Source: Owenia fusiformis (Eukaryota). From it: a stretch of DNA of 64,000 nucleotides. The notes beneath the pieces were generated by a model. The model worked only from the letters and a program-made list of their open reading frames with translations. It did not search any database and had not been told where the DNA came from. Location of the stretch: NCBI GenBank assembly GCA_903813345.2, contig CAIIXF020000001.1, positions 20,212,001 through 20,276,000 on the forward strand, in the 5' to 3' direction. Both the position numbers and the translations under genes were made by a program. Below are positions 1-64,000 of the stretch, piece after piece (position 1 is the stretch's first letter; the number at the start of each line of letters is the position of its first letter).

Positions 1-1227
1 CCTCTTCGTTCTGCCGATAAACCCATATAATTGGCAATTCAACTACAAAAAAGAATTCTAAAATACTAAGGAATGTATCGAGGGAGGTCATTTAGGTTTA
101 CTTCGGTCCAAAGCCTTCTCTATATTCCGGCTTTGAGGAGGAAGATTGAGCTGCCTTAGTATTATAAATATTGTAAATCATTGTGTCACACGCACAGTAA
201 ATATGGCATAATAATATGAAATATACCTTTATGTATAAATTTGAAGAACATCAGCTCACATCCCCGTCTGAATCTAGTATTGTTATATTTGATTTCTTTA
301 AGCGAGAATAATTTCAAATGTTATTCACGTCCAGAACCGGAAGCCATTTTTAGCTACAGCGAGAAAATTTCACCATGTGTCAAACTCCGAAATGAAATTT
401 TGAAATATCTAAATCCAGACAAGCAACGCTTCATCCTAAATATGATTAATATTCTTAAAAATATTTATAAAATTTATTAAAAATGAGTTCTAGGTGCGTG
501 TAGGTGCGTATAGCACAGTACATACGAAATCAATGAAGTTTCGTCTAGCTGTAAGCTAGAGACTCGAGTAAATTTAGGTGTGCAATGCGTAGTATTTTCT
601 CAAACTTTGTAAAAACATTGACTGACCAATTATACGCGCGTACGACCACAATCTTAAGTGGTCGTAGAATTCGATAAAGGTTTGAGATATGTATCGTATT
701 GTTATTAATGTATCCTCAGACTCCCTAGTCTCTTTAGCAAGGCAAGCCGATCATTGATGTAGATTTCCTCTTCTGCATTTGAGCCTTTTATTTGTTAGCA
801 AAAGTGCACACATTAGAGCGAACTGTGAACTTATAAGAAACTGCAAATACACATGTGTATAAATCACCATAGGTCAGCATACTGAGCCTAAAGGCAAAAT
901 GGAGCATAATGGCCTGATCATAATGCCAGACATGGCTGAGACAGGTAAAACAGCATCAACAACATGTATTTCAATTGGGTATAAAAAATATTGATATCGG
1001 TCTGGTTTCTACGTATATACGCGAGATCCATATATGGAAATGATCTTTATATATTCATACACAACGTGGACACAAATCTGAAAGGAGAGTGGCCCGATTT
1101 ACGGGGAATTTGGGCTCGGAAGGCGGAGCGGATTTTTCCCTCCACATCTGAAAAATGGGTTCTTAGAACAGGACTGCGAATAAGTCTTTCGAGTGCGATT
1201 GAGAGATATTTGAAACAGTTTACTCAC

Positions 1228-1290
1228 ATTGTTATCCTTGTCTAGTGCCTTCAGTAGCTTATCTTTGATCTGATGAGGATTACACTGCAT
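1228..1290 (-). CDS. MED26: Mediator subunit 26, first coding exon (gene continues left of the window)
   Basis: ATG at 1290 reads MQCNPHQIKDKLLKALDKDNN, followed by a phase-0 GTGAGT donor at 1227. Matches the recalled MED26 N-terminus (PQQIRDRLLQAIDPQSN). No further exon found in 1-1227. Confidence 0.75.
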
Positions 1291-1299
1291 TTAGACCGC

Positions 1300-1560
1300 T
1301 AGATAGCAGCTAAGTTATAGAAAAATGCCAGACGATCGACCGTTCCCAGTTAACAGTATGGCCGACATCGAGACATTGGCGAACATTTCGCAAAGGCATC
1401 TGGGTAAATCCGAGTATGACGTTCTTCTCCCGAAGCTGACGTCAGAGTGAGCTCGTAAAATTCCGCGGAGCACGTGACATTGACGTTTGACCAATGAACG
1501 TTGATGTTTTGGTCATATGATCAAATAAAGAAGATGGCGGATTTTCTAAAAAATTTTAAA
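1300..1560. promoter_or_regulatory. CpG-enriched candidate bidirectional promoter (MED26/CCDC150)
   Basis: Local CpG enrichment, TGACGTCA (~1437), CACGTG (~1471), CCAAT (~1491) and the YY1-type motif AAGATGGCGG (1531-1540), between two divergent genes. Confidence 0.55.
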
Positions 1561-2052
1561 TCGCAAATTTTCATCAATTTGAGTTATTTAAGTCGAATAA
1601 TGATTGGATTTAGACTTGGAGAAAGGAAATTGAAATAACCAAATAACCTACACACTGGGACAGCACCTGCAACACGTAAAAATTCGATATAAGCTTGGAG
1701 AAAATGTAGAGAAATGTTTTGGTGAATTTTGAAGACGAACGACTTGACGAAGTCATATCTTCAGTTCAAAATCAACTTCTCTAATTTGACACCACTTTCT
1801 AATTTGCCTCACCTACCTTTTATTATTTCTCAAAACATATTGTCTCAAAATAACATTTGGTGAATTGATGCGATCGATCCTTGGACTTATCCCAAGACCA
1901 AATTACATTGGAATTTGGATAAATTTCATCTGAAAAATAAACAACCTACAATAATATGTGGAAAAATATGTTCATATTGCACACTAATGGCATTTGTATA
2001 ACTTGGATTGCTTGTGAATTGGCTTATAAAATCTGGCACAGGCTTACTGCAC

Positions 2053-2079
2053 CATGGGCTTTCAAGTTGAAAGCCCATG
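2053..2079. mobile_element. 27-bp transposon remnant (fused TIR tips) with 7-bp TSD; probable excision footprint of a P-like element
   Basis: CATGGGCTTTCAAGTTGAAAGCCCATG flanked by ACTGCAC (2046-2052 and 2080-2086). Same termini as the MITE at 30859-31396. Confidence 0.75.
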
Positions 2080-2410
2080 ACTGCACTAAACACTAAATAA
2101 ACCAAAATATATCAAATGTCATGTGTGTGCAGTATGAATACATGTATGTAGGTGGATTGAGATTAGGATGAAATTTATCTAAAAGATTGTATGAATTCAC
2201 TAATGTCAGGATAAATTCCCAGATTAATCCCACAGTACATCACTACCATGACAAAAATCTGGATTGGATTACAAATCGGATCATAACAATTCACAGCCCC
2301 AGGAATTTGGGTGATAAGCAGGGAAATTTTGTAGCGAATTTCACCCGCTAAAAATAACGAGTGACAACTTACACTTCCTCCGAGTGAAGTATTATACAGG
2401 TATTCTAGAT

Positions 2411-2781
2411 TTAAAGGGGCAATAAGGACTGTAGAGAAAATAGGAAAGTATTTTCATTTTTTCTGAGCTATCAAGGCAACATTTGGTTTAACATCTTCTT
2501 TGACATTCCTATTTTCTTAAAATGTATAGATAAATTATCAATTTCAGCATTAAGAAGTGTAAATTCAGTACAAAGCTTCAAAAAGGGGACTTCCACTTTT
2601 ATATTTTTAAGATCCACCATGTTTCAAGAGGAATATCAGCTAAAATAATGTTTATCTCAGGGGTTTCTTTGTAGATAATAAAAATAGATGTTAGTCTTGA
2701 TGAAATATCCAAACTTAAATATATTTTGACACTGGTCCATGATCGTTGAATGACCCCTCTGCACTAATTATTGCGCCTTAA
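2411..2781. mobile_element. Non-autonomous DNA element with TTAA-flanked ends (Kolobok-like)
   Basis: TTAAAGGGGCAATAA ... TTATTGCGCCTTAA termini. A partial inverted copy lies at ~4801-4935. Confidence 0.45.
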
Positions 2782-3182
2782 TCATTCAAACATTGTTTGC
2801 ACTCTACAATCACATTTGTGACATTATCACAGTTTCATGGGCCCCAGGGACAGGTATAAAGAATCAAGTCAAGTTCCTTAAGGTCAATCTGTTATATGCA
2901 ATCTGTATGTTCAGAGGATATTTTGTTCATAAAATGTATGAAAAATTGAACTGAACCTTTAGGTCTCAGGGTTATCAGAAATTTACCAAATACATGTTAG
3001 TGAAAAAGCATGCTGGATTTTTGAAATTTTTTTGAACGAAGGTGACAGTGTCCTGTCTTGATCTTCAGTCAGTTTTATTAGTTGAATAGCACTTCCTATA
3101 TGTAAACATGATATGTAAACAAATATTTTTTATTGCCAAGTTTTAACCATGGGTTTATTTTCATCCAATTTTCAAAAAATGT

Positions 3183-3992
3183 TAGCCTTGCCCAAGTCGG
3201 TATCTTTTACTTATCTTGATTTCTATTATGACCGCCTTGTACCAAAGAGAAAACCACATGCTTTACCGACAGTTTGTTGATGTCGGTAAAATTTGACCAA
3301 TCAACAACGGCCCTGTAGCGTTAGCTCATTATTATGCACGGTCGAAAACAAGTACACTTTTCGACGGGACTTTTCACGAACAAATCTTGCACGAATTCAT
3401 CATGAAAATACAAATATTTTATCAGATAAATATCAATCAGAGTTTAGTGGATGGTGGAGCATCGATTGGATAGCCGGAGGTGATAAGATTTCAACAATAA
3501 ACGTTAAAACGATCGCTTAATTCAAATGATCGAACATGTAGGCTGAGATTGAATCACTGATCGACGAATTTCTATCGTGCATTTTCATCGCGAAATCAAT
3601 TTCAAATCAACATTGAATCGCATGATTTAATTTATATTAATTACTACATTCCAATGTACATTTAATTACATAATATATTCATGAATGATATTGCAACTCT
3701 TCGGAAACACTCAATCATTGAATTTCAAGTCGTAGAGGGGAAGTTTGCTTTGTTTATGCAGCTCAACCTGATAACGTTTTGATTTGTCAATCAGCCTGAA
3801 GTCACACGTCGTGTCGTCCACGCGATCTGTCAATCAATAAGGTTTCGCGATACCCCTGATAGCGTAGGTATTATGGAAATCTCGAAACTGTTGAATATCT
3901 CAGCATAATATCAGCGGAGATGTATTGGATTGTACAAGGCGGTAATAATTCAAGATCAGATTAGTAAAAAAATACCGACTTGGGCAAGGCTA
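3183..3992. mobile_element. MITE with TAG termini and 8-bp TSD (hAT-type signature)
   Basis: TIR TAGCCTTGCCCAAGTCGGTAT / ATACCGACTTGGGCAAGGCTA. TSD AAAAATGT at 3175-3182 and 3993-4000. Confidence 0.8.
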
Positions 3993-5167
3993 AAAAATGT
4001 CAGAACTATAGGATATTATGAGGTTATATGATGGTTGATTCTGTATATTGTTTATACTCAAGTGAATGTATCATATACTCATGGGAGTATAACGATATAC
4101 AGAATTAACCATTATATGATCTTATTAGCCCACCCTAAATTGAGCAGTTGTATATCAACTCAAAGAGTTGTATACTCTGCCCAGCAGGAGTTATACGCTT
4201 TCCAGGAGTTGTATATCATTCTCAAGCGGTGTATATGATGAGTGTTGGTTTTATATTGCAGTTATAAGATGCTATTATACAATCATATAAAGCACTAAGG
4301 GTGGGATAAAGTCTGGGATCACAATTGTCAAAATGACCCTAAACAAATAGCTTTTTGAGCATTCTGAAATGGTGACTGAAAAGTACTTGTAGTTAAAAGT
4401 TATCCATTTAGAAAGGTCACTGAACAGAATATTTTGAATTTTTCAGAAAATCTGCCCAATATCTGGCTTGAAATGATACAAGCTTTGAAAATTTGAATTC
4501 ATTCCTAGCGATAGAGAAAAATGAAAACAACTGATTTGAAAAGAAGTGTAAATAAAGATCATACTTTTTGTTTCAGATAATTCCTCAAATTTTCAAAGCA
4601 CTTCCTTCATAACTTTCAGTCTGAAAAATAAGAAAATATGATATTTACCATACAATGTATTCTTACCAGAATGGGATAGGTCTAGTTGTGAAACTCCGGC
4701 AAACACGACAACGATGACAATATTCTTGACAGGAAGGAAAATAAAATTTAAAAAATCTTTTTCAGGTGTTACACAAAAAAGTGTTAAGTGTACTCATTAA
4801 TTAAAGGTGCAACAATTAGTGCAGGGGGGCTTTTCAACGACCATCGAGTCATCGACCAGTGTCAAAATGTATTTAAGTTTGGATATTTCATCAAGACTAA
4901 CGTGTATTTTCATTATCTATAAAGAAACCACCTGGATGAATATAAATAGGCGGTGGTTTTTCAAATTAAATTGAGTGTTTCTTTCCAAACTGATTTGCCT
5001 TCAGACGACTTTACTCTCTCTTAAGGATAGAATGCACAAACGAAGCAAAAGTTTTGCTATTGTAGGCAAAAAATCTCTATGTGATTTTACCTGTTATTCT
5101 GCATTCGATCTGCCATTTTTATCGGTAATTTAATCTGAGAAATTTACTTTCAGCTTAAAATTGCACT

Positions 5168-5563
5168 ATGTCTCGACAAGTTATTCCCCCTACCCGCTCT
5201 CCTGTATCTTCACCCCAACAGACTATTAACCTACTGCAGAAACGCCTTTATTCTGCTGAGGAAGATGCCATGCATTTAGTGGGGACACTACAACAAATGG
5301 GGTTCAGGACTAATCAGTCTGCAGTACAAGGGGATGGCCAAGAAGTGCTATCACCATATCAACCAAGGATAGTTGAAAATGAAGTCTTAAAGAAAAATTA
5401 TGAGTCGCTGGTTTCAAGAGTTTGCAGGACAGAAAGTGTGATACAAACTTTAAAAATGAATCTAGCTGCAGTTCAGGCAGAGCGGGATCTAGGTCAAAGA
5501 AAGAATTATGAAGCTAGTGAAAAATTGGCTTTAGCATCTGATGCATATCAGACAGAAATTCAG
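5168..5563 (+). CDS. CCDC150: CCDC150 coding exon 1
   Basis: Acceptor at 5153, ATG at 5168, MSRQVIPP...TEIQ, donor GTAAGT. Confidence 0.88.
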
Positions 5564-8500
5564 GTAAGTTTTGGTGCAGTTATGTATGATGATGTATGCA
5601 TAATTGTACTGTGGAGTAGAGTCATCATTGAATAACATGAAGATTTATTTAGTATTTGAAGAAAAAATATAAACACTTGCCTTCATGTTTTTAAAACGAG
5701 AAAGTTCATAAATGTTTGCCTCTCCCCATAACACCTGCTTTCCCCACTTAGTTTGAGAGAACAAATGAAAGGACCACAGTGCAATTATGAAAAATTAAAT
5801 ACAATAAGATGGATGAAATAAATTTACATACTGTTTAGACCTTTGACTATATAATGTTTCCCAAATAGGTACAGAATTCTTATTTTCCAAATTTGACCAA
5901 ATGCCAGTTTCTCATTTTAAGTGGGTGCAAATGGGGTTTCAGGTTGATGCAAGCCTCTACGATATCTCAATTAGGTGCAGTGGACAGTTCTTGGCAGATC
6001 ACTGTTTACATTCAATATATTCTAATTACATGATTAAAGTCAGTCAATACATGAATCTTTTCAGAATTTGACACGTGAACTTGTAAAATCTCGGAAGGAA
6101 TGTAAAGAAGCACAAGAAGTCAGGAATAAATGCCAGGATGATGTTAGACGATTAAAAGAGGCATTGGAAATATCATCAACAGCCAAGGTAGAAACATTGT
6201 TTTGTTTTTTGATATGTATGCACTATTAGAGAAAAACTTATATCCCAAAGAATGTGTCTTTTTTAAAAAAAATTATTAAAACTAAGTCAGCCCTCTATTT
6301 TTCCAACACGTAATTGTAATTACTCAAACATGATATGTCACCTTCCAATCTACTGTATAAGTATGAGTTTATTTTGGTTCTCTATTTTGATCGATTTGAT
6401 GTCCATAGTATAACAAAGACTTTTAGTTAAACTACATGTACAATGCTTCTTTTCATTGATTTCCTTTATGATAACATTTCATGATTTCATTCATGTATGC
6501 ACATTGTCATGTGATATTATTTTTTGTAGGTTGAATATTCTGCAGCTGCTGAGGACTTGAAATATGGCAAAAATAAACTTGTTCGTAGAGTAGCTGAATT
6601 AAAGGAGGAGTTATCAAGAGAAATGGGTCTACGTGCAAGTCTAGAGGAATCACATAATACATTAATGACCAGAGTACATGAAATGGAAGACATTGTTGAA
6701 GCAGAAAGAAATGAGGTAAAAACTGTATATAAAGTCTTTTAAGCCTTTATAGCAATGATAAACACTTCTATTCACAACCACTGTCAGTAGTACAGAGTAC
6801 TAGAATGTGCATGATGTACAGGGTGTCCAAGAAGTAACGTCAATCACTCTGGCATTTTGTCATTTATGCTTCAAATGTCATGAAACTTAGTCAGAATGTT
6901 CCTTGTACATTTATAAATATAAATATGAAGTATGGAGTTACTAGCATTTGATTGGCCGGTTTTATGGTTACCATAGTAACACAAGTGCATGGACCCCGGG
7001 GCAGCTCTGCAATCGGTAAGATCTTTACACTAGCTTTGAAGTGTACATCTTTTATTTATAATATGACCACAAATATAATGTTTTCCACTACACATCATGT
7101 ATTCATAATATAGCTGTTGCTGGCGTTATATCAGTGTTATATTAAAGTTTATCGAATGTTACTCTACATAATCACCACCAAGTTCCACACATCTCTGGTG
7201 TCTTCTTACCCGCTCCAAGAAAACTCTATTGAAACCACCAGAGCTCATTTCTGCAAGGGATGACAGAACAGAGCTCTTAAGTTCCTCATTTGAAGAGAAA
7301 GACTGTCCAGCAAGTTTAGCCTTCAGTGCCCCATAAAGATAGAAGTCACTAGGGGCCAAATCAGGCGAATATGGAGCTTGTTCAAGTATGGGGTATTCCT
7401 AGTATCTCAATTACTTCCATGGTGTTCCTGGCCTTGTGAATGGGGGCATTGTCCCAGTGCAGTGAAAGGCACAATCCAGCCAGAAAACATATTATGATGT
7501 CATAAAGTACTCCAAAGAAGTGTTACCATGGTAACTCCCAATAAACAATAAAACCGTTAAGATTTGAAAAAGTCCCAAGACATTGCATTTCATTTTTGCC
7601 AAAGGTTTTACCTTATAATAACCTGATTTACATAATATTTACCAGGTACATTCTGAACTGCCCCGGGGTCCATGCACTTGTGTTACTATGGCAACCATGA
7701 AATTGGCCAATCAAATGCCAGTCACTCCATACTTCGTATTTATATGTATAAATGTACAAGGAACATTTTGACCAAGTTTCATGACATTTGAAGCATAAAT
7801 GACAAAATGCCAGGGTCATTGACGTTACTTCTTGGACACCCTGTATGTAACTTAATTGTATCCCTATTAAGTTCTTTGTCCATTTGACCAATCCTTGAAC
7901 ACACTGCAGAGTTGGCATGGTACATCAATAATTCCATACCTTCTGGGGTTCTAGAGAGATAGTGTGCTGGAAAATGAATTGTATCTTGGGAGCAGAATAT
8001 TGGCTGAATTTATCCCGCTATTTTTGAGGGCTGGGACAAACAAGAATATCTTTCAAGTCTTTCATTTTAATGAACTTATGTATTTCCTATATATCTCAAA
8101 ATGTCAGATACTTATGGTATGGGGCATTTCAGTTATGAATGGGCAGTCCCAGGATTTATCCCACAGGAAAATGGATATCAATCCTCCCAGTACATTAATC
8201 TTGCTCCACACAAAATTGTCATTCTAAAAACATTAGAGGGTAACTCTTTAACAGAGCTTTTTGAAGTATTGTTAAGATGATAGACAACATCATCTTGGCT
8301 TTAATGTTCATCATTCTGAAATGTTTATTATATTCCCCTTGGTGAAGCCTGCTTTTAACATGAATGTATAGAGAGTGGGAAAGGACTTATCTAATCTAAA
8401 TGTGCAGTTGTTTGGGTTTAGTTAGTGTGTACTTCACAAATAACCACTTGTATATATACTTGCACTGTTTTGAATATTATTTCCGAGAGCAGAATATACC

Positions 8501-11500
8501 AATTTCTGTAATTCCCCAAATCTCCCATCTTTAATTACTGTACAGACTACAATAAACATCAATTTTACTAACTTTTCACAAATGAATTGGTTATGATTGG
8601 CGAGTGTGTTAGAAAATAATCAGATTGCAATCTGTTTGCTACTTTGACAAAATACATAATAATTGTGTGATTGATTTTTGAACTTATCATAGACATCTTG
8701 ATGAAACAATCTATTCGAAACATAATTTTTTACACCAGATGTTATTTATTAATTCGCAGAATCAGAGTCATTGATTGCGTATATTCTTTTGTGGACTTTT
8801 ATGATGTCATGACATGACATATTAGTCTGTACTAAATCATATCTATTTAACTACACTTATACTACACTACACCATGCTTCAACATGGTACGCGTAGAGTA
8901 ACATGTAAAATAGAACACCATAAAATGAACAATAAATATATTTATATTGGAGGTCGGAGGAAGTCTAAGTTGTCACTCGTTATATTTTGTGACTGGAATT
9001 CCCTACAAAATTTCCCTGCTCATCACCCTAATTTTCTGATTTTTGGAGAACATGTTTGAGAAACAATAAAAGGTGAGAGAGGCAAATTAGAAGGTGCTGT
9101 CAAATTACTTTAGAAGTTGATTTTGAACTGTGAAGTGCAGACATGACTTCAAAGTCACCAAAAAGTTGAGTGACATTTTACATTTCCTCTAACCTTACAG
9201 TGTGAAGCATTCAGAAGATTAAACTTTTTATGAGTCAATTTGTTTACAAGTGTTGAAAATAAACTTTCCCACACAGACAATAACATTATTACTGCAATAT
9301 CAGGATAATTTTTGTCAATATTGACCCTATTGTTCCATTTATCTTGAAAGCGCATGTTATAATGTGCAATGCATTTTTTGTATCAAGATCCTGTTTTTCA
9401 TTTGTTTATTAAACTATCAAAATATTCTAATTTTTATAATGTTTGCCAAAAACATTTTAATAGTTTTAAGTCTTCTGAATCATTTCACATTCCTTTGTTT
9501 TAAAACTTTGAATGGGTTGTGAATGATATATAAAATACTATTAAACCATGCATGATGTCAAGTTATGGTATTTTAATATTCAAATGAAGTTTTTCTGCAC
9601 TGAATGAAAGGAAAAACATCAATATATCAATATTTGCACTAGTCAGCTCATAATGCAATTACCTATCTATATTATTCTACACATTTTTATTTAAATTCAT
9701 ACATGTATACAATGAAACGGTTATCAGAGCAACACTGAGTATGCATAGATATTAGAAACTGTTGGATACTTGTTAATTAGATGATTGATTTTTAGCTTTT
9801 TAAAAGTCATACTGACTTCAACTGACTCAAAGGAGAGCAGAGAATTAAGGCAGTCTTATTAGGACTCTTATGTATTCAGAATTTTGATTCTTCACTAAAA
9901 CAGGATTGTTGTTACATTGTCGTTTTCAAGGTAACACAGACGCCTTTCTGAAACAGACAAAGGACTAGTCTCGGTTTAGAGAAAGGAGCTCATCAGTCTA
10001 CACAACGTTACGCCTGCTTTGGACAATTTTGATATTTTTATATATTGTAGATTTAAGTGTCCTCTTTTGAATATCCATAATTTAATTTGGCTGTTATTTC
10101 TATATTTTTCATAAAATAATTATGAGCCCAGTAGACTGTTCTCCACACCGAGACTTGTCTTTTTCATTTTAGGTAAAGAGTCTCTCGTCTGACTGCACTG
10201 CACTCCGACGTGAAGCTGCCAAGTGGCAAGATGCAGAACAGAAGCAACAGGTTCTCAGGGCACAACAAGAGGAACAACTCACTGCTTTTTTCAATGAAAA
10301 TGGTAAATACAAAATTGTAAACATGTTTGATAAATAGTGTTGTTAGTTCTACATAAATGGTCTATTTGATATTGCTTTTATGTTTGTGAAACATGAAAAG
10401 TCAATTTGTTTTCATGATATAAGTTTACTATCAACCCAAGTCATGATAATGTGCAATTTTTAATCTCATCATTTACTGTACAAGTCAGTATTGCCCTTGC
10501 ACTATAGGCAACTAGAGAGTATAATTGAAATATGTAAACTGTAAAGTGAATTATTTTAAGTCATATTGCAAGAACTATAAATATTTGTCTCATGTGTAAT
10601 TATAGATATTGTTATCTCCGCATAGATAGATATCACATTGTTTGTGAAATTAGAATGATAGCTAATTTTGAATAAAAACTGCTACCTGCAGCCTAAAACA
10701 TCATGAACTTAACCGATTTACCCCAGTTTATTTGATGCAACAAAAGAAGACAGATTTTACTGGGTATTTATATTTTATTGATTGCCAGATGTATGGTATT
10801 ATTTATTACACTCATATTAAATGTACCAACTCGTTTATTTATAGCAAAGCAGAAAAAAATAATTGAAGAAATGGAGGAAGACAAGAAATGTGTCAAAACT
10901 GAGTTTGGCAAGATGAAAGTTCAGTATAAAGGACTTAATGCCCAACTTGAACAGATGAAGAAATTCACAGAGGAGAAACATGTAAGGGCTTAGCTTTACT
11001 TCAATTTAATTCAATTTATTTAAGTAAAGTAAACATTTAAATAACAATAATAACAATATATACAGAATATCACATCATTTTGAGTGATATCATTTTTATC
11101 GCCGAGTTGATATCAAATATCAACACGAGTGAGCGAAGCGAATGAGTGTTGATATTTGATATCTACGAGGCGATAAAATGATATCACTAGAAATTATGTG
11201 ATATTGGGTTTATCCCATGATTACGATCACCTTGTGATATAGTTCGTCATAAATACAATTTTTTTAATCGTTATTTAGCAGCCTTCTGATCAAATTATAT
11301 ACAGAATCGTAATTTAATACACCAACAATGAAACTTAAAGAGAATAAATTAACGGACCTATTTTCTCAAAAGAGAATAAATTATCTGACCTAATTTCCAA
11401 CAATATTGTGGCGCGAAATGCAAATGTGATATCAGACGGATATGCATGAGATAAACGATATCACACGCATATGAGTTTGATAAACGATTTTCTGGAAAAT

Positions 11501-14500
11501 ATCACACGGATTTCAGTGATATCAGAAATATCAATAGCTGTTATTGTACAGATAACACATTAATCGTGGGATAAACTGTATTATAGAATTATAGAAATTA
11601 AATGGGGCATATACATTTCAGTTCATAGTTCTCATATATATTTGACATATCCAGCCCCAGGGATAGTTTGCATGATACAAGATCTATTGAAGAATATATC
11701 TGTATTGTTTTATCTGTCTAAATACTCCATTCTGACTGCAAAGAGGAACTTCATAATTTTCCTGTCTACTTGCTGTTGGCCAATTTGGGAGTACTGTACA
11801 GGTATACCTTCTGTATTAATGATGTCTGACTTTAAAAAGGTTATTTGCCTCTATGGTCGATTCCAACTATGTCCCTGTCTCTCCAAATCTGCAGTTTGCA
11901 TGTTAATGCCTTGTTTACACATACAATCATCTTGTAGAGCACCCAAGGGCAACTTGAACATGAGAACAAGCAGCTACATGAGGCCCTGAGGACTGCAGCT
12001 GAGGAGAATGCTAAACTCATTGCCAACTATGAGACACAACTTGTGGTACATATTAGATAATCTAGAAAACATGTTCCTTTGAAGTATTCAATATTAAATA
12101 TGTGATATGATAAAACTGTTCTCTACTTTTCTCTAAAATAACACCAATTTTGGGTATTTTCGAGCATTAATAAGAAAAAGTTAGAAGTTTGTCAGAAAGT
12201 GTCAGTTGTATCACTTTACTTTCAAAAGCCTGTTGTAAAAGCATGTTTGGCATACAGTGCACTTCTTACCTCTTTTTATATGCAGGCTGCAAAGGAGAAA
12301 GTCACAACAAGTAACCAACAGCAGGAGACAGTTGAGATACTAAAACAGGAACTTATAAGAGAAAGCAAGGAAAAGGCACATTTCCAGCAACTATGGTAAG
12401 TTAGAATCATGGTCTATCCATCTATTGTGCACACTAAGCAGTTATTATGTTGTAAACTCTGAAAATTATAAAGTTGTCTGAAACTCTTTGAGCATCCTTT
12501 GTTCATTTACTACAGTAGTATATACTGTAAGACAAGAAGGAAAAATGAAAAATTGTATAACAAACTTGTCAAAATACACCAATCTGTATACTATCAGTAC
12601 ATATTGTTTTGTTTTATGTTGTTTTTAGTGAAAAACTTCAAGGGGAGTTGAACGAGATCAATGGAGAACATGTGTCTGTAGAACGAGAAAGCAAAGAGAC
12701 AATAGATGAATTAAACCATGAAATACATGACCTAAAACAAAAACTTAAGTTTTTGGAGGAAGAGAAACAACAAGCATTTAAAGAGAAAGAAACACTTTTG
12801 GATGAAGTAAGTTCAGCAGAATTTAAGAGACATTTATTTAGTTCTGTTCATTGAAATACATTACAATTTAAGAAATTAATTGGGTAAGTAAACATTGTTA
12901 AAAATGCAGTAGATCTTTATAAGATGTTGGAAAAGGACTGGCATTGTAATTCTGTATTTTGATTGTTTATAAATAAATGCCATCAAAATCAAAAAAATGA
13001 AAAAGGACAGCAATGACTTAAACATCAACCAATTTAAAAAGCAAAATGCATATCTTACCAAATTAATTACTGACTCAAAGAACAACTATCAAGATAAACT
13101 TTGTAATAACTTGGATGAAGAAGCAGCAAATGGCCTAAACTACTGGACAATTATAAAGAAACTTATAGGAACCAAGTTTTCAACAGGCATTCCTCTTCTT
13201 GAGATAAATGATAAAATTATTGATGATGACCTTGGAAAAGCAAATGCTTTTTTAAATAAGTTCATGACTAAGTTCCACCATAATATAATTGATAAGTCAT
13301 TGCCGCCCTGTCCTATGAAAACAAATGAATCTTTGACTTACATAAATATTTCTCGAAAAAATATAAATGATAACTTACGGAACCTTAATTCATCTAAAAA
13401 AGGTGGAGAAGATAATATCACTAACAAAATGTTGAAACTTGTGGCTGACTCTATCGATGTTGAACTAGTTAAATTATTTACTATTTTCTTGGAGACAAAT
13501 ACATTTCCTGATTGCTGGAAACTGGGTATAATTGTTCCTATATATAAGAATAAAAATTCAAAAACAGACCCATCCAACTACAGACCAATCTGCCTCCTCA
13601 ATAATCTCTCAAAGCTTTTTGAACGAATAATTTATACAGCAATTTTTGACCATGTTTCCTCGAAGAACCTCATTTATGAAAATCAGTCCGGGTTCTTACC
13701 AGGCCATAATACACAGAAGCAACTATTTTCTATTGTTAATATGTTAGCCGATAATTTTGACTCTAACCTAGCAACCCGTGGAATATTTTTAGACGTGGAA
13801 GGTGCATTTGACGCAGTCCCACATTTTTTGTTACTCCATAAGATGAAATCTTATGGATTAGGCAACAATATTATAGAGTTATTGACCTCATATCTAACAG
13901 ATAGGAAATTAAAAGTAAGGATCAATGATACTTATTCAGACATTTCATGTAATGCTGAAACTGGTGCAAATATTCCTCAAAATCTTCAAAATCGAGACTC
14001 TAGATCCTATGAAATAAATAGTGGGGTTCCCCAAGGATCAATTCTTGGCCCCCTATTATTTTTGTTATATATTAATGACTTAGCAGACTCAGTTCATAAT
14101 TGTAAACTTTTCTTATATGCTGATGATAGTTCGATCTTCTTGACAGTACCAAAGAATGAATCAGTTGAAACAACAAATCAAAAAATTCAATCAGATATCA
14201 ATGAAATGGCTAATTGGTCCACTAAATGGAAACTCAAATTTAAGGCATCTAAGAGTAGGGGGGTTATCTTTCAATCTAAACACACACGAAAAGTTAAGAA
14301 ACAAATTCCAGTAACAATGAATAATGAGCAAATACCTCTTGTAAATAGCCATAAACATTTAGGCATCATTTTAGACAAACACCTTAGCTTTGAAGAACAC
14401 ATTAACTCAGTGATTACTAGGTGTAATAAAATGTTAAATCCATTAAAAGCACTCAAATTTTCAGTAAGATCAAAACACTTACAGACAATTTACATGGCAT

Positions 14501-17500
14501 TCATTCTCCCACATCTCGAATATGGCAATATTATTTTTGACAGCGCAAATCTAAACCTCTTAGCAAGTTTAGATAGAGTCCAATATAGAGCGGGTCTTAT
14601 TGTAAGTGGTTGCATCCAAGGGTCAAACTCTGAGAAGGTGATGGCATGTCTTGGATGGAGATCCTTATCCAATCGAAGAAAAGAAAAAAAACTAGTTTTT
14701 TTTTTTAACATCTTTCATATTTATTGTAAGCACAAGTCATTTAGATACAATTACAAGGGGCAAAGCGCTGTAAGCATTAGATGTCCCCTTATATAAATAA
14801 ACAATAAAGTACAATATTCATTTTAACCTGGATGTCACCTGTAAATGGTAGAATGCCTTGCAGTGAAACAAAAGATAGGAGGGCTGCTGATATCCTGGGG
14901 GAGGGGTAGTATGTTGAAAAATGGAAACAGGTCATAGGCAGGAAAATATTTAGATTCTGGTTGTGTTTTCAATGAGATAATTCGCAACCAGTGAAAATAG
15001 ATTATCCATCTCTAATTGGGTTAATGATGGATCCCCAAAAAGAAAAAAGTGAATTTTGTCTTGCTGAGTTCTGAAATTAGTTAATAAGTCCCCATATATC
15101 CCTAAAGTATCTGTTATTAGTTTATTTCTTTGTTGTTCTTTCAGAGGGCATTTGAATAAGAAGTGGGGAAAAGTTTCAGGGGAACCACATAAACAATTTG
15201 ATGACTCAACTGAGCTCCAATTGTGGGCTTTGAGCTGGGCTTTTAAAATTAAATCTACCCTGGCTCTATTTAGATAAAGTTCTTGTTGACGAGTTAATTT
15301 TAAACAAATTGTTGAAACAACACCAGGGAACAAATTTAATTTAAGTGTTCTTTTAAAAGATGCAATAGTTGGCAAGAGCTTTTGTTCCAAGGGAACAGAT
15401 CCTGGATCATTCCATAGGTTCATCATTTTGTATATTGGAGACTTATGTGGATAGTGAATAGGGATAGTGAAATCTCGAGATTTCCTTAACAATCTTGCTT
15501 GAGGGTTTATGAATGGCCTAAATATATCTGAGATATAAATAGGTGTTAAATCATTCACGGCTTTATACATAATTGTTTTGAAGTGGAGGATCCTCCTCTC
15601 AGTTAAGGTGGACCAGTTCAAAATGTTAAGTACTTTGGAAGTGCTGGAGCCTGGGAGAGCACCAGAGACTATTAGACCAGCTTGGTACTGGAGACTGTCA
15701 AGTCTGTTAAGGTCACAAATAGGAGCACAATCGTAAAGGATATCACAATAATCAAATAAGGACTGAATATAAGCTGTATAGAGAATATTTAATTGTTTTG
15801 ATTTTAGTCTACCCTTAAGTGCTTTTAAGGGGTTAAGAGCTGTTTGGATTTTTGCACAGATAGAATTTATATGTGCTGACCCATTTAATTTTTTATCAAA
15901 AATGAAGCCTAGGTGTTTATGAATGTCAGTTTTTTCAATTTGTTTATCATTTAAGGTAACTGGTGGATAGATTGGATTATTTTTCTTAGAAAAGGTCATT
16001 TCTCTGCTCTTTTCTGGTTTAAAATCTAGTTTCCACTGTTTAGACCAGGCTTCGATTTTTTTTAGATCATTTTGAATTTGTATATGAGACTGCGGATTGT
16101 TTGGGGAAGTAGGTACAAAGAGGGAGGTGTCGTCTGCATAAATAAAGCACTCTGAGGTCAGGTTGTCCGGTAAGTCGTTTATATAGAGGAGAAACATCAA
16201 AGGTCCGAGAATACTTCCCTGAGGCACAGAACAGTTTATGTAGTTGCTAGGAGAGGTGTCAGAACATTTGCCATTCACAGTTACTTTGACACTCCTATCA
16301 GTCAAATAAGATTTTAGAAAAACTAATAAGTTTCCTGAAAATCCATACGCTTTCAACTTTTTTAGAAGAAGGTAATGGGGGACACGGTCAAACGCGGCCG
16401 AAATATCCAAAAAAATTGCACGTGTATCATTGCCGTCGCTAAAATTGCGCCAAATTAGGTTTTGGATGGCTAACAGTTGTAACTCATTGCTGTGCCCTTT
16501 CAAAAAACCGGACTGGTATTTATACAATAAGTTATTTTCAATTAAGTGTTAGTACATCTTAGAGTAGACAATTCGTTCTAATATTTTGGAAGTAATACTG
16601 AGAAGAGATATAGGTCTATAATTTCTTATGTCATTCTTATTATTCTTTTTAAATATTGGGCAGATATCCCCTAATTTCCAGTTCTGGGGAAAATTACCTG
16701 TGGTCAAAATTTTATGAAAAAGTAAATTAAGTGGCACAGAAATAGTATTCCTGCATAGCTGGAGCATTTTTATTGTAACTCCATCTGGACCATTTGCTTT
16801 TGAGGGGTCAAGATCCTTAATTATAGAGATAATTTCCTGTTGGTCAAAGTCAATGTTCTCTAATTTGTTATTGCATCTGTCAGGAAAATGAATATTATTG
16901 TTCAATGCATCTGGTTCTAAGTGATACATATTAGAGAAATATTTTTGAAATTCAGTAGCTTTCTCCTGACTGGTCAAACAGGTAATTCCAGTTAAAGGGT
17001 TTTCTATGGTAGGAATAGGCGAGCTAAATTTTTTACCTAAAAACTTTTTTATAAGTTGCCAAAATTTGTCACTTGCATGTGTTTCTCCATTTAGACTTTC
17101 TATTTGATCTGATGTAAATTTTGCTTTGGTTTCTAAAATAAGGTTCTTGACAGCTTCAGTCTGATTCTTATATGCTGTATAATGTTCAGGAAGATTGCTT
17201 TTCTTGAATTTAACAAAGAGTTTTTTCTTTTTCTGAATCGCATGAGATATACTCTCATTTAACCAAGGTCTATCATTCGCTTTAATTCTTTTCATTTTGT
17301 GAGGGATAAGCTTTTTAAAGATGGTAAGAATTGTATCAGTAAATTGATCATTTAAAGTGTTCATATCATGGTTTTGAGTAAAAAAATTAGCCCAGTTTAT
17401 TTTTTCAATTTCAAGGTTCAAAGCATCTTTATTTGCAGTATCATATTTCCAAATAAGTTTAAATTGATCTTCCTCTCTATTTAATAGTACATCGAGTTGA

Positions 17501-20500
17501 GTAAAAATTGAACAATGGTCTGATGAGCCTATAGGTTCAATTACAGTCGAAGAATTTATAAGACCTGGGACATTAGTGACTGTGAGATCAATGCAAGTAG
17601 CAGATGTTGATGTGATTCTTGTTGGTTCTTTTATTAACTGGTCAAAATCATTATCAAAAAATATATCATTTAAAATTTTTCCGTTTCTATCTTCATCCCC
17701 ATTGAGAAACCACTGTTTACATTTAGCGTTGAAGTCACCATTCAAAATGATTCCATCTGCATTTCGTGATTTTGCCTGTTTTATGTTCATTGTCAAAAGT
17801 TTCATAAATTCATCTCTCTCAATTACTGACTGTGAGGGTGAGCGATAAAAAACTCCATACAAAAAGGTTTTATGTTTAATTCTCAGTTCGGCCCACAGGG
17901 AGTAATTTGTATTCAAGTCGGGTCTTTCGTTACATAAAATGTTGTTGTTTATATAGATCAAAAGTCCTCGATTATTTTGATTGTGTAATGGATTATGAAA
18001 TCCATTCAGCAAGAAATTATCTTTAATTGATATAGTGGTCAAATTTCCAGTCTCACAAAGTCCCACAATTGATACATTCATTTCCTTAACTAGGTCATTC
18101 AGGGATTCAAATCGAGTACCCGCATCGGCTCCAATACTATTTATATTGGAGAATAAAATGTTTAAGTTACCTTTATATGGGACTGGCCCTGGGTGAGGAT
18201 GTACATCATTTGATAATGTAAGCTTGAGCTGATTGATATTAGGTTGCAGATAAGTGCCGCTTAATCCAGGAACACTTAAAAATATCAAAGTAATGCATAT
18301 TAAGGCTAGCAAAAACCTTGGGTTAATTTTCCTGTGACATAGTGAGTATATTCTTAGGACTAGAAGCAGTGGAATAAGCAGATACATGGATGCTATATTT
18401 AAAACTGTCATTCCAATTGTAACGGTAAAATATATCAGTTTAATTGTATCAAAGAGCTTTATCGATAACAGAGCGATAAGCGAAAATATCATCATAGCTA
18501 TGATACAAGGCAAAGAAAATGAAAGCACATAAGATTTGTTTATATTACTAATCCCTGTACTGAACATCTTGATGTTGTATAGGTTGAACCTGCCTATAGC
18601 TGACCTCCATTGGACTAAGCTAACCCCCATCATAAAGATATTTCCCTCCCAGGATAGCAGCAGTAATTCCTATAAGTAAACAGAGTGTTTCAGTCATGAT
18701 CGATATTAGAAGGCAAAGGATTCAGGAGGGAATGGAGAAATCAAGCATACATATAATTTAATTATGGCATCAAGACATAAATACATGTGTATACAAGTTG
18801 CAGTGAGATATAAGTGTTTTTGTATGTGGTTCCTCATTGAAATATGTTATGTGATCATAGCATATACGAGTTCCATGCTAAAGATTGTCACCTTCGGGGC
18901 TACAGTTTAGCTAGTGCTGGCAGTTGAAGCCGGGGGAACTCTCTGTTGTCTGGAACGGTGGATTTGAGATTGAACTATAGGGAGCTTCTCCATGTCAGAA
19001 ATAATTCCTGCAATGTCATCCACAACATTGAAAGCACGTATAGCACCATTCGCAGTTTTCCCCAGAATCTTACCATGATCGGACCAATGGTTGACTATGG
19101 ATGGGTGCAGTTCTAATTGTTTTAGTAGAGCACGGTTCATTGGGCTAAGGTCCTCGTATATCCGTATTGGGGTACCCTTGAGAAGGGATCGGTTTTTGAG
19201 CAATGAATCTCTAACGTGCCTGGATTTGAGACGAACAATTATGGATCTGGGTTTATCAGAGCTAGGTGAGGGGTTGCCAGGTACCCTGTGAGCAATCTCG
19301 ATATCAGCTGCGGTGAGCGAGTCACTAAGTTTAGTGGAACTTAGCTCATTGCAGAGTGCAGAAACACAATGCTGGAGATTCTTGGAATCAGACTTTTCGT
19401 CGGCAGTTTCCTTAATACCGTGTATTCTGATCAAGTCCTTGCGAGAGTACTGAGAGTTATGATTGGATTGCAAGATAACTTGGTTCAATTTTATAGACAG
19501 GTCTTCATGAGCCTTTTTGAGCTTCACGTTTTCTGATATCAGGCTTTCAATCTGGCTGTCATATTTATTCTCGAGCTTGATCAAAGGTTTAATCACACGC
19601 TCATCTAGGACTTTATTGACAAATGATTCCAGATTATTTTCAAATCTCTGCTCGAATTTTTTGAAAAGTTTTTCCATACCTGACATTGAGACAACGTCAA
19701 TATTATCCTCCTCGGCACTTGCGTAGGGGCTGCCCGTATTGGGAATGTTCTCAGGGTCATGAATACTACGCCCAGAATTTGATTTTCCGCGTTTGGTCGG
19801 CTGTTCTTGTTCTTCAACAGACATTGTCGATTCATTTGGGACTGCTGAAAATGTCATATCCCTAACGACGCCATCTTGGAAAATTTTAGGTGTCGACGTG
19901 GCCACTTTAGGCATGAAGTTTATAATACTTGGTTGCGTTGACATGATTATCTGAAGTCCTATCAGTTCCGTAGGTATTTATGTTCAATCACACAGTATAA
20001 TTTGCAGGTTAGAATAGTAGGAGATGCCTAGAAACGTATAAACATTCTCCGGCTCCAATTTCCTAAACTAACATTGTTGGTGACGTCACTTCCACCTTCA
20101 AAACTAGTTTTTATGTTTGACTTTGTAAATAATTATAAGATGCCTTCATATGTTTCAAATGTTTTTGAACAGTATAAGAATCAGGTAACCCACCAAAGAC
20201 TTCGTCGTAGCAATGATTTTAAGATCCCATTCAAAGCATCTGCTAAACTTAGAAAGTTTACAGCTTTATCCAGTATTAAATTATGGGATAATTTACCTGA
20301 TGAACTGAAACAAGCACACTCACGCAACTCATTTAAGTATAAAATTAGAACATTTTTGAATGGGAAAAAGAAAGAATTCACAACCCCAAGATTAAACCTA
20401 TCCAGAGATAAAGAAATTGTCTTAAATAAAACGAGATGTGATCTCATTTTTAGGCAGCATCTTTTTACACATAACTTCAAAAATATTCCAAATGCCAAAT

Positions 20501-23500
20501 GTAAATGTGGTCACTCTACTGAATCAACCAAACACCTATTGCTCCATTGCCCTCTTTTTAACACTCAAAGACTCAATTTTCACAGAGAACTAGGGGGACT
20601 GCCATCCTTTAATTTAAACTCTTTTAATAATAGAAAACAGGAGGACAGGGTAGACTTTTTACTTTTTGCAGATCCTTCTCTTGACACAATTACAAATAAA
20701 AAGGCTATTGAATTAACAGCCGAGTTTTTACACTCTATTGTCAAGGAAGTTAAACAGTCCAATATTCATTAATTTATACATATATCTCTGACCTGTCTTC
20801 ATGTTTTCAAGATTATTTTTATGTTCATAAATATGTTCTATATCTATCATTTTTACATTATGACCTATTTTAACTTATATTGTAACTACTTCAACAGGGC
20901 CAATAATGCTTCGGGGTAGGCCTGTATCTGTTTGTATGATGTATTATGAAATAAAGGAAATATAAAAATTAAAAAAAAAAAAAAAAATGCCATCAAAATA
21001 ATTGATTTGATTCAATATTTAACTGAAGACAGAATAGAAAATGCATATTGTGAATTTGTTTTGAATAACCTACAATTGTAATATACAAATGAAATGTCTT
21101 GAATTGAAGATCAACCAAGCTGTGGATAGTATGACTGAGGAAAGAGCCAAGTTACAGGCTGAGACTGAAGTTAAGCAGCTTGAACTAGATACATTACAGG
21201 AAGCAAAATTTCAACTTGAGGAAGAGAATGCTAGATTGCTAGAGAGAATGGGACAAGTGGAACAAACACAGGTATTTATCTTCAGTGTGATCAAAATATG
21301 ATTTTCCACCAAAAGTTTCATTTATTTATATTATTTACACAAACCTGCGTCCATTGATTTTATTCTCATAATATCTGCTCCATAGAAAGTTAACCCCTCT
21401 TAGATATGAGAATAATAACTCTTTTATCATTGCCTGTTATAGAACTCACAACAGCAGATTGAGAAGACAATGTCAGATATCCTAGAACAGAAGAATAAGC
21501 TGGCTTATGATAAAGGAAAGCTCCAGTCCAGAGTGGAGCAGCTGGAGTCCCAGCTCCAGTCTCTTGCAACCACCCACACTAACTCTGTTCAGCAGAGAAA
21601 CACATTCAACACTTTGCAGGGAAAGTACACAAAGGTACCTAGAATAGATCAGTAAATAGGATTTGTATGCTGTTTGGATGGCACCTGACACTAGTCATTT
21701 CCAAGAGAGTTATTTTATCACACTTTGAAAATGTGATATTTAGGAGTCCTCATTTTGTGCTGCTGGGTGTGCATGCATTCTTCTGGGTAGTTGGGCTTTT
21801 ACCAAATAAATCTTGTAATCAAAATTCCAGGAAAACCCCTGAATCATTCAACTTGAAATTTTTACAGACGCAAGAGCAGTCTAGTGCCAACGTCTGATTA
21901 GGTTTTGGGCATGCTGGGTTAATAGCATAGTGGCCATTTTGCTTGTCAAAGTGTGATATTTATGACTGTGTCTTTATTAGAAAGTATTTGCAGTAAAATC
22001 AATTAAGAGGCTTTGTGGATGAAATCTCCCATGTTTGCTTATACGAGGGGTGATCAATAAGTAATGGACGCCTTTTTACACAGATGCTTTTTATAGACCA
22101 ATCCCTTCGATTTTCTTACCAGTGATTCATCATTCAATTATCTATCAACTCTGAAGATTTGAAGACAAAATATATAATACATGTTGATATATCCTCATTT
22201 CTGTGAAGGAGGTACGGGTACCCCGGGACCGACATTTACGTCACATATTCTGAAGATATTTTAGCGTGTTTAACATGCAATGCAGTTGAATGCAGGCTGA
22301 ACAAAACAAACCATTATGGTCATGAATTACCCCATTTTGTTATGCCATAGTTGATTTTGAATATTTTATCATCACTATGTGGTATTCATGCCACATTTAT
22401 TCCACAGGACCCTCTAAATAGGTTCCATCAAGTGCTACATGTACACAATTCCTCATCCTCTTAACTCAAGATTGTAAGACAAGGCTGAATCCATTCTCTG
22501 ACATGGTAGCAAGATACAGTTTCATGGGTTGTTTTATTTAACCAATGTTAATAAACCTGCGTCTGTATATGTCTCTAACCTCTCTTTCTCTATGGAAATA
22601 AGTGGTACATAGAAATAACAAGTCACATGTGAGCAGATGTGGACAATAAAGTGCATTGGCCAAGGGCTCAATTTTGAGGTCCAGGGATATTGTTTTCTGA
22701 ACATTTTGAGATCTATGGGCAGGTGCATTGACCATACGGAGTAGGGTTTTCCCTTCTCTCACCACCCCTTTCTTCCACAATGTTTTCTCAAATTGACCTG
22801 CAAACCCCTTCCATACAACACTCTGACATTACAATACTTTCTGTTTATGTGTTACCAGTCAGCAAAAAAATTCAACCAATACAACACTTGTTGCATATAA
22901 AAAGTTCAAATCTAACTCAAATGTACCAAACTTGGCAAAAACTGAATATGAGACGTAAATGTCGGTCCCGGGGTACCTGTACCTCCTTCACGGAAATAAG
23001 GATATATCAACATGTATTATATATTTTGTCTTCAAATCTTCAGAATTGATAGATAAGTGAATGATGTGTCACTGGTAGGAAAATCAAAGGGATTGGTCAA
23101 TAAAAAGTATCTGTGTAAAAAAGCGTCCATTACTTATTGATCACCCCTCGTATATCAGTTTTTTATGTTAACTGAAATCATTGATCTTTATAAAAATACC
23201 AAACCAAGATCTTGGAGACAATCTACGTCTAAAATGCTGATTTGACAGTTGTTTAACATTACAGAGTCAAAGTGATTATAATGCAGCCAATATTAAAATA
23301 CAACGTTTGGAAAGTCAGCTGAAACAACTAAGTGCAATTGGTGAACGTAAGGAACAGGACTTTAGCATGGCCCTACAGTCCCGAGATGAAGCCATCCGTG
23401 AAGTAAACAAATTGCGAGATGTTGTCGAGTCAACAGATGGACGAGAAAAGCAAAAGGTATGTACATCATTGTAGCTTGTCAAAATATGCAAATTTTTCTC

Positions 23501-26500
23501 GACTTTTCTTATTTTCAAGAGACTGCTTGCCTATTTTCAAGATCTCAAGTTGACATAATGTCCATTTAGTTGCAGTGTTAGATACGTCTTAATCAGGAGC
23601 AGATGTGCATACTTTATTGGAATGTATTGTAGGGCACAAGTTTTTCTCTTCTTATAATGTCAGCATTACACTTTCTCTATTGAGGCTTGGAATCAAGTGT
23701 AAATCAATACTGTGCTTTATTATTTCCATGCCGTGATACTCGTTCTCTCATTGGTCAATTAGATACCATGTGACTAAAAATATATAGAGGTATTCCATGT
23801 CTCCCTGCTTCGAAAACGTGTGAAGAGTGTATTCACCGGCAGTGGCATCATTTTTAGTGAATACCACTATACGAGGGTATATCATAAAGTTCTCATAATA
23901 TCTCTCTAATTTTTTATTATTTTTTACATTCTCTCAATTATTTTTATTTGCCCCGGGTGCCTTGATTTCCGGTTACTATGGCAACCATTACTTATCTAAT
24001 ATATCTGTTATACCAAATATTTTTTTGATAGATTAATACAGAATTCTATACTGCAGATTCTATGAAAATTTCATTAGAATATATTGAAAAATAAAAAAAT
24101 TAGAGAGATATTATGAGAACTTTATGATATACCCTCGTATATTCAATTAAAATGACATCACATCACTTAATTCCCGGGAATTTAATAAAAAGTATTTTCA
24201 TCCGATATGACAGACGGTGAAGTTGTATCAGGAAGTCCTCCCAAGAAAATGTTCAATACTGTATAACAAACGTGGGATAAAGATTTTACAAATGTATTCA
24301 AAATGTCAACTAATCAAAGCACGAAGACTATGGACTTTAACATATGGAAGATCCTAATCTAATTTTTATATTTTATGGCGTGACAGAGATCGTGATTTAT
24401 AACAGAATATTGGCAAACGTTTGGAAATACGTTGAAACTTCATATCATTACAATATTGTGTACTTCTAACTTTAATACTGTGTGCTAGTTTAATGAGGAA
24501 ATAATAAAACAAATATTGAATTCTGTGATCTTTTAATATCTGTATATATTTCTGAGGGATGTATTCACCTGGCCCTTTGGGCTGCGGTGAATACACCTTC
24601 AGAAATATATACAGATATTTAACTCCACAGAATTCAATATTTGTATAATATTAGATGCTTGCAAAATGCTTTGGGACTAAACCACTAATCATTCTATGAA
24701 TGATTAAATGATGTACATATTTCTGAGGGGGTATTCTATGCAGCCCAAAATCTGAGAAGAAAAGAAGAAATATGTATTAACAGTTTAACAATATTAATTT
24801 ATTAACGACATATATATAGTGTCTCAAAAAATGAAAATTGGATAAATAATGCCACATGTTTACAGAAGCCTATACATGTGACGTCACATTCATTGAATAC
24901 CTGTGTGTATGCATGTATTTATTTTTTAATCACATGGTACATGACTGACCAATCACATGCTGATTATCACTACAAAGAAATGATAAATAACATTATCACA
25001 CTATAATGAAAATATTGAGAGTGAAAAATGTCTTGTTTGCAGATAGTCAATTTGGAGCGCAACCTCTTGGAATCCAAAGAAGACAGTAGAAAGTTAGCTT
25101 CATCCCTCGATGGAATCATCCAATCCCACAACCAGCTTCAGCAAGCCATGGAAACACTACAAACAGATCTGGGGAAAAAAGATTCCCAAATTGCTCAATT
25201 AAAGAATGAAAAGTATGTACACTCGTGTTACTCTCATGTTCGTTTGAATCAAAAAAATGCAGAACATATGTGATACAAATTATCACATAATTACAAGTAT
25301 ATCTTTTATATTTTAATTCACATAAATGTACACTTACTGTATACTGTTTCAGAAAACAAAGATTTTAAGTGAAAATGCATCCTGACATTTTGGCAAACAC
25401 TAATATAATATATTAAATATGAATCCAAATTTTCAGATCTTATTGTAATGATATTGTATATTCGTATGCTTATATAAAATACTTGCACTAAAACATACAC
25501 ATCACATTGATCATTTCAGAAACCTAAGCCAGAATTCTTTACGTCAGATGCAGACAGAAATTGACACTCTCCAGGACCGTTTGGTTTCCATGGAAACTTT
25601 AGAGACAACAGAGGTATACTTTCTCGAAATAACTGCACTTCCCTTTTTCATTGTCCCTCACAGACGTCTAGATATTTAAAACTGACCATAGACCTTAGAG
25701 TTATGTCGTAGTGTCTTACTTGATCCAAGTCTAGATTCAAATCACAGACAGTAAACACGGTGTATAACCCAAACGCTCCTACATGCACGACGGAGCGTTA
25801 CATTTACGCGGAAACGCTCCGGAGCGAAATAAAATGGCGGCTAATGAAGATTCTACTATGACCGTAAGTATTGTTTCTCTCGTTTCTCTTACATATCATA
25901 TGTCATGGTGAAATATTATGTACAATTCGATGAACAATACCGTGAGCAAAGATCCTATTTATTCAACTTCTGGTGGTAAACTGTTATTTGCTTGATCAAA
26001 GCTCCGTAGTGTAGATCGAACGAATCTGAAGATGACGATTTGACCACAAATTACGAATTAAACTAGTATTTCTATGAAAACGTTAATCTTTCTGTTTAAG
26101 TAGTAGATCACAAACTCGTATATTCTCATTTCCTAAAATCCCAGTCCAAATCCATTACTTGTTCTCGAGAAATCGCTTGTTTTCCTAGAAACGCTCCGTC
26201 GATTTAAACCACAATTTTAGAAACGCTCTGACCATTTTGTTTTGATATCATTTTCAGATTATTAGAGAAGAGTTCCGAATCGAGTCTATCTCTCAAAAAC
26301 GTGTTGTACTTGTTAGGCAAATTGAAACATCTGAACCGGGTGGTGCTAAACGTGCAACTAGCTGATTAAAGCCTATACATTAGATGATGTCATGCCTACA
26401 TATGTGCTAAATCATAAAACTATAGAAAAAACGAAAAGTTATATGTGAATTAATCTTTCTTCTATTGATGCCAAGGGGTATAATAGATCTTTTCTTTCTC

Positions 26501-29500
26501 TTCCTGAAAAGGAAAGGCAAGCTATATATTTCCTTAACTGATCTAGACTACCGGAGCGTTTCCAATTCACTGTGTTAACCAGATCGGAGCGTTTCTTGAA
26601 TATGAGAATGTCATCATTTTTAAGACTGGATTTTCGGTCATCAAATCACTATTAGGATAATGTATGGTGCGTTGAAGCATTGGAATTTGACTAAAATATA
26701 CGTTGGTGCTCTAATCTTGGCTCAACTAATTACATGTATCGACAAAAGGGGTTTTGACCGGTAGAATGACAAATACGTTTTTGAATTTTGATAACTATAC
26801 TGCTTCGTACAGCTCTTCCTAATTGCTTCAAACGTCAACAGCCAGCCACGTACAACATGAATATCACACCCATCGAATGGTATACTCGAAATATGTAACT
26901 CATACCTCTTATTTCCATTATTGGGGAACTTGTCAGACGGCTCATCATTCCCGCCAGACAGTTTTCCTACTCCGGAGCGTTTCTTTGTTTAATTTCAGTA
27001 ATGAAACGCTCCGTCGTGCATGTAGGAGCGTTTGGGTTATACACCGTGGTAAAGGGGAACAACTGATTTGAAATTTGAATGCAGTAAATAAGCAATCTGA
27101 CTGGTCGAGATTATGGGTGAATTCTAAATACATTCAAGAAATAAATGTATTTTTAAAAAAAACTCCTAGATGATGGTTAAAGGGTTAAAACATTGAAAGG
27201 CGGAACTGAACTGGAAACTGTGTATTGGGGAGAAAACTTCAGGTACATGACCATGCAAAGGATGTCTGAAGCGTTGGTTGCTTTATCTGGGCTGTTAAAT
27301 ACTTTGGGGTACAGTTTTTGAGACACTCTATTTGATAAATGAATGATAAACATCTGCTTAAGAGTTCCAAATATGGTTTTTCAGATAACTCCTCTTAGGG
27401 AAGCTTTAGAGACATGCAAATCTGATAATATAAAGATGGCCAACTCTTTAGATGGTGTGATGCATTCTAACAGGCAACTACAGGTCAAACTTCACAAACT
27501 TGAAGATGAATTAGCAAAGAAAACTTATCAATTGGAAGATACAATAAGTGCAAGGTAATGTATGATGTATGATATTTTTCTTTCTTGGCCATTTTTGTCA
27601 AATCTCAGATATCTCATAGTATTAAATGTTTGAAATTTATTATTTCTTTATATTTCCATGTTTTCTGACAACTTGTTAGCTACAATTATTGCTAAGGATA
27701 TAAATATTAGCTAGCTATTCAGGAGACATCTAACTTGAAATTTTACCATAATTTTTTAAAATAAAATAGTCTAAAAATCCTCAATTTTGTATTTCAGAAA
27801 AAATGAACAAGACACAATGAAACAGGAGATTTGTAGTTATGAAGAAAGGATGACTGCCTTAAAACAACAACTAAATAAAGACAGAGATAAATCACTCAAG
27901 AAAACTAACAAAGAAGTTGTTGAGGTATAGTATTGAAATCCTGTTGCTTGAACTTATTTTTATTATGTCACCAAAAGTGGCGACATATTGTTATAAAGTT
28001 CCCAACTTTTTTGTGAACTGAGTTCGGCGGTTGGTGTTCAGTGTTTGGAGTTTTGTGTCTAACAAATGGTGACATTTTGCATGTTAATGTCTTGTTTAAT
28101 ATTCTTATGATAGGTTGATCCTTGGAATTTTGTTAATGTGAATGATCTTGTAGATGTCTGGAGATCTTCCAACCCTGATAAAAAGAGTTACACTTGGTCA
28201 AGGAATAATCCCTTTATTGCACGAAGAATTGACTACATTTTTGTCAATAACAGTCTCAGTAACAACATTATTGAATCTGATATTATACCATGTTCAAATA
28301 CTGATCATATGGGTACTACAGTCTCTATAAAAGAGCAAAACTCGGACAGAGGTACAGGATTTTGGAAGCTAAACAATGAAATTTTAAAAAACCAAGAATA
28401 TGTATCAATGATAAACAAACTAATTGATGACACTGTTAACTCATATAAAAATGTAGTCAACGATCAAATTTTATGGGATACATGTAAATGTGTTATTAGA
28501 GATGCAAGTATAAGATTTAGCAAAACTCGTGCTTCTAGAGAAAAATGTGGGTTAAAACAGATTGAAATAGAGCTAAAATTGGCACAAGATAAACTAGTAA
28601 ATGAACAAAATGCGCAAAATATTAATAGAGTTCAACAGTTACAAGTAAAATATGATATTCAGACAAATAAGAAAGCTAAAGGGGCACAATTAAGATCAAA
28701 AGTTAAATGGGTAGAACGAGGTGAACTGAATACAAACTATTTCTTATCATTAGAGAAAAGTCATGGAAAAATGAAAGCCATTGAAGTGTTAGAGGATGAT
28801 GGGGTATATACAAGCTCTATGAGTGAAGTTATGGAAAAACTGTTTAAATATTACAGTGAAATGTATAAGGAAAATGGGGATATTATTTATACGTTAGATG
28901 ATTTTGCGATAGACCTTGAAATGCCATCTTTAGATGATAATGACAAATTAAAATGTGAAGGTTTGATTAATGAACATGAATGTGCACAAGCTATTAAACA
29001 AATGAAATCTGACAGTAGTCCAGGGATTGATGGATTAACATCTGCCTTCTACAAAATGTTTTGGACGAAAGTAAAAAGCTTAGTAGTTAATTCATTAAAT
29101 TATGGGTTTCAGACAGGGCAACTTTCTAGCAGTCAAAGGAAAGGAATAATAGTATTAATACTTAAAGGCAAAAATATTCCAAGAAATCGTTTAAAATCAT
29201 TCAGGCCTATATCATTAACTTGTTGTGACTATAAAATAGGGGCAACTGTGTTGGCCAACAGACTGCAGACTGTAATCAAAAAATTGGTTGAAAGTGACCA
29301 GAATGCATATTTGAAGGAAAGGGGTATACATCTAAACTTAAGATTGATAGATGACATAATGAATTACGTTTATAATGATGACATTGAAGGTATTATGGTC
29401 GCTCTTGACTATTCACGGGCGTTTGATTCTATTTCTAAGAAGTATGTTTATAAAGTTGTTGAAAAATTCAATTTTGGTCCTGAATTTCAAAGATGGATAG

Positions 29501-32500
29501 AAATTTTCACAAAAAATACACAGTCAACAGTCTCTAATAATGGATTATTCACAAAATTTTTCAATTTAGATCAAGGTTTGAGGCAAGGTTGTCCACTAAG
29601 TTCATTACTTTTTATATTATCAACAGAAATCTTTGCTTGCAAAATTCGTCAAAATCAAAATGTGAAAGGAATTAAAATTCAAAACTGTAATACTGAAATT
29701 AAGTTAACAAGCTATGCAGATGACACAACCCTCTTTGTTAAAGATTTGCAATCGTTAGAGCATACTTTAGATGATACAAACAAATTTTACTTAACATCGG
29801 GACTCAGACTTAACTTGGAAAAAACAAAAGCAATGTGGATCGGAAGAAATAAAAATAATATTGAAAAGCATTTAGGAATCTGCTGGGAAGTAGGTGAAAA
29901 TGCTAAAATAAAAATACTGGGGACATACTTTTCAAACCACAAACCAGCAAATTTAATAGAATCAAATTGGACTGAAAAAATTGATAAGATGGAATGTTTA
30001 ATGAAAAATTGGAGTAAACGCAACTTGTCACTGGTTGGTAAAGTCTGTGTTGTTAAAAATTTGATTGCATCACAATTGTTGCATATGTTAATGGTTTTTA
30101 AATGTCCAGACAAATATTTAAAACAGGTCAATTCAAAAATACACAAATTTATATGGAGTAAATCTGGTAAAGGTTCAGAAAAAATAAAACGTAAAGTGTT
30201 GAGACAGCCTTACTTAAAAGGTGGAATCAACATGGTTGATATATTTGTTAATCAAGAGGCATTTATTATGTCCTGGGTCAGGCGTTTTATTGAGGATGAA
30301 AACTCAAATTGGAAAAACATGAGTAAAATGATGTTATCAAAGATTGGATTTGATTTCAGTATTTTTCATTTCAATTCAGACTTAAAATTTATAAAACCTC
30401 AAATTATTTGGGGGAATACAACCATCTTCTATGAATTCCTTTTGAAAACTTGGTTCAAATATAAAACATGTGATGATGTCATATTTGATAATAGCTATAT
30501 TTGGAATAATCTAAACATAACTTACAAGGGAAAAGTTATATTTTTTAAAAATTGGAAAAATGCAGGTATCAATTTGGTAAATGATGTACTGGACAATCAA
30601 CAGAAACTAAAGAATATAAATATCTTCAAACAAATGATGCCTAACAATGCAGCTATCACGCTTGAATATCTTGTCATTCAAAATGCATTGAAAAACAAGA
30701 CAATTGCACTTGGTCAGAATAAAAGATTGTACAATAATATCATTATAAAAATATCAAAGTCGAAAGATTATAAACAATTAATTATTAAAAAAGAAAATAT
30801 CATACCAGGAGCTTGTCAACGATGGAATAATGAATATCAAAATATTAATTGGTCTGATCATGGGCTTTCAACTAGAAGGGTATGCAACTCTATGTAATAA
30901 CATGAGACCTTCAAAATGAGCAATGACATGCTTCCCTTTTATGACAATATTTCAAAAAGTATTCGATAAATGTATAATGTTTAAGTATTATTTTGAATAA
31001 AAATCAATTTTTAATATGATTTAAGCATAAAATATATTCAATATCATATAAAAGTAAACAAAAGAGACCAATAAGAATAAGAGTTATCAAGATGTTCTCT
31101 TTGAGTATTGCATTGTGGGTAATTATTCAAGAACACATTCCAATAAAAACATAATTTGTGGGAGAATGTTCACTTTCTGTATTGTCATAATTATGATGAA
31201 TTCCAATTTTTATTAAATTATCAAGATGTATGTAGAAGATCATGTTTTTATTTTTGAGTTATTTCTTTTAATCATCAATAAAAAGTACAAAATAAAATTT
31301 TCTTGGAATGTGTACATTCTCCAATTTTGAAAACCCATGGCAATGTTTATGTATGAAATATGGGAAGTTGCCTACCCTTCTAGTTGAAAGCCCATGGTCT
31401 GATATTTGGAAAATGATTCAAAATATTACTGAACCGAGATTAAAGAGCTTACAGTACAAAATATTGCATAGGGTATATCCCACAAATATTCATCTATTTA
31501 AATGGAAAATTGAAGGGACAAACTCAAACAATTGTAAATTTTGCAGAAATGAAGAAGACTCATATGCTCATTTCTTCATCTCTTGTAAAAAGGTAAAACA
31601 TATATGGAAAGAAATAATGAACAAAATAAATGCAAAATTTGGATGCTCTATAAAATTAACAGAAATGGAAATTTTGCTTAAATATACAAATAAGAAAAAA
31701 TATATTGAGAATTATGTAAATAATATTGTATTAATAACAAAAAACTGTATTAGCAAGTATAAATATGGTCAACATCCAAATTTAGAATACTTATTAGAAC
31801 AAGAGCTATATATAAGAAAAGTCATGTGAAATTATTGTGTACTATATGTATGTAAAAATATTGTATAACTGTACTTGATAAACTGAAATAAAAAAAAAAA
31901 AAAGAAAAAAAAAAAAAAAAAAAAGTTGATTTTGGGCCAGTTGTATTCAGATTATTCAGGCTTTGAGTTTGTTTGTGTTCATCAGTAGAAAGGCGACTTT
32001 GATCTCAGCTTGGATCCCACTATAATTGACCCATTCTGGATTCATAGCCATGGGATTTGCTTGGATGGTGACTGGAGGAGCTAATAACCACCCTCCATGT
32101 GTAACCATGCTTAACCATCTCTATTTGTAATGTCACCATCAAGAAGTGGTAACATAATGTTACACACAACATTTTTGTGACTAGCAGTATTGGTGTTTGA
32201 CATCTGTAATTGTAACACCTTTTAAAGTTCAACAAGATGATGACATTTTGTCATGTACATGTTTTTTACTCTGTTACTATATTATAATCCATTTTTTGGC
32301 TTGTAGGTGAAGAGGCAGCTAGATGAACTGTGTAGTAAAAATGGGGATCTCTCTCGCGCTAATACTGAGTTACGCCATAAAATTACAGAGTTAGAATACC
32401 TCATTCGCAATGATAAGGAGAGAATAAACAAACAGAAGGCACAATTAGAACATTTAAACAAAGTTAGGAAACAGCAAGAAGATTCTCTCAAAACATATAA

Positions 32501-35500
32501 GGTAATAAGTTTCTTTCAAATATGCACATTCAAGGTAATAACTCAGATTTGTGTTTCTTTTTTAGAGAATTATAATGTATCCACAATGTTCTAAAGTCCA
32601 TTTTTAAAAGACTACTGATAATGACTTTAAGTTTTTCAAAAACTGCTGAAAGATGATTTAGTGTCACCGCCAGAAGTGGTAGCATATTGTTGGTCTCAGA
32701 CTTTTTGTGGATGGTGTTCGGCAGTCAGCATCTGTAAACAAATGACAAGTGGTGCCATTTGCATGTTCCTTGTTAAAGACTTTATGATGATTATTTGAGG
32801 TTTTTCAAAGATTTCTGTCCTGTGTAGTCATGTAAGCTGTCAATAATTCAGTGTCTGATTGGAAACTTATCTTATTAAGTTGAGGGTGGTAGAGTTTGGT
32901 ATAAGAAAATTTTCCATCTTATGTCATAAGTCAATATTTGGAAGTAATGTAAAGTACTTGTAATGTAGCTAACCATTTAGATTGATACATTTAAGAAACA
33001 CAAAATTAATATATTCATGTTTCATAATGATGATTTCAATAAAACTCAAAACTCATATTATGTAATCAAATGGGATTCATTGAAAGGAGTTGGGTAAACT
33101 AGCAACAGAGAGTGCCCCAATTGAAGTGTGAAAAAACTTTTTTTAAGAATAGGAGAAAAAAACATCAGAAATGCAAAGATTGCAGTCTATATTTTTGGGT
33201 AGTATTTTTAAAAAAAATTAGAAAAATTGTTACGGTGTCTGGAGACCTTCAAAGAGGGTGGGGGCCAGAAGGAAAAAAATTCACATATTTTGCAACCCTC
33301 TTGATGAATTCCAATTTACTCAGCTATAAATGAATGTTTTTGATTTATCTGTCCAGGATTATGTAAATATATATTTATTTGATCCATACATACAATTGAT
33401 TTAAATACAGTTTAGAGGTAAGTAAAGCTTTGAAAGGACATTTCATGCTGAGTCTGGGTGACATTTTTATTCACTGGAGGTAGTAATCCTTTGAGTGTTT
33501 TCACATAGAGCATAACAAGTCTCCACTCTAATAAGTGCTTCTTTAGTTACATAAATGTTATATTGTTGCATACAAAGAATAATTTTGATGGAGACTTATT
33601 ATGCGCGATGTGAATTTTAGAACTTTATAGAAAATTTTGCCTGCCATTTTTGTTGATTATTCAAAATGGCCAAATGCTATTCATGCTGCATATGTAGGAA
33701 GCAGGTAAATTCTCCTAGAAAACGGAGAAAGGTTACACAAGATTTAGCTTCACAAGTCAAGAATGCCAAAGTTGGACGGATAATATGCAATAACTGTCGT
33801 CTAGATTCAAAACGAACCAACCATAACTGTCATTTGGTATATAGGCTTCGCTAAGCACGAGGGTTACAAAGCCAAAGAAAAACCTCTGCAAGGGCATTAT
33901 AAAATTTTAGATGCTAAAATACCTGAAACATCAAGTGGTTATATGTGCACAACATCTGAATCAGGTAGTTCAAGTGATGATGAGTAAAACTAATCAGAAA
34001 ATGTTTCATTGTTATTTCATTATAATCCAATGATGAAATGTGTTGAGATTTTAGATGTTTTTCACCTTTTAGGTGATCTCCAAGAAGTGATTATCTCCGT
34101 TATCTGTACTTACTGTTTCCTAGACATTATCAGAATGATTGATAATAAACTTAATAGTTGCTTTAAAATTATGTTGAATAATATCATTATGTTGAATTAT
34201 AATATATACAGTGTGTGTGTTTAGTGTGTGGTTTTTAGCATACCCTATGTCGCTAACAGGAAGCAGGACATATTTCTCATAAAAAATAAACATTACTTTA
34301 CGAGTCAAATTATGAAATGTACATTCTGAATTTAAATGAATTAAAAATAATAAAGTATTTTCATTATTTTAGGTACTTTTGTTCTCTTTCAGTGTGCGTG
34401 GGAAGGGCGGAATATATTAATATAAATATCTCATTATTGGCAAATTGCCAATTTACTATATATTGTAATTCCAACCTCTATGAGACTAAATTCCTACAGA
34501 TATTTGTGATATTTTAACCAAAAAGGTATATTTTTGTAGAAAATAATGAATTTTTTTAATTTGACCTTGACCTGGGGAATATGACCTTGACCTAAATTTT
34601 CATACATTTTTGAAACACATATATCACATAGATTAATAAAATAAAGAGAAAACTTGAAAATCAGGTGGGGCTTAAAATGGCCTTGTTTACCCAACTCCTT
34701 TCAACATTTCCAGATTAGGTTTTATCATATAGGTTGTTGGGGTCAGTGGCTTAATTTATTTAATTTTACAGCAGACATTAAACTATTGAGCATTCGAGTT
34801 CTATTTGGAAGGTCGAGAGTTGATTTTCAATTGAGCCGGAGTGACTTTTTAACATCAGCCCATAGTGTAGGATTTGATTCTATGTTTCAAAGAAATTGTT
34901 GAGGATTTTCCTCATTTTATATGTACTGATTCCAGTTGTACTAACTAATTGTTTTAATTGTAAATATATTTGTTTCCATGCAAAAATAACATTTACATTA
35001 ATACATGTAATATTAAAGTGGTTCAGTGCCTATTTTTGACCCTGAAATACCCCAACAGTTTCATAATACTCTTCAATATGCACAAACCTTCTATTTATAT
35101 TAAAGCTTAAAAATAATTCAAAAACTATGTGAGGATGTCTTATCAAACTGATAAGTACAGGTAAGATGCAGGTTTGTATTTTTGTCAGAGTAAGACACTC
35201 AACCATATTTTTGATTGTTTTCAGAGCTTGAGCAATGAGATTGATGAGCTAGAGAGAGCAAAGCAAGAATATATCAAAAAGAATGAAGACCAGGTAGGCC
35301 ACATTTCAATTTTCAGAATATATCAAGAAGAATGAAGATCAGGTAGGCCACATTTCAATTTTCAGAATATATCAAGAAGAATGAAGATCAGGTAGGCCAC
35401 ATTTCACTTTTCAGAATATATCAAGAGGAATGAAGACCAGGTAGGCCACATTTCAATTTTCAGAATATATCAAGAGGAATGAAAACCAGGTTAGTCATAT

Positions 35501-38500
35501 TTCACTTTTCAGAATATATAAAGAAGAATGAAGACCAGGTAGGCCACATTTCAATTTTCAGAATATATCAAGAAGAATGAAGACCAGGTAGGCCACATTT
35601 CAATTTTCAGGCCAACCAAAATCATAGAATTATACATTATGCATAGATTTTTCATAACAATATTTAGATTGTGTTGGAACAATAGTTAAATTGGCTTTAA
35701 TTGAGAAGATGCTATTTATATGCAAGGGTCCTTTATAGTGAGATCACAGTGGCAAACACCCATGTATTAAGAATTCTTTATTCCCAAGTTGCACATGTTA
35801 CATCTATCTTAACTGTAAAATCAATATAGAAATATATCAAGCTATAAAAATAATTCAATAGGATTAGACAAAAGTCATGGTATATATAGATAAATAATTT
35901 TAAGTTTTGGTACTGGGTTATTGAAATGAATATGATGCAATAAAAACATGTAGAAAATTACTTGTATACAGTATATATGTAAAAATCTAGCCATCCATAT
36001 TATATCTGTGAATATAATTCCACATTTGCACGGATAAACCTTGTAACCCTCAAATATTGCAAATAATCAACATAGGTGGTTTTTATACAAGGTGAAAGGA
36101 GGGTGTGGCATCATGATTGCATTATAGAAAAGTAACAACTGTATCATGATCCACATAATCTGGTGTCTCAACCACAGCTGCTTTATGGTCTACATAACCT
36201 GTTGATTTCGCCACATCTGTGCTATGATCTACACAACCTTGTGTCAGAGCCACATCTTTTTTATGATCCATATAGCCAAGATTCAGAATCGCAGCATTAT
36301 GGTCCACATAGCTTGGGGTTTGTGGCCCATTTTTGTCAATGTAATCTTGATTCTTTTTCACATTTTCATTATGATCAACATAGTCTGGGTGTTGGTCATC
36401 TGAAACAGATGACGTAATATTCTGACTGGTATGAGACTGAGTGTTTTGATTTGGTATTTCATTTTCAAAACAATCATGCTTGGCATCACTTTGAATTTTG
36501 GTATTTGGTAGTTCATTCTCAACATAGCCTGTGTCAGGGTTAAGGGAAAATTCATGCTTGGCATCAATTTGAGTTTTGGTATTTGGTAATTCATTTTCAA
36601 CATAGCCTGTGTCAGTGTTTAGGGAAAATTCATGCTTAGAATCATTTTGAGTTTTGGTATTTGGTAATTCATTTTCAACATAGCCTGTGTCAGCGTTTAG
36701 GGAAAATTCATGCTTAGAATCATTTTGAGTTTTGGTATTTGGTAATTCATTCTCAACACAGTCTGTGTCAGTATTAAGTAAAAAGTCATGCTTGGCATCA
36801 CTTTGACTTCTGATATTTGGTAATAATTTATTTTCAACATAGCCTAGGTCAGGGTTCAAAGAAAATTCATGCTTGGCATCACTTTTGGTATTTTGTAATT
36901 CATTTTCAACATAGCCTGTGTCAGGTTTAAGAGAAAATTCATGCTTGGCATCACTTTGAGTTTTGGTATTTGGTAATTTTTTTTCAACATAGCCTGTGTC
37001 AGGTTTAAGAGAAAATTCATGCTTGGCATCACTTTGAGTTTTGGTATTTGGTAGTTCATTTTCAACATAGCCTGTGTCAGGTTTAAGAGAAAATTCATGC
37101 TTGGCATCACTTTGAGTTTTGGTATTTGGTAATTCATTTTCAACATAGCCTGTGTCAGGTTTAAGAGAAAATTCATGCTTGGCATCACTTTGAGTTTTGG
37201 TATTTGGTAGTTCATTTTCAACATAGCCTGTGCCAGGGTTAAGAGAAAATTCATGCTTGACATCACGTTGAGTTTTGGTATTTGGAAGTTCATTTACAAC
37301 ATAGCCTGTGTCTGGGTTAAGAGAAAATTCATGCTTGGCATCACTTTGAGTTTTGGTATTTGGTAGTTCATTTTCAACATAGCCCGTGTCAGTGTTAAGA
37401 GAAAATTCATGCTTGACATCACGTTGAGTTTTGGCATTTGGTAGTTCATTCTCAACATAGCCTGTGTCAGGGTTAAGAGAAAATTCATGCTTGACATCAC
37501 GTTGAGTTTTCGTATTTGGTAGTTCATTCTCAACATAGCCTGTGTCAGGGTTAAGAGAAAATTCATGCTTGGCATCACTTTGAGTTTTGCTATTTGGTAA
37601 TTCATTTTCAACGTGACCTGTATCAGGGTTTATTGCTTGTTTAACATTCACTTTTGCTTTGGGCTTTGATCCATTTTTACTTGTTTCAGGGTGAATGGGT
37701 TTCCCAGTACAGGGTTGACGACATTCATTTGAACCTATTTGAATCACATAACCATTGTCATTCACTAGTCCAGGAAGGTTTGCCATCAATTCATGCTCAG
37801 GTTTAATCGCTGTAATGGCTCTGCTATCATTGTGATTCAGTTTGTCATTGTCAATTGAAATGTCTGTCATTTCAGTTGATGCACCAAATTTAGAGTTTTC
37901 CTGAAAATACACCAATACTGTTCTTTACAAAATATGACAATATATTTCCTATTTGATTCCTCTAAATATATTTGAAAACTGAGATATGCCTCACATTTGA
38001 AAAAGTTAACATTTTGTTATGTCACCACCACAAGAGTTTGTCATTCGGCATCTATAATAAATGGCAGTTGGTGATGACATTTTGCATTTTAATGCCTTGT
38101 TCTCGTTTATCATGTTCATGTGATTAATGAAGGTTTGAATAAAGAGAAATGTGTAAGTGTTTATGAGAGGGGAATAGCAGTTGATGTACTTGACACTTCC
38201 TATACATGAGGAAAACAGTTCCTACCATTATGCTTTGATTGATATGATATTTTAAATGTTCTAACTCAGTTGATCACTCTCTTAGGTGTCACTGGGGGGC
38301 ATATCCCAATCTTGACCTCTAAGAAACAAGTGAAGAACAGATTCTTACCATTGGTCTGTGGTCAGTCTCTGGAATTGTCTGATAGTAATTCCCTATAATG
38401 ACTGTTGGATACTCTAATGTGCCACTACATGTGGGATTTGTTGTAGGGGAGGTGAAATAAGGAACCTGAAAATGATTATGTTAAAATTATAAATTTTGGA

Positions 38501-41500
38501 CAACGGTTATTCAATGCTTTAAAACGTTCATTTTGAAAATCAGAACTGGAGAAAAAAATTCAGAACTTTTAAAGCCTAATTGTTGGAGCATTTTGAAAAA
38601 TTTATAAATGAATAGGTGCCGACACTACTTACACTGATGAGTTGCTTGGTCTTCTTTTCCTGCTTTATCAAAAGTCTGAAATACATAGGAAACAAATGAA
38701 AAGTGCCATTAATCCGAACTAGTGCTCATATTTTATTTTATTGGGATCCACTGAAAGGTTGCATTTTTGATAAATTAATGTTTGATAATATTCACTCTAT
38801 GTAGCATTTGCATCTCTTGTTCTGAAACTCCATTAGAAAAGCTCACTTAAGAGTCAATACTGTGTATAAGATTATGATTATACTTACGTAATAATGAAGT
38901 AAATTCCCAGACATACAAGACCAAAGAAGAAAAAGCCAACTATGACTATCAAAGCTGTCATCCAAGGCTTCAATCCTGGACCTGTAACCCAATTTAATCT
39001 AATAAGATCTCATATGCATGAAAAACCATTTGTTGAATTTACTCTTTAAAAGATTTTGTATTATCTTGAATATGTACAGAGTACTCTTGTGTTATAGTTG
39101 ATGTTATTTTTCCATCATATGTACTGATTACAAATCTAGTTTATATCAATATAAATATTTCAAATAATGAGACTTCTCCTCCGATTATGTAAGGTATATA
39201 TGAAATTTACTTTGCGGACATCATGATGCCATAAATTGTCAAATCTGACAAAATTAAAAGTTTGAATTTACCTGCCCTAACAAGGGTTGTGATGGTTGGT
39301 GTATGGGGACCTTTCCCATGTTTAGTGACCGCCTCCAATGTGAGACTGTAAAAAGCCCCACCCTGCAGGCCTTCTATCTTGTGTTGTGTTGCAGAGCTGG
39401 CTACAGTGATGTTTACAGTTGTCTCTAATAGGGGGGTAAAATACAATATTCATATTCACTGGGAAACAAAATACGGATGTATCGGTCATTTGCCAATGAT
39501 TATCATATACATGTAAAGTAAAGATGAGCACGTGCAAATGAAAAAGTAATAGCATATTTTAATGGGATCAATTATAAGAACATTATAAATGAAGCAATTT
39601 AAATGATTAAATATGAAAGAATTAGCACCTACTTTCACAGTCTTGTTTTCTACAGTAGCGAATCATATAGTGCTGCACTATTCCATCATATTTATTGCAT
39701 GGATAGTGGCTCCAGTGCACTTGTAAACTCTCTGCCTGTTTGTTCTCCACAATAACATTGAGGGGATGTTCTCGTGGTGGAGCTATTCAATAAAATAAAC
39801 TTTCATTTCAATCAATCCAAGAAAAAGAAGGATGGTCAAATATTCTTCATAAAATTTTTAAACTCTGAGGATAGGTGAAAGGGGGTCATTTGAACATAAC
39901 TGTTTTTTGTGCATTCCATCATTGGTAGAGATGTTGAGGTTGTTTATTGTTTTAAAATAAAATAATGAAACATATGTCTCATCTTGAGTATGACTAAGGG
40001 GTTAATGTTCTTGCAGAAGCTAAGGCTTCATAAAGCAGTTTTCAGTCCACTGGATTCCATTATAAAGTAAAATATTACATGTAACCAGCCTTATGTTCAT
40101 CAGTATCATACAAGCATTCAGCCTACTGGATTCCATTATAAAGTAAAGTATTACATGTAACCAGCCTTACGTTCATCAATATCATATAAGCATTCAGCCC
40201 ACTGGATTCCATTATAAAGTAAAATACTACATGTAACCAGCCTTACGTTCATCAGTATCATACAAGCATTCACCCCACTGGATTCCATTATAAAGTTAAG
40301 TATTACATGTAACCAGCCTTACATTCATCAGTATCATACAAGCATTCACCCCACTGGATTCCATTATAAAGTTAAGTATTACATGTAACCAGCCTTACGT
40401 TCATCAGTATCATACAAGCATTTGGCCCACTGGATTCCACTGCTTGTTTCAGCAAATTCTGTAGACAGACCAAATAGGTAATTTCCAGGTTTACCAAGTT
40501 CAAGAAGGCTGAAGTTCTGGGTATCACCAGCAAGAGTTTGCCATTGCAAATCACCCTTAAACAAAGAGAGGAATTACATTATTTCTAATATTTGAAATAA
40601 TGGCCCCTTACTTTGTGATGAACACTACAGTAGTTGTGAAAAAAAATATTCACAAAAAATCTATTTATTGGCTCATTTTGTGCATGACTAGAGGCAATCT
40701 CGGTCTGTTACATGTCCAAACCCTCCAATATATGGGTTTCATTCAATTGTAGTTTTACAATGTAGTTTGAAAACATCATATTGGAATCTTTAAATAGAAA
40801 GAGGATGCATTAAAAGACAATTCATCAGTTTGTGTGAGCATTCATTATTAATGTTTGTAGATTACCTGACATTTGTCACCTGGAGCCCTGTGGCACCAGT
40901 AGGCTGTATGGTTATATGGACTATTGGACCACTCAAATATGACCAGACTCTGATCAGGATGCTGCTCTCTCCTTACCATCCATGTCATAGGATGTTGTAT
41001 ACCTGTTAATTAATCAGAGGAAGAATCAAACATTTGACTTGTACACCATGATTATGCAAAACTTATTAAAGTTTTCAAAATGATTATCACTTCACAATTC
41101 TCAATGGCACAACTTACGTTTATTTGCTTTGTGTACAACAATTCTTTGAATTGGTAATGAAGAATTAGTTCCCTTCTTTGTAGCACTTGTCACTTCAAAT
41201 GTCATCTGAATATCTTGTGTTTTCCGGAAAGTTCCTGAGGTAGAAGTTGAATAAAGAGGTATCTCATTGTTAGGACTGACCATTCTTGGGGTATAAGTTA
41301 CGACACCATTCCAAAGTCTTTTCATGATTTCTTGCCAGTATATTGTAACATATGACTGCTCTCCTTCTGTATATTCATAAAATGCTCCTGTTGTTAAAGT
41401 AGGAATTCCGCCTGGCACTGAAAAATATCAATATAAAGTCATCATAACTGGGTGCATTGTGGGTGCCACAGCCTCTACCATCGCTTGAAGAGAATAAACA

Positions 41501-44500
41501 TCCTTCAGAAGAATTATATGACAAGGATCCTTGATAAAATCATACTAACTGGGATGTTTTATCAGAAGAGTTTGTAAAGTTAATCATTTCCAAGTTTATT
41601 GTTTTTTGTCACCATCACAAGTGGTGACATATTGTTATGGTTAGTCCCATGGTAAGGCCCATAGCTCATAATAAGCTAAAGCCCAACATACACCAATGGG
41701 GCACGATGGGATCTCCATATGCTTAACATTGCATGGGACCTTGTGGGCTTAATGTCCCATCTTGCCCCATCACATCCCAACCGTTTCCGGTCAGTATGAC
41801 CTGTGATAACTTGAAGTTTCGAAGCACTCGATGTTATTCTGGATTTTAAACGACAAATCGATGGGATATTGTGTATTGAAGTTGGCGACAGAAACAGCAA
41901 GGTAATGCATATGATATATGAGAATCCGAGTGCTATATAATGTAAACTAAATAGTCAAAATTATTAGTATAAAGTAGAAAGCTACCGGTAAGATTTGGAT
42001 CAATTTTTTCATTCAATCCAGTAAGCATTTGTGATTTAACTGATACAGTTTTCAGACACTGCATGTACTCGGTTTTTCCCATATCATTATAACATTGGTA
42101 ATATAGCCTAGCTTTCAATAGTGTAACACGGTGTTTTTGTTAGCGTTCAAGGAGCTTAGCGGGCACCCAAAGGGGAGATTGAAAAGTGTATTTGTAAATA
42201 GTCTATTGTATTTGTGTAAATGTATTTTTAGAGCATTAATTTGTATTTTGTACGAGTTAGTGTGGGGGGGGGGAGTTATTGTTGATGAACGTAGTACCCT
42301 TTGGGAACCCGCGTAACCTGTACATAGGAGTTACCTAAATTTGGAGATCCTGAAAGCTGTTCGTTACTTCTTATTTTCGTGTGACTGTATTGTTTATAAA
42401 TGAATATCTTATTATATGAGGAACTCAACAAATTACTAATATCTAGGCACTGTTCCTCATATGTTTTAGGAATTTCTGCCTTTCCAGGCAAACCAGTATG
42501 TTGGCAAAATGCATATATGTACTTGTAATCAGACTGATGTATTGGTTTGTGTTTGATTGTGTTTGTGTTTGTTTTGCTTGCTCATCCAAGTCACATGTAT
42601 CTAATTGTACACGTACATGTAGCTCATACTTTTCAAATGAACTTATCAAGAGTCCCTATAGCCCTGCAAGATCAGGAATAGGGTAATATGCCCTGTTGTA
42701 CTGAATCATGGAGAAGAGCAGTTGGACTTTTTAATTGGCACCACATATTAAGCTTGGAAAACATATTGGAACCGGGCTCTCAATTGAAATGTGAATACTC
42801 TACTGAATTTTACCAGCTGGCTGTTATTTTAGTTGCATTTTTAACTCTCTTACTGATTGTAGGAGGGTTACATGTATCTAGTTGTAAATTGCAAATTCTG
42901 CCCTTTGTCTTGGTATTTGCATTTCACATAGTCTACATTTGCATTATTTTATATACCATGTTGTCTATAATAAGATATTTGGTGAGTCTCTATTCACATA
43001 CAATACCAATTATACTTAATATTTCATTACTAACTGTGGTCATTTCATGTATACCTGGATCTACATTACTTATACATAATCCAAGCCACATGTATTACTT
43101 ATTGCTCCTATTATGTGGGGATATTGAAAGTAATCCAGGCCCATCAGATGACTTAAAAATTTTGTTCAGCAACATTAACAGTGTGAAGGCAGACTCACTA
43201 AATCGCTTAAATTTCCTGAAAAATTATGCAGCAAAGGAGGAGTTTCATATTATAGCCCTATGCGAATCGGGTAATATCACACCTGAAGATCTAAAATCAA
43301 AGAATTTTGACATAAGTAACTATGGCGCACCAAAATTTTGCTCAAACTCTGGCAGAGGCTTGATTTTATGGTCCCATGATTCTGTTGAAGTAAAAATTTT
43401 GGATCAATTTAGATCAGCTGACCTGGTCAACTGCTGGATTGAAGTTAAACTAAACTTCAAAACATTTCTATATGGATTTTTTTACAGATCACCATCAATG
43501 AATGCTAATGATACCAGGCGGTACTTCTCTGATTTCAAAGATAATATATCTAATGTGGCAATACATCCGAATAATGGGATATTTATTAATGGGGATTTTA
43601 ACGCAAGAAATGATGTATGGTATGAACATGATCATAACAATTTAGCTGGAACTGAATTATTTAGTACATTAACTGAACTTGATCTTTTGCAACTCGTCTC
43701 TGAACCAACCAGAGTCAGGCAGAACTCAAAGACATGCATTGATTTACTCATAACCAATTCCGAACATGCGATTTCTCACAGAGTTGATCCCCCGATTGGA
43801 AACTCTGACCATTGTGCAATTGTGTCAACCATAAGATCGAGGATCCCAAGAGAGCCATCTATTAAAAAGACCATGTGGAACTTCAGTAATGCTGATCTAC
43901 AGCAACTTAATGCCAATATTACTAACTCTGATTGGAGTTTCATATTTGAAGACTCTGTCAATAGTGCAACCAATAGATTTATTGATAATTTTATGTCCAT
44001 AATCAAGACAAGTATTCCTTGCAAAATTTTTTCTACACGTTATGATGATCAACCATGGTTTAATAGCTCAATTAAAAAGGAAATCTATAAACGTAATAAA
44101 CTTCATCATAAATTCAAAGCAACAGATAACATAGAATTTTATGAAAAATATGTGACCCAAAATAGAAAAGTAAATCTATTGATTAGCGAGGCCAAAGCAA
44201 ACCACGAAATCAAACTCAGAGAAAAGATTGATAATGTTTCAAAAAACTCTACAGAATATTGGACTTTAATCAAAACTCTTTTGGGTAAAAATCATACAAG
44301 CTCATTTCCTGTTCTTATTGATCCTTTGACAAATATCTCAGCATGCAGCAGCTTTGAAAAGGCTGAAGCTTTTCTAAAATATTTTGCAAGTAAAAACTGT
44401 GTTGATATTAATAATACCAATGAACCACCACTTGAACTTAGAACAAATACAATATTGCCAGAAATCAGAACTTCTCCACAGGAGGTATTTGAGCTGTTCT

Positions 44501-47500
44501 CTAACCTAGATGTAAATAAATCCCATGGACCTGATGAGATAACCAACAAAATGATTAAACATAGCGCCTCTTCTCTTTGTCTTCCTGCCAGTCAATTGTT
44601 TAATAGAATTTTAGATGAGAATATTTTCCCAGACATCTGGAAAGAAGGCACTGTCATCCCAATATTTAAGAAAGGGGACAGAGGCACAATAAGTAATTAT
44701 AGACCAGTGACCCTCTTATGTACTTTTTCTAAAATATTGGAAAGGATCATCCATAAGAGATTACTTCTCCACTTGCTTGAAAATAATTTATTATACAAAC
44801 TCCAAAGTGGCTTTTTACCCAAACATAATACAGTGAACCAACTTATTCATATTGTTCATGACCTCCATACTAACATCGATAATGGTAAAAATGTGCGTTC
44901 CATATTTCTTGATCTCACGTCAGCGTTTGACTTAGTTCCACACCATCTTCTTTTAAAAAACACTAAAAGCCTATGGATGTAATGACAATTTTATCTCCTT
45001 AATGACATCTTATCTTTCAAATAGGAGAATACAAGTACGGGTAAACAATAGTTTATCCAAATGGTCAAAAGATCGGGAACAGCGTAATGCCAATTTTGAT
45101 CCTGGCCATAATGGTAGTCATAATTTTACCATAAATGCGGGTGTGCCGCAGGGGTCTGTTTTGGGACCCCTATTATTTCTAATTTATATTAACGACTTAC
45201 CCGACAATCTCAACTCAAAAACTTTTATTTTTGCTGACGACACTTCACTGTATGATGCGTATGATAAAAATGAAGTCTTTTTAAACATTAATCAGCCATT
45301 ACAAGATGACCTTGACACTTTACACCAATGGTCATTACTATGGAGAATGAAATTTAAAGCTCAAAAGAGTGCTGACATAACTTTCTCGGGACAACGCACC
45401 CAGAATATTAACCAATCTCCCCTAACTTTGGGAGGTGAAGAGATACCCATTTGCACAACGCATAAACATCTTGGACTAGTCCTGGATTGTAAACTTAATT
45501 TCAATGCCCATATAGATCAATTAATTGGTAAAATAACCTCCCTAATTAGACCCTTGAAAGCTCTCTGTAAAAATTTACCAGGTAAGCACCTTGAAAAAAT
45601 CTATAATGCCTATTTTTTACCACACTTTGACTATTGTGACATAATCTATAATAAAGCCTCCTTAGCAAAACTACAAGCTCTCGACAGACTGCATTACAAA
45701 GCAGCATGCCTGGTGTCTGGTGCTATCCATGGATCAAGTACAGACAAAGTTCTTTCCTCTATTAATTGGAAAACCCTCTCCTCGAGAAGAGATGAACATT
45801 TAAAAATTTTCTTATTCAAAGCTCGCTTCAACTGTTTCCCACCCTTTATTTGTGACCTAGTTCGTACATATGAAATCACTCATACCAGAGACCTCAGATT
45901 CCAGCATGACTATAGAATTCCGAATCATTTGAGTTCATCTTGTGGTAAATCCACTATTTTTAATTCCATGAAGGTTTGGAATAAACTGCCAGCAGCGATT
46001 AGAGTTGGTCAACCCATTTCAAGGTTTAAAAGGTCAGTGAGAGAGTACACGAGCCTTGTCTCTGTATCAACTACTAAAATGACTAGGTGCATGCCAAGGC
46101 AAATAGAAATCAAATTCAATAGACTAAGAGCTGGTCTACTTTTGAACAGTCACTTTTATTCTCATAATTTCCTGTCGGTAACAGATCCCAAATGTCAATG
46201 TGGTGAAAAATTTCAAACCACTGAACACTTTTTAATCAAGTGTCCACTGCTCCTTAATGAACGTGAAGTTCTTCTTGCAGGACTATCAGACTTGGACTGT
46301 TTACGAGATTTTGAAGCATACTCAATTCAAAGGAAAACACATTTTCTATTAAATGGAGATGAAAATTTGGACTTTGAAACAAATGAAAAACTGATTGAAA
46401 TCACTGCTCACTATACATTTCAAGCTATACTAAGTCTGGGACAGGGTAATTTTTAACATTTGAGCTTGATACCACAACTTGGTACTGGGGAACAAGCAAA
46501 CCAAACATCAACAAAAAAGAAAAAGCTTCTCTGAACATTTTGTGTATTTCTGAATATCAATTTTTATTTATCAAAATGTTTCAATTGCCGATAATGTTGT
46601 CCTGTCAACAATGGCAATTTGTAAAAATGTAACCGATTGATTTTTAGAAATAAATATGAAGTATGTAAAAAAAAAAAAAAAACATCCCATGAGGTCCCAC
46701 ATAGGCTCGGTGGGGCAAAATACCACTGAGTCCCATCAAGCCCATCGAGAATGAACATGTTCATTCTTTCCATGGGACATTGTGGAATTTTCGATCATAT
46801 GACGTGTTGTGTGAAGCCCAACATACACCAATGGGGCACGGTGGGATTTGATGGGGACACCATGGGGCATGATAGGACTCTATGGGGCAAAGTCATCAAG
46901 GTACCATGGGATTTTGTGGGATTAGATGGGACAAGATGGGACTCATTGGCTAAATGAGATTTTGCCCCATTGGTATAGATTGGCTTAAGGAGATTCTCAG
47001 TGCCATATCTATGTCAAAACTTAATTGTTAATTGTTATGCCATGACATTAACATGCAAGTGATTTATAATACAAATATGAAAATGGATGTGTTTTAAGCC
47101 TCATGGCACAATTCCTTAGGTAGCAAAATTCTCTTGGGGGCATCTCTAATTTCTGTAAAACCAAAGATCTGAGAATTTATTTTCTTGATATTGATTTCTC
47201 ACCATCCTCGGGTGTTTTTGTCATGACTTGAGATGAACTGCTGGGATAGCCCACTATGCTGTTGTTATAGATGGCTCTAACAATCACTTCTATTGTATAA
47301 TTTGTGAAGGGCACAAGACCTGTGATGTGAATGGCTTCTGCCTCTATTTGTAGTCTTAATGTCTGGAAGTAAATGAAATATATGGAGATGATTTAAAGTC
47401 CAGGTGTTTTTCTTTATATAGATGTCGCCTGTATTTTTGCATAATAAGGTATGGCTGGGGTTCACAAAAAGACAACAGCTCTCTAAACAAAATCTTATAA

Positions 47501-50500
47501 ATGAAAAATCCAATGCTTGGTCTATTATGTCTAATTTCAGTCATACATTTTAAGCAAACACTAACTTGAAAATCTTACATATTATTATGGTTACCTTATT
47601 TTTGTCCCATTTTGAAATGTAACTGATATCATAGACAACTTCTTTTCCAATTGGGGCAGTTCTCGTCCAGTTGACATAGATACATGTGCTGTTAATAGGT
47701 GTAGCCTTAGCAATCACAGGATCTGGCTCAACTAAAATTAATATACAGTATATATGTGCATGTACAGTGAATAGCAGCTTGAAATCTCCGGAAATTTTTA
47801 TCAAAGTATTTGATATTACATGTAATTGTTATCTAATTTTTTTTGTTTATGCCTGGTTTATATTGAACTTTTTTTAGCTCATGGGAATAAATTGCTACTC
47901 ACTGAATGTTTGTGGATTTCCTATGAATGTCTGCGAATTTCCTTCAATTTTCAGTTTATTTGCTATGCTTACTTCAAACTTGATATATGTTGCATTTTGT
48001 GGGGTTTTTACTTTGCAAGCTGCTCTGTCAGTGTGTGATGTGGACCATGGACAGGCTGCTTGTCTATTGCAATTTTCGCTGAAATTGTGTGCTCATTCAT
48101 TCATTTAAATCAACAATGTGTAGAATGTAAACAAATGCATACATAAAAATCATGCTTTGGATATCACTGCTTAGGTCAATATGATTTGCTATGTTTCATC
48201 AGTGCCATTTTCTAGTTTTGTTTCCAATGCAAAAAACTTACCATTGATATTCAAACTTTTGATGGAAAATAATGGTTTGAATATGCTCCAGAGTTGGCCC
48301 TGGTGATACTTAAGTCTTCGCTTCTGATGAGTGTAAAAATATTAATAAAAATAGGTACAATACCATCCATTTGATGCTGTATATATAAGGTGAGAATGGA
48401 GTATATATGGTTCATGATATTACTGAGTTTATTTGTGAGCATTCTAGCATTCTCACAGAAATTAATTTCTCTTATACAAGGTGACACCAAAAAAACAACT
48501 CACCACCATGTAACAAATGTAGTTACATTTGTATGCAGACTAATGGGAAAGCTCCCAGGTTGCCAGCTGAATTCTAACAAGCCATTCCAATTTCTCATTT
48601 TACACTCAATATTGTGTGGCTTTTCAGGTAAATCTGTGAAAGAAATGGAATATGTACATTAATATTAGGATTCCTTGCTCTGTGTTCGACCAGATACTTG
48701 TTCAATTGAGGGAGCGTTTGAATTATTTATGGTCTTGGTATCTGTAGTGTTTTATGAACATATGAAGAATGGTGATTGCTAAAAGTGGTATGTACTATAA
48801 TGTCTAAATTATAAAATGCTTACATCCTATAAGAGTCATTGTTTCTGCCAATATCTCATCCTCTTTAATGAGGCAGTTGTGAAAGCAATATCCTGTTGTG
48901 TTGAGTGTAGACAGGTGAAAGTGTGGCATATTAGGAACAGACAGGAAAGCTGTATGGTTATTGACCACTGTGACATATTCAGCTGGATATTCTATGGGGT
49001 TGCCATTATTGAAACTATTTGATAGATACTGAAATAAAAATGATGCCTTGCACAAATGCCAAGAATTATATAGAACACAGGCACTGGCACAAATAGTTGT
49101 CCAAAGAAAATCTTATTGTTGATTATTGAGATAAATATGGTTGCTCAGTATCAAAACTGAAAAGACTGTATGTGTGTCCTCTGGATAAGACCAAAAATAT
49201 ACTAGCAAGACTGAACTGAATTGAACACTAATATCATATTACCCTGGTTTAAAATTCATATTGAAAATCAAGCATGAAATAACCTATATTTATATAAAAC
49301 ATCTAAAATAATGTGGAAATAAAAAAACATAAACATTACATATATATAAAACAACATAAAAAAACTTATTAAAAAAATGTAACATTATTTAAAGAAAAAT
49401 TACTAGGACACCATTCACTGATGAATCAAAGTAGATCAATCAAAAAGCAATAAATTTACATGTACATTTTGAAATTGTCCTAATCCTCACCTCAAAAGTT
49501 ATATCATGTGCATTTTTGTTTCCCTGGTAACCATCTCCAATGATGCATGTTAGGTTCAAATTTCCCCCCACTGCAGCACAGGATTCACCTCCATCCATAT
49601 GCTTACATAATGGATCAGCAATGATTCCTATAATAGAAAGTATTCATTAAGATGATGGGTGATGTGGTGAGAGAAATGTTCTAAATGTTTATGAAGAGGG
49701 GGAGAAACCACAGGGTTCAAAGATGACGTACGTCTATAATGTAAATCTGTATTGATATGACCTATGGTCCTGATTGGTCCAAATAGACAAACAAAAATGG
49801 CGGATTCAAAATTTTCTAATAACGCTTTGAATAATATTATGTTAATTTCTGGGCGTGTTAAACAATATCATAGCCTGTTATTTCACATCATGATAAAGAA
49901 AGATGTAAGGAATATGTATACACCCTATGCAGACAGAGCCTGTGGGAAATATTGGGTGCGGCGCAAATGAGCAGAGGGTGCGGAGCTAACGGTCATTTTT
50001 GAATTTAAAATTGGGATATTTCTGAAACTAAGCCGTTTTGGGACTTCAAATATACCAAGATATGTGTATTTGACACCAAATATCAATACAATTGTGAAAA
50101 TAGTAGCGCAATTCATTCTATAGCGATGCAGTGTGCCTTAAACCTTTCCCAGACCTATATATTTTGAAACTATCCTTTTAATACTGCGTCCCCAGCATTC
50201 ATAAAAAATGGTGTTCAAGATACACTACCCATGCAAATTATTTTTGCATCTTGGAAGCCAGGCAGTATCTGTGTGATTTTATAAAAATTCGGAAATGTTC
50301 TTCAGATATGAGCCCCCTCTAAATATTGGGTGCGGAGGTACGTTTATGGAGCTGCTCCGCACCCAATATTTAGAGGGGGCTCATATCTGAAAAACATTTC
50401 CGAATTTTTATAAAATCACACGGATACTGCCTGGCTTCCAAGATGCAAAAATAATTTGTATAGATAGTGTACCTTGAACACCATTTGTCACCACCAAAAG

Positions 50501-53500
50501 TGGTGACATATTGTTATGGTCTCCGTTTTTTGCGACGGCGTCCGGCGGTTTGTGGTTGGCGTCCGGCGTCTGTAACAATTTCTTACAACTTCCTATAACT
50601 TAACAAATACTGTTTAGACTGACTTCAATTTTTTTCTAAATCATCTACATGTTCTCAGAAGTTCAAATCTGACTTTAGATTTGACATTTGACCTTCAATG
50701 ACCTTCTCAAGGTCAAAAAGGTCTTTTTTCAACTTGCTTCACATTGACTAAATTTTTTTCAAAATCATCTACATGTTCTCAGAAATTCAAATCTGACTTA
50801 AGATTTGACATTTGACCTTCAAATCTGACTTTAGATTTGACATTTGACCTTCAATGACCTTCTCAAGGTCAAAAAAGGTCAAAAAGGTCTGTTTTCAACT
50901 TGCTTCAAATTGACTAAATTTTTTTTTCAAAATCATCTAAGTGTTCTCAGAAATTCAAATCTGAGTTAAGATTTGACTTAAGATTTGACATTTGACCTTC
51001 AATGACCTTCTCAAGGTCAAAAAAGGTCAAAAATGTCTGTTTTCAACTTGCTTCAAATTGACTAAATTTTTTTTTCAAAATCATCTACGTGTTCTCAGAA
51101 ATTCAAATCTGACTTAAGATTTGACATTTGACCTTCAATGACCTTCTCAAGGTCAAAAAAGGTCAAAAAGGTCTGTTTTCAACTTGCTTCAAATTGACTA
51201 AAAAAAATTTTCAAAATCATCTACGTGTTCTCAGAAATTCAAATCTGACTTTAGATTTGACTTAAGATTTGACATTTGACCTTCAATGACCTTCTCAAAG
51301 TCAAAAAAGGTCAAAAAGGTCTTTTTTCAACTTGCTTCAAATTGACTAAATTTTTTTTTCAAAATCATCTACATGTTCTCAGAAATTCAAATCTGACTGT
51401 AGATTTGACATTTGACCTTCAATGACCTTCAATGACCTTCTCAAGGTCAAAAAAGGTCAAAAAGGTCTGTTTTCAACTTGCTTCAAATTGACTAAATTTT
51501 TTTTTCAAAATCATCTACGTGTTCTCAGAAATTCAAATCTGACTTAAGATTTGACTTAAGATTTGACATTTGACCTTCAATGACCTTCTCAAGGTCAAAA
51601 AAGGTCAAAAAGGTCTGTTTTCAACTTGCTTCAAATTGACTAAAAAAAATTTTCAAAATCATCTACGTGTTCTCAGAAATTCAAATCTGACTTTAGATTT
51701 GACTTAAGATTTGACATTTGACCTTCAATGACCTTCTCAAAGTCAAAAAAGGTCAAAAATGTCTTTTTTCAACTTGCTTCAAATTGACTAAATTTTTTTT
51801 TCAAAATCATCTACATGTTCTCAGAAATTCAAATCTGACTTTAGATTTGACATTTGACATTCAATGACCTTCTCAATGTCAAAAAAGGTCAAAAAGATAT
51901 TTTTTCATCTTGCTTCAAATTGACTAAATTTTTTTTCAAAATCATCTACATGTTCTCAGAAATTCAATAATGTCTTTAGATTTGACATTTGACCTTCAAT
52001 GACCTTGTCAAGGTCAAAAAAGGTCAAAAAGGTCTTTTTTCAACTTGCTTCAAATTGACTAATTTTTTTTTTCAAAATCATCTACATGTTCTCAGAAATT
52101 CAAATCTGACTTTAGATTTGACATTTGACCTTCAATGACCTTCTCAATGTCAAAAAAGGTCAAAAAGGTATTTTTTCATCTTGCTTCAAATTGACTAAAT
52201 TTTTTTTCAAAATCATCTACATGTTCTCAGAAATTCAAATATGACTTTAGATTTGACATTTGACCTTCAATGACCTTGTCAAGGTCAAAAAAGGTCAAAA
52301 AGGTCTTTTTTCAACTTGCTTCAAATTGACTAATTTTTTTTTTCAAAATCATCTACATGTTCTCAGAAATTCAAATCTGACTTTAGATTTGACATTTGAC
52401 CTTCAATGACCTTCTCAAGGTCAAAAAAGGTCAAAAAGGTCTGTTTTCAACTTGCTTCAAATTGACCAAATTTTTTTTTCAAAATCATCTTCATCTTTTC
52501 AGAAGTTCAAATTTGACTTTACAAGTTCTCAGAAATTCAAATCTGACTTAAGTTTGAACTCATAATATTGTGAGCAACTAGGTGGTGACATTTTGTCATG
52601 TTAATGCCTTGTTTATGAATGCTGGGGACTCAGTATTAAAAGGATAGTTTCAAAATATATAGGTCTGGGAAAGGTTTAAGGCACACTGCGTCGCTATAGA
52701 ATGAATTGCGCTACTATTTTCACAATTGTATTGATATTTGGTGTCAAATACACATATCTTGGTATATTTGAAGTCCCAAAACGGCTTAGTTTCAGAAATA
52801 TCCCAAATTTAAATTCAAAAATGACCATTAGCTCCGCACCCTCCGCTCATTTGCTCCGCACCCAATATTTCCCACAGGCTCTGTCTGCATAGGGTGGTAT
52901 ACATCGATTAAAAACATCACAACCACGTGTTATATTCAAAAACTAACAGGTGAGAATTGGCGCAAATGAAGATGGTATGCAAGCGACGTAATATGTCTGT
53001 CATCACTAGAGCTCTGGGGGTTTCCCTCCTCTTATGTTTATGTATGTTGAGATAAATTCATAAACTACTGAGTTGTTATTAGCAAATTATACATGTTTAT
53101 GTTGGTCTGTTCACTTTCAGTTAATGATTTATTTTGTAGAGTTTAAGGGCCGCCTGAATCAATTATCAATTAAATACCGATCTCTGCTTATATGTTTGAT
53201 TTATTATCCTTTTTTCTGGAAATCTGAATCTCATTAGTAGATTAAATATACATCGTCAATTAATGATCATCTAAAGTGGATACACTACACAGTAAAACCT
53301 GTGTAAGTGGAACATCCTTTGGACCACCATTATTGTATACTTCAAGTTAAAAGATGTTATAAACTTGTGGGTTCCACTTGTGGGTTGCTCTATTTACAGA
53401 CAGGTGTTTCACTAAACAGTTTTTACTGTATTTAGTAAGTTAAAAAACAGACAGCGCCAGGATATATCATGTGAGAATGAGTCTACTCACTTCCCTTTGT

Positions 53501-56500
53501 TAGGCCCTGCACAACTTCAAGAATCATTTGTAGAATAAAGACTTTCTGCATCAGGGTCATATTGATAATGATATAAGACCAATCTCAATTTAAGTTGAAT
53601 CCAAGCATTATCTGGAAAGTAGATACATATTTTAGTATATTGGCCTCGGGAAATATCATATGGACACTCGGCCTTCACCCTCGGTCAATATCATATTTTC
53701 CTTGGTCAATATCATCTTAAAAATAAAATTCATATTCCATCCCTCTCATTAAATAACCTCTATTTATCTAATACACCTCACATATCAAATACATACCTGC
53801 ACATATATGGGTATGTATAAGATATGTGTGGGTATGTATTATATACCCACACATATCAAATACATAACCATTCATGTCTTAACCACACATCTTACATCTT
53901 TACACATCATCACATCTACTTTAATCTTGACAGTTATACATTATTCAGCAGAGATATAATTTATGGTTTCACAGTGCTCTTTTACTCCCCACATAGCCAT
54001 ACGATTTTCATTACAGAGCAACAGTGATTATCGATTCATATCTGTTCATTTTAGACCGTTGTATGAAGCACAGGTGAACAGTAATGTGATATAACATTGC
54101 TTTTCCCCATTATAAAGACATAAGGAAAAAGAATCAATACAGAAAATGTATCCTTTTTCGAATAATGTTTATTCCATATGATCATTCATCTATATTTGAT
54201 TTATCATATCATTAGTTAATTGAATGATTCTTTGGTTGCCTTGGTAACAAAGAATGTATAGCACAACTCAGGCGAATTGTTTCTTCATTCCGTTTTGTCT
54301 CTGTCTATTGTACTATATTGTGAACACCACATCTTTTTTGTGTTATCAGTTGGTGTTTGGCTGTTGTTCAGCATTTGGTGGTTGATGTATGGCAGTTAGT
54401 GTTTGGTGTCTGAACAAATTGCAGCTGGTGACCTTTTGCATCTTAATGTCTTGTTATGTCACCACCAAAAAGTGGTGACATGGTTTCTATTTTTTGTGGC
54501 GAGTTTGGTGGTCAGTTATCGAAGGGTGGCAGTTGGCGTCTGTAACGAATTCTTACAACTTCCAATAACTTAACAAATACTGACTTCAAGTTTTTTTCAA
54601 AATCATCTCCAAGTTATCAGAAGTTCAAATCTGACTTTAGATTTTAGATATGAATGATCTTCTCAAGGTAAAAAAGATTTTCTTTCAAAAAGATTTTCTT
54701 CAACTTGCTTCAAGTTGACCAACTTTTTTTCAAAATCATCTACAAGCTCTCAAAAGTTAAAATCTGACTATACATTTGACCTTCAATGACATTTCAAAGT
54801 TCTCAGATATTCAAATCTGACTTGAGATTGAACTTATTATATTGTGAGCAAATAGGTGGTGACATTTTGTCATGTTAATGCCTTGTTATGGTGTGCTGAT
54901 AATTCTGACAGTCCTACATGTATTAATAGTGAAAATATTCTATTATTATAGGACAATTACAGGATGTAGTTTCACTTCCTCAAAGAATGTCTGTTTATAC
55001 ATATCTTACATGTATATGTTTTGAGAGATCATATTTTACTGATTGTATCTGTAAGAAAACCAGCTCACTAACATTAACATTTTTGTCAAATTAAATGTGC
55101 AACAGTGCTTAACTACTGTAAATACTGTATCCAGATGCCATATTCAAGTAATAAAGAAAAAACAACATTCTTCTTGATAACTGTGTAAATAAAAACAAAG
55201 AGGGGAATGGGCTTTATAAATGCCTAATGCATTCACTGTTGAGATTCAGTTTATTTTGATAGGAAAATGTGGGTGGAGTTGAGGAGGTTTTCTAGGAAAT
55301 AATTTTAATGATATCTGATATGCCATTGTTTCATATCCATCATTCATGAAAATATATACAATACATACAATTTACTGTAAACATTTTCATTTCCACATAT
55401 ATGTTTTTTACACATCACATATTATTATAAATTAATGATTTTACTACATTGTAAAACATGTAACATTGTAAGAATGCTTGAATAAGAAATACATTGCTAA
55501 GAATTTCAAAATTCATGAAAATTGTACAAAATGAATTCAACATTTCATTTTCTTGCAATGTTTATACAGCTTAACAATACTGTGAAAATGCCATGAATAA
55601 CAAATTGGTTCGAAAATAAGGGAATGGTAAAAAAATTAGCTTAACTTATCTTTCTATTGATTTTGAGAAGATGCTTTAATCACTGTTGTAGAGAATTTGA
55701 TAATCTGATAATCATAGTTCTTAATAATTCATTATTGTTGAAATGGTGGGAAATTCAAAATCCCAAAACCTTTATTTATATTTTCAAATAAGATTCAATA
55801 TTAATACATAAAGCTACATACCTTTTTAGTCACCAGTACATGCTCTGTACGCTTGCAATATTCTTGCACAATCTCCAAGACAGTGTGTTCATAGTAGTAT
55901 CAACCAGCAGGTTATGTTGTGCCTCTAGGAGTAAAGAAGTTTTTGTTCTTGAGGAAGTTGGTTACTCATTAAGCTTCTGCTTAACAGATCATGATGACTA
56001 TGAATCATGTCCATATCGAGGCTTCAATTGGTGGAGGGTGGAGCATATCAACATGTACCCTTGAAGTCAAAGCCTAGCGAATAGGCGAATCTCTCTTTTA
56101 AAGAAGCAGCATCAATATTCAACATTTGTATTAACCTGTTTTGACACCTGAACCAGCCATGGTGGGGGGGGGGGGTTCCCCTAGAGCAAAAGGTGTCAGG
56201 GAATCTTCAATATTGTATGAAACATTTTAGGTTGGCCTAGAGTAAAAGCCCTTTAGGACTGAAGTAATATTTTTGTTAAAAATGAGCCTCAAGTTGCCTT
56301 CGCTTGATTTGCCACTCTGCTTCACCAAATGAATTATACATGTATTTTTATTAGTTATTTTTTAGTTAGAATGTCATCCTTTACACCCTGTGACTTATAA
56401 TGTAAACACAATGTCACTTTCTGGAAACTTTCATTTGTATGCTTAGGCGTAGCCAGGTGGTTGCCCCCCCCCCCCCCCCCCCCCCCCGGCTGCAAGCTGA

Positions 56501-59500
56501 CTACGCCCCTGTAAATGTAATAATTATTATACTGGAGCCTTCTAAATTGATAAAAAATATAAATTGAATGAGTCACAGTGTGCAATTGAGGAGCCTTGAC
56601 TTCTGTTTTTCTAATCTATGGCAACATTCTCAATAAAACTTCCTCGTATGAATCAGGTAATTAAGTAGAGAAATTGGGCGTTATATTGTCATAAACAGAT
56701 GCTGTGTATAAACTGATAAGGCTCACATGATAAACAGGGACATGCCTGGGATAATTTTTTATGTTTGGTCTTCATAATTTACTTGCAAAATTGTACTTCT
56801 TTTAACAATTTGGTAATTGAAATGATTTTTCAGACTATTCTATGAAATATCAGTGGCTTCATTAGAATTTCTGACAACAAGCTAATCAAATGAAAAAAAC
56901 CACAGCCAATATTATCAGAAATAATAATTTTAGGATGGAACAGTTTCAAAATTCTTTAAAACAACAAGCAATTTTGGCAAAATCTGAGAATATTGCCTGT
57001 TGCCCAGTGTTGGGGTGAAACTCCAAAATATGGTGAAATATGGTTGTTGTTCTAATATATTGCATCTGCAAGGGAGTCAAGCTTGACATTCTTGCAGATG
57101 CAATATATTATAACAGCATCAATATTCAACATTACAGCTGTATTAATCAGTATTGACACCTGAACCAGCCATGGTGGGGGGGGGGGGCTCCCTTAGAGCA
57201 TGATGTGTCATTTGAAATATGGATAATTGAATATGTTTAATAGTCTTTCAAAATGCATATTGGAAAGATATGTTGGCTGTGAGAACTACACCTGATGATC
57301 TCCAGTCTTCACATTGGAGTATCTGGACAAGTGAAGAATGAATGGTTTGGAATTTAATATTAATCTCCAGTGTTTTCTTGAATATAACTGCTTGCTTTGA
57401 AGATATTCATGAATGATTTCTCAAATGTCTCAAAAGATATAGTTACTGGGCAAGAGAGAATTATGTCCCAATAGACACCATAGTTTGCAAGAACTGACCA
57501 TCCTTCAAAATGCAGCAATTGACAAAGCAAAAGCCGAACATTCCTAGTGAGTCAGTGAGACCTTGTGCGTCAGTGAGACCTTGGAAGCACAGCTGCAATG
57601 GTTAGCATATTTGACATCATTATTGAGTTCAATTTTTATGTGTAGATATAAGCAAAAGGCCAGGCAGATATTTGGTTATAAACTTTGTTGAGGTACCAGT
57701 ATGTAATGACCCAAGGGTGGCTTGAGGGAATGGCAGATTGCATCGTGTAACAATGTTCCTTTCAAAACAATTGAAAAGGATGACATAGATGAAAGAATAT
57801 CTATTATGCCGTTATGGATACTGTCATAAGTATTTATGAGAACATAATTTCCAATATTTGGACACTAGAAACAATTGTTGACCTCTAAATTGTTTACTTC
57901 AACTTGAAAGTTTAAAGTCTCAGTATACAAGTTTAACAGTTCACCTCAACATGAATGGAAGATGTCAAATGAAAGGTGTAAAAATCCAAGCCATGAATCA
58001 CAAATTCATTTTCTATCCTTCCTTCATGCAAATATTTACAAATATACATATTACAGTAGAACCTGTGTAAGTGGAACACCCTCCGTTCTGCCAAAAAGCG
58101 TTCCACTTAGGAGGTGTTCCACTTACGGAGATTTTGGGTTCGCGGGGATTTAATGAACATACAAGATCAAATATAGAATTTATATGTATCACTGGAAATA
58201 TGATTCTCCCTTCATTGCAAGGCAGGTATACACTGGCAGGGGGCAGATTTCTACCCCCTTGGGTGGGCCCAGAAAAAAAATTGGCCCTAAGGCCCCAATA
58301 AATGGGCTTTTTAGGCATTACTTGGCCTTTTTAGGTTTATTTTATAATCTTAGACCAAATTCTGAAGAAAATGGGCCTATTATTTTCAAACTTTAGTCCC
58401 ACGTTTTGCCCCCCCCCTTTGTTGGTTCCCAGATTTTCCCCTGGGTATATACCATTAATAATCCATTTGGTTTCATCCTCCGATCACAGGGCTTCAAAAT
58501 CCAGAATATCTTCTTTCTTTTACCCCCTGCTATAACCAAGTTGGACGCGCCCGATTAAACTGAATCACGTGATCTTATTATGCGCCGATGACGTATACAT
58601 GATTTCTGTCGCAGTGTTGCGACAGCCAATCAAATTGCGAGTTCTTAATCGGGGAAATGCTAACTGCTTATAGCAGGGGGAAGAAGGAGGTGCGGATTCT
58701 GGACACCTGCTTAGGAGGATGATTTGGTTTACTTAAAAAGGTATCTGACATTCTTAATCCTCCTCATACTGCCAAAAATGTTCTGACATTCTTAATCCTC
58801 CTCATTCTGCCAGTCTCAGGTACAACGGTTTGGCAATTAAGTTTTAAAGACTTGTTCCTACTGCTAATAATTCAATTGTTTTTCAACTGATATTCTTAAT
58901 CTTACTTATCAAGTTTGAAACAAACAGCAAGGGGTATAAATTAGTGGTAGCATCACATGTCCATCTCTACAGGAGGTTAATCCAATTTTCTGAATGATAA
59001 TCTTATGAAATCCTAATTTGCTGATTATCAAATTAATTAGTGGTTGCATCATGTGTTGACCTCTACAGGAGGTTCATCCAATTTGCTGAATGGTAATCCA
59101 TTAAAAAACCCAATTTGCCAATTATCAAATTATTACCTGTTTTCATACCTAGATATCACCGTAGGAGGTTAATTCTGTTTACATAAGTATCAATATTGAA
59201 ATTTTGGGAAATTGACTGTTCCACTTAGCAGGTTAATTTTCAATATGGGGTGTTCACTGTTCAAGTTTGGAGGTGTTCCACTTACAGAGGTTCAATTAAC
59301 ACTAAGTTAATGGGTTTTTAAAACGGGACTTTGAAAAAGCGTTCCACTTTCGAGGTTTTCCACTTACAGAGGTGTTCCATTTAGCAGGTTCTACTGTACA
59401 ATTATGTCTCCGCATAAGCCATTCCGTATGATGACATTCCAGTGTTATTAGATTTTTTCCCGAAGACAATGAAAATGCAGATCATTTATAATGATTGTTA

Positions 59501-60822
59501 AACAAAAGAACTGATCAATATTTTGTTCACTTAAGGTGTACAATTTCTTAGCTCGTCACACATTCATGCAGGGAAGGATATTATTATTACAATTGAAGAT
59601 ATTCTATTTTTCTAGTATCTTCAGGCATTGAGTATGCAATGTAATATTGATTTCATTATTGTATAGGCCAAGAAAGTCTCACTTGTTTGAGGCTTGATTG
59701 ACAAGAGAGATATATCAGTTTTTGAGATCTTAGAAACTCAATCTACTAATTGCCTTCTCAATATTTTTTAATATTATCCCAAGTGTCATTTAAAAAAGGT
59801 ATTTCTCCCTCGACTTCACTGTACAGTATTTACACAAACAAATATGACAGAACAAACTCTATAAATTTCTGCTAATATTTAATACTTATTTGAAATTACA
59901 GATGTCTAAATGTTCAGTGACTGATTTCTCAGTTTCACAAAAATGTAAGATAATAAAAATCAGTATTTGTTCAAAATGTCTACCTTGCAAATGTTTTACC
60001 AAACAAATGAAAACTGGCTGTTGTCTAACTAATGCTTACAAGTATATCCATTTATGGTTGTTCATATTGGTAGTTTACATCATGACTATGAGTCTCAAAT
60101 CTTACTTTTGCTTTGTTTTGGAGAAATCAGATTTTTTGTCATCAAAATATCACATTTTTCATTATTTACAAGTCTGTTCATTTAATTTGTTACCAAATCA
60201 ATAATGTTTAGAAGTATCAATGCCAAAATGTTACTCACAAATTTATTTATGATTATATGTTCTTGAATAGATATTCATTTTTAACATTTTTGATTTAACA
60301 CATTCTGTTTGCAGTCAAACACAATCAACAACTTCATGTGCCAAATATCAAGTCTCCAGGCAGAGCTCAAGGCATTGTCTAAGGCCCAGTCAGACACCAG
60401 TCATATTGTCCTGCAGAGGGAGGATGAACTCTCAAAGAGCAGGAGGGAATATAGTGATCTTAAACAAAAATATCAGGTAGGTCCCTAGTTTTGGATGTCA
60501 TGAAAACCTCTGTCACTCAATCTATCCATCTCTCCATCCATTTAGCCAACATGTTTTGAATCTATGTCTCAGCAATAAGACAAATACCAGTGAACCAATT
60601 TTGTTACATTAACCAAGGCAAAGGGGGAAACCATTATTAAACCTAATGTATTGGAATCATTAAACGGAATATGATCAGCCTAAAACCATTGAAGTAAATG
60701 TAGTGTATAATTGATGACTTTATATCATTTTCAAGGAATCCTGTCATCGAGAGAAAGATTTAGAAAAGCGATGGCGGGAGACTGAAGACAAATTGTTAGA
60801 AGCCAGTAATGAATCTGTACAG
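5168..60822 (+). CDS. CCDC150: Coiled-coil domain-containing protein 150-like gene, 19 coding exons in window (~996 codons), 3' end beyond window
   Basis: All exons are GT-AG and phase-compatible. Motifs LKKNYESLVSRVCRTESVIQTLKMNL, KNKLAYDKGKLQ and LSRANTELRHKITELE are collinear with recalled CCDC150 ([54 protein letters not shown]). Confidence 0.88.
6065..6187 (+). CDS. CCDC150: CCDC150 coding exon 2
   Basis: NLTRELVK...SSTAK, AG/GT, phase 0-0. Confidence 0.85.
6530..6715 (+). CDS. CCDC150: CCDC150 coding exon 3
   Basis: VEYSAAAEDLK...EAERNE, phase 0-0. Confidence 0.87.
6819..7843 (-). mobile_element. Mariner-derived non-autonomous element with long TIRs and a transposase C-terminal remnant
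   Basis: TA-flanked CAGGGTGTCCAAGAAGTAACG TIRs (~190 bp). The minus strand at ~7159-7470 encodes LHWDNAPIH and YSPDLAPSDFYL (mariner catalytic motifs) with a frameshift between them. Confidence 0.88.
10173..10302 (+). CDS. CCDC150: CCDC150 coding exon 4
   Basis: VKSLSSDCTALRR...FNEN, phase 0-1. Confidence 0.82.
10845..10981 (+). CDS. CCDC150: CCDC150 coding exon 5
   Basis: KQKKIIEEMEE...EEKH, phase 1-0. Confidence 0.82.
11056..11575. mobile_element. Repeat with a long subterminal palindrome (Crypton-like non-autonomous element, tentative)
   Basis: Hairpin ~11065-11205 centred on GAGCGAAGCGA. Similar architecture at 24510-24645 and 53640-53710. Confidence 0.4.
11938..12045 (+). CDS. CCDC150: CCDC150 coding exon 6
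   Basis: STQGQLEHEN...ETQLV, phase 0-0. Confidence 0.8.
12286..12395 (+). CDS. CCDC150: CCDC150 coding exon 7
   Basis: AAKEKV...FQQL, phase 0-2. Confidence 0.8.
12629..12806 (+). CDS. CCDC150: CCDC150 coding exon 8
   Basis: EKLQGELNE...LLDE, phase 2-0. Confidence 0.83.
14950..18633 (-). pseudogene. LINE B ORF2 (hydrophobic leader, 2A-like motif, APE endonuclease, RT, C-terminal Cys/His motif) with one in-frame stop
   Basis: GLCET, GDFNA and SDH (APE); NYRPISLL, VPQGS and YADD (RT). A single TAA at 16549-16551 sits in an otherwise continuous frame (KMY*HLIENNLLYKYQSG). Confidence 0.9.
18907..19944 (-). CDS. LINE B ORF1 (coiled coil + L1 ORF1/Transposase_22-type RRM)
   Basis: 345 aa with motifs QYSRKDLIRIHGIKE, IEIAHRV, PRSIIVRL and IRIYEDLS, typical of non-LTR ORF1 proteins. 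Confidence 0.85.
   Translation of the reverse strand: MSTQPSIINFMPKVATSTPKIFQDGVVRDMTFSAVPNESTMSVEEQEQPTKRGKSNSGRSIHDPENIPNTGSPYASAEEDNIDVVSMSGMEKLFKKFEQRFENNLESFVNKVLDERVIKPLIKLENKYDSQIESLISENVKLKKAHEDLSIKLNQVILQSNHNSQYSRKDLIRIHGIKETADEKSDSKNLQHCVSALCNELSSTKLSDSLTAADIEIAHRVPGNPSPSSDKPRSIIVRLKSRHVRDSLLKNRSLLKGTPIRIYEDLSPMNRALLKQLELHPSIVNHWSDHGKILGKTANGAIRAFNVVDDIAGIISDMEKLPIVQSQIHRSRQQRVPPASTASTS
21110..21271 (+). CDS. CCDC150: CCDC150 coding exon 9
   Basis: INQAVDSMTEER...VEQTQ, phase 0-0. The AAG acceptor is weak. Confidence 0.8.
21443..21634 (+). CDS. CCDC150: CCDC150 coding exon 10
   Basis: NSQQQIEK...KNKLAYDKGKLQ...KYTK, phase 0-0. Confidence 0.87.
22044..23150. mobile_element. Mariner-type non-autonomous element, ~200-bp TIRs
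   Basis: TA|CGAGGGGTGATCAATAAGT ... ACTTATTGATCACCCCTCG|TA. Confidence 0.88.
23265..23456 (+). CDS. CCDC150: CCDC150 coding exon 11
   Basis: SQSDYNAAN...DGREKQK, phase 0-0. Confidence 0.83.
23718..24650. mobile_element. Repeat with a long subterminal palindrome (Crypton-like, tentative) hosting a mariner MITE
   Basis: Hairpin 24510-24645 (AAATATTGAATTCTGTG ... CACAGAATTCAATATTT). Boundaries approximate. Confidence 0.4.
23872..24137. mobile_element. Small mariner-type MITE
   Basis: TA|CGAGGGTATATCATAAAGTTCTCATAATATCTCTCTAATTTT with a matching inverted end |TA. Confidence 0.85.
25043..25212 (+). CDS. CCDC150: CCDC150 coding exon 12
   Basis: IVNLERNLLESKED...LKNE, phase 0-2. Confidence 0.87.
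25520..25613 (+). CDS. CCDC150: CCDC150 coding exon 13
   Basis: NLSQNSLRQMQTE...ETTE, phase 2-0. Confidence 0.83.
25756..27048. mobile_element. Transib-like non-autonomous element (CAC termini, 5-bp TSD)
   Basis: Perfect 44-bp TIR CACGGTGTATAACCCAAACGCTCCTACATGCACGACGGAGCGTT. TSD GTAAA at 25751-25755 and 27049-27053. Confidence 0.85.
27385..27554 (+). CDS. CCDC150: CCDC150 coding exon 14
   Basis: ITPLREALETCKSDN...TISA, phase 0-2. Confidence 0.87.
27798..27924 (+). CDS. CCDC150: CCDC150 coding exon 15
   Basis: KNEQDTMKQE...KEVVE, phase 2-0. Confidence 0.85.
28120..31924 (+). mobile_element. LINE D: 5'-truncated L1/Tx1-clade retrotransposon, ORF2 interrupted by a MITE
   Basis: RIDYIF..TDH (end of APE), GFWKLN, FRPISL, GLRQGCPLS, YADD, and C-terminal CKFC..H..C. 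Poly(A) at ~31890-31924. Candidate TSD GTTGAT at 28114-28119 and 31925-31930. Confidence 0.9.
30859..31396. mobile_element. P-superfamily-like MITE (CATG termini, ~31-bp TIR, 7-bp TSD)
   Basis: TIR CATGGGCTTTCAACTAGAAGGGTA(T/G)GCAACT. TSD GTCTGAT at 30852-30858 and 31397-31403. Removing it and one TSD restores LINE D ORF2 (INWSD|IWKMIQ). Confidence 0.85.
32307..32501 (+). CDS. CCDC150: CCDC150 coding exon 16
   Basis: VKRQLDELCSKN...KTYK, phase 0-0. Confidence 0.87.
35225..35293 (+). CDS. CCDC150: CCDC150 coding exon 17
   Basis: SLSNEIDELERAKQEYIKKNEDQ, phase 0-0. Confidence 0.83.
35266..35610 (+). repeat. 49-bp minisatellite x7 spanning the exon 17 3' end and splice donor
   Basis: Unit AATATATCAAGAAGAATGAAGAYCAG|GTAGGCCACATTTCAATTTTCAG. 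GT at 35294, 35343, 35392, 35441, 35490, 35539 and 35588. Confidence 0.95.
36122..37900 (-). CDS. Receptor exon 16 (cytoplasmic tail with repeats, stop)
   Basis: Acceptor TTTTCAG at 37901, ENSKFG...VVTFL*, phase 0. Confidence 0.82.
   Translation of the reverse strand, partial: ENSKFGASTEMTDISIDNDKLNHNDSRAITAIKPEHELMANLPGLVNDNGYVIQIGSNECRQPCTGKPIHPETSKNGSKPKAKVNVKQAINPDTGHVENELPNSKTQSDAKHEFSLNPDTGYVENELPNTKTQRDVKHEFSLNPDTGYVENELPNAKTQRDVKHEFSLNTDTGYVENELPNTKTQSDAKHEFSLNPDTGYVVNELPNTKTQRDVKHEFSLNPGTGYVENELPNTKTQSDAKHEFSLKPDTGYVENELPNTKTQSDAKHEFSLKPDTGYVENELPNTKTQSDAKHEFSLKPDTGYVEKKLPNTKTQSDAKHEFSLKPDTGYVENELQNTKSDAKHEFSLNPDLGYVENKLLPNIRSQSDAKHDFLLNTDTDCVENELPNTKTQNDSKHEFSLNADTGYVENELPNTKTQNDSKHEFSLNTDTGYVENELPNTKTQIDAKHEFSLNPDTGYVENELPNTKIQSDAKHDCFENEIPNQNTQSHTSQNITSSVSDDQHPDYVDHNENVKKNQDYIDKNGPQTPSYVDHNAAILNLGYMDHKKDVALTQGCVDHSTDVAKSTGYVDHKAAVVETPDYVDHDTVVTFL
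36122..53560 (-). CDS. Domeless/gp130-like type I cytokine receptor (signal peptide, Ig-like, cytokine-binding module, 3 further FN3, TM, long Tyr-repeat tail); 16 exons, ~1314 aa; nested in a CCDC150 intron
   Basis: Sixteen GT-AG exons join in phase with no stop (3945 nt). Motifs: GYLPEKPHNIEC..SWQPG...TNVT (gp130 D2-like), GLVPFTNYTIEV, YWC..C.G.L.W and SSGIQWAKC (Domeless-like), plus a single TM helix. Confidence 0.85.
36470..37630 (-). repeat. Coding tandem repeat, 78 bp (26 aa) x15
   Basis: Consensus NPDTGYVENELPNTKTQSDAKHEFSL. Length variants are -6 and +3 nt, which preserve the frame. Confidence 0.95.
38349..38465 (-). CDS. Receptor exon 15
   Basis: VPYFTSP...DHRPM, phase 0-0. Confidence 0.72.
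38633..38675 (-). CDS. Receptor exon 14 (basic juxtamembrane)
   Basis: LLIKQEKKTKQLIS, phase 2-0. Confidence 0.72.
38888..38981 (-). CDS. Receptor exon 13 (transmembrane helix)
   Basis: GPGLKPWMTALIVIVGFFFFGLVCLGIYFII, phase 1-2. Confidence 0.85.
39272..39424 (-). CDS. Receptor exon 12 (FN3)
   Basis: IEGLQGGAFYSLTLEAVTKHGKGP, phase 1-1. Confidence 0.85.
39633..39782 (-). CDS. Receptor exon 11 (FN3)
   Basis: PPREHPLNVIVE..SLQVHW..C..YDGIVQHYMIRYC, phase 1-1. Confidence 0.83.
40047..40438 (-). repeat. 76-bp minisatellite x5 spanning the 3' end and splice donor of receptor exon 10
   Basis: Repeated GGAATCCAGT...GATGAA(C/T)|GTAAGG. Intact GT at 40398, 40322, 40246 and 40170; mutated at 40094. 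Confidence 0.93.
40399..40555 (-). CDS. Receptor exon 10
   Basis: GDLQWQTL...YLFGLS...SSGIQWAKCLY, phase 0-1. Confidence 0.85.
40866..41002 (-). CDS. Receptor exon 9
   Basis: IQHPMTW...FEW...TAYWCHRAPGDKCQ, phase 1-0. Confidence 0.83.
41118..41417 (-). CDS. Receptor exon 8 (FN3)
   Basis: VPGGIP...VTIYWQ...WNG...HKANK, phase 1-1. Confidence 0.85.
41780..46681 (+). mobile_element. LINE C: CR1-group element with a ~900-nt leader, no visible ORF1, and a 2A-containing ORF2
   Basis: 8-bp TSD ACATCCCA at 41772-41779 and 46682-46689. AATAAA plus poly(A) at ~46667-46682. Confidence 0.9.
42688..46456 (+). pseudogene. LINE C ORF2 (3-TM leader, 2A, APE, RT, Cys/His motif) with one +1 frameshift at ~44955-44962
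   Basis: GDIESNPGP at 43117-43143; ALCES, GDFNA, SDH; NYRPV, GVPQGS, FADD; CQCG..H..CP. The frame changes in TTAAAAAACACTA. Confidence 0.9.
47203..47362 (-). CDS. Receptor exon 7 (WSXWS-position exon)
   Basis: ITGLVPFTNYTIEVIVRA..GYPSSSSQVMTKTPED, phase 0-1. Confidence 0.87.
47595..47731 (-). CDS. Receptor exon 6
   Basis: EPDPVIAKATPINSTCIYVNW...SKWDKNK, phase 1-0. Confidence 0.87.
47903..48078 (-). CDS. Receptor exon 5
   Basis: CENCNRQAACPW...AACKV...FEVSIANKL...NPQTF, phase 2-1. Confidence 0.82.
48504..48633 (-). CDS. Receptor exon 4
   Basis: YLPEKPHNIECKMRNWNGLLEFSWQPG...TNVTTFVTW, phase 1-2. Confidence 0.85.
48824..49028 (-). CDS. Receptor exon 3 (Ig-like, C-terminal half)
   Basis: YVTVVNNHTAFLSV...HNC...TLIG, phase 0-1. 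Confidence 0.82.
49491..49627 (-). CDS. Receptor exon 2 (Ig-like, N-terminal half)
   Basis: IIADP...VGGNLNLTCII...DITFE, phase 1-0. Confidence 0.8.
50487..52611. mobile_element. Helentron-associated (HINE/DINE-like) element with an internal satellite array
   Basis: Inserted inside a T6 run with no TSD (checked against the intact left arm of the host). 5' palindrome GTCACCACCAAAAGTGGTGAC, CGGCGTC microsatellite and 3' subTIR GGTGGTGAC. Confidence 0.8.
50630..52550. repeat. ~135-150-bp tandem satellite, ~14 units
   Basis: Unit AAAATCATCTACATGTTCTCAGAAATTCAAATCTGACTT...TGACCTTCAATGACCTTCTCAAGGTCAAAAAAGGTCA...CAACTTGCTTCAAATTGACT. Confidence 0.95.
53491..53560 (-). CDS. Receptor coding exon 1 (putative signal peptide)
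   Basis: MTLMQKVFILQMILEVVQGLTKG, phase-1 GTGAGT donor. An upstream acceptor at 53612 implies a further 5'UTR exon. Confidence 0.62.
54458..54886. mobile_element. Short copy of the same Helentron-type family (~2 satellite units)
   Basis: Same GTCACCACC...GGTGGTGACATTTTGTCATGTTAATGCCTTGT ends. Degenerate relatives lie near 27967, 32132, 32663, 38021 and 41608. Confidence 0.75.
58054..59396. mobile_element. Tc1/pogo-type MITE with nested insertions
   Basis: TA|CAGTAGAACCTG..AAGTGGAACACC ... GGTGTTCCATTTAGCAGGTTCTACTG|TA. A shorter relative lies at ~53290-53430. Confidence 0.8.
58474..58721. mobile_element. MITE with 9-bp TSD (Mutator-type signature)
   Basis: CATCCTCC...GGAGGATG with long imperfect arms. 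TSD ATTTGGTTT at 58465-58473 and 58722-58730. Confidence 0.75.
60315..60476 (+). CDS. CCDC150: CCDC150 coding exon 18
   Basis: SNTINNFMCQISSLQAELKAL...QKYQ, phase 0-0. Confidence 0.87.
60736..60822 (+). CDS. CCDC150: CCDC150 coding exon 19
   Basis: ESCHREKDLEK...LLEASNESVQ, phase 0-0. Confidence 0.85.
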
Positions 60823-63800
60823 GTATGATTTAATCATGTTAAACATGAATGAAATTCAGTTAAAAGCGATCGTGACCTTGTTTTGTTTTTGTGGGTCATC
60901 ATTTGGAATCATTGATGAACATTATTTATTTGCTTCATCTTATTAATTGCTACCCTTTGCATTCGTTCATCTTCACTTCTTAAAAGAGAACTTTGTCTTC
61001 ACTCTTTCAGTTTACAATAAATCTCTGATCTCACCGAGCCAATCAGAGTTTGTTGTTGAAATACGGACAACTCTTTATTTATGGTCATTTCTTCTGACAT
61101 TATCACATAGTTATGCACCATTCAAAAGTTTGCGCGAGGTCTCCCCACGCAGGCATGAATGGGGAATTTGGAGCAATAAATATTATTTGAAATCTATTTT
61201 TGAACATCAGATATCCTTGTTAGTAGACTAATGCTCGTGAATGTTGAGGGATCAGATTAGATACACCATAGCTATATGGTCATAAGATTCTTTGCGGAAA
61301 GTCTACTTCACATGCTACAACTAATTTATGAATGAAAATTTTGCTTACAATTTACATATAACCAATAGAGAAGCAGCTTCTAAATGATGCAATTACCTGC
61401 GAAATTAAAAGCCAATGAATACAGTCCATTTTATGATGTTTTCGCAAATTGCCTGAAAGTTTTGACAAAAACGAGCCGAGAGGGACATGGTTTTACTATT
61501 TGTTTGTATCTACAAAAGTGGAGAACATACCTGTATGAACAATCATTTTTTGTGGAATGGGCGGGGGGATTTCTGAGTTTGATGGGTACAAACCAGGAAC
61601 AAATCCACATCGTAGTAATTCTTGAAAGGTCTCTTGTAATTTATGCAATGACGTATCTTAAGATATTGGCTTTTTATCTTAATAGGTTACTTCCCTCCAT
61701 TTTATTTTATTATCTATATCACATTAATTAAATTAGAATTTTTTCGAACGTAAAATTTTCCAAAAATTTATTTTAAATTAAATTAATCATCTATATTAAA
61801 TCTATTGAATAATGACAAGCTTATAAATATAAGTAGAACTCGGATGTGCAATTTTTCGAAGGGAGGGCGAAAACAAGCTTGACACCAATAATTACGACAC
61901 TGTAGTATTATTCTACAAATCCTCTCTCCAGCAGTTATTCTCGGCAATACCACCCCTGAAACTACACCCAACGTGAGATGAGTTATTTTCTTCTGTTCCT
62001 GATATGAGGGATCATTATTTCACTGAATATACAGATCATATGCAAATCCCGAAAATCCTAAAGTGTATACTGGACGAAACAGTTTCAGTCAAAAATCCCA
62101 ATTCCCGGGCACATGTAAATCAAATTCCGCACCCCGGGACGACAATCTTTGTCAAATTCCTACCCACTTTGTCAAATTCCTACAAACTTTTGAATGGTGC
62201 ATTAATGAGCATTAGTAGAGGTGTCACACTGACCCAATGACGACCCGAATCTCAGGTCAGAAGGTCTGGGCCGGGTCGGGTCACAAACAGCTACTTACCA
62301 ATTTCGGGTGGGGCCGAATATTCATTATCGTTTATTTTTGTAAAATGCTTTATATTCCCAGTAAAGTTTTCGAACTTCTAGCTGGCCTATTTCTTGTATA
62401 CATATTCACAGGCTGGTATCGAAAAAATTGTCCGCTGTGATGGAGCGTGCTATTTTGCATAGAAACACTAGAAAATCCACACAATTTATTTTTTTACTCG
62501 TACGTATTGCTATATCAAAAAAATTACCTACTCCATGCAATGGATATATCATTTGCCTGTAACTTTAACTTCTGTTTGAAGTCCAACAACGCTAGGAGTA
62601 AAAGTTTTTGAAAACGGCGTCCGAGTATCATACTCCAAAATGTACCATTTCTTTTATTTCTTTTTAATGGTACAATATAATGACACAATAATATTTACAT
62701 ATGTTTTCAGCATAACTCTGAAGGTATTAATGAGATCTAGATGTATTGGTTATTTCTATTTTTTTAAATAAAAAATAATGTTTAAATTTTTTGTCGGCTG
62801 TGACGGAGCACTTTCAAATCTGAAATACGTTAAGAATTTAATTGCAAATTATATCTTTTACAACTACTTAGAGGAGCGAACGTTTCATATCTCTTTCGTA
62901 ATGTATTCCGAAAGATTAAACGTAATAAAAGTACACAATTCAAATTCTGAGATGTATATATACTACCAGCTTTTTTCTCAGTTTTTTTCTCAGCCGGCGT
63001 TTCAGTTGAGGAAATCTAGTCAAAGCACTAGAACATTTTGCATAGTTATCTTGACACTATAAAGACACCATGACACTTAAGACATCAGTTTAAATATGAA
63101 CTTACAGTTAAAGAGTGTATTAGTACGTGTAACACATATTTAAAATGAGTATAGTTCAATTGTTAAAGATATTGCTGTGTTACTATCTACTAGAAATATA
63201 TATGCTTGCGTCAAATATATTTTGCATCAGAAATACAAAGTTATAATCAATTACGAGGACTCATGTTTTGGACTAACATGTATATCTACCCTTTTTATTG
63301 GCTCACACAGTGAGCCTATGGGATTGACCAGGCGTTCCCAAGTTCGCCCGGTTTCCGAGAAATTGCGGATTTTGACGTCAAAAAGTCAAATTTTCTGTAA
63401 ATACTAGACACTTTGTTGAAGTAGAACTTTCAAATAACTTTTAGTAGTTGGTGTATATGCAACTTATGTCCTCTGAAGATTTCAAAGCTCTCGGAATTAC
63501 GGTTTTTGGTTTTTACTCTATAAAATTTGAAAAAAAGTAGGACTTAGTCATTTTCAGGAAACTTTCTCATGTATAAAGTCAATGGCAGGTTTTGTGATTG
63601 ACAAGATTCTTAAAGTTTGCCTTATACTTGATCATTTCCTGCAATAAATTACATCATTAATAGATTCAAGCATTCCCTACATATTTCTCAATATATGTCA
63701 GCATCAAATTTCTACGGTTTTTGAGATATTTGACGTCAAAAAACAGTAAAAATAAGTTATTTTTCAACTTGCTTCAATTTGACCAAATATTTTTTTGAAA

Positions 63801-64000
63801 ATCATCTACAAGTTGCCAGGAGTTCAAATCTGACATTAGTTCTAGGATTTGACCTTTACCTGACCTTCAGTGACCTTCAAAAGGTCAAAAAAGTTGATTT
63901 TTCAAATTGATTTTTGGTATAAATTTTGGTCAGCTTAATCACAAAAGACCTTACTGAGCTCTGAATAAGTAAAATTTTCAAGGTCAAAGGTCATCAAACT

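Follow-up and report, generated by a model that had tools for sequence, protein, structure and literature searches.

A selected ORF2 leader with a start motif, three predicted membrane helices and a 2A-like peptide in LINE families of Owenia fusiformis

ORF2 of LINE B, a non-LTR retrotransposon in the window (the whole stretch of 64,000 nucleotides of Owenia fusiformis DNA that was analysed), starts with a leader of 150 codons that ends in a 2A-like peptide. We found leaders of this type in 39 LINE families of the same genome, and they are a selected module under purifying selection, not a product of AT-rich chance. The features of LINE B and the corresponding leader of LINE C are:

14701..20099, minus strand: whole LINE B insertion with poly(A) tail, inserted into the older LINE A
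18907..19944, minus strand: ORF1, 345 aa, weakly L1-ORF1p-like (coiled coil and RRM; weak matches)
18634..18906, minus strand: ORF1-ORF2 spacer, 273 nt, shortened in the B copy
18184..18633, minus strand: ORF2 leader, 150 codons, with start motif, three hydrophobic helices and 2A
18583..18609, minus strand: W-R-x-x-[IV]-G-x-F-N motif, its W seven codons past the second Met
18457..18516, minus strand: predicted transmembrane helix 1, residues 40-59, from hydropathy, model and charge
18358..18435, minus strand: predicted transmembrane helix 2, residues 67-92, with a basic loop behind it that is probably cytosolic
18262..18315, minus strand: predicted transmembrane helix 3, residues 107-124, terminating in SVPGL
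18184..18240, minus strand: 2A/StopGo-like peptide, deviating from the common form at K6, N11, H14 and H16
14950..18183, minus strand: APE endonuclease-reverse transcriptase in a single frame (Pfam Exo_endo_phos and RVT_1)
42688..43143, plus strand: corresponding leader of LINE C, with DIESNPG/P, from reading of the frame

The minus-strand frame from 18633 begins MMGVSLVQWRSAIGRFN and reaches DVHPHPG/P at G149/P150, with the APE endonuclease immediately after. Three 19-residue windows of the B leader exceed a Kyte-Doolittle value of 1.6, and an AlphaFold model (pTM 0.51) has helices at residues 40-59, 64-98 and 105-120. Frame reading and hydropathy confirmed the start motif, the three hydrophobic stretches and the 2A-like end at codon 149 that had been noticed in B before. 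LINE C, at 42688 on the plus strand, reads WRRAVGLFN and DIESNPG/P (G151/P152), and the APE-RTs of the LINE B and LINE C families are 38% identical. The two leaders had been described as alike; they share the layout, but not a direct similarity beyond the motif, since the direct B versus C score was reached by 15 of 2000 shuffles with the motif and by 1645 of 2000 without it. BLAST of the two leaders gave 7 identities in 14 positions. With a profile built without B's clade, the B leader minus its 2A scored 48.8 bits, compared with a maximum of 8.8 bits for 1000 shuffles; when the W motif was also removed, the values with a profile of the same type were 18.2 and 11.6 bits. The original prediction had staked its case on recurrence of WRxAxGxFN in other relatives and on a leader similarity above that of shuffled sequence. 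The motif recurs across the 39 LINE families, and the profile score of the B leader lies beyond all 1000 shuffles.

LINE B has the poly(A) tail and target-site duplication of an APE-type non-LTR retrotransposon; the duplication is 13 bp long (14688-14700 and 20100-20112), and the poly(A) is the same as in sibling copies. RNA reads join LINE A sequence directly to 20100, which is the form without B. LINE A itself is 5'-truncated and divided by the B insertion (window 12997-14687 and 20113-20988). By Pfam, APE and then RT lie in one ORF2, which in the B copy stops prematurely at codon 695 (16549-16551), inside the APE-RT frame. The siblings L061 and L101 have open frames of 1239 codons and are 98.8-98.9% identical to B at the DNA level; the B copies are young, and two of them are intact. 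The DVHPHPG core is kept in all nine distinct B copies that span this site (11 loci, with two copies counted twice). We take LINE B to belong probably to the CR1 group (CR1, L2, Crack, Daphne, Kiri), judging from RT and C-terminal motifs. ORF1 of LINE B matched Transposase_22 with E=0.081, under the Pfam cut-off, and the LINE-1 ORF1p chain 2ykp with E=0.011; a Transposase_22-like ORF1 is the type reported for Daphne in the accessible part of PMC13343379. The B spacer is ~820 nt shorter than that of L101. In 13 other families the ORF1-ORF2 spacers measure 0.8-1.6 kb and contain 17-38 ATGs, and several of the 13 have pyrimidine-rich CAG sites 30-70 nt ahead of the ORF2 start. An IRES, splicing or an internal promoter might give access to ORF2 in these families. 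RNA-seq depth over the B leader was 0-3 reads, on both strands, with most reads 95-99% alike; the mapped reads contained no splice joint within B, at a coverage too thin to indicate expression of the copy or access to ORF2. LINEs A and B sit in introns of a spliced, expressed coiled-coil host gene with exons at window 5168-23460 (plus strand; joint 21269-21441). The window also contains a different LINE with an RT and an 862-codon frame, without the start motif (28309-31829, plus strand), and a 582-codon frame of ~25-residue tandem repeats (36122-37870, minus strand).

Queries consisting of the initial 250 residues of B or of C gave at least 150 matches each in the same genome, from which we took 120 loci (60 top matches and 60 hand-picked for long frames and diversity); these sets are biased towards the leader because the queries themselves contained it. 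The motif and the APE start were in one frame at 80 of the 120 loci, a 2A-like site was present at all 80, and the 80 loci grouped into 39 families at 90% identity, with 135-156 residues from W to P19. Within the motif, R is conserved in 39 families, G in 38, W in 37, F in 36 and N in 34. Its arginine codons include both AGR and CGN, and all synonymous codon families occur, which argues against an RNA-level signal. We rejected an RNA-level motif on this codon spread and on the spacers, which have no similarity beyond close families; one spacer match was discarded as an unrelated shared repeat. Pooled over the five closest of 11 family pairs, dN/dS was 0.18 for the motif, 0.29 for the leader core (P 6e-29), 0.08 for the 2A, 0.09 for APE and 0.05 for RT, and in three H14 pairs the 2A had values of 0.04-0.08.

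If the leader were a neutral AT-rich open stretch, retained merely as the start of ORF2, one would not expect these values. Outside the motif the similarity of B and C does not exceed that of shuffles, and AT-rich codons favour hydrophobic residues, so that 25 of 780 shuffled leaders had three hydrophobic windows. However, three windows are present in 31 of the 39 leaders (6 others have two and 2 have four) and in none of 195 other frames, and none of the 780 shuffles left the frame open. The dN/dS of 0.29, a charge bias shared by 39/39 families, and 140 sites for the motif pattern versus 15 control sites also speak against neutrality, which is largely refuted and in our view barely tenable. 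The earlier claim of a selected module rather than AT-rich chance is thus borne out by the 39 families, dN/dS values well below 1 and the spread of synonymous codons.

No Pfam family was common to two of the 39 leaders. The best fold match of the leader (Z 8.0) was a generic three-helix repressor, only generic helix bundles matched, no viral match fell below E 0.2, and a search of the ESM Atlas returned no usable match; none of this shows a new fold. An amphipathic helix or mitochondrial presequence was rejected for the motif, whose hydrophobic moment was 0.25 versus 0.29 in shuffles, on scale values that we assumed. Locus L091 has an APE-RT-related frame of 1202 codons with a different, basic N-terminal extension, and both motif and 2A are absent from its first 330 residues. 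An ATG near the motif is absent in 9 of the 39 families, and 7 of these 9 (L024, L070, L077, L078, L084, L104 and L116) have ATA followed by G at the ORF2 start position; six of the seven fall within or near one H14 clade. Non-AUG initiation of ORF2 is possible in these families. A splice acceptor was rejected for the starts lacking ATG, because the sequence upstream is purine-rich, which would favour ATA starts.

Per residue, Lys and Arg together account for 0.14 ahead of helix 1 and 0.16 in loop 2, against 0.05 in loop 1 and 0.02 past helix 3, and this bias agrees in all 39 families. Among database matches (n=116), the N-side of the last helix was richer in Lys/Arg in 83 and poorer in 10. 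According to the positive-inside rule, charge is related to membrane topology, and the bias therefore predicts a leader with its N-terminus inside, three passes and its C-terminus outside; the call rests on hydropathy, charge and the model with pTM 0.51. In seven of the 39 families, B excluded, the hydrophobicity of the segment before the 2A would suffice for a fourth helix and thus for a reversed topology. With the C-terminus predicted in the ER lumen, an unskipped enzyme would be useless. For fusions of a signal with a 2A, the accessible parts of PMC2978324 and PMC4981915 describe entry of unskipped products into the ER, while skipped products stay cytosolic. A young family with an intact enzyme requires cytosolic ORF2p, and hence some skipping would be expected.

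The B core, DVHPHPGP, does not match the exact class A core D(V/I)ExNPG/P, and the departures from the 2A consensus seen earlier, E to H and N to H, are present. It falls within published functional variants (H14, H16, N11), each active in some context, as is the double-H core (H14 and H16); the combination N11/H14/H16 plus K6 is absent among the published tested peptides. In the accessible text of the respective sources, natural variants with H at p14 and H at p16 gave >95% StopGo (PMC12846837), and class B peptides with H at p16 had reduced, often retained activity (PMC12338488). P2A tolerated only E14H among changes at D12/E14/N16; it also tolerated G11N, was intolerant at L6 and L7, and shared the intolerance at L6 with F2A (bioRxiv 2026.09.24.754024, accessible part). 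The accessible data of a reporter screen (PMC13405545) class two natural GDIHPHPGP peptides as skipping; of the 13 listed HP[NH]PGP rows, 4 skipped, 2 fell off and 7 did neither. Among the first 17 of 39 NDVE rows in that screen none skipped, including one with B's LKLxLSND pattern, while skipping was recorded for three further N11 peptides, whose leucine runs are longer. Odon et al. 2013 (PMC3708506, accessible part) found very low activity for Crack-15_BF (E to H) and near inactivity for many LINE 2As. Since H14 and H16 are published as active, the histidines do not imply a dead 2A.

Over the 39 families, p14 is E in 20, H in 16, K in 2 and Q in 1, p11 is G in 29, N in 8 and F in 2, and p16 is exclusively N (36) or H (3); P17 and G18 are invariant. 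Side variants are P19Q in L078 and L116 (one clade, whose sister L077 retains P19), FD[IV]KPNPGP in L072 and L108, and T at p12 in L201 and L204. In its upstream leucine cluster B keeps L7 and has K at p6, where 29 of 39 families have L; no other family has K6, and the segment before the 2A is less hydrophobic in B than in any of the others. It had been proposed that the 2A state be mapped on an RT tree and that B and C would form a natural cleaved/uncleaved pair. On an APE-RT tree of 36 families and two outgroups (a quick tree with long outgroups; three families were too short and were omitted), p14 switched between E and H repeatedly, with 4 changes, at least 3 of them forced by starred branches. 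The E family L012 falls inside B's clade and H16 occurs on three separate branches, so the mapping did not return a clean pair.

From K6, the weakest hydrophobicity before the 2A and the non-skipping LKLxLSND look-alike, B may be a weak skipper, and its 2A is probably a working but weak variant (N11/H14/H16). The original prediction had gone further, to a degenerate 2A and possibly a permanently membrane-fused APE-RT; on this reading the 2A would be dead and the family would work with a membrane-tethered enzyme facing the cytosol. The four departures (K6, N11, H14, H16), the weakest leucine helix of the 39 families, the similar peptide that did not skip (PMC13405545, accessible data) and the many nearly inactive LINE 2As (PMC3708506, accessible part) would fit such an element. 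However, three helices with the N-terminus inside would leave an unskipped enzyme in the ER lumen, B is without a fourth helix, H14 and H16 can skip in published assays, the PG is invariant, and the 2A has a dN/dS of 0.04-0.08 in H14 pairs. A permanently fused APE-RT is thus not supported, and we consider a tethered enzyme very unlikely.

We also searched a protein database with the leader profile and obtained 827 representatives at E <=0.001. Among the best 150 of the 827, for which the profile itself favours matches with motif and 2A, the motif was followed by a 2A in 117, at a separation of 48-184 residues. A Met preceded the W by 7 or 6 residues in 112 of the 117, and the number of hydrophobic windows ranged from 0 to 4. 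The cargo after the 2A includes APE-RT, death domains, a DEAD helicase, Herpes_teg_N-type deubiquitinase domains, zinc ribbons and, by eye, proteins with an ORF1p-like coiled coil and RRM-like domain; one cluster contains a named sponge death-domain protein. A protein search by indexed words yielded little (1 and 19 matches). Residues 160-312 of the match P0060 form a tandem cassette, in which a 2A is directly followed by a second motif, helices and a 2A, with a Herpes_teg_N-type domain downstream. Of 67 short database matches, 31 had donor-like residues, as would be expected if they ended at introns; this count had no control and was not used as evidence.

A DNA pattern for the motif only, in which the profile was not used, gave 140 sites in this genome (G000) versus 15 control sites. 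The first 30 of the 140 comprised 22 with an in-frame 2A, 4 broken LINE copies (a 2A still nearby in 2) and 4 short chance frames. Two of the 22, and 6 of 20 further sites chosen as unfamiliar, lay outside LINE ORF2. These 8 loci (L221-L225 at G000 C2, C4 and C8; also L203, L206 and L211) have the motif, a hydrophilic spacer of ~30-190 residues, a leucine helix, GG[IV]ExNPGP and a donor-like GT; at one of them the 2A is in another frame. When 10 kb downstream were read for 5 of the 8, four contained DUF294 nucleotidyltransferase and TPR frames, and two had weak OTU matches under the cut-off. Position suggests that the cassette is spliced to OTU/DUF294/TPR frames at these host-type loci, which possibly represent an expanded, immune-like family. 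In a table of 344 proteins selected for their 2A by others (PMC13405545, accessible part), an exact-word search found the start motif in at least 9: two sponge, two coral, two sea-urchin (one an NLR, one with a hydrophilic spacer of ~250 residues) and one cockroach protein, a clam very large GTPase and a tick LINE ORF1p. Their 2As are classed there as skipping (2), fall-off (6) and reduced yield (1), and further motif words had no match in the accessible part of the table. Motif and 2A persist over varied, hydrophilic spacers and so are the constant pair; the three helices appear to be the version of the LINE clade, with spacers of ~30-250 residues across the cassette. Many 2A proteins lack the start motif. 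Among the first 30 of 224 sites for a 2A pattern (control 1), 19 had an in-frame motif, 6 were truncated copies of the three-helix class and 5 belonged to a second LINE class (2A-PHD-APE), which has no start motif and a signal-peptide-like start ahead of an H14 2A. Copies of this class (L126, L128, L140, L142, L144, L167-L170; L154, L159), some near-identical, have DIHPNPGP or DIQVNPGP, a short signal-like leader, PHD and APE-RT.

This analysis itself observed that the leader is conserved, under selection and biased in charge, that motif and 2A are coupled, and that they are spread over different types of cargo. The reading we favour, to which we give about an even chance, is that the leader would be a routing and dosage cassette that keeps skipped cargo cytosolic, while read-through or dropped-off product is lost. 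It would be the LINE-clade form of a portable N-terminal cassette in which a variable spacer separates M-x6-WRxxIGxFN from a leucine helix and a 2A. In these LINEs the spacer would supply three membrane helices, inserted N-in and C-out, which would bring the translating ribosome to the ER. At the 2A the leader would be released, and the ribosome would then make a free, signal-less cytosolic APE-RT or drop off; on read-through the enzyme would trail helix 3 into the ER lumen and be lost. From this choice between skipping and luminal loss we infer that the cassette would set the amount of active enzyme, and perhaps the site of RNP formation. The second LINE class, which likewise pairs a signal-peptide-like start with an H14 2A, favours such routing, and eukaryotic 2A-like peptides frequently lower protein yield (PMC13405545, accessible part). 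For the start motif itself, the likeliest role is that of a signal for routing or for binding a putative partner factor, and it would have to be N-terminal. In host cassettes whose hydrophilic spacers are long, the 2A helix is the only membrane helix, so ER routing cannot be the sole context of the motif.

Alternatively, the motif could act in cis on translation (on initiation past a long ATG-rich spacer, on early elongation, or on restart versus drop-off at the 2A), and the membrane helices could be a lineage-specific extra. Its place 7 or 6 residues from Met in 112/117 matches, its coupling to the 2A across hydrophilic spacers, the 0.8-1.6 kb spacers with 17-38 ATGs, the 9/39 families without an ATG near the motif (ATA in 7 of 9) and the one case of a motif seven residues after a 2A-made proline start, in P0060, are consistent with action in cis. 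Nevertheless, the use of all synonymous codon families leaves no RNA-level signal, the motif is 48-184 or more residues back at the moment of skipping, far beyond the exit tunnel, and the helices themselves are under selection, so that we consider this unlikely. The released three-helix leader could instead be a membrane protein with a job of its own for the element, such as forming a pore, loading vesicles, transfer from cell to cell or soma to germline, or blocking host defence. Helix number, length and charge pattern are maintained over 39 families with APE-RTs down to 38% identity, viral 2As free separate proteins (PMC3708506, accessible part), and sORF2, a small transposon membrane protein of Drosophila LTR elements, is a precedent (PMC11952523, accessible part). 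Against such a role, the drift of the leader core is three to six times that of the enzyme, its helices lack conserved polar residues, database versions have 0-4 helices, and an N-in/C-out leader has hardly any ectodomain; we regard it as quite unlikely.

Parts of this system are already known, namely a 2A at the start of ORF2, 2A signals on sea-urchin NLRs, and 2As before ORF1p and death domains. In the accessible parts of Odon et al. 2013 (PMC3708506) and Luke et al. 2013 (PMC3894237), CR1-group-like LINEs have a 2A at the N-terminus of ORF2p directly before APE, as here, the E-to-H and N-to-H variants were already noted (Crack-15_BF, L1Tc), and down-regulation of ORF2p was proposed for the 2A. 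Their 2As lie 40-80 residues from the start compared with ~150 here, and they are tied to loss of ORF1, whereas ORF1-like sequence is upstream in at least 15 of our 39 families. In a word search neither paper contains "membrane" or "hydrophobic", and the W motif was not found in their accessible text. The 2A-like signal sequences of sea-urchin NLRs (Roulston et al. 2016, PMC4981915, accessible part), which split the product between cytosol and exocytic pathway, resemble the proposed leader; there, however, the 26-residue N-terminal 2A is itself the signal, whereas in B a separate motif and three helices precede a 2A that ends at residue 149, so that the two are alike at most in their working. 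A polyphyletic origin of such 2As is called probable in the same source. A bioRxiv 2026 survey (PMC13405545, accessible part) reports 2As before LINE ORF2p, ORF1p, death-domain and ankyrin proteins, with skipping or reduced yield, and interprets their spread as likely repeated independent acquisitions, in contrast to the shared cassette considered here; its accessible text does not mention the start motif, although at least 9 of its 344 tabled proteins carry it. With sORF2, the MDG1-group LTR retrotransposons (PMC11952523, accessible part) also encode a small membrane protein, as would be the case for the putative leader protein, but sORF2 is a separate, FAST-fusogen-like ORF of capsid-forming LTR elements, and no likeness to the leader was seen apart from hydrophobicity. 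In the open article text that our literature search covered, neither the start motif nor a LINE ORF2 with a membrane leader is described, although figures, theses, Repbase Reports, paywalled papers or supplements on bioRxiv may contain such a description; spellings of the motif matched a single unrelated paper.

The origin of cellular 2As is called probably multiple or unanswerable in the accessible literature. Taken jointly, we see an evenly balanced case for reading many invertebrate cellular and transposon 2As as copies of one ancient portable first-exon cassette. The cassette would be older than the sponge-bilaterian split and would have been swapped among LINE ORF2, LINE ORF1, other mobile elements and fast-evolving immune-like genes, and its start motif would bind a putative conserved factor of the host by which the read-through product is routed or destroyed. 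A motif of nine residues that keeps its distance to the start and accompanies a 2A on very different cargoes in six animal phyla can mark common descent and gives mutagenesis a defined target. It also allows a common origin of many invertebrate 2As to be tested. With their E/H switches, the 39 LINE families are a natural panel for the tuning of StopGo. The shared motif suggests that transposons and host immune-like genes limit a risky protein by the same device.

Follow-up and report, generated by a model that had tools for sequence, protein, structure and literature searches.

The window analysed here, the whole stretch of 64 kb of DNA from Owenia fusiformis, carries on its minus strand a gene for a gp130/Domeless-like receptor. 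The terminal exon of this gene (exon 16 of 16) contains the segment 36122-37630 with its tandem tyrosine repeats, which lies within a minus-strand open reading frame of 600 codons. Fifteen exons with AG/GT ends can be joined in frame from 49627 down to 36122, and exon 1 is found at 53560-53491 (Table 1). The product of the 16-exon model is the database protein P0001, a polypeptide of 1314 amino acids that bears the source label Owenia fusiformis; its cytoplasmic tail comprises about 645 amino acids and contains 24 tyrosines in total.

Table 1. Parts of the receptor gene and of its tail (positions in the window)
Feature	Position	Strand	Content and support
Exon 1, coding part	53491..53560	-	ATG, probable signal peptide; matches the N-terminus of P0001
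Exons 2-7	47203..49627	-	Ig-like domain and cytokine-receptor homology domain (CHD); in-frame AG/GT junctions, alignment with IL-12Rbeta2
Exons 2-7, singly	49491-49627, 48824-49028, 48504-48633, 47903-48078, 47595-47731, 47203-47362	-	
Exons 8-12	39272..41417	-	Three membrane-proximal FN3 domains; exons 11-12 spliced in RNA
Exons 8-12, singly	41118-41417, 40866-41002, 40399-40555, 39633-39782, 39272-39424	-	
Exon 13	38888..38981	-	Transmembrane segment; model and RNA
Exon 14	38633..38675	-	Basic juxtamembrane segment
Box1-like K-K-T-x-x-x-I-x-[VIL]-P	Exon 14 and first codons of exon 15	-	Common to all five paralogues
Exon 15	38349..38465	-	Four tyrosines, YPTV among them
YPTV	38400-38411	-	YxxV of the SHP-2/SOCS3 type (motif class after a passage in PMC1963337)
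Exon 16	36122..37900	-	Terminal coding exon, 592 aa and stop; joint 38349/37900 supported by RNA
YVIQ	37739-37750	-	Sole YxxQ; NGYVIQ also in the C6 paralogue
Young array	36464..37630	-	78-bp (26-aa) unit in 15 copies; Tyr in 13, YxxN in 12
Old series	36125..36397	-	Seven 11-13-aa units, of which six have Y-[VIM]-D-[HK] and one has Cys

Transcription was assessed by comparing four sequencing runs with positions 37553-40030. X1 is DNA; no run is annotated as RNA, and X2 was taken as such by guess, its introns being without depth, a common repeat apart. Contig 10 of X2 (2603 nt, no mismatch) spans all five introns of this interval, and its length agrees with 2507 bases of coding sequence preceded by a short leader. 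It is spliced in frame into exon 16 and stops within unit 1 of the young array, so that the repeat exon is indeed reached by transcripts, as the first-pass annotation had supposed. Letters specific to units 11 and 12 of this array are present in X2 at the same depth as the contig. The raw run X21 yielded a single read apiece for three of the five joints, among them the joint between exons 15 and 16, and no read at any of the five was found in X22 (about 6% of the run read); the DNA run X1 contains none of the five splice joints. Since so few joint reads were recovered with about 6% of each run read, expression in X21 and X22 is low. A 40-nt contig from the array has a depth of 110 in X2, as compared with 15 for unique sequence, and the best-fitting 40-mer of the array occurs in five copies in the reference; contig depth not being copy number, this is a hint only that more array copies exist than the reference contains.

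The receptor gene as a whole apparently lies antisense between two exons (35225-35294 and ~60350-60477) of a coiled-coil gene on the plus strand, and non-coding minisatellites are common within the window. In two places, an exon end has been tandemly duplicated together with its splice donor: as 76 bp × 5.2 in receptor exon 10 (40041-40439, minus strand), where the first of the duplicated donors is used in the RNA contig, and as 49 bp × 7 in the coiled-coil host gene (35266-35610, plus strand). A satellite array of 136-148 bp units in about 12 copies occupies 50786-52521 in receptor intron 1, and two LINE-type retrotransposon insertions are present, one at ~42500-46500 (receptor intron 7) and the other at 14953-19977.

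Class features of the predicted receptor

The best match of P0001 in the PDB is IL-12Rbeta2, to which residues 112-627 align continuously (E 1e-10), and the nearest clusters in the Atlas are homologues of LIFR, the leptin receptor and gp130 (0.96-0.97); the initial assignment to the cytokine receptors is thus upheld, the gene being gp130-like. Group 2 (gp130-like) class I receptors are described in a passage of PMC1963337 as comprising an Ig domain, a CHD, extra FN3 modules, a transmembrane segment and a signalling tail, and this topology is present in P0001. The signature C-X(9-10)-C-X-W-X(26-32)-C-X(10-15)-C of the first CHD fold is found in incomplete form; its spacing (10, 28, 11) and the tryptophan are kept, and the second cysteine is replaced by phenylalanine. 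In the paralogue P0002, the full Cys/Trp pattern of the CHD can be read by eye. The WSXWS motif of the second CHD fold is absent from P0001, in which YPSSS aligns with WSNWS of IL-12Rbeta2, and both of its tryptophans are missing in all five paralogues; the same source mentions slight variability of this motif among class I receptors, for instance in GHR (PMC1963337). Because WSXWS and the second signature cysteine are missing, P0001 is, as judged from its sequence, a gp130/Domeless-like receptor rather than a strict member of class I.

The tail possesses both a YxxQ and a YxxV motif, in the form of YVIQ and YPTV; the first of these is retained in the C6 paralogue and the second is not. All five paralogues have a conserved basic segment with I-x-[VIL]-P behind it, an arrangement that resembles the LP site of Dome; this Box1-like motif differs from the canonical Box1 of the form PxxP. 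In Drosophila, a juxtamembrane LP motif binds the JAK Hop, and Dome has a YxxQ, according to PMC4751595; by analogy with the Dome LP motif, the Box1-like segment of P0001 may serve in JAK docking.

Tyrosine repeats in the terminal exon and in the paralogues

Two series of repeats of different length and age follow one another in exon 16. For the young array, Tandem Repeats Finder reports a 78-bp unit × 14.9 at 36474-37630 with 90% matches, and the translation resolves it into 13 units of 26 amino acids, one of 24 and one of 27. G-Y-V is found in 13 of these 15 units (10 with TGYVEN and one each with TGYVVN, TGYVEK and LGYVEN), and YxxN in 12 of the 13; unit 1 has histidine and unit 12 cysteine at the position of the tyrosine. 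The two indels between units, −6 and +3 nt, are both multiples of three and preserve the frame. Units of the old series are spaced at 13, 11, 12, 13, 13 and 13 amino acids, and the seventh, GCVDH, stands in register with cysteine in place of tyrosine. YVIQ lies about 40 amino acids ahead of young unit 1 and is the sole YxxQ among the 24 tail tyrosines. The first-pass description of this segment was accurate with respect to the tandem 26-aa array with its 13 GYV units, one His and one Cys, the frame-preserving indels, the single YVIQ upstream of the array, the six Y-[VIM]-D-[HK] motifs in their order, and the total of about 19 amplified tyrosine motifs (13 young and 6 old); the in-register Cys unit had not been listed. 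Its analogy with YxxQ docking of the STAT3 type applies to YVIQ and fails for the 19 amplified motifs, none of which is YxxQ.

Across the array, the coding frame is the only one of the six that is free of stops (0 versus 5, 17, 19, 28 and 86), although a stop-free frame is by itself not significant under neutral change (P 0.38). No second occurrence of the 78-bp array was detected elsewhere in the genome. The possibility that its unit is a simple dimer of a 39-bp unit was ruled out, as the halves are alike at 17 of 39 positions; between the tyrosine half and the C6 unit, 20 of 39 positions agree at the best of 78 offsets. Pfam matches of the array (Tax, SapB_1, Adeno_E3) were below the cut-off and were rejected.

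A search of the genome with exon 8 yielded five copies. In a tree of ectodomain pieces, the window gene and the C6 paralogue group together (85/84), P0002 joins them (100/100), and the two C4 genes stand apart. The C6 paralogue carries a 39-bp unit × 27.7 (QNPGYVDHNAAVA), and P0002 two 39-bp blocks, × 5.8 and × 3.4, so that unit numbers differ between the paralogues. The two C4 paralogues are free of arrays and have 12-15 dispersed tyrosines, with YxxH motifs; these genes (L020:5404-6537 and L022:4454-5950) share the ending QRADSGYTE[FS] and Y-C/Y-Y motifs (DYCA, EYCV), features that the genes with arrays do not show. At C1:29.0-29.1 Mb there is another receptor subfamily, which has a motif of the WSD type.

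The old series of the window is homologous to the 39-bp arrays of C6 and P0002. In all, 28 units of the 13-aa GYVDH type were scored in C6 and 12 in P0002; four P0002 matches off the 13-14-aa register were left out of the conservation counts and the unit tree, as was one C6 unit (AYVDH) that escaped the motif anchor. Unit identity between genes amounts to 53-62%. The nearest neighbour lies within the same gene for 27 of the 28 C6 units and 11 of the 12 P0002 units, and each of the seven units of the old window series has its nearest neighbour in C6; little of the unit tree is resolved, with 3 of 41 branches starred. We infer from this pattern that one ancestral 13-aa unit was followed by separate expansions in the three paralogues. 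Counterparts of the 26-aa array are present in C6 as two single, diverged units in which threonine and cysteine replace the tyrosine. The first of these contains, ahead of the C6 array, a one-base frameshift in the terminal exon (L017:5604, C6 ~3675600), which reflects an error of assembly or else a null allele; given this frameshift, the C6 array may be untranslated, even though its 28 GYVDH units are otherwise open.

Relatives were also sought in the databases. With the tail as query, a shared-word search of the protein database returned P0001 and P0002 only; the ectodomain returned these two and, via FN3 only, a fish receptor phosphatase; and a profile of the paralogue exons again recovered P0001 and P0002 alone. 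HMMER run against 1.84 billion representatives gave 22 hits, consisting of P0001, P0002 and 20 others, and the four of these 20 that were inspected are all unrelated repeat proteins; the Atlas provided no usable match for the tail. The searches made thus disclosed no relative outside Owenia fusiformis, a blank that carries little weight, the tail, ectodomain and profile searches relying on shared words.

Selection on the tyrosine motifs

The proposal of a phosphotyrosine scaffold had been tied by the first-pass annotation to a tyrosine better conserved than its neighbours across units, and this is not what the 26-aa array displays. Its tyrosine is kept in 13 of 15 units, no better than neighbouring positions; two distinct tyrosine losses stand against 29 amino-acid changes over 26 columns, as compared with 0.9 losses expected under neutral change. 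Overall constraint on the array is weak as well, with 12 synonymous events observed versus 7.6 expected (P 0.055; 12 gap-free units). In the C6 array, 23 of 28 units have the tyrosine, a proportion close to the mean of 78% for the spacer positions; synonymous exchange between TAT and TAC nevertheless gives this codon a low pN/pS (0.14 versus 0.62).

The expected motif-specific conservation is, by comparison with the spacers, evident in the old series of the window. Tyrosine is retained there in six and aspartate in all seven of the seven units, whereas the spacer consensus is found in two to five; pN/pS of the motif core is 0.20 versus 0.79 for the spacer, and 3 of 30 first- and second-position changes fall into the four core codons of the 13 (P 0.007). 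It should be noted that positions −1 to +3 served to anchor the units, a choice that inflates the conservation measured there, and that neither the units nor the sister paralogues are independent of each other. The array-free genes afford a semi-independent check: histidine occupies position +3 at 6 of their 27 tyrosines against a background of 2.8%, and glycine position −1 at 8 of 27, in counts that overstate the number of independent events, these genes being sisters. Because His at +3 and Gly at −1 are enriched in genes without arrays, the G-Y-[VIL]-x-H motif is, by this measure, older than the arrays. The sites of the old series are probably functional as docking sites, and those of the young array are best read as redundant or as passengers.

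A proposed docking code, its rivals and known systems

Putative partners for such sites are encoded in the same genome, in which 55 SH2 matches were found. A JAK-like gene, whose exons encode FERM, pseudokinase and kinase domains, is located at C3:12801295-12811911 (L049-L050); in the genome, the FERM_F1 profile matched and the FERM_F2 profile did not. This gene conflicts with a statement in a passage of PMC13203501 that the JAK of Owenia fusiformis lacks FERM. The STAT gene on C1 encodes, after its SH2 exons, the sequence E-G-Y-V, which is taken as the STAT activation site on the basis of its position and contains the same G-Y-V as the receptor motifs. In the same gene, one exon of the DNA-binding domain is present as two neighbouring copies (C1:53979425-53979852; L043) that have diverged and may be mutually exclusive, and a second, very divergent STAT-like gene is present at C4:2828000-2841200 (L045-L046). 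In the STAT5 SH2 domain, a valine at pY+1 is accommodated by a pocket of hydrophobic character, according to an excerpt of PMC5067585, and since STAT5 reads valine at this position, the G-pY-V motifs are plausible STAT ligands.

We suggest, giving this reading an even chance of being right, that the gene encodes a JAK/STAT-type receptor in which a docking motif of the family was multiplied by minisatellite expansion, the old series being functional and the young one redundant and weakly selected. A ligand would pair the receptors, JAK would bind the Box1-like VP motif and phosphorylate tyrosines of the tail, and the SH2 domain of STAT would dock on G-pY-[VI]-x-[H/Q/N] sites. The G-Y-V-type motif would represent the family's own docking code, dispersed in the array-free paralogues; the ancestor of the three others would have acquired it within a 39-bp unit, which then expanded separately in each. 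In the window, the old series would have aged, its spacers drifting and its Y-x-D-H core being kept, as is to be expected of working docking sites, and the related motif GYVEN would later, and recently, have expanded as a 78-bp minisatellite. The young array would thereby add 13 redundant candidate sites, each under little or no selection, and the likely net effect would be that STAT, or some other SH2 protein, is bound with high avidity by a long, disordered tail. A further-reaching proposal holds that coding minisatellites set the signalling gain in an annelid receptor subfamily; its paralogues would separately have multiplied the non-canonical STAT motif G-pY-V-x-H/N into about 10-24 sites, in numbers that vary among individuals and tune the amplitude, duration or clustering of JAK/STAT signalling. 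This proposal strikes us as rather improbable.

The arrays might instead be passengers, that is, tolerated products of slippage that are selected for frame only and copied their tyrosine by chance, while signalling proceeds via the unique YVIQ, YPTV and YQTI. We regard this as possible but doubtful. It accords with the lack of tyrosine-specific conservation in the 26-aa and C6 arrays, with the tyrosine-free sister units in C6, with the high background rate to which the window's intronic arrays (49, 76 and 148 bp) point, with the conservation of NGYVIQ between the window gene and C6, and with the fact that two paralogues get by on dispersed tyrosines. The passenger reading sits badly, however, with the retention of Y-x-D-H in the old series despite the drift of its spacers, with the fact that none of the separate expansions (the 78-bp one of the window gene, the 39-bp one of C6 and both 39-bp blocks of P0002) is without a tyrosine motif, and with the enrichment of the motif in array-free paralogues. 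Phosphorylated arrays could, on the other hand, act as a decoy or sink that binds STAT, or SHP2, SOCS and adaptors, unproductively and so dampens canonical receptors of the WSXWS type, much as Et/Lat dampens Dome. The ligand-binding signature is degenerate, the genome has 55 SH2 matches and a separate WSD-type receptor subfamily, and Et/Lat is inhibitory, binds Hop and STAT92E and has YxxN sites, as related in PMC4751595; nonetheless, P0001 has lost neither the Box1-like motif nor its YxxQ, its tall ectodomain is complete, and Et/Lat is short-tailed, unlike P0001. We consider such a role unlikely.

Whether the tail is folded bears on a further alternative, in which the 26-aa array forms a rigid beta-solenoid or hairpin ladder whose tyrosines are structural and unphosphorylated. 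AlphaFold2 models the array as a beta-solenoid of three strands per unit, and pLDDT reaches 70-85 in the first 200 residues. However, the same repeat read in a non-coding frame was also modelled as regular (mean pLDDT 68), Foldseek found no PDB match for the array model at E<=0.001, and AF2 is reported in the abstract of PMC11795689 to invent confident beta-solenoids for repeats; the model was consequently set aside as uninformative. By composition, the tail is disordered (FoldIndex −0.23 for the 26-aa array and −0.12), in agreement with the initial proposal, and we judge a folded spacer to be very improbable. Scarcely credible is an assembly artefact or an untranslated exon. The RNA contig ends in unit 1, and raw RNA is thin (single reads at three of five joints in X21 and none in X22); yet both the spliced run and a DNA run independent of it contain the letters specific to units 11-12, splicing preserves the frame, and homologous terminal exons exist in the paralogues.

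Characterized cytokine receptors possess a handful of docking tyrosines. The paralogues, whose closely related ectodomains are joined to tails with arrayed sites numbering zero, about 10, 19 or about 24, represent a natural test of the relation between site number and JAK/STAT output, and Y-x-x-H/N is a candidate invertebrate STAT docking code other than YxxQ. Should the young array be a passenger, minisatellites would create signalling motifs ahead of selection. The recurrence of arrays in three paralogues raises their significance, and the lack of tyrosine-specific selection in the largest arrays lowers it.

With gp130 and the Group 2 receptors, P0001 shares the topology of Ig domain, CHD, three FN3 domains and transmembrane segment, a single YxxV and a single YxxQ, as well as a putative Box1-like motif with proline. 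It differs from them in lacking WSXWS and the second CHD cysteine, in its long tail with 24 tyrosines (gp130 has five distal tyrosine motifs, according to an excerpt of PMC13203501), and in that the amplified motifs are YxxN and YxDH rather than YxxQ. Dome and Et/Lat are likewise gp130-like receptors of invertebrates, with a membrane-proximal JAK site of the hydrophobic-Pro type, and two YxxN sites of Et/Lat are suggested, without having been mapped, as STAT92E sites in PMC4751595; those receptors have one or two YxxQ/YxxN motifs, in contrast to the 12 YxxN and 6 YxD[HK] in tandem in P0001. In IL-4Ralpha, STAT6 docks at Y575, Y603 and Y631, 28 residues apart, as stated in a passage of PMC8442009. 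This even spacing of STAT docking tyrosines resembles the 26 residues of P0001, although IL-4Ralpha has three sites, not 13-24, and belongs to a different receptor group. Multivalent tyrosine motifs in disordered regions are found in the YxxP substrate domain of p130Cas, the ITAMs of the TCR, the YDxV motifs of nephrin and the EPIYA motifs of Helicobacter CagA, and in CagA a variable number of repeats alters SH2 binding. None of these is a cytokine receptor, their motifs differ, and binding has been shown for them, whereas the sites of P0001 are candidates. A literature search by title and start of the abstract, with most subscription journals outside its scope, returned no tandem tyrosine array in the tail of a cytokine receptor. 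The array-bearing receptor is a new form of a known kind of receptor, and among what is new here are the arrays of two of its paralogues, the dispersed motifs of two others and the contrast in conservation between the old and young series.

Follow-up and report, generated by a model that had tools for sequence, protein, structure and literature searches.

Motifs of the 2A/StopGo type at the head of LINE ORF2 have been known since 2006-2013. What precedes the LINE 2A has so far counted as a spacer without characterisation, and the function of the motif itself is debated, the options being product separation and throttling of ORF2p. In APE-type non-LTR retrotransposons, 2A sits about 40-80 aa from the ORF2 N-terminus, and the sequence N-terminal of it is speculated to be released separately (Odon 2013, PMC3708506; Luke 2013, PMC3894237). 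Odon 2013 (PMC3708506) includes no annelids among its species, and neither "hydrophobic" nor "membrane" occurs in the main texts of the two papers (PMC3708506, PMC3894237).

The window analyzed here is a stretch of 64,000 nucleotides from the annelid Owenia fusiformis. It holds an element, LINE C, that resembles the published ones in carrying D(V/I)ExNPGP ahead of APE at the start of ORF2 and, as is mostly the case among them, in having a single ORF and no ORF1 (PMC3708506, PMC3894237). An earlier sequence-only reading of this DNA had described a 2A at the N-terminus of APE-type LINE ORF2 as already known, which is correct (PMC3708506). The difference from the published elements is that the LINE C motif lies 151 aa from the ORF2 N-terminus (137-190 aa in its four closest relatives), outside the published range, and follows two or three transmembrane-like helices. 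The element is laid out as follows.

41780-46682, + strand: LINE C, probable full-length element without ORF1 (5' UTR of about 0.9 kb, single ORF2, 3' UTR, poly(A) tail)
43171-43821, + strand: APE endonuclease domain of ORF2 (PF03372, residues 162-375; PF14529, residues 279-378)
44668-45379, + strand: reverse transcriptase (RT) domain of ORF2 (halves of RVT_1, PF00078, in both ORFs; frame break near 44956-44961)
45002-46456, + strand: second part of ORF2, with the C-terminal RT half and a Cys/His tail

An 8-nt repeat, ACATCCCA, stands at both flanks of LINE C (41772-41779 and 46682-46689), and the 3' end reads AATAAA followed by A15 (46668-46682). On the 5' side, matching of read-derived contigs starts at 41778; the limit at 41780 is nevertheless uncertain, as depth doubles only from about 42264. 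Between 41780 and 42687 no ORF exceeds 62 aa. In correction of the sequence-only reading, ORF2 of the window copy is broken once inside RT into two ORFs one frame step apart (42688-44982 and 45002-46456), the second frame being open from 44956. Read-derived contigs have one letter fewer at 44961, both in run X5 (depth 438 of 520) and in run X1 (50.9 of 50.9). Depth over 42264-44637 is about 1.5-2.3 times that of the flank, with 0-1 differences per kb. The LINE C family is apparently young, given the poly(A) tail, the near-identical extra copies and the read-derived contigs without the frame break of the window copy. In two RNA-seq runs of 2026, each sampled at about 6%, next to no reads fell on the ORF2 leader described below, and the low depth on the 3' part was mostly of less than 95% likeness; these counts have no bearing on expression either way.

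Immediately before the APE and RT domains (PF03372, PF14529, PF00078), ORF2 begins with a leader whose N-terminus reads MPCCTESWRRAVGLFN and whose end reads LLLLLCGDIESNPG|P. Positions 42688-43143 of the + strand encode its 151 residues plus Pro152, the codon of which ends at 43143, and the ATG lies two codons downstream of an in-frame stop. The parts of the leader, some of them predicted, are these.

42688-43140, + strand: leader, residues 1-151, ending with Gly151 of NPG|P (from translation and homologues)
42709-42735, + strand: conserved N-terminal motif WRRAVGLFN, residues 8-16
42817-42873, + strand: hydrophobic segment 1, residues 44-62 (Kyte-Doolittle 2.65; approximate Hessa-type sum -2.0; low-confidence AF2 helix 39-63)
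42895-42963, + strand: hydrophobic segment 2, residues 70-92 (Kyte-Doolittle 2.79; approximate Hessa-type sum -1.8; AF2 helix 70-101)
42997-43059, + strand: hydrophobic segment 3, residues 104-124, marginal (Kyte-Doolittle 2.1; below the approximate Hessa-type threshold; AF2 helix 103-120)
43072-43089, + strand: conserved IHNPSH directly before 2A (identical in the relative P0002; NPSH also in the relative L001)
43090-43143, + strand: 2A/StopGo element MYYLLLLLCGDIESNPG|P, residues 135-152 (from its sequence motif)

A second, decayed element in the same window, LINE B, carries a homologous leader.

14968-18633, - strand: LINE B ORF2 with APE and RT, interrupted (33% identity to LINE C ORF2 by tblastn, from residue 1; APE domains found)
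18181-18633, - strand: LINE B ORF2 leader, 151 residues, homologous to that of LINE C
18583-18609, - strand: N motif of the LINE B leader
18451-18507, 18355-18411 and 18259-18315, - strand: hydrophobic segments of the LINE B leader
18184-18228, - strand: degenerate 2A of LINE B, LKLTLSNDVHPHPGP
18907-19944, - strand: LINE B ORF1, 345 aa, 270 nt upstream of LINE B ORF2

LINE B ORF1 weakly matches chains of LINE-1 ORF1p (E 0.011) and has no Pfam match. It gives no tblastn match with LINE C, and the leader shows no similarity to it. Since LINE B has an ORF1 as well as a leader, the leader does not simply take the place of ORF1. The published elements with an N-terminal 2A fall by RT phylogeny into the Rex1, L2, L2A, Crack, CR1 or Ingi clade (PMC3708506); the hints to the clade of LINE C are limited to its poly(A) tail and to this weakly L1-ORF1p-like ORF1 of LINE B.

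Altogether, homologous leaders of 137-190 aa with 23-45% identity head four other elements, namely P0002 (an Owenia fusiformis protein), P0005 and P0006 (database ORF2s) and LINE B. An exhaustive phmmer search of the leader against 1.84 billion representatives gave one match, P0002 (residues 1-152, E 2.5e-22), which has the same architecture. Of 120 APE-RT relatives, the two top-ranking ones, P0005 and P0006, have leaders of 137 and about 190 aa, and the alignment with the LINE B leader begins at residue 1-2. All five long leaders share the start Met and the N motif [YW]Rxx[IV]GxF[NH]; divergent as the five elements are, each has an open leader frame from that common start. Two metagenome LINEs, L001 and L004, likewise have leaders (147 and 186 aa) with at least two hydrophobic segments, a canonical 2A, and APE and RT; the frame that precedes the L001 ORF2 is not significantly similar to LINE B ORF1 (best local match of 15 residues, E 0.039). 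Identity over the leader is 23-45%, against 36-41% downstream in LINE B, P0005 and P0006, while P0002 is 73% identical over the 37 residues aligned downstream of the leader. Judged by these alignments, evolution of the leader is faster than that of APE-RT.

Of the 120 ORF2 relatives listed, 12 have a related N motif, [YWF]Rxx[IV]Gx[FH], at residues 7-9; LINE B and P0002 have it too. More distant relatives combine the same N motif and 2A with short leaders of 53-80 aa. This matches the published arrangement, of which the multi-helix leader is therefore an enlarged form: it is the long version of a leader that is widespread in a shorter state (N motif, hydrophobic stretch, 2A) and not a stand-alone novelty. 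Three of the nine short leaders with N motif and 2A (P0008, P0009 and P0020) have no window at the hydropathy threshold given below, and membrane spanning is therefore not constant for the module.

Searches for a leader-alone homologue found none among proteins of length 420-1337, and a profile search found none at 267-2000. Pfam yields nothing for the LINE C leader, and its hits to the other long leaders are all at chance level (E 0.05 or weaker); a PDB profile search gave no match and the ESM Atlas no usable one. Two viral contig loci were considered as leader relatives and rejected, being virus-like polyproteins with only the 2A peptide in common; the metagenome loci L006 and L007 were set aside on the same grounds.

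The composition of the leader was compared with that of shuffled DNA. None of 2000 nucleotide shuffles of the leader DNA was free of stops (mean 10 stops). Its mean hydropathy was equaled in 15 of 2000, and at least three hydrophobic segments arose in 9 of 2000, the shuffled leader being already mildly hydrophobic (mean GRAVY 0.5; the leader DNA is 38% T). Among the 24 stop-to-stop frames of at least 100 codons in the window, at least three such segments are found only in the two LINE ORF2s. T occupies codon position 2 in 45% of leader codons versus 30% in the remainder of ORF2. The LINE C and LINE B leaders have 33 identical residues, 19 of them with different codons, at a nucleotide identity of 40%; within the N motif, R, A, G, F and N are written with different synonymous codons. 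Such synonymous differences at conserved residues point to constraint on the protein. By these measures the leader is not a chance-open 5' UTR.

With Kyte-Doolittle hydropathy in 19-residue windows and a threshold of at least 1.6, the LINE C leader has hydrophobic windows at 38-68, 61-102 and 101-130. On a second, approximate Hessa-type scale, only the first two segments pass, and the third passes in three of the four long-leader homologues. An AF2 model of the leader contains helices at low confidence (pLDDT 59.6). Hydrophobic helices are predicted by Kyte-Doolittle, by the approximate Hessa-type values and by the low-confidence AF2 model. Of the three-TM protein described in the sequence-only reading, the three hydrophobic stretches stand as read, and the third is marginal in LINE C. 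The leader is thus predicted to have at least two bilayer-length hydrophobic helices, on the basis of three Kyte-Doolittle peaks of at least 2.1, two of which pass the approximate Hessa-type sum. Across the long leaders there are about three hydrophobic segments each (2-4 depending on the measure), and the hydropathy profiles correlate (r 0.52-0.75), with 0 of 107-161 shift controls per pair as high. Charge is distributed differently in the leaders of LINE C and LINE B, and a topology inferred from it would be inconsistent between the two.

The end of the leader was said to be a canonical 2A, and this is borne out. GDIESNPGP, residues 144-152, matches the class A motif D(V/I)ExNPG|P, and LLLLLCG directly upstream supplies the leucine-rich context (equivalents of L6, L7 and G11). 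According to published 2A scans, positions L6, L7, G11, D12, E14, N16, P17, G18 and P19 are intolerant to change (PMC12846837; 2026.09 preprint), and LINE C has an equivalent of every one. It is also the only NPGP with a 2A context in the window. A Met at residue 135, 17 residues before the skip site, is not conserved among homologues, nor is any other internal Met shortly before 2A.

These findings are best explained by a leader that is a real, conserved coding module heading ORF2 in a group of APE-type LINEs and that would act as a co-translationally released membrane- or ER-targeting peptide, possibly with throttling of ORF2p in addition. The probability of this reading is put at roughly 55%. 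As read from the alignments, the parts of the module are the N motif [YW]Rxx[IV]GxF[NH], two to four transmembrane-like helices and the class A 2A/StopGo element. Translation would begin at the ATG at 42688, the start that is conserved across homologues. The first two helices would be out of the ribosome about 50-90 codons ahead of 2A, and the translating complex would then be carried to the ER membrane before skipping. To judge by the motif, the ribosome would skip one peptide bond at Gly151|Pro152, so that the hydrophobic leader and APE-RT would be separate chains, the former remaining in the membrane and ORF2p being made alongside on its own mRNA. Furthermore, with its five leucines at -14 to -10 the LINE C 2A conforms to the "reduction" type published for eukaryotic 2A-like peptides, and it may therefore also hold down ORF2p output.

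That last property could be the main one. The leader would then be chiefly a translational throttle, in which a leucine-rich hydrophobic chain and 2A lower ORF2p through stalling, StopGo drop-off or quality control, and the released peptide is degraded without any membrane function. Down-regulation of ORF2 by 2A has been proposed (Odon 2013, PMC3708506; Luke 2013, PMC3894237), and a 2026 preprint reports that at least three leucines at -19 to -10 accompany reduced protein abundance and that the "reduction" class makes up 59% of the tested ORF2p-associated 2A-like peptides (PMC13405545); LINE C has five such leucines. The wide variation in leader length and sequence among relatives would also suit a throttle. 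However, a throttle requires just 20-30 residues or so, and it leaves unexplained both the roughly three hydrophobic helices with a conserved hydropathy profile in five lineages and the conserved motif 130 residues upstream. As a full account it is a serious contender that is nonetheless rather doubtful.

The state of 2A in the relatives bears on a further alternative, in which the read-through product is the relevant one, the leader serves to hold APE-RT with its RNA at the ER or the nuclear envelope, and 2A merely determines how much of the enzyme is tethered and how much is free. Two of the five long leaders, those of LINE B (DVHPHPGP) and P0006 (NPGD), carry a change at an essential 2A residue while the leader is still open; in those copies it would stay fused to ORF2p. 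Dual targeting through partial skipping is also documented for N-terminal 2A-like signal sequences (PMC4981915). Against this, LINE C, P0002, P0005, L001 and L004 retain a fully canonical motif, LINE B has decayed and is interrupted elsewhere too, and a nuclear enzyme held by three helices would need a release step. The changes in LINE B and P0006 may reflect decay of the copies, or release may be dispensable, and a tethered fusion is unlikely. The weakest alternative, that the leader is non-functional coding (a T-rich 5' region open by chance, with the real start at Met135, or what is left of an ORF1 or of a host gene taken up by the element), can draw on base composition, the mildly hydrophobic shuffles, the position of Met135 and the missing Pfam, PDB and ESM Atlas matches, but it is highly improbable and, on the sequence comparisons, largely refuted by the absence of open shuffles, by a start and N motif common to five homologues despite synonymous codon changes, by the lack of conservation of Met135, by the dissimilarity to LINE B ORF1 and by the fact that the only database relative of the leader itself heads a LINE ORF2.

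The part upstream of 2A is a conserved module with its own motif that in one lineage has grown to a predicted membrane-protein-like domain, and under the preferred reading the leader gives 2A something concrete to release. A broader proposal can be made tentatively. In an invertebrate LINE lineage, StopGo might free from ORF2 a small polytopic membrane protein of the element's own, which brings the LINE mRNA under translation to the ER or the nuclear envelope; the ORF2p-RNA complex would assemble on the membrane, and in single-ORF elements such as LINE C the protein would do part of the job of ORF1p. If true, a non-LTR retrotransposon would for the first time have an integral membrane protein assigned to it. 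Entry of the peptide into the ER membrane, translation of the LINE on membranes and the need for the leader in transposition of single-ORF LINEs can now be tested.

Membranes have precedents in LINE biology, namely the lipid-binding esterase ORF1p of CR1/L2-type LINEs (Schneider 2013, PMC3905857) and the ESCRT dependence of L1 (Horn 2017, PMC5478143). As described in the accessible text, these involve peripheral lipid binding by ORF1p or late-domain interaction, with no integral membrane peptide from ORF2 and no sequence relation to the leader (PMC3905857, PMC5478143). Titles, abstracts and term look-ups in the literature on 2A-like sequences and non-LTR retrotransposons revealed no transmembrane leader, although supplements may list such sequences. 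Other domains upstream of the ORF2p 2A were described in the 2026 preprint, and they share with the leader a variable N-terminal sequence before a 2A that precedes APE (PMC13405545). They are Josephin and OTU deubiquitinases and PPR repeats from algae and dinoflagellates, and the accessible text mentions no membrane leader, "transmembrane" appearing only in a reference title (PMC13405545).

Outside retrotransposons, the 2A-like signals of sea urchin NLR genes resemble the leader as hydrophobic N-terminal peptides that end in 2A; in them, delivery of the nascent chain to the membrane or ER is coupled to the freeing of a cytosolic downstream protein (Roulston 2016, PMC4981915). There, one peptide of about 26 aa at the extreme N-terminus of cellular immune genes is both signal and 2A (PMC4981915). 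In LINE C, 2A occupies residues 135-152 behind separate helices, in a 151-aa leader with its own N motif that belongs to a retrotransposon. Ultimately, such LINE leader-2A units are a possible natural origin of the 2A-like signal sequences on cellular genes.

The first 151 residues of LINE C ORF2 (42688-43143, plus strand), which the sequence-only reading had translated as a three-TM protein ending in a 2A/StopGo motif, were reproduced exactly. The window is retroelement-dense:

42688-44982 and 45002-46456, plus strand: LINE C ORF2, split once within the RT domain, pieces one frame step apart
19944-18907, minus strand: ORF1 of LINE B, a second LINE
from 18633, minus strand: LINE B ORF2
12997-14796, plus strand: 5′-truncated LINE of the LINE C group, tail to tail with LINE B; 39-43% identity to LINE C ORF2 from residue 475
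20113-20772, plus strand: RT-bearing ORF of 219 aa, 30% identity to the C-terminal region of LINE C ORF2
28309-30897, plus strand: RT-bearing ORF of 862 aa (RVT_1)

The 3′ end of LINE C is marked by AATAAA and an A15 tract (46668-46682). Copies of an 8-nt repeat (ACATCCCA) occupy 41772-41779 and 46682-46689, and in two studies the contigs built from reads start matching the window at 41778. Together these place the element at about 41780-46682. Where exactly it begins is uncertain, since depth over 41778-42264 is that of a single copy. In DNA run X5, contigs have a depth of ~100 in the unique flanks, 221-235 with 0-1 differences over 42264-44637, and 500-2000 toward the 3′ end; run X1 follows this trend at a lower level. 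This depth pattern is that of a young, 5′-truncating family. At 44961 the contigs carry one letter fewer than the window (X5, depth 438/520; X1, 50.9/50.9), and the second ORF2 frame is open from 44956, so the two pieces share one frame in both runs. The window's frame break is explained either by a change peculiar to this copy or by an error in assembly. The 5′ UTR of ~0.9 kb has no ORF of more than 62 aa and does not match LINE B ORF1. LINE C is a single-ORF element, a state also described as typical of most 2A-bearing LINEs (Odon et al., PMC3708506).

A very high-copy, ATGGG/CCCAT-rich repeat lies on both sides of LINE C (41434-41777 and 46683-47075), with a summed contig depth of ~67,000-106,000 vs ~100 in unique flanks. 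RNA reads cover 41434-41650 at ~430-fold depth on one strand, and many contigs connect 417xx to 4674x, a join that further copies of the repeat would be expected to yield. Within the 5′ UTR, a 62-codon upstream ORF (42498-42686) terminates in a TAA separated by one base from the ORF2 ATG (TAATATG), a spacing that could permit termination-reinitiation. The stretch 42584-42609 recurs inside the leader at 42867-42886 and 43079-43095 (90-94% identity). Contigs at ~244 depth link 42595 to 42839 and 42880 to 43047; such joins may stem from a related copy whose leader differs or is shorter.

In translation the leader starts MPCCTESWRRAVGLFN, has hydrophobic stretches at ~44-62, 70-92, and 104-124, and continues with IHNPSH and MYYLLLLLCGDIESNPG followed by P. 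An in-frame stop stands two codons ahead of the ATG, and the frame runs on into the APE endonuclease (PF03372, PF14529) and reverse transcriptase (PF00078). No other NPGP with 2A context occurs in the entire window. At 42820, all X5 and X1 contig depth has A where the window has G, changing Ala45 to Thr in the first hydrophobic segment. Since the window is AT-rich (34% G+C) and the leader DNA T-rich, composition was tested as an explanation of the open hydrophobic frame. Shuffling the leader DNA 2000 times never gave a stop-free frame (mean 10 stops); the observed mean hydropathy of 1.0 was attained by 15 of 2000 (shuffle mean 0.5), and at least three hydrophobic segments arose in 9 of 2000. 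The window has 24 stop-to-stop frames of at least 100 codons; three or more such segments occur in just two of them, each the head of a LINE ORF2. T occupies the second codon position in 45% of leader codons vs 30% in the remaining ORF2.

With the leader as query, phmmer run exhaustively against 1.84 billion representative proteins returned a single match, P0002 (E 2.5e-22, residues 1-152), a protein of 209 aa predicted in the annelid Owenia fusiformis. It shares with LINE C the start, the N motif ([YW]Rxx[IV]GxF[NH]), the hydrophobic stretches, CLPGSVLLIHNPSH, LLMLCGDVEINPGP, and the APE start. LINE B ORF2, 32-33% identical to that of LINE C in an alignment from residue 1-2, opens with MMGVSLVQWRSAIGRFN, three hydrophobic segments, and LSNDVHPHPGP. 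The APE-RT query gave 120 relatives among the matches listed; the best two, P0005 and P0006 (37-39% identity), have leaders of 137 and ~190 aa and both carry the N motif. Two metagenome LINEs with APE and RT domains, L001 and L004, have leaders of 147 and 186 aa with at least two hydrophobic segments and a canonical 2A. Directly upstream of the L001 ORF2 lies a 5′-open frame of at least 361 codons (3-1088) with internal repeats, unrelated to LINE B ORF1. Loci L006-L009 encode virus-like polyproteins of 1360-2080 aa with 2A peptides (e.g., LLLMCGDIESNPGP) nearly identical to that of LINE C, all else being unrelated.

Identity to LINE C in the leader and downstream part, respectively, is 23 and 36% for LINE B, 28 and 37% for P0005, 28 and 41% for P0006, and 45 and 73% (37 residues) for P0002. 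The leader evolves faster than the downstream part, yet in each of the five elements it starts at the same Met and stays open. The LINE C and LINE B leaders, 40% identical in nucleotides, use different codons at 19 of 33 identical residues, including R, A, G, F, and N of the N motif. Constraint on the leader acts at the protein level, and a non-functional leader or captured remnant is very improbable. Met135 of LINE C is not conserved across homologues, making a conserved start just ahead of the 2A unlikely. Smoothed hydropathy correlates with that of LINE C at r 0.72-0.75 (P0002, P0005, LINE B) and 0.52 (P0006), values partly favoured by the alignment itself and matched by 0 of 107-161 circular-shift controls per pair.

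On a Hessa-type scale, segments 1 and 2 pass in LINE C, and the third passes in LINE B, P0005, and P0002. AF2 on the five-sequence alignment placed helices at 39-63, 70-101, and 103-120 with low confidence (pLDDT 59.6). By self-defined patterns, at least 12 of the 120 relatives have [YWF]Rxx[IV]Gx[FH] at residues 7-9, at least 19 a 2A-like motif within the first 300 residues, and at least 11 the N motif together with a 2A-like motif, all lower bounds because many are N-terminally truncated. More distant relatives have leaders of 53-80 aa, made up of the N motif, one aromatic/hydrophobic stretch, and the 2A, matching the published 2A location ~40-80 aa from the ORF2 N-terminus (PMC3708506). In three short-leader relatives no window reached the hydropathy threshold. 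The multi-helix leader is thus an enlarged form, in LINE C's closest lineage, of this shorter conserved module.

The LINE C 2A has equivalents of L6, L7, G11, D12, E14, N16, P17, G18, and P19, positions at which substitutions are reported not to be tolerated, both by cryo-EM combined with mutagenesis (PMC12846837) and by deep mutational scanning (bioRxiv 2026.09.24.754024). LINE B carries G11N, E14H, and N16H, which that scan reports as tolerated in both peptides scanned, in one, and not tolerated, respectively; in P0006, Asp replaces the final Pro. These two copies are probably incapable of skipping, and LINE B is interrupted at other places too.

The sequence-only reading proposed that skipping releases a small multi-pass membrane protein and a free APE-RT. 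This proposal is partly supported: the leader is coding and conserved, as is its start, and it has a hydrophobic helix pattern and a complete 2A motif. Against the membrane reading, the third helix is marginal, charge-based topology differs between LINE C and LINE B, and strong hydrophobic segments are missing from the short relatives. Judged from sequence, a StopGo-released membrane leader with a separate APE-RT, perhaps with lowered ORF2p output, is given a probability of about 0.55. StopGo between G151 and P152 would free the leader. Segments 1 and 2 would leave the ribosome well before codon 152, so the complex could reach the ER before skipping; the leader would be retained in the membrane, with APE-RT synthesised beside it, on its own mRNA, as a second chain. 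Output of ORF2p may additionally be lowered by the leucine-rich 2A: five leucines occupy -14 to -10, and at least three at -19 to -10 have been associated with reduced protein abundance (PMC13405545). That leader and 2A are purely a throttle on ORF2p is a less probable account, drawing on the same leucines and on the wide variation of leader length and sequence among relatives; the shared hydropathy pattern speaks against it. A membrane-tethered leader-ORF2p fusion as the working form would suit copies with a defective 2A, and seems improbable beside the intact 2A of LINE C.

A 2A heading ORF2 of APE-type LINEs is established (PMC3708506; PMC3894237), and recent surveys report LINE 2As across many animals, annelid datasets among them (bioRxiv 2026.09.24.754024). 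The texts searched make no mention of a hydrophobic or transmembrane leader; the ORF2p fusions upstream of 2A described so far are deubiquitinase and PPR domains (PMC13405545). Membranes have precedents in LINE replication, namely a lipid-binding esterase ORF1p (PMC3905857) and ESCRT dependence (PMC5478143). The 2A-headed ORF2 is therefore already known, and the multi-helix leader is a new form of it.
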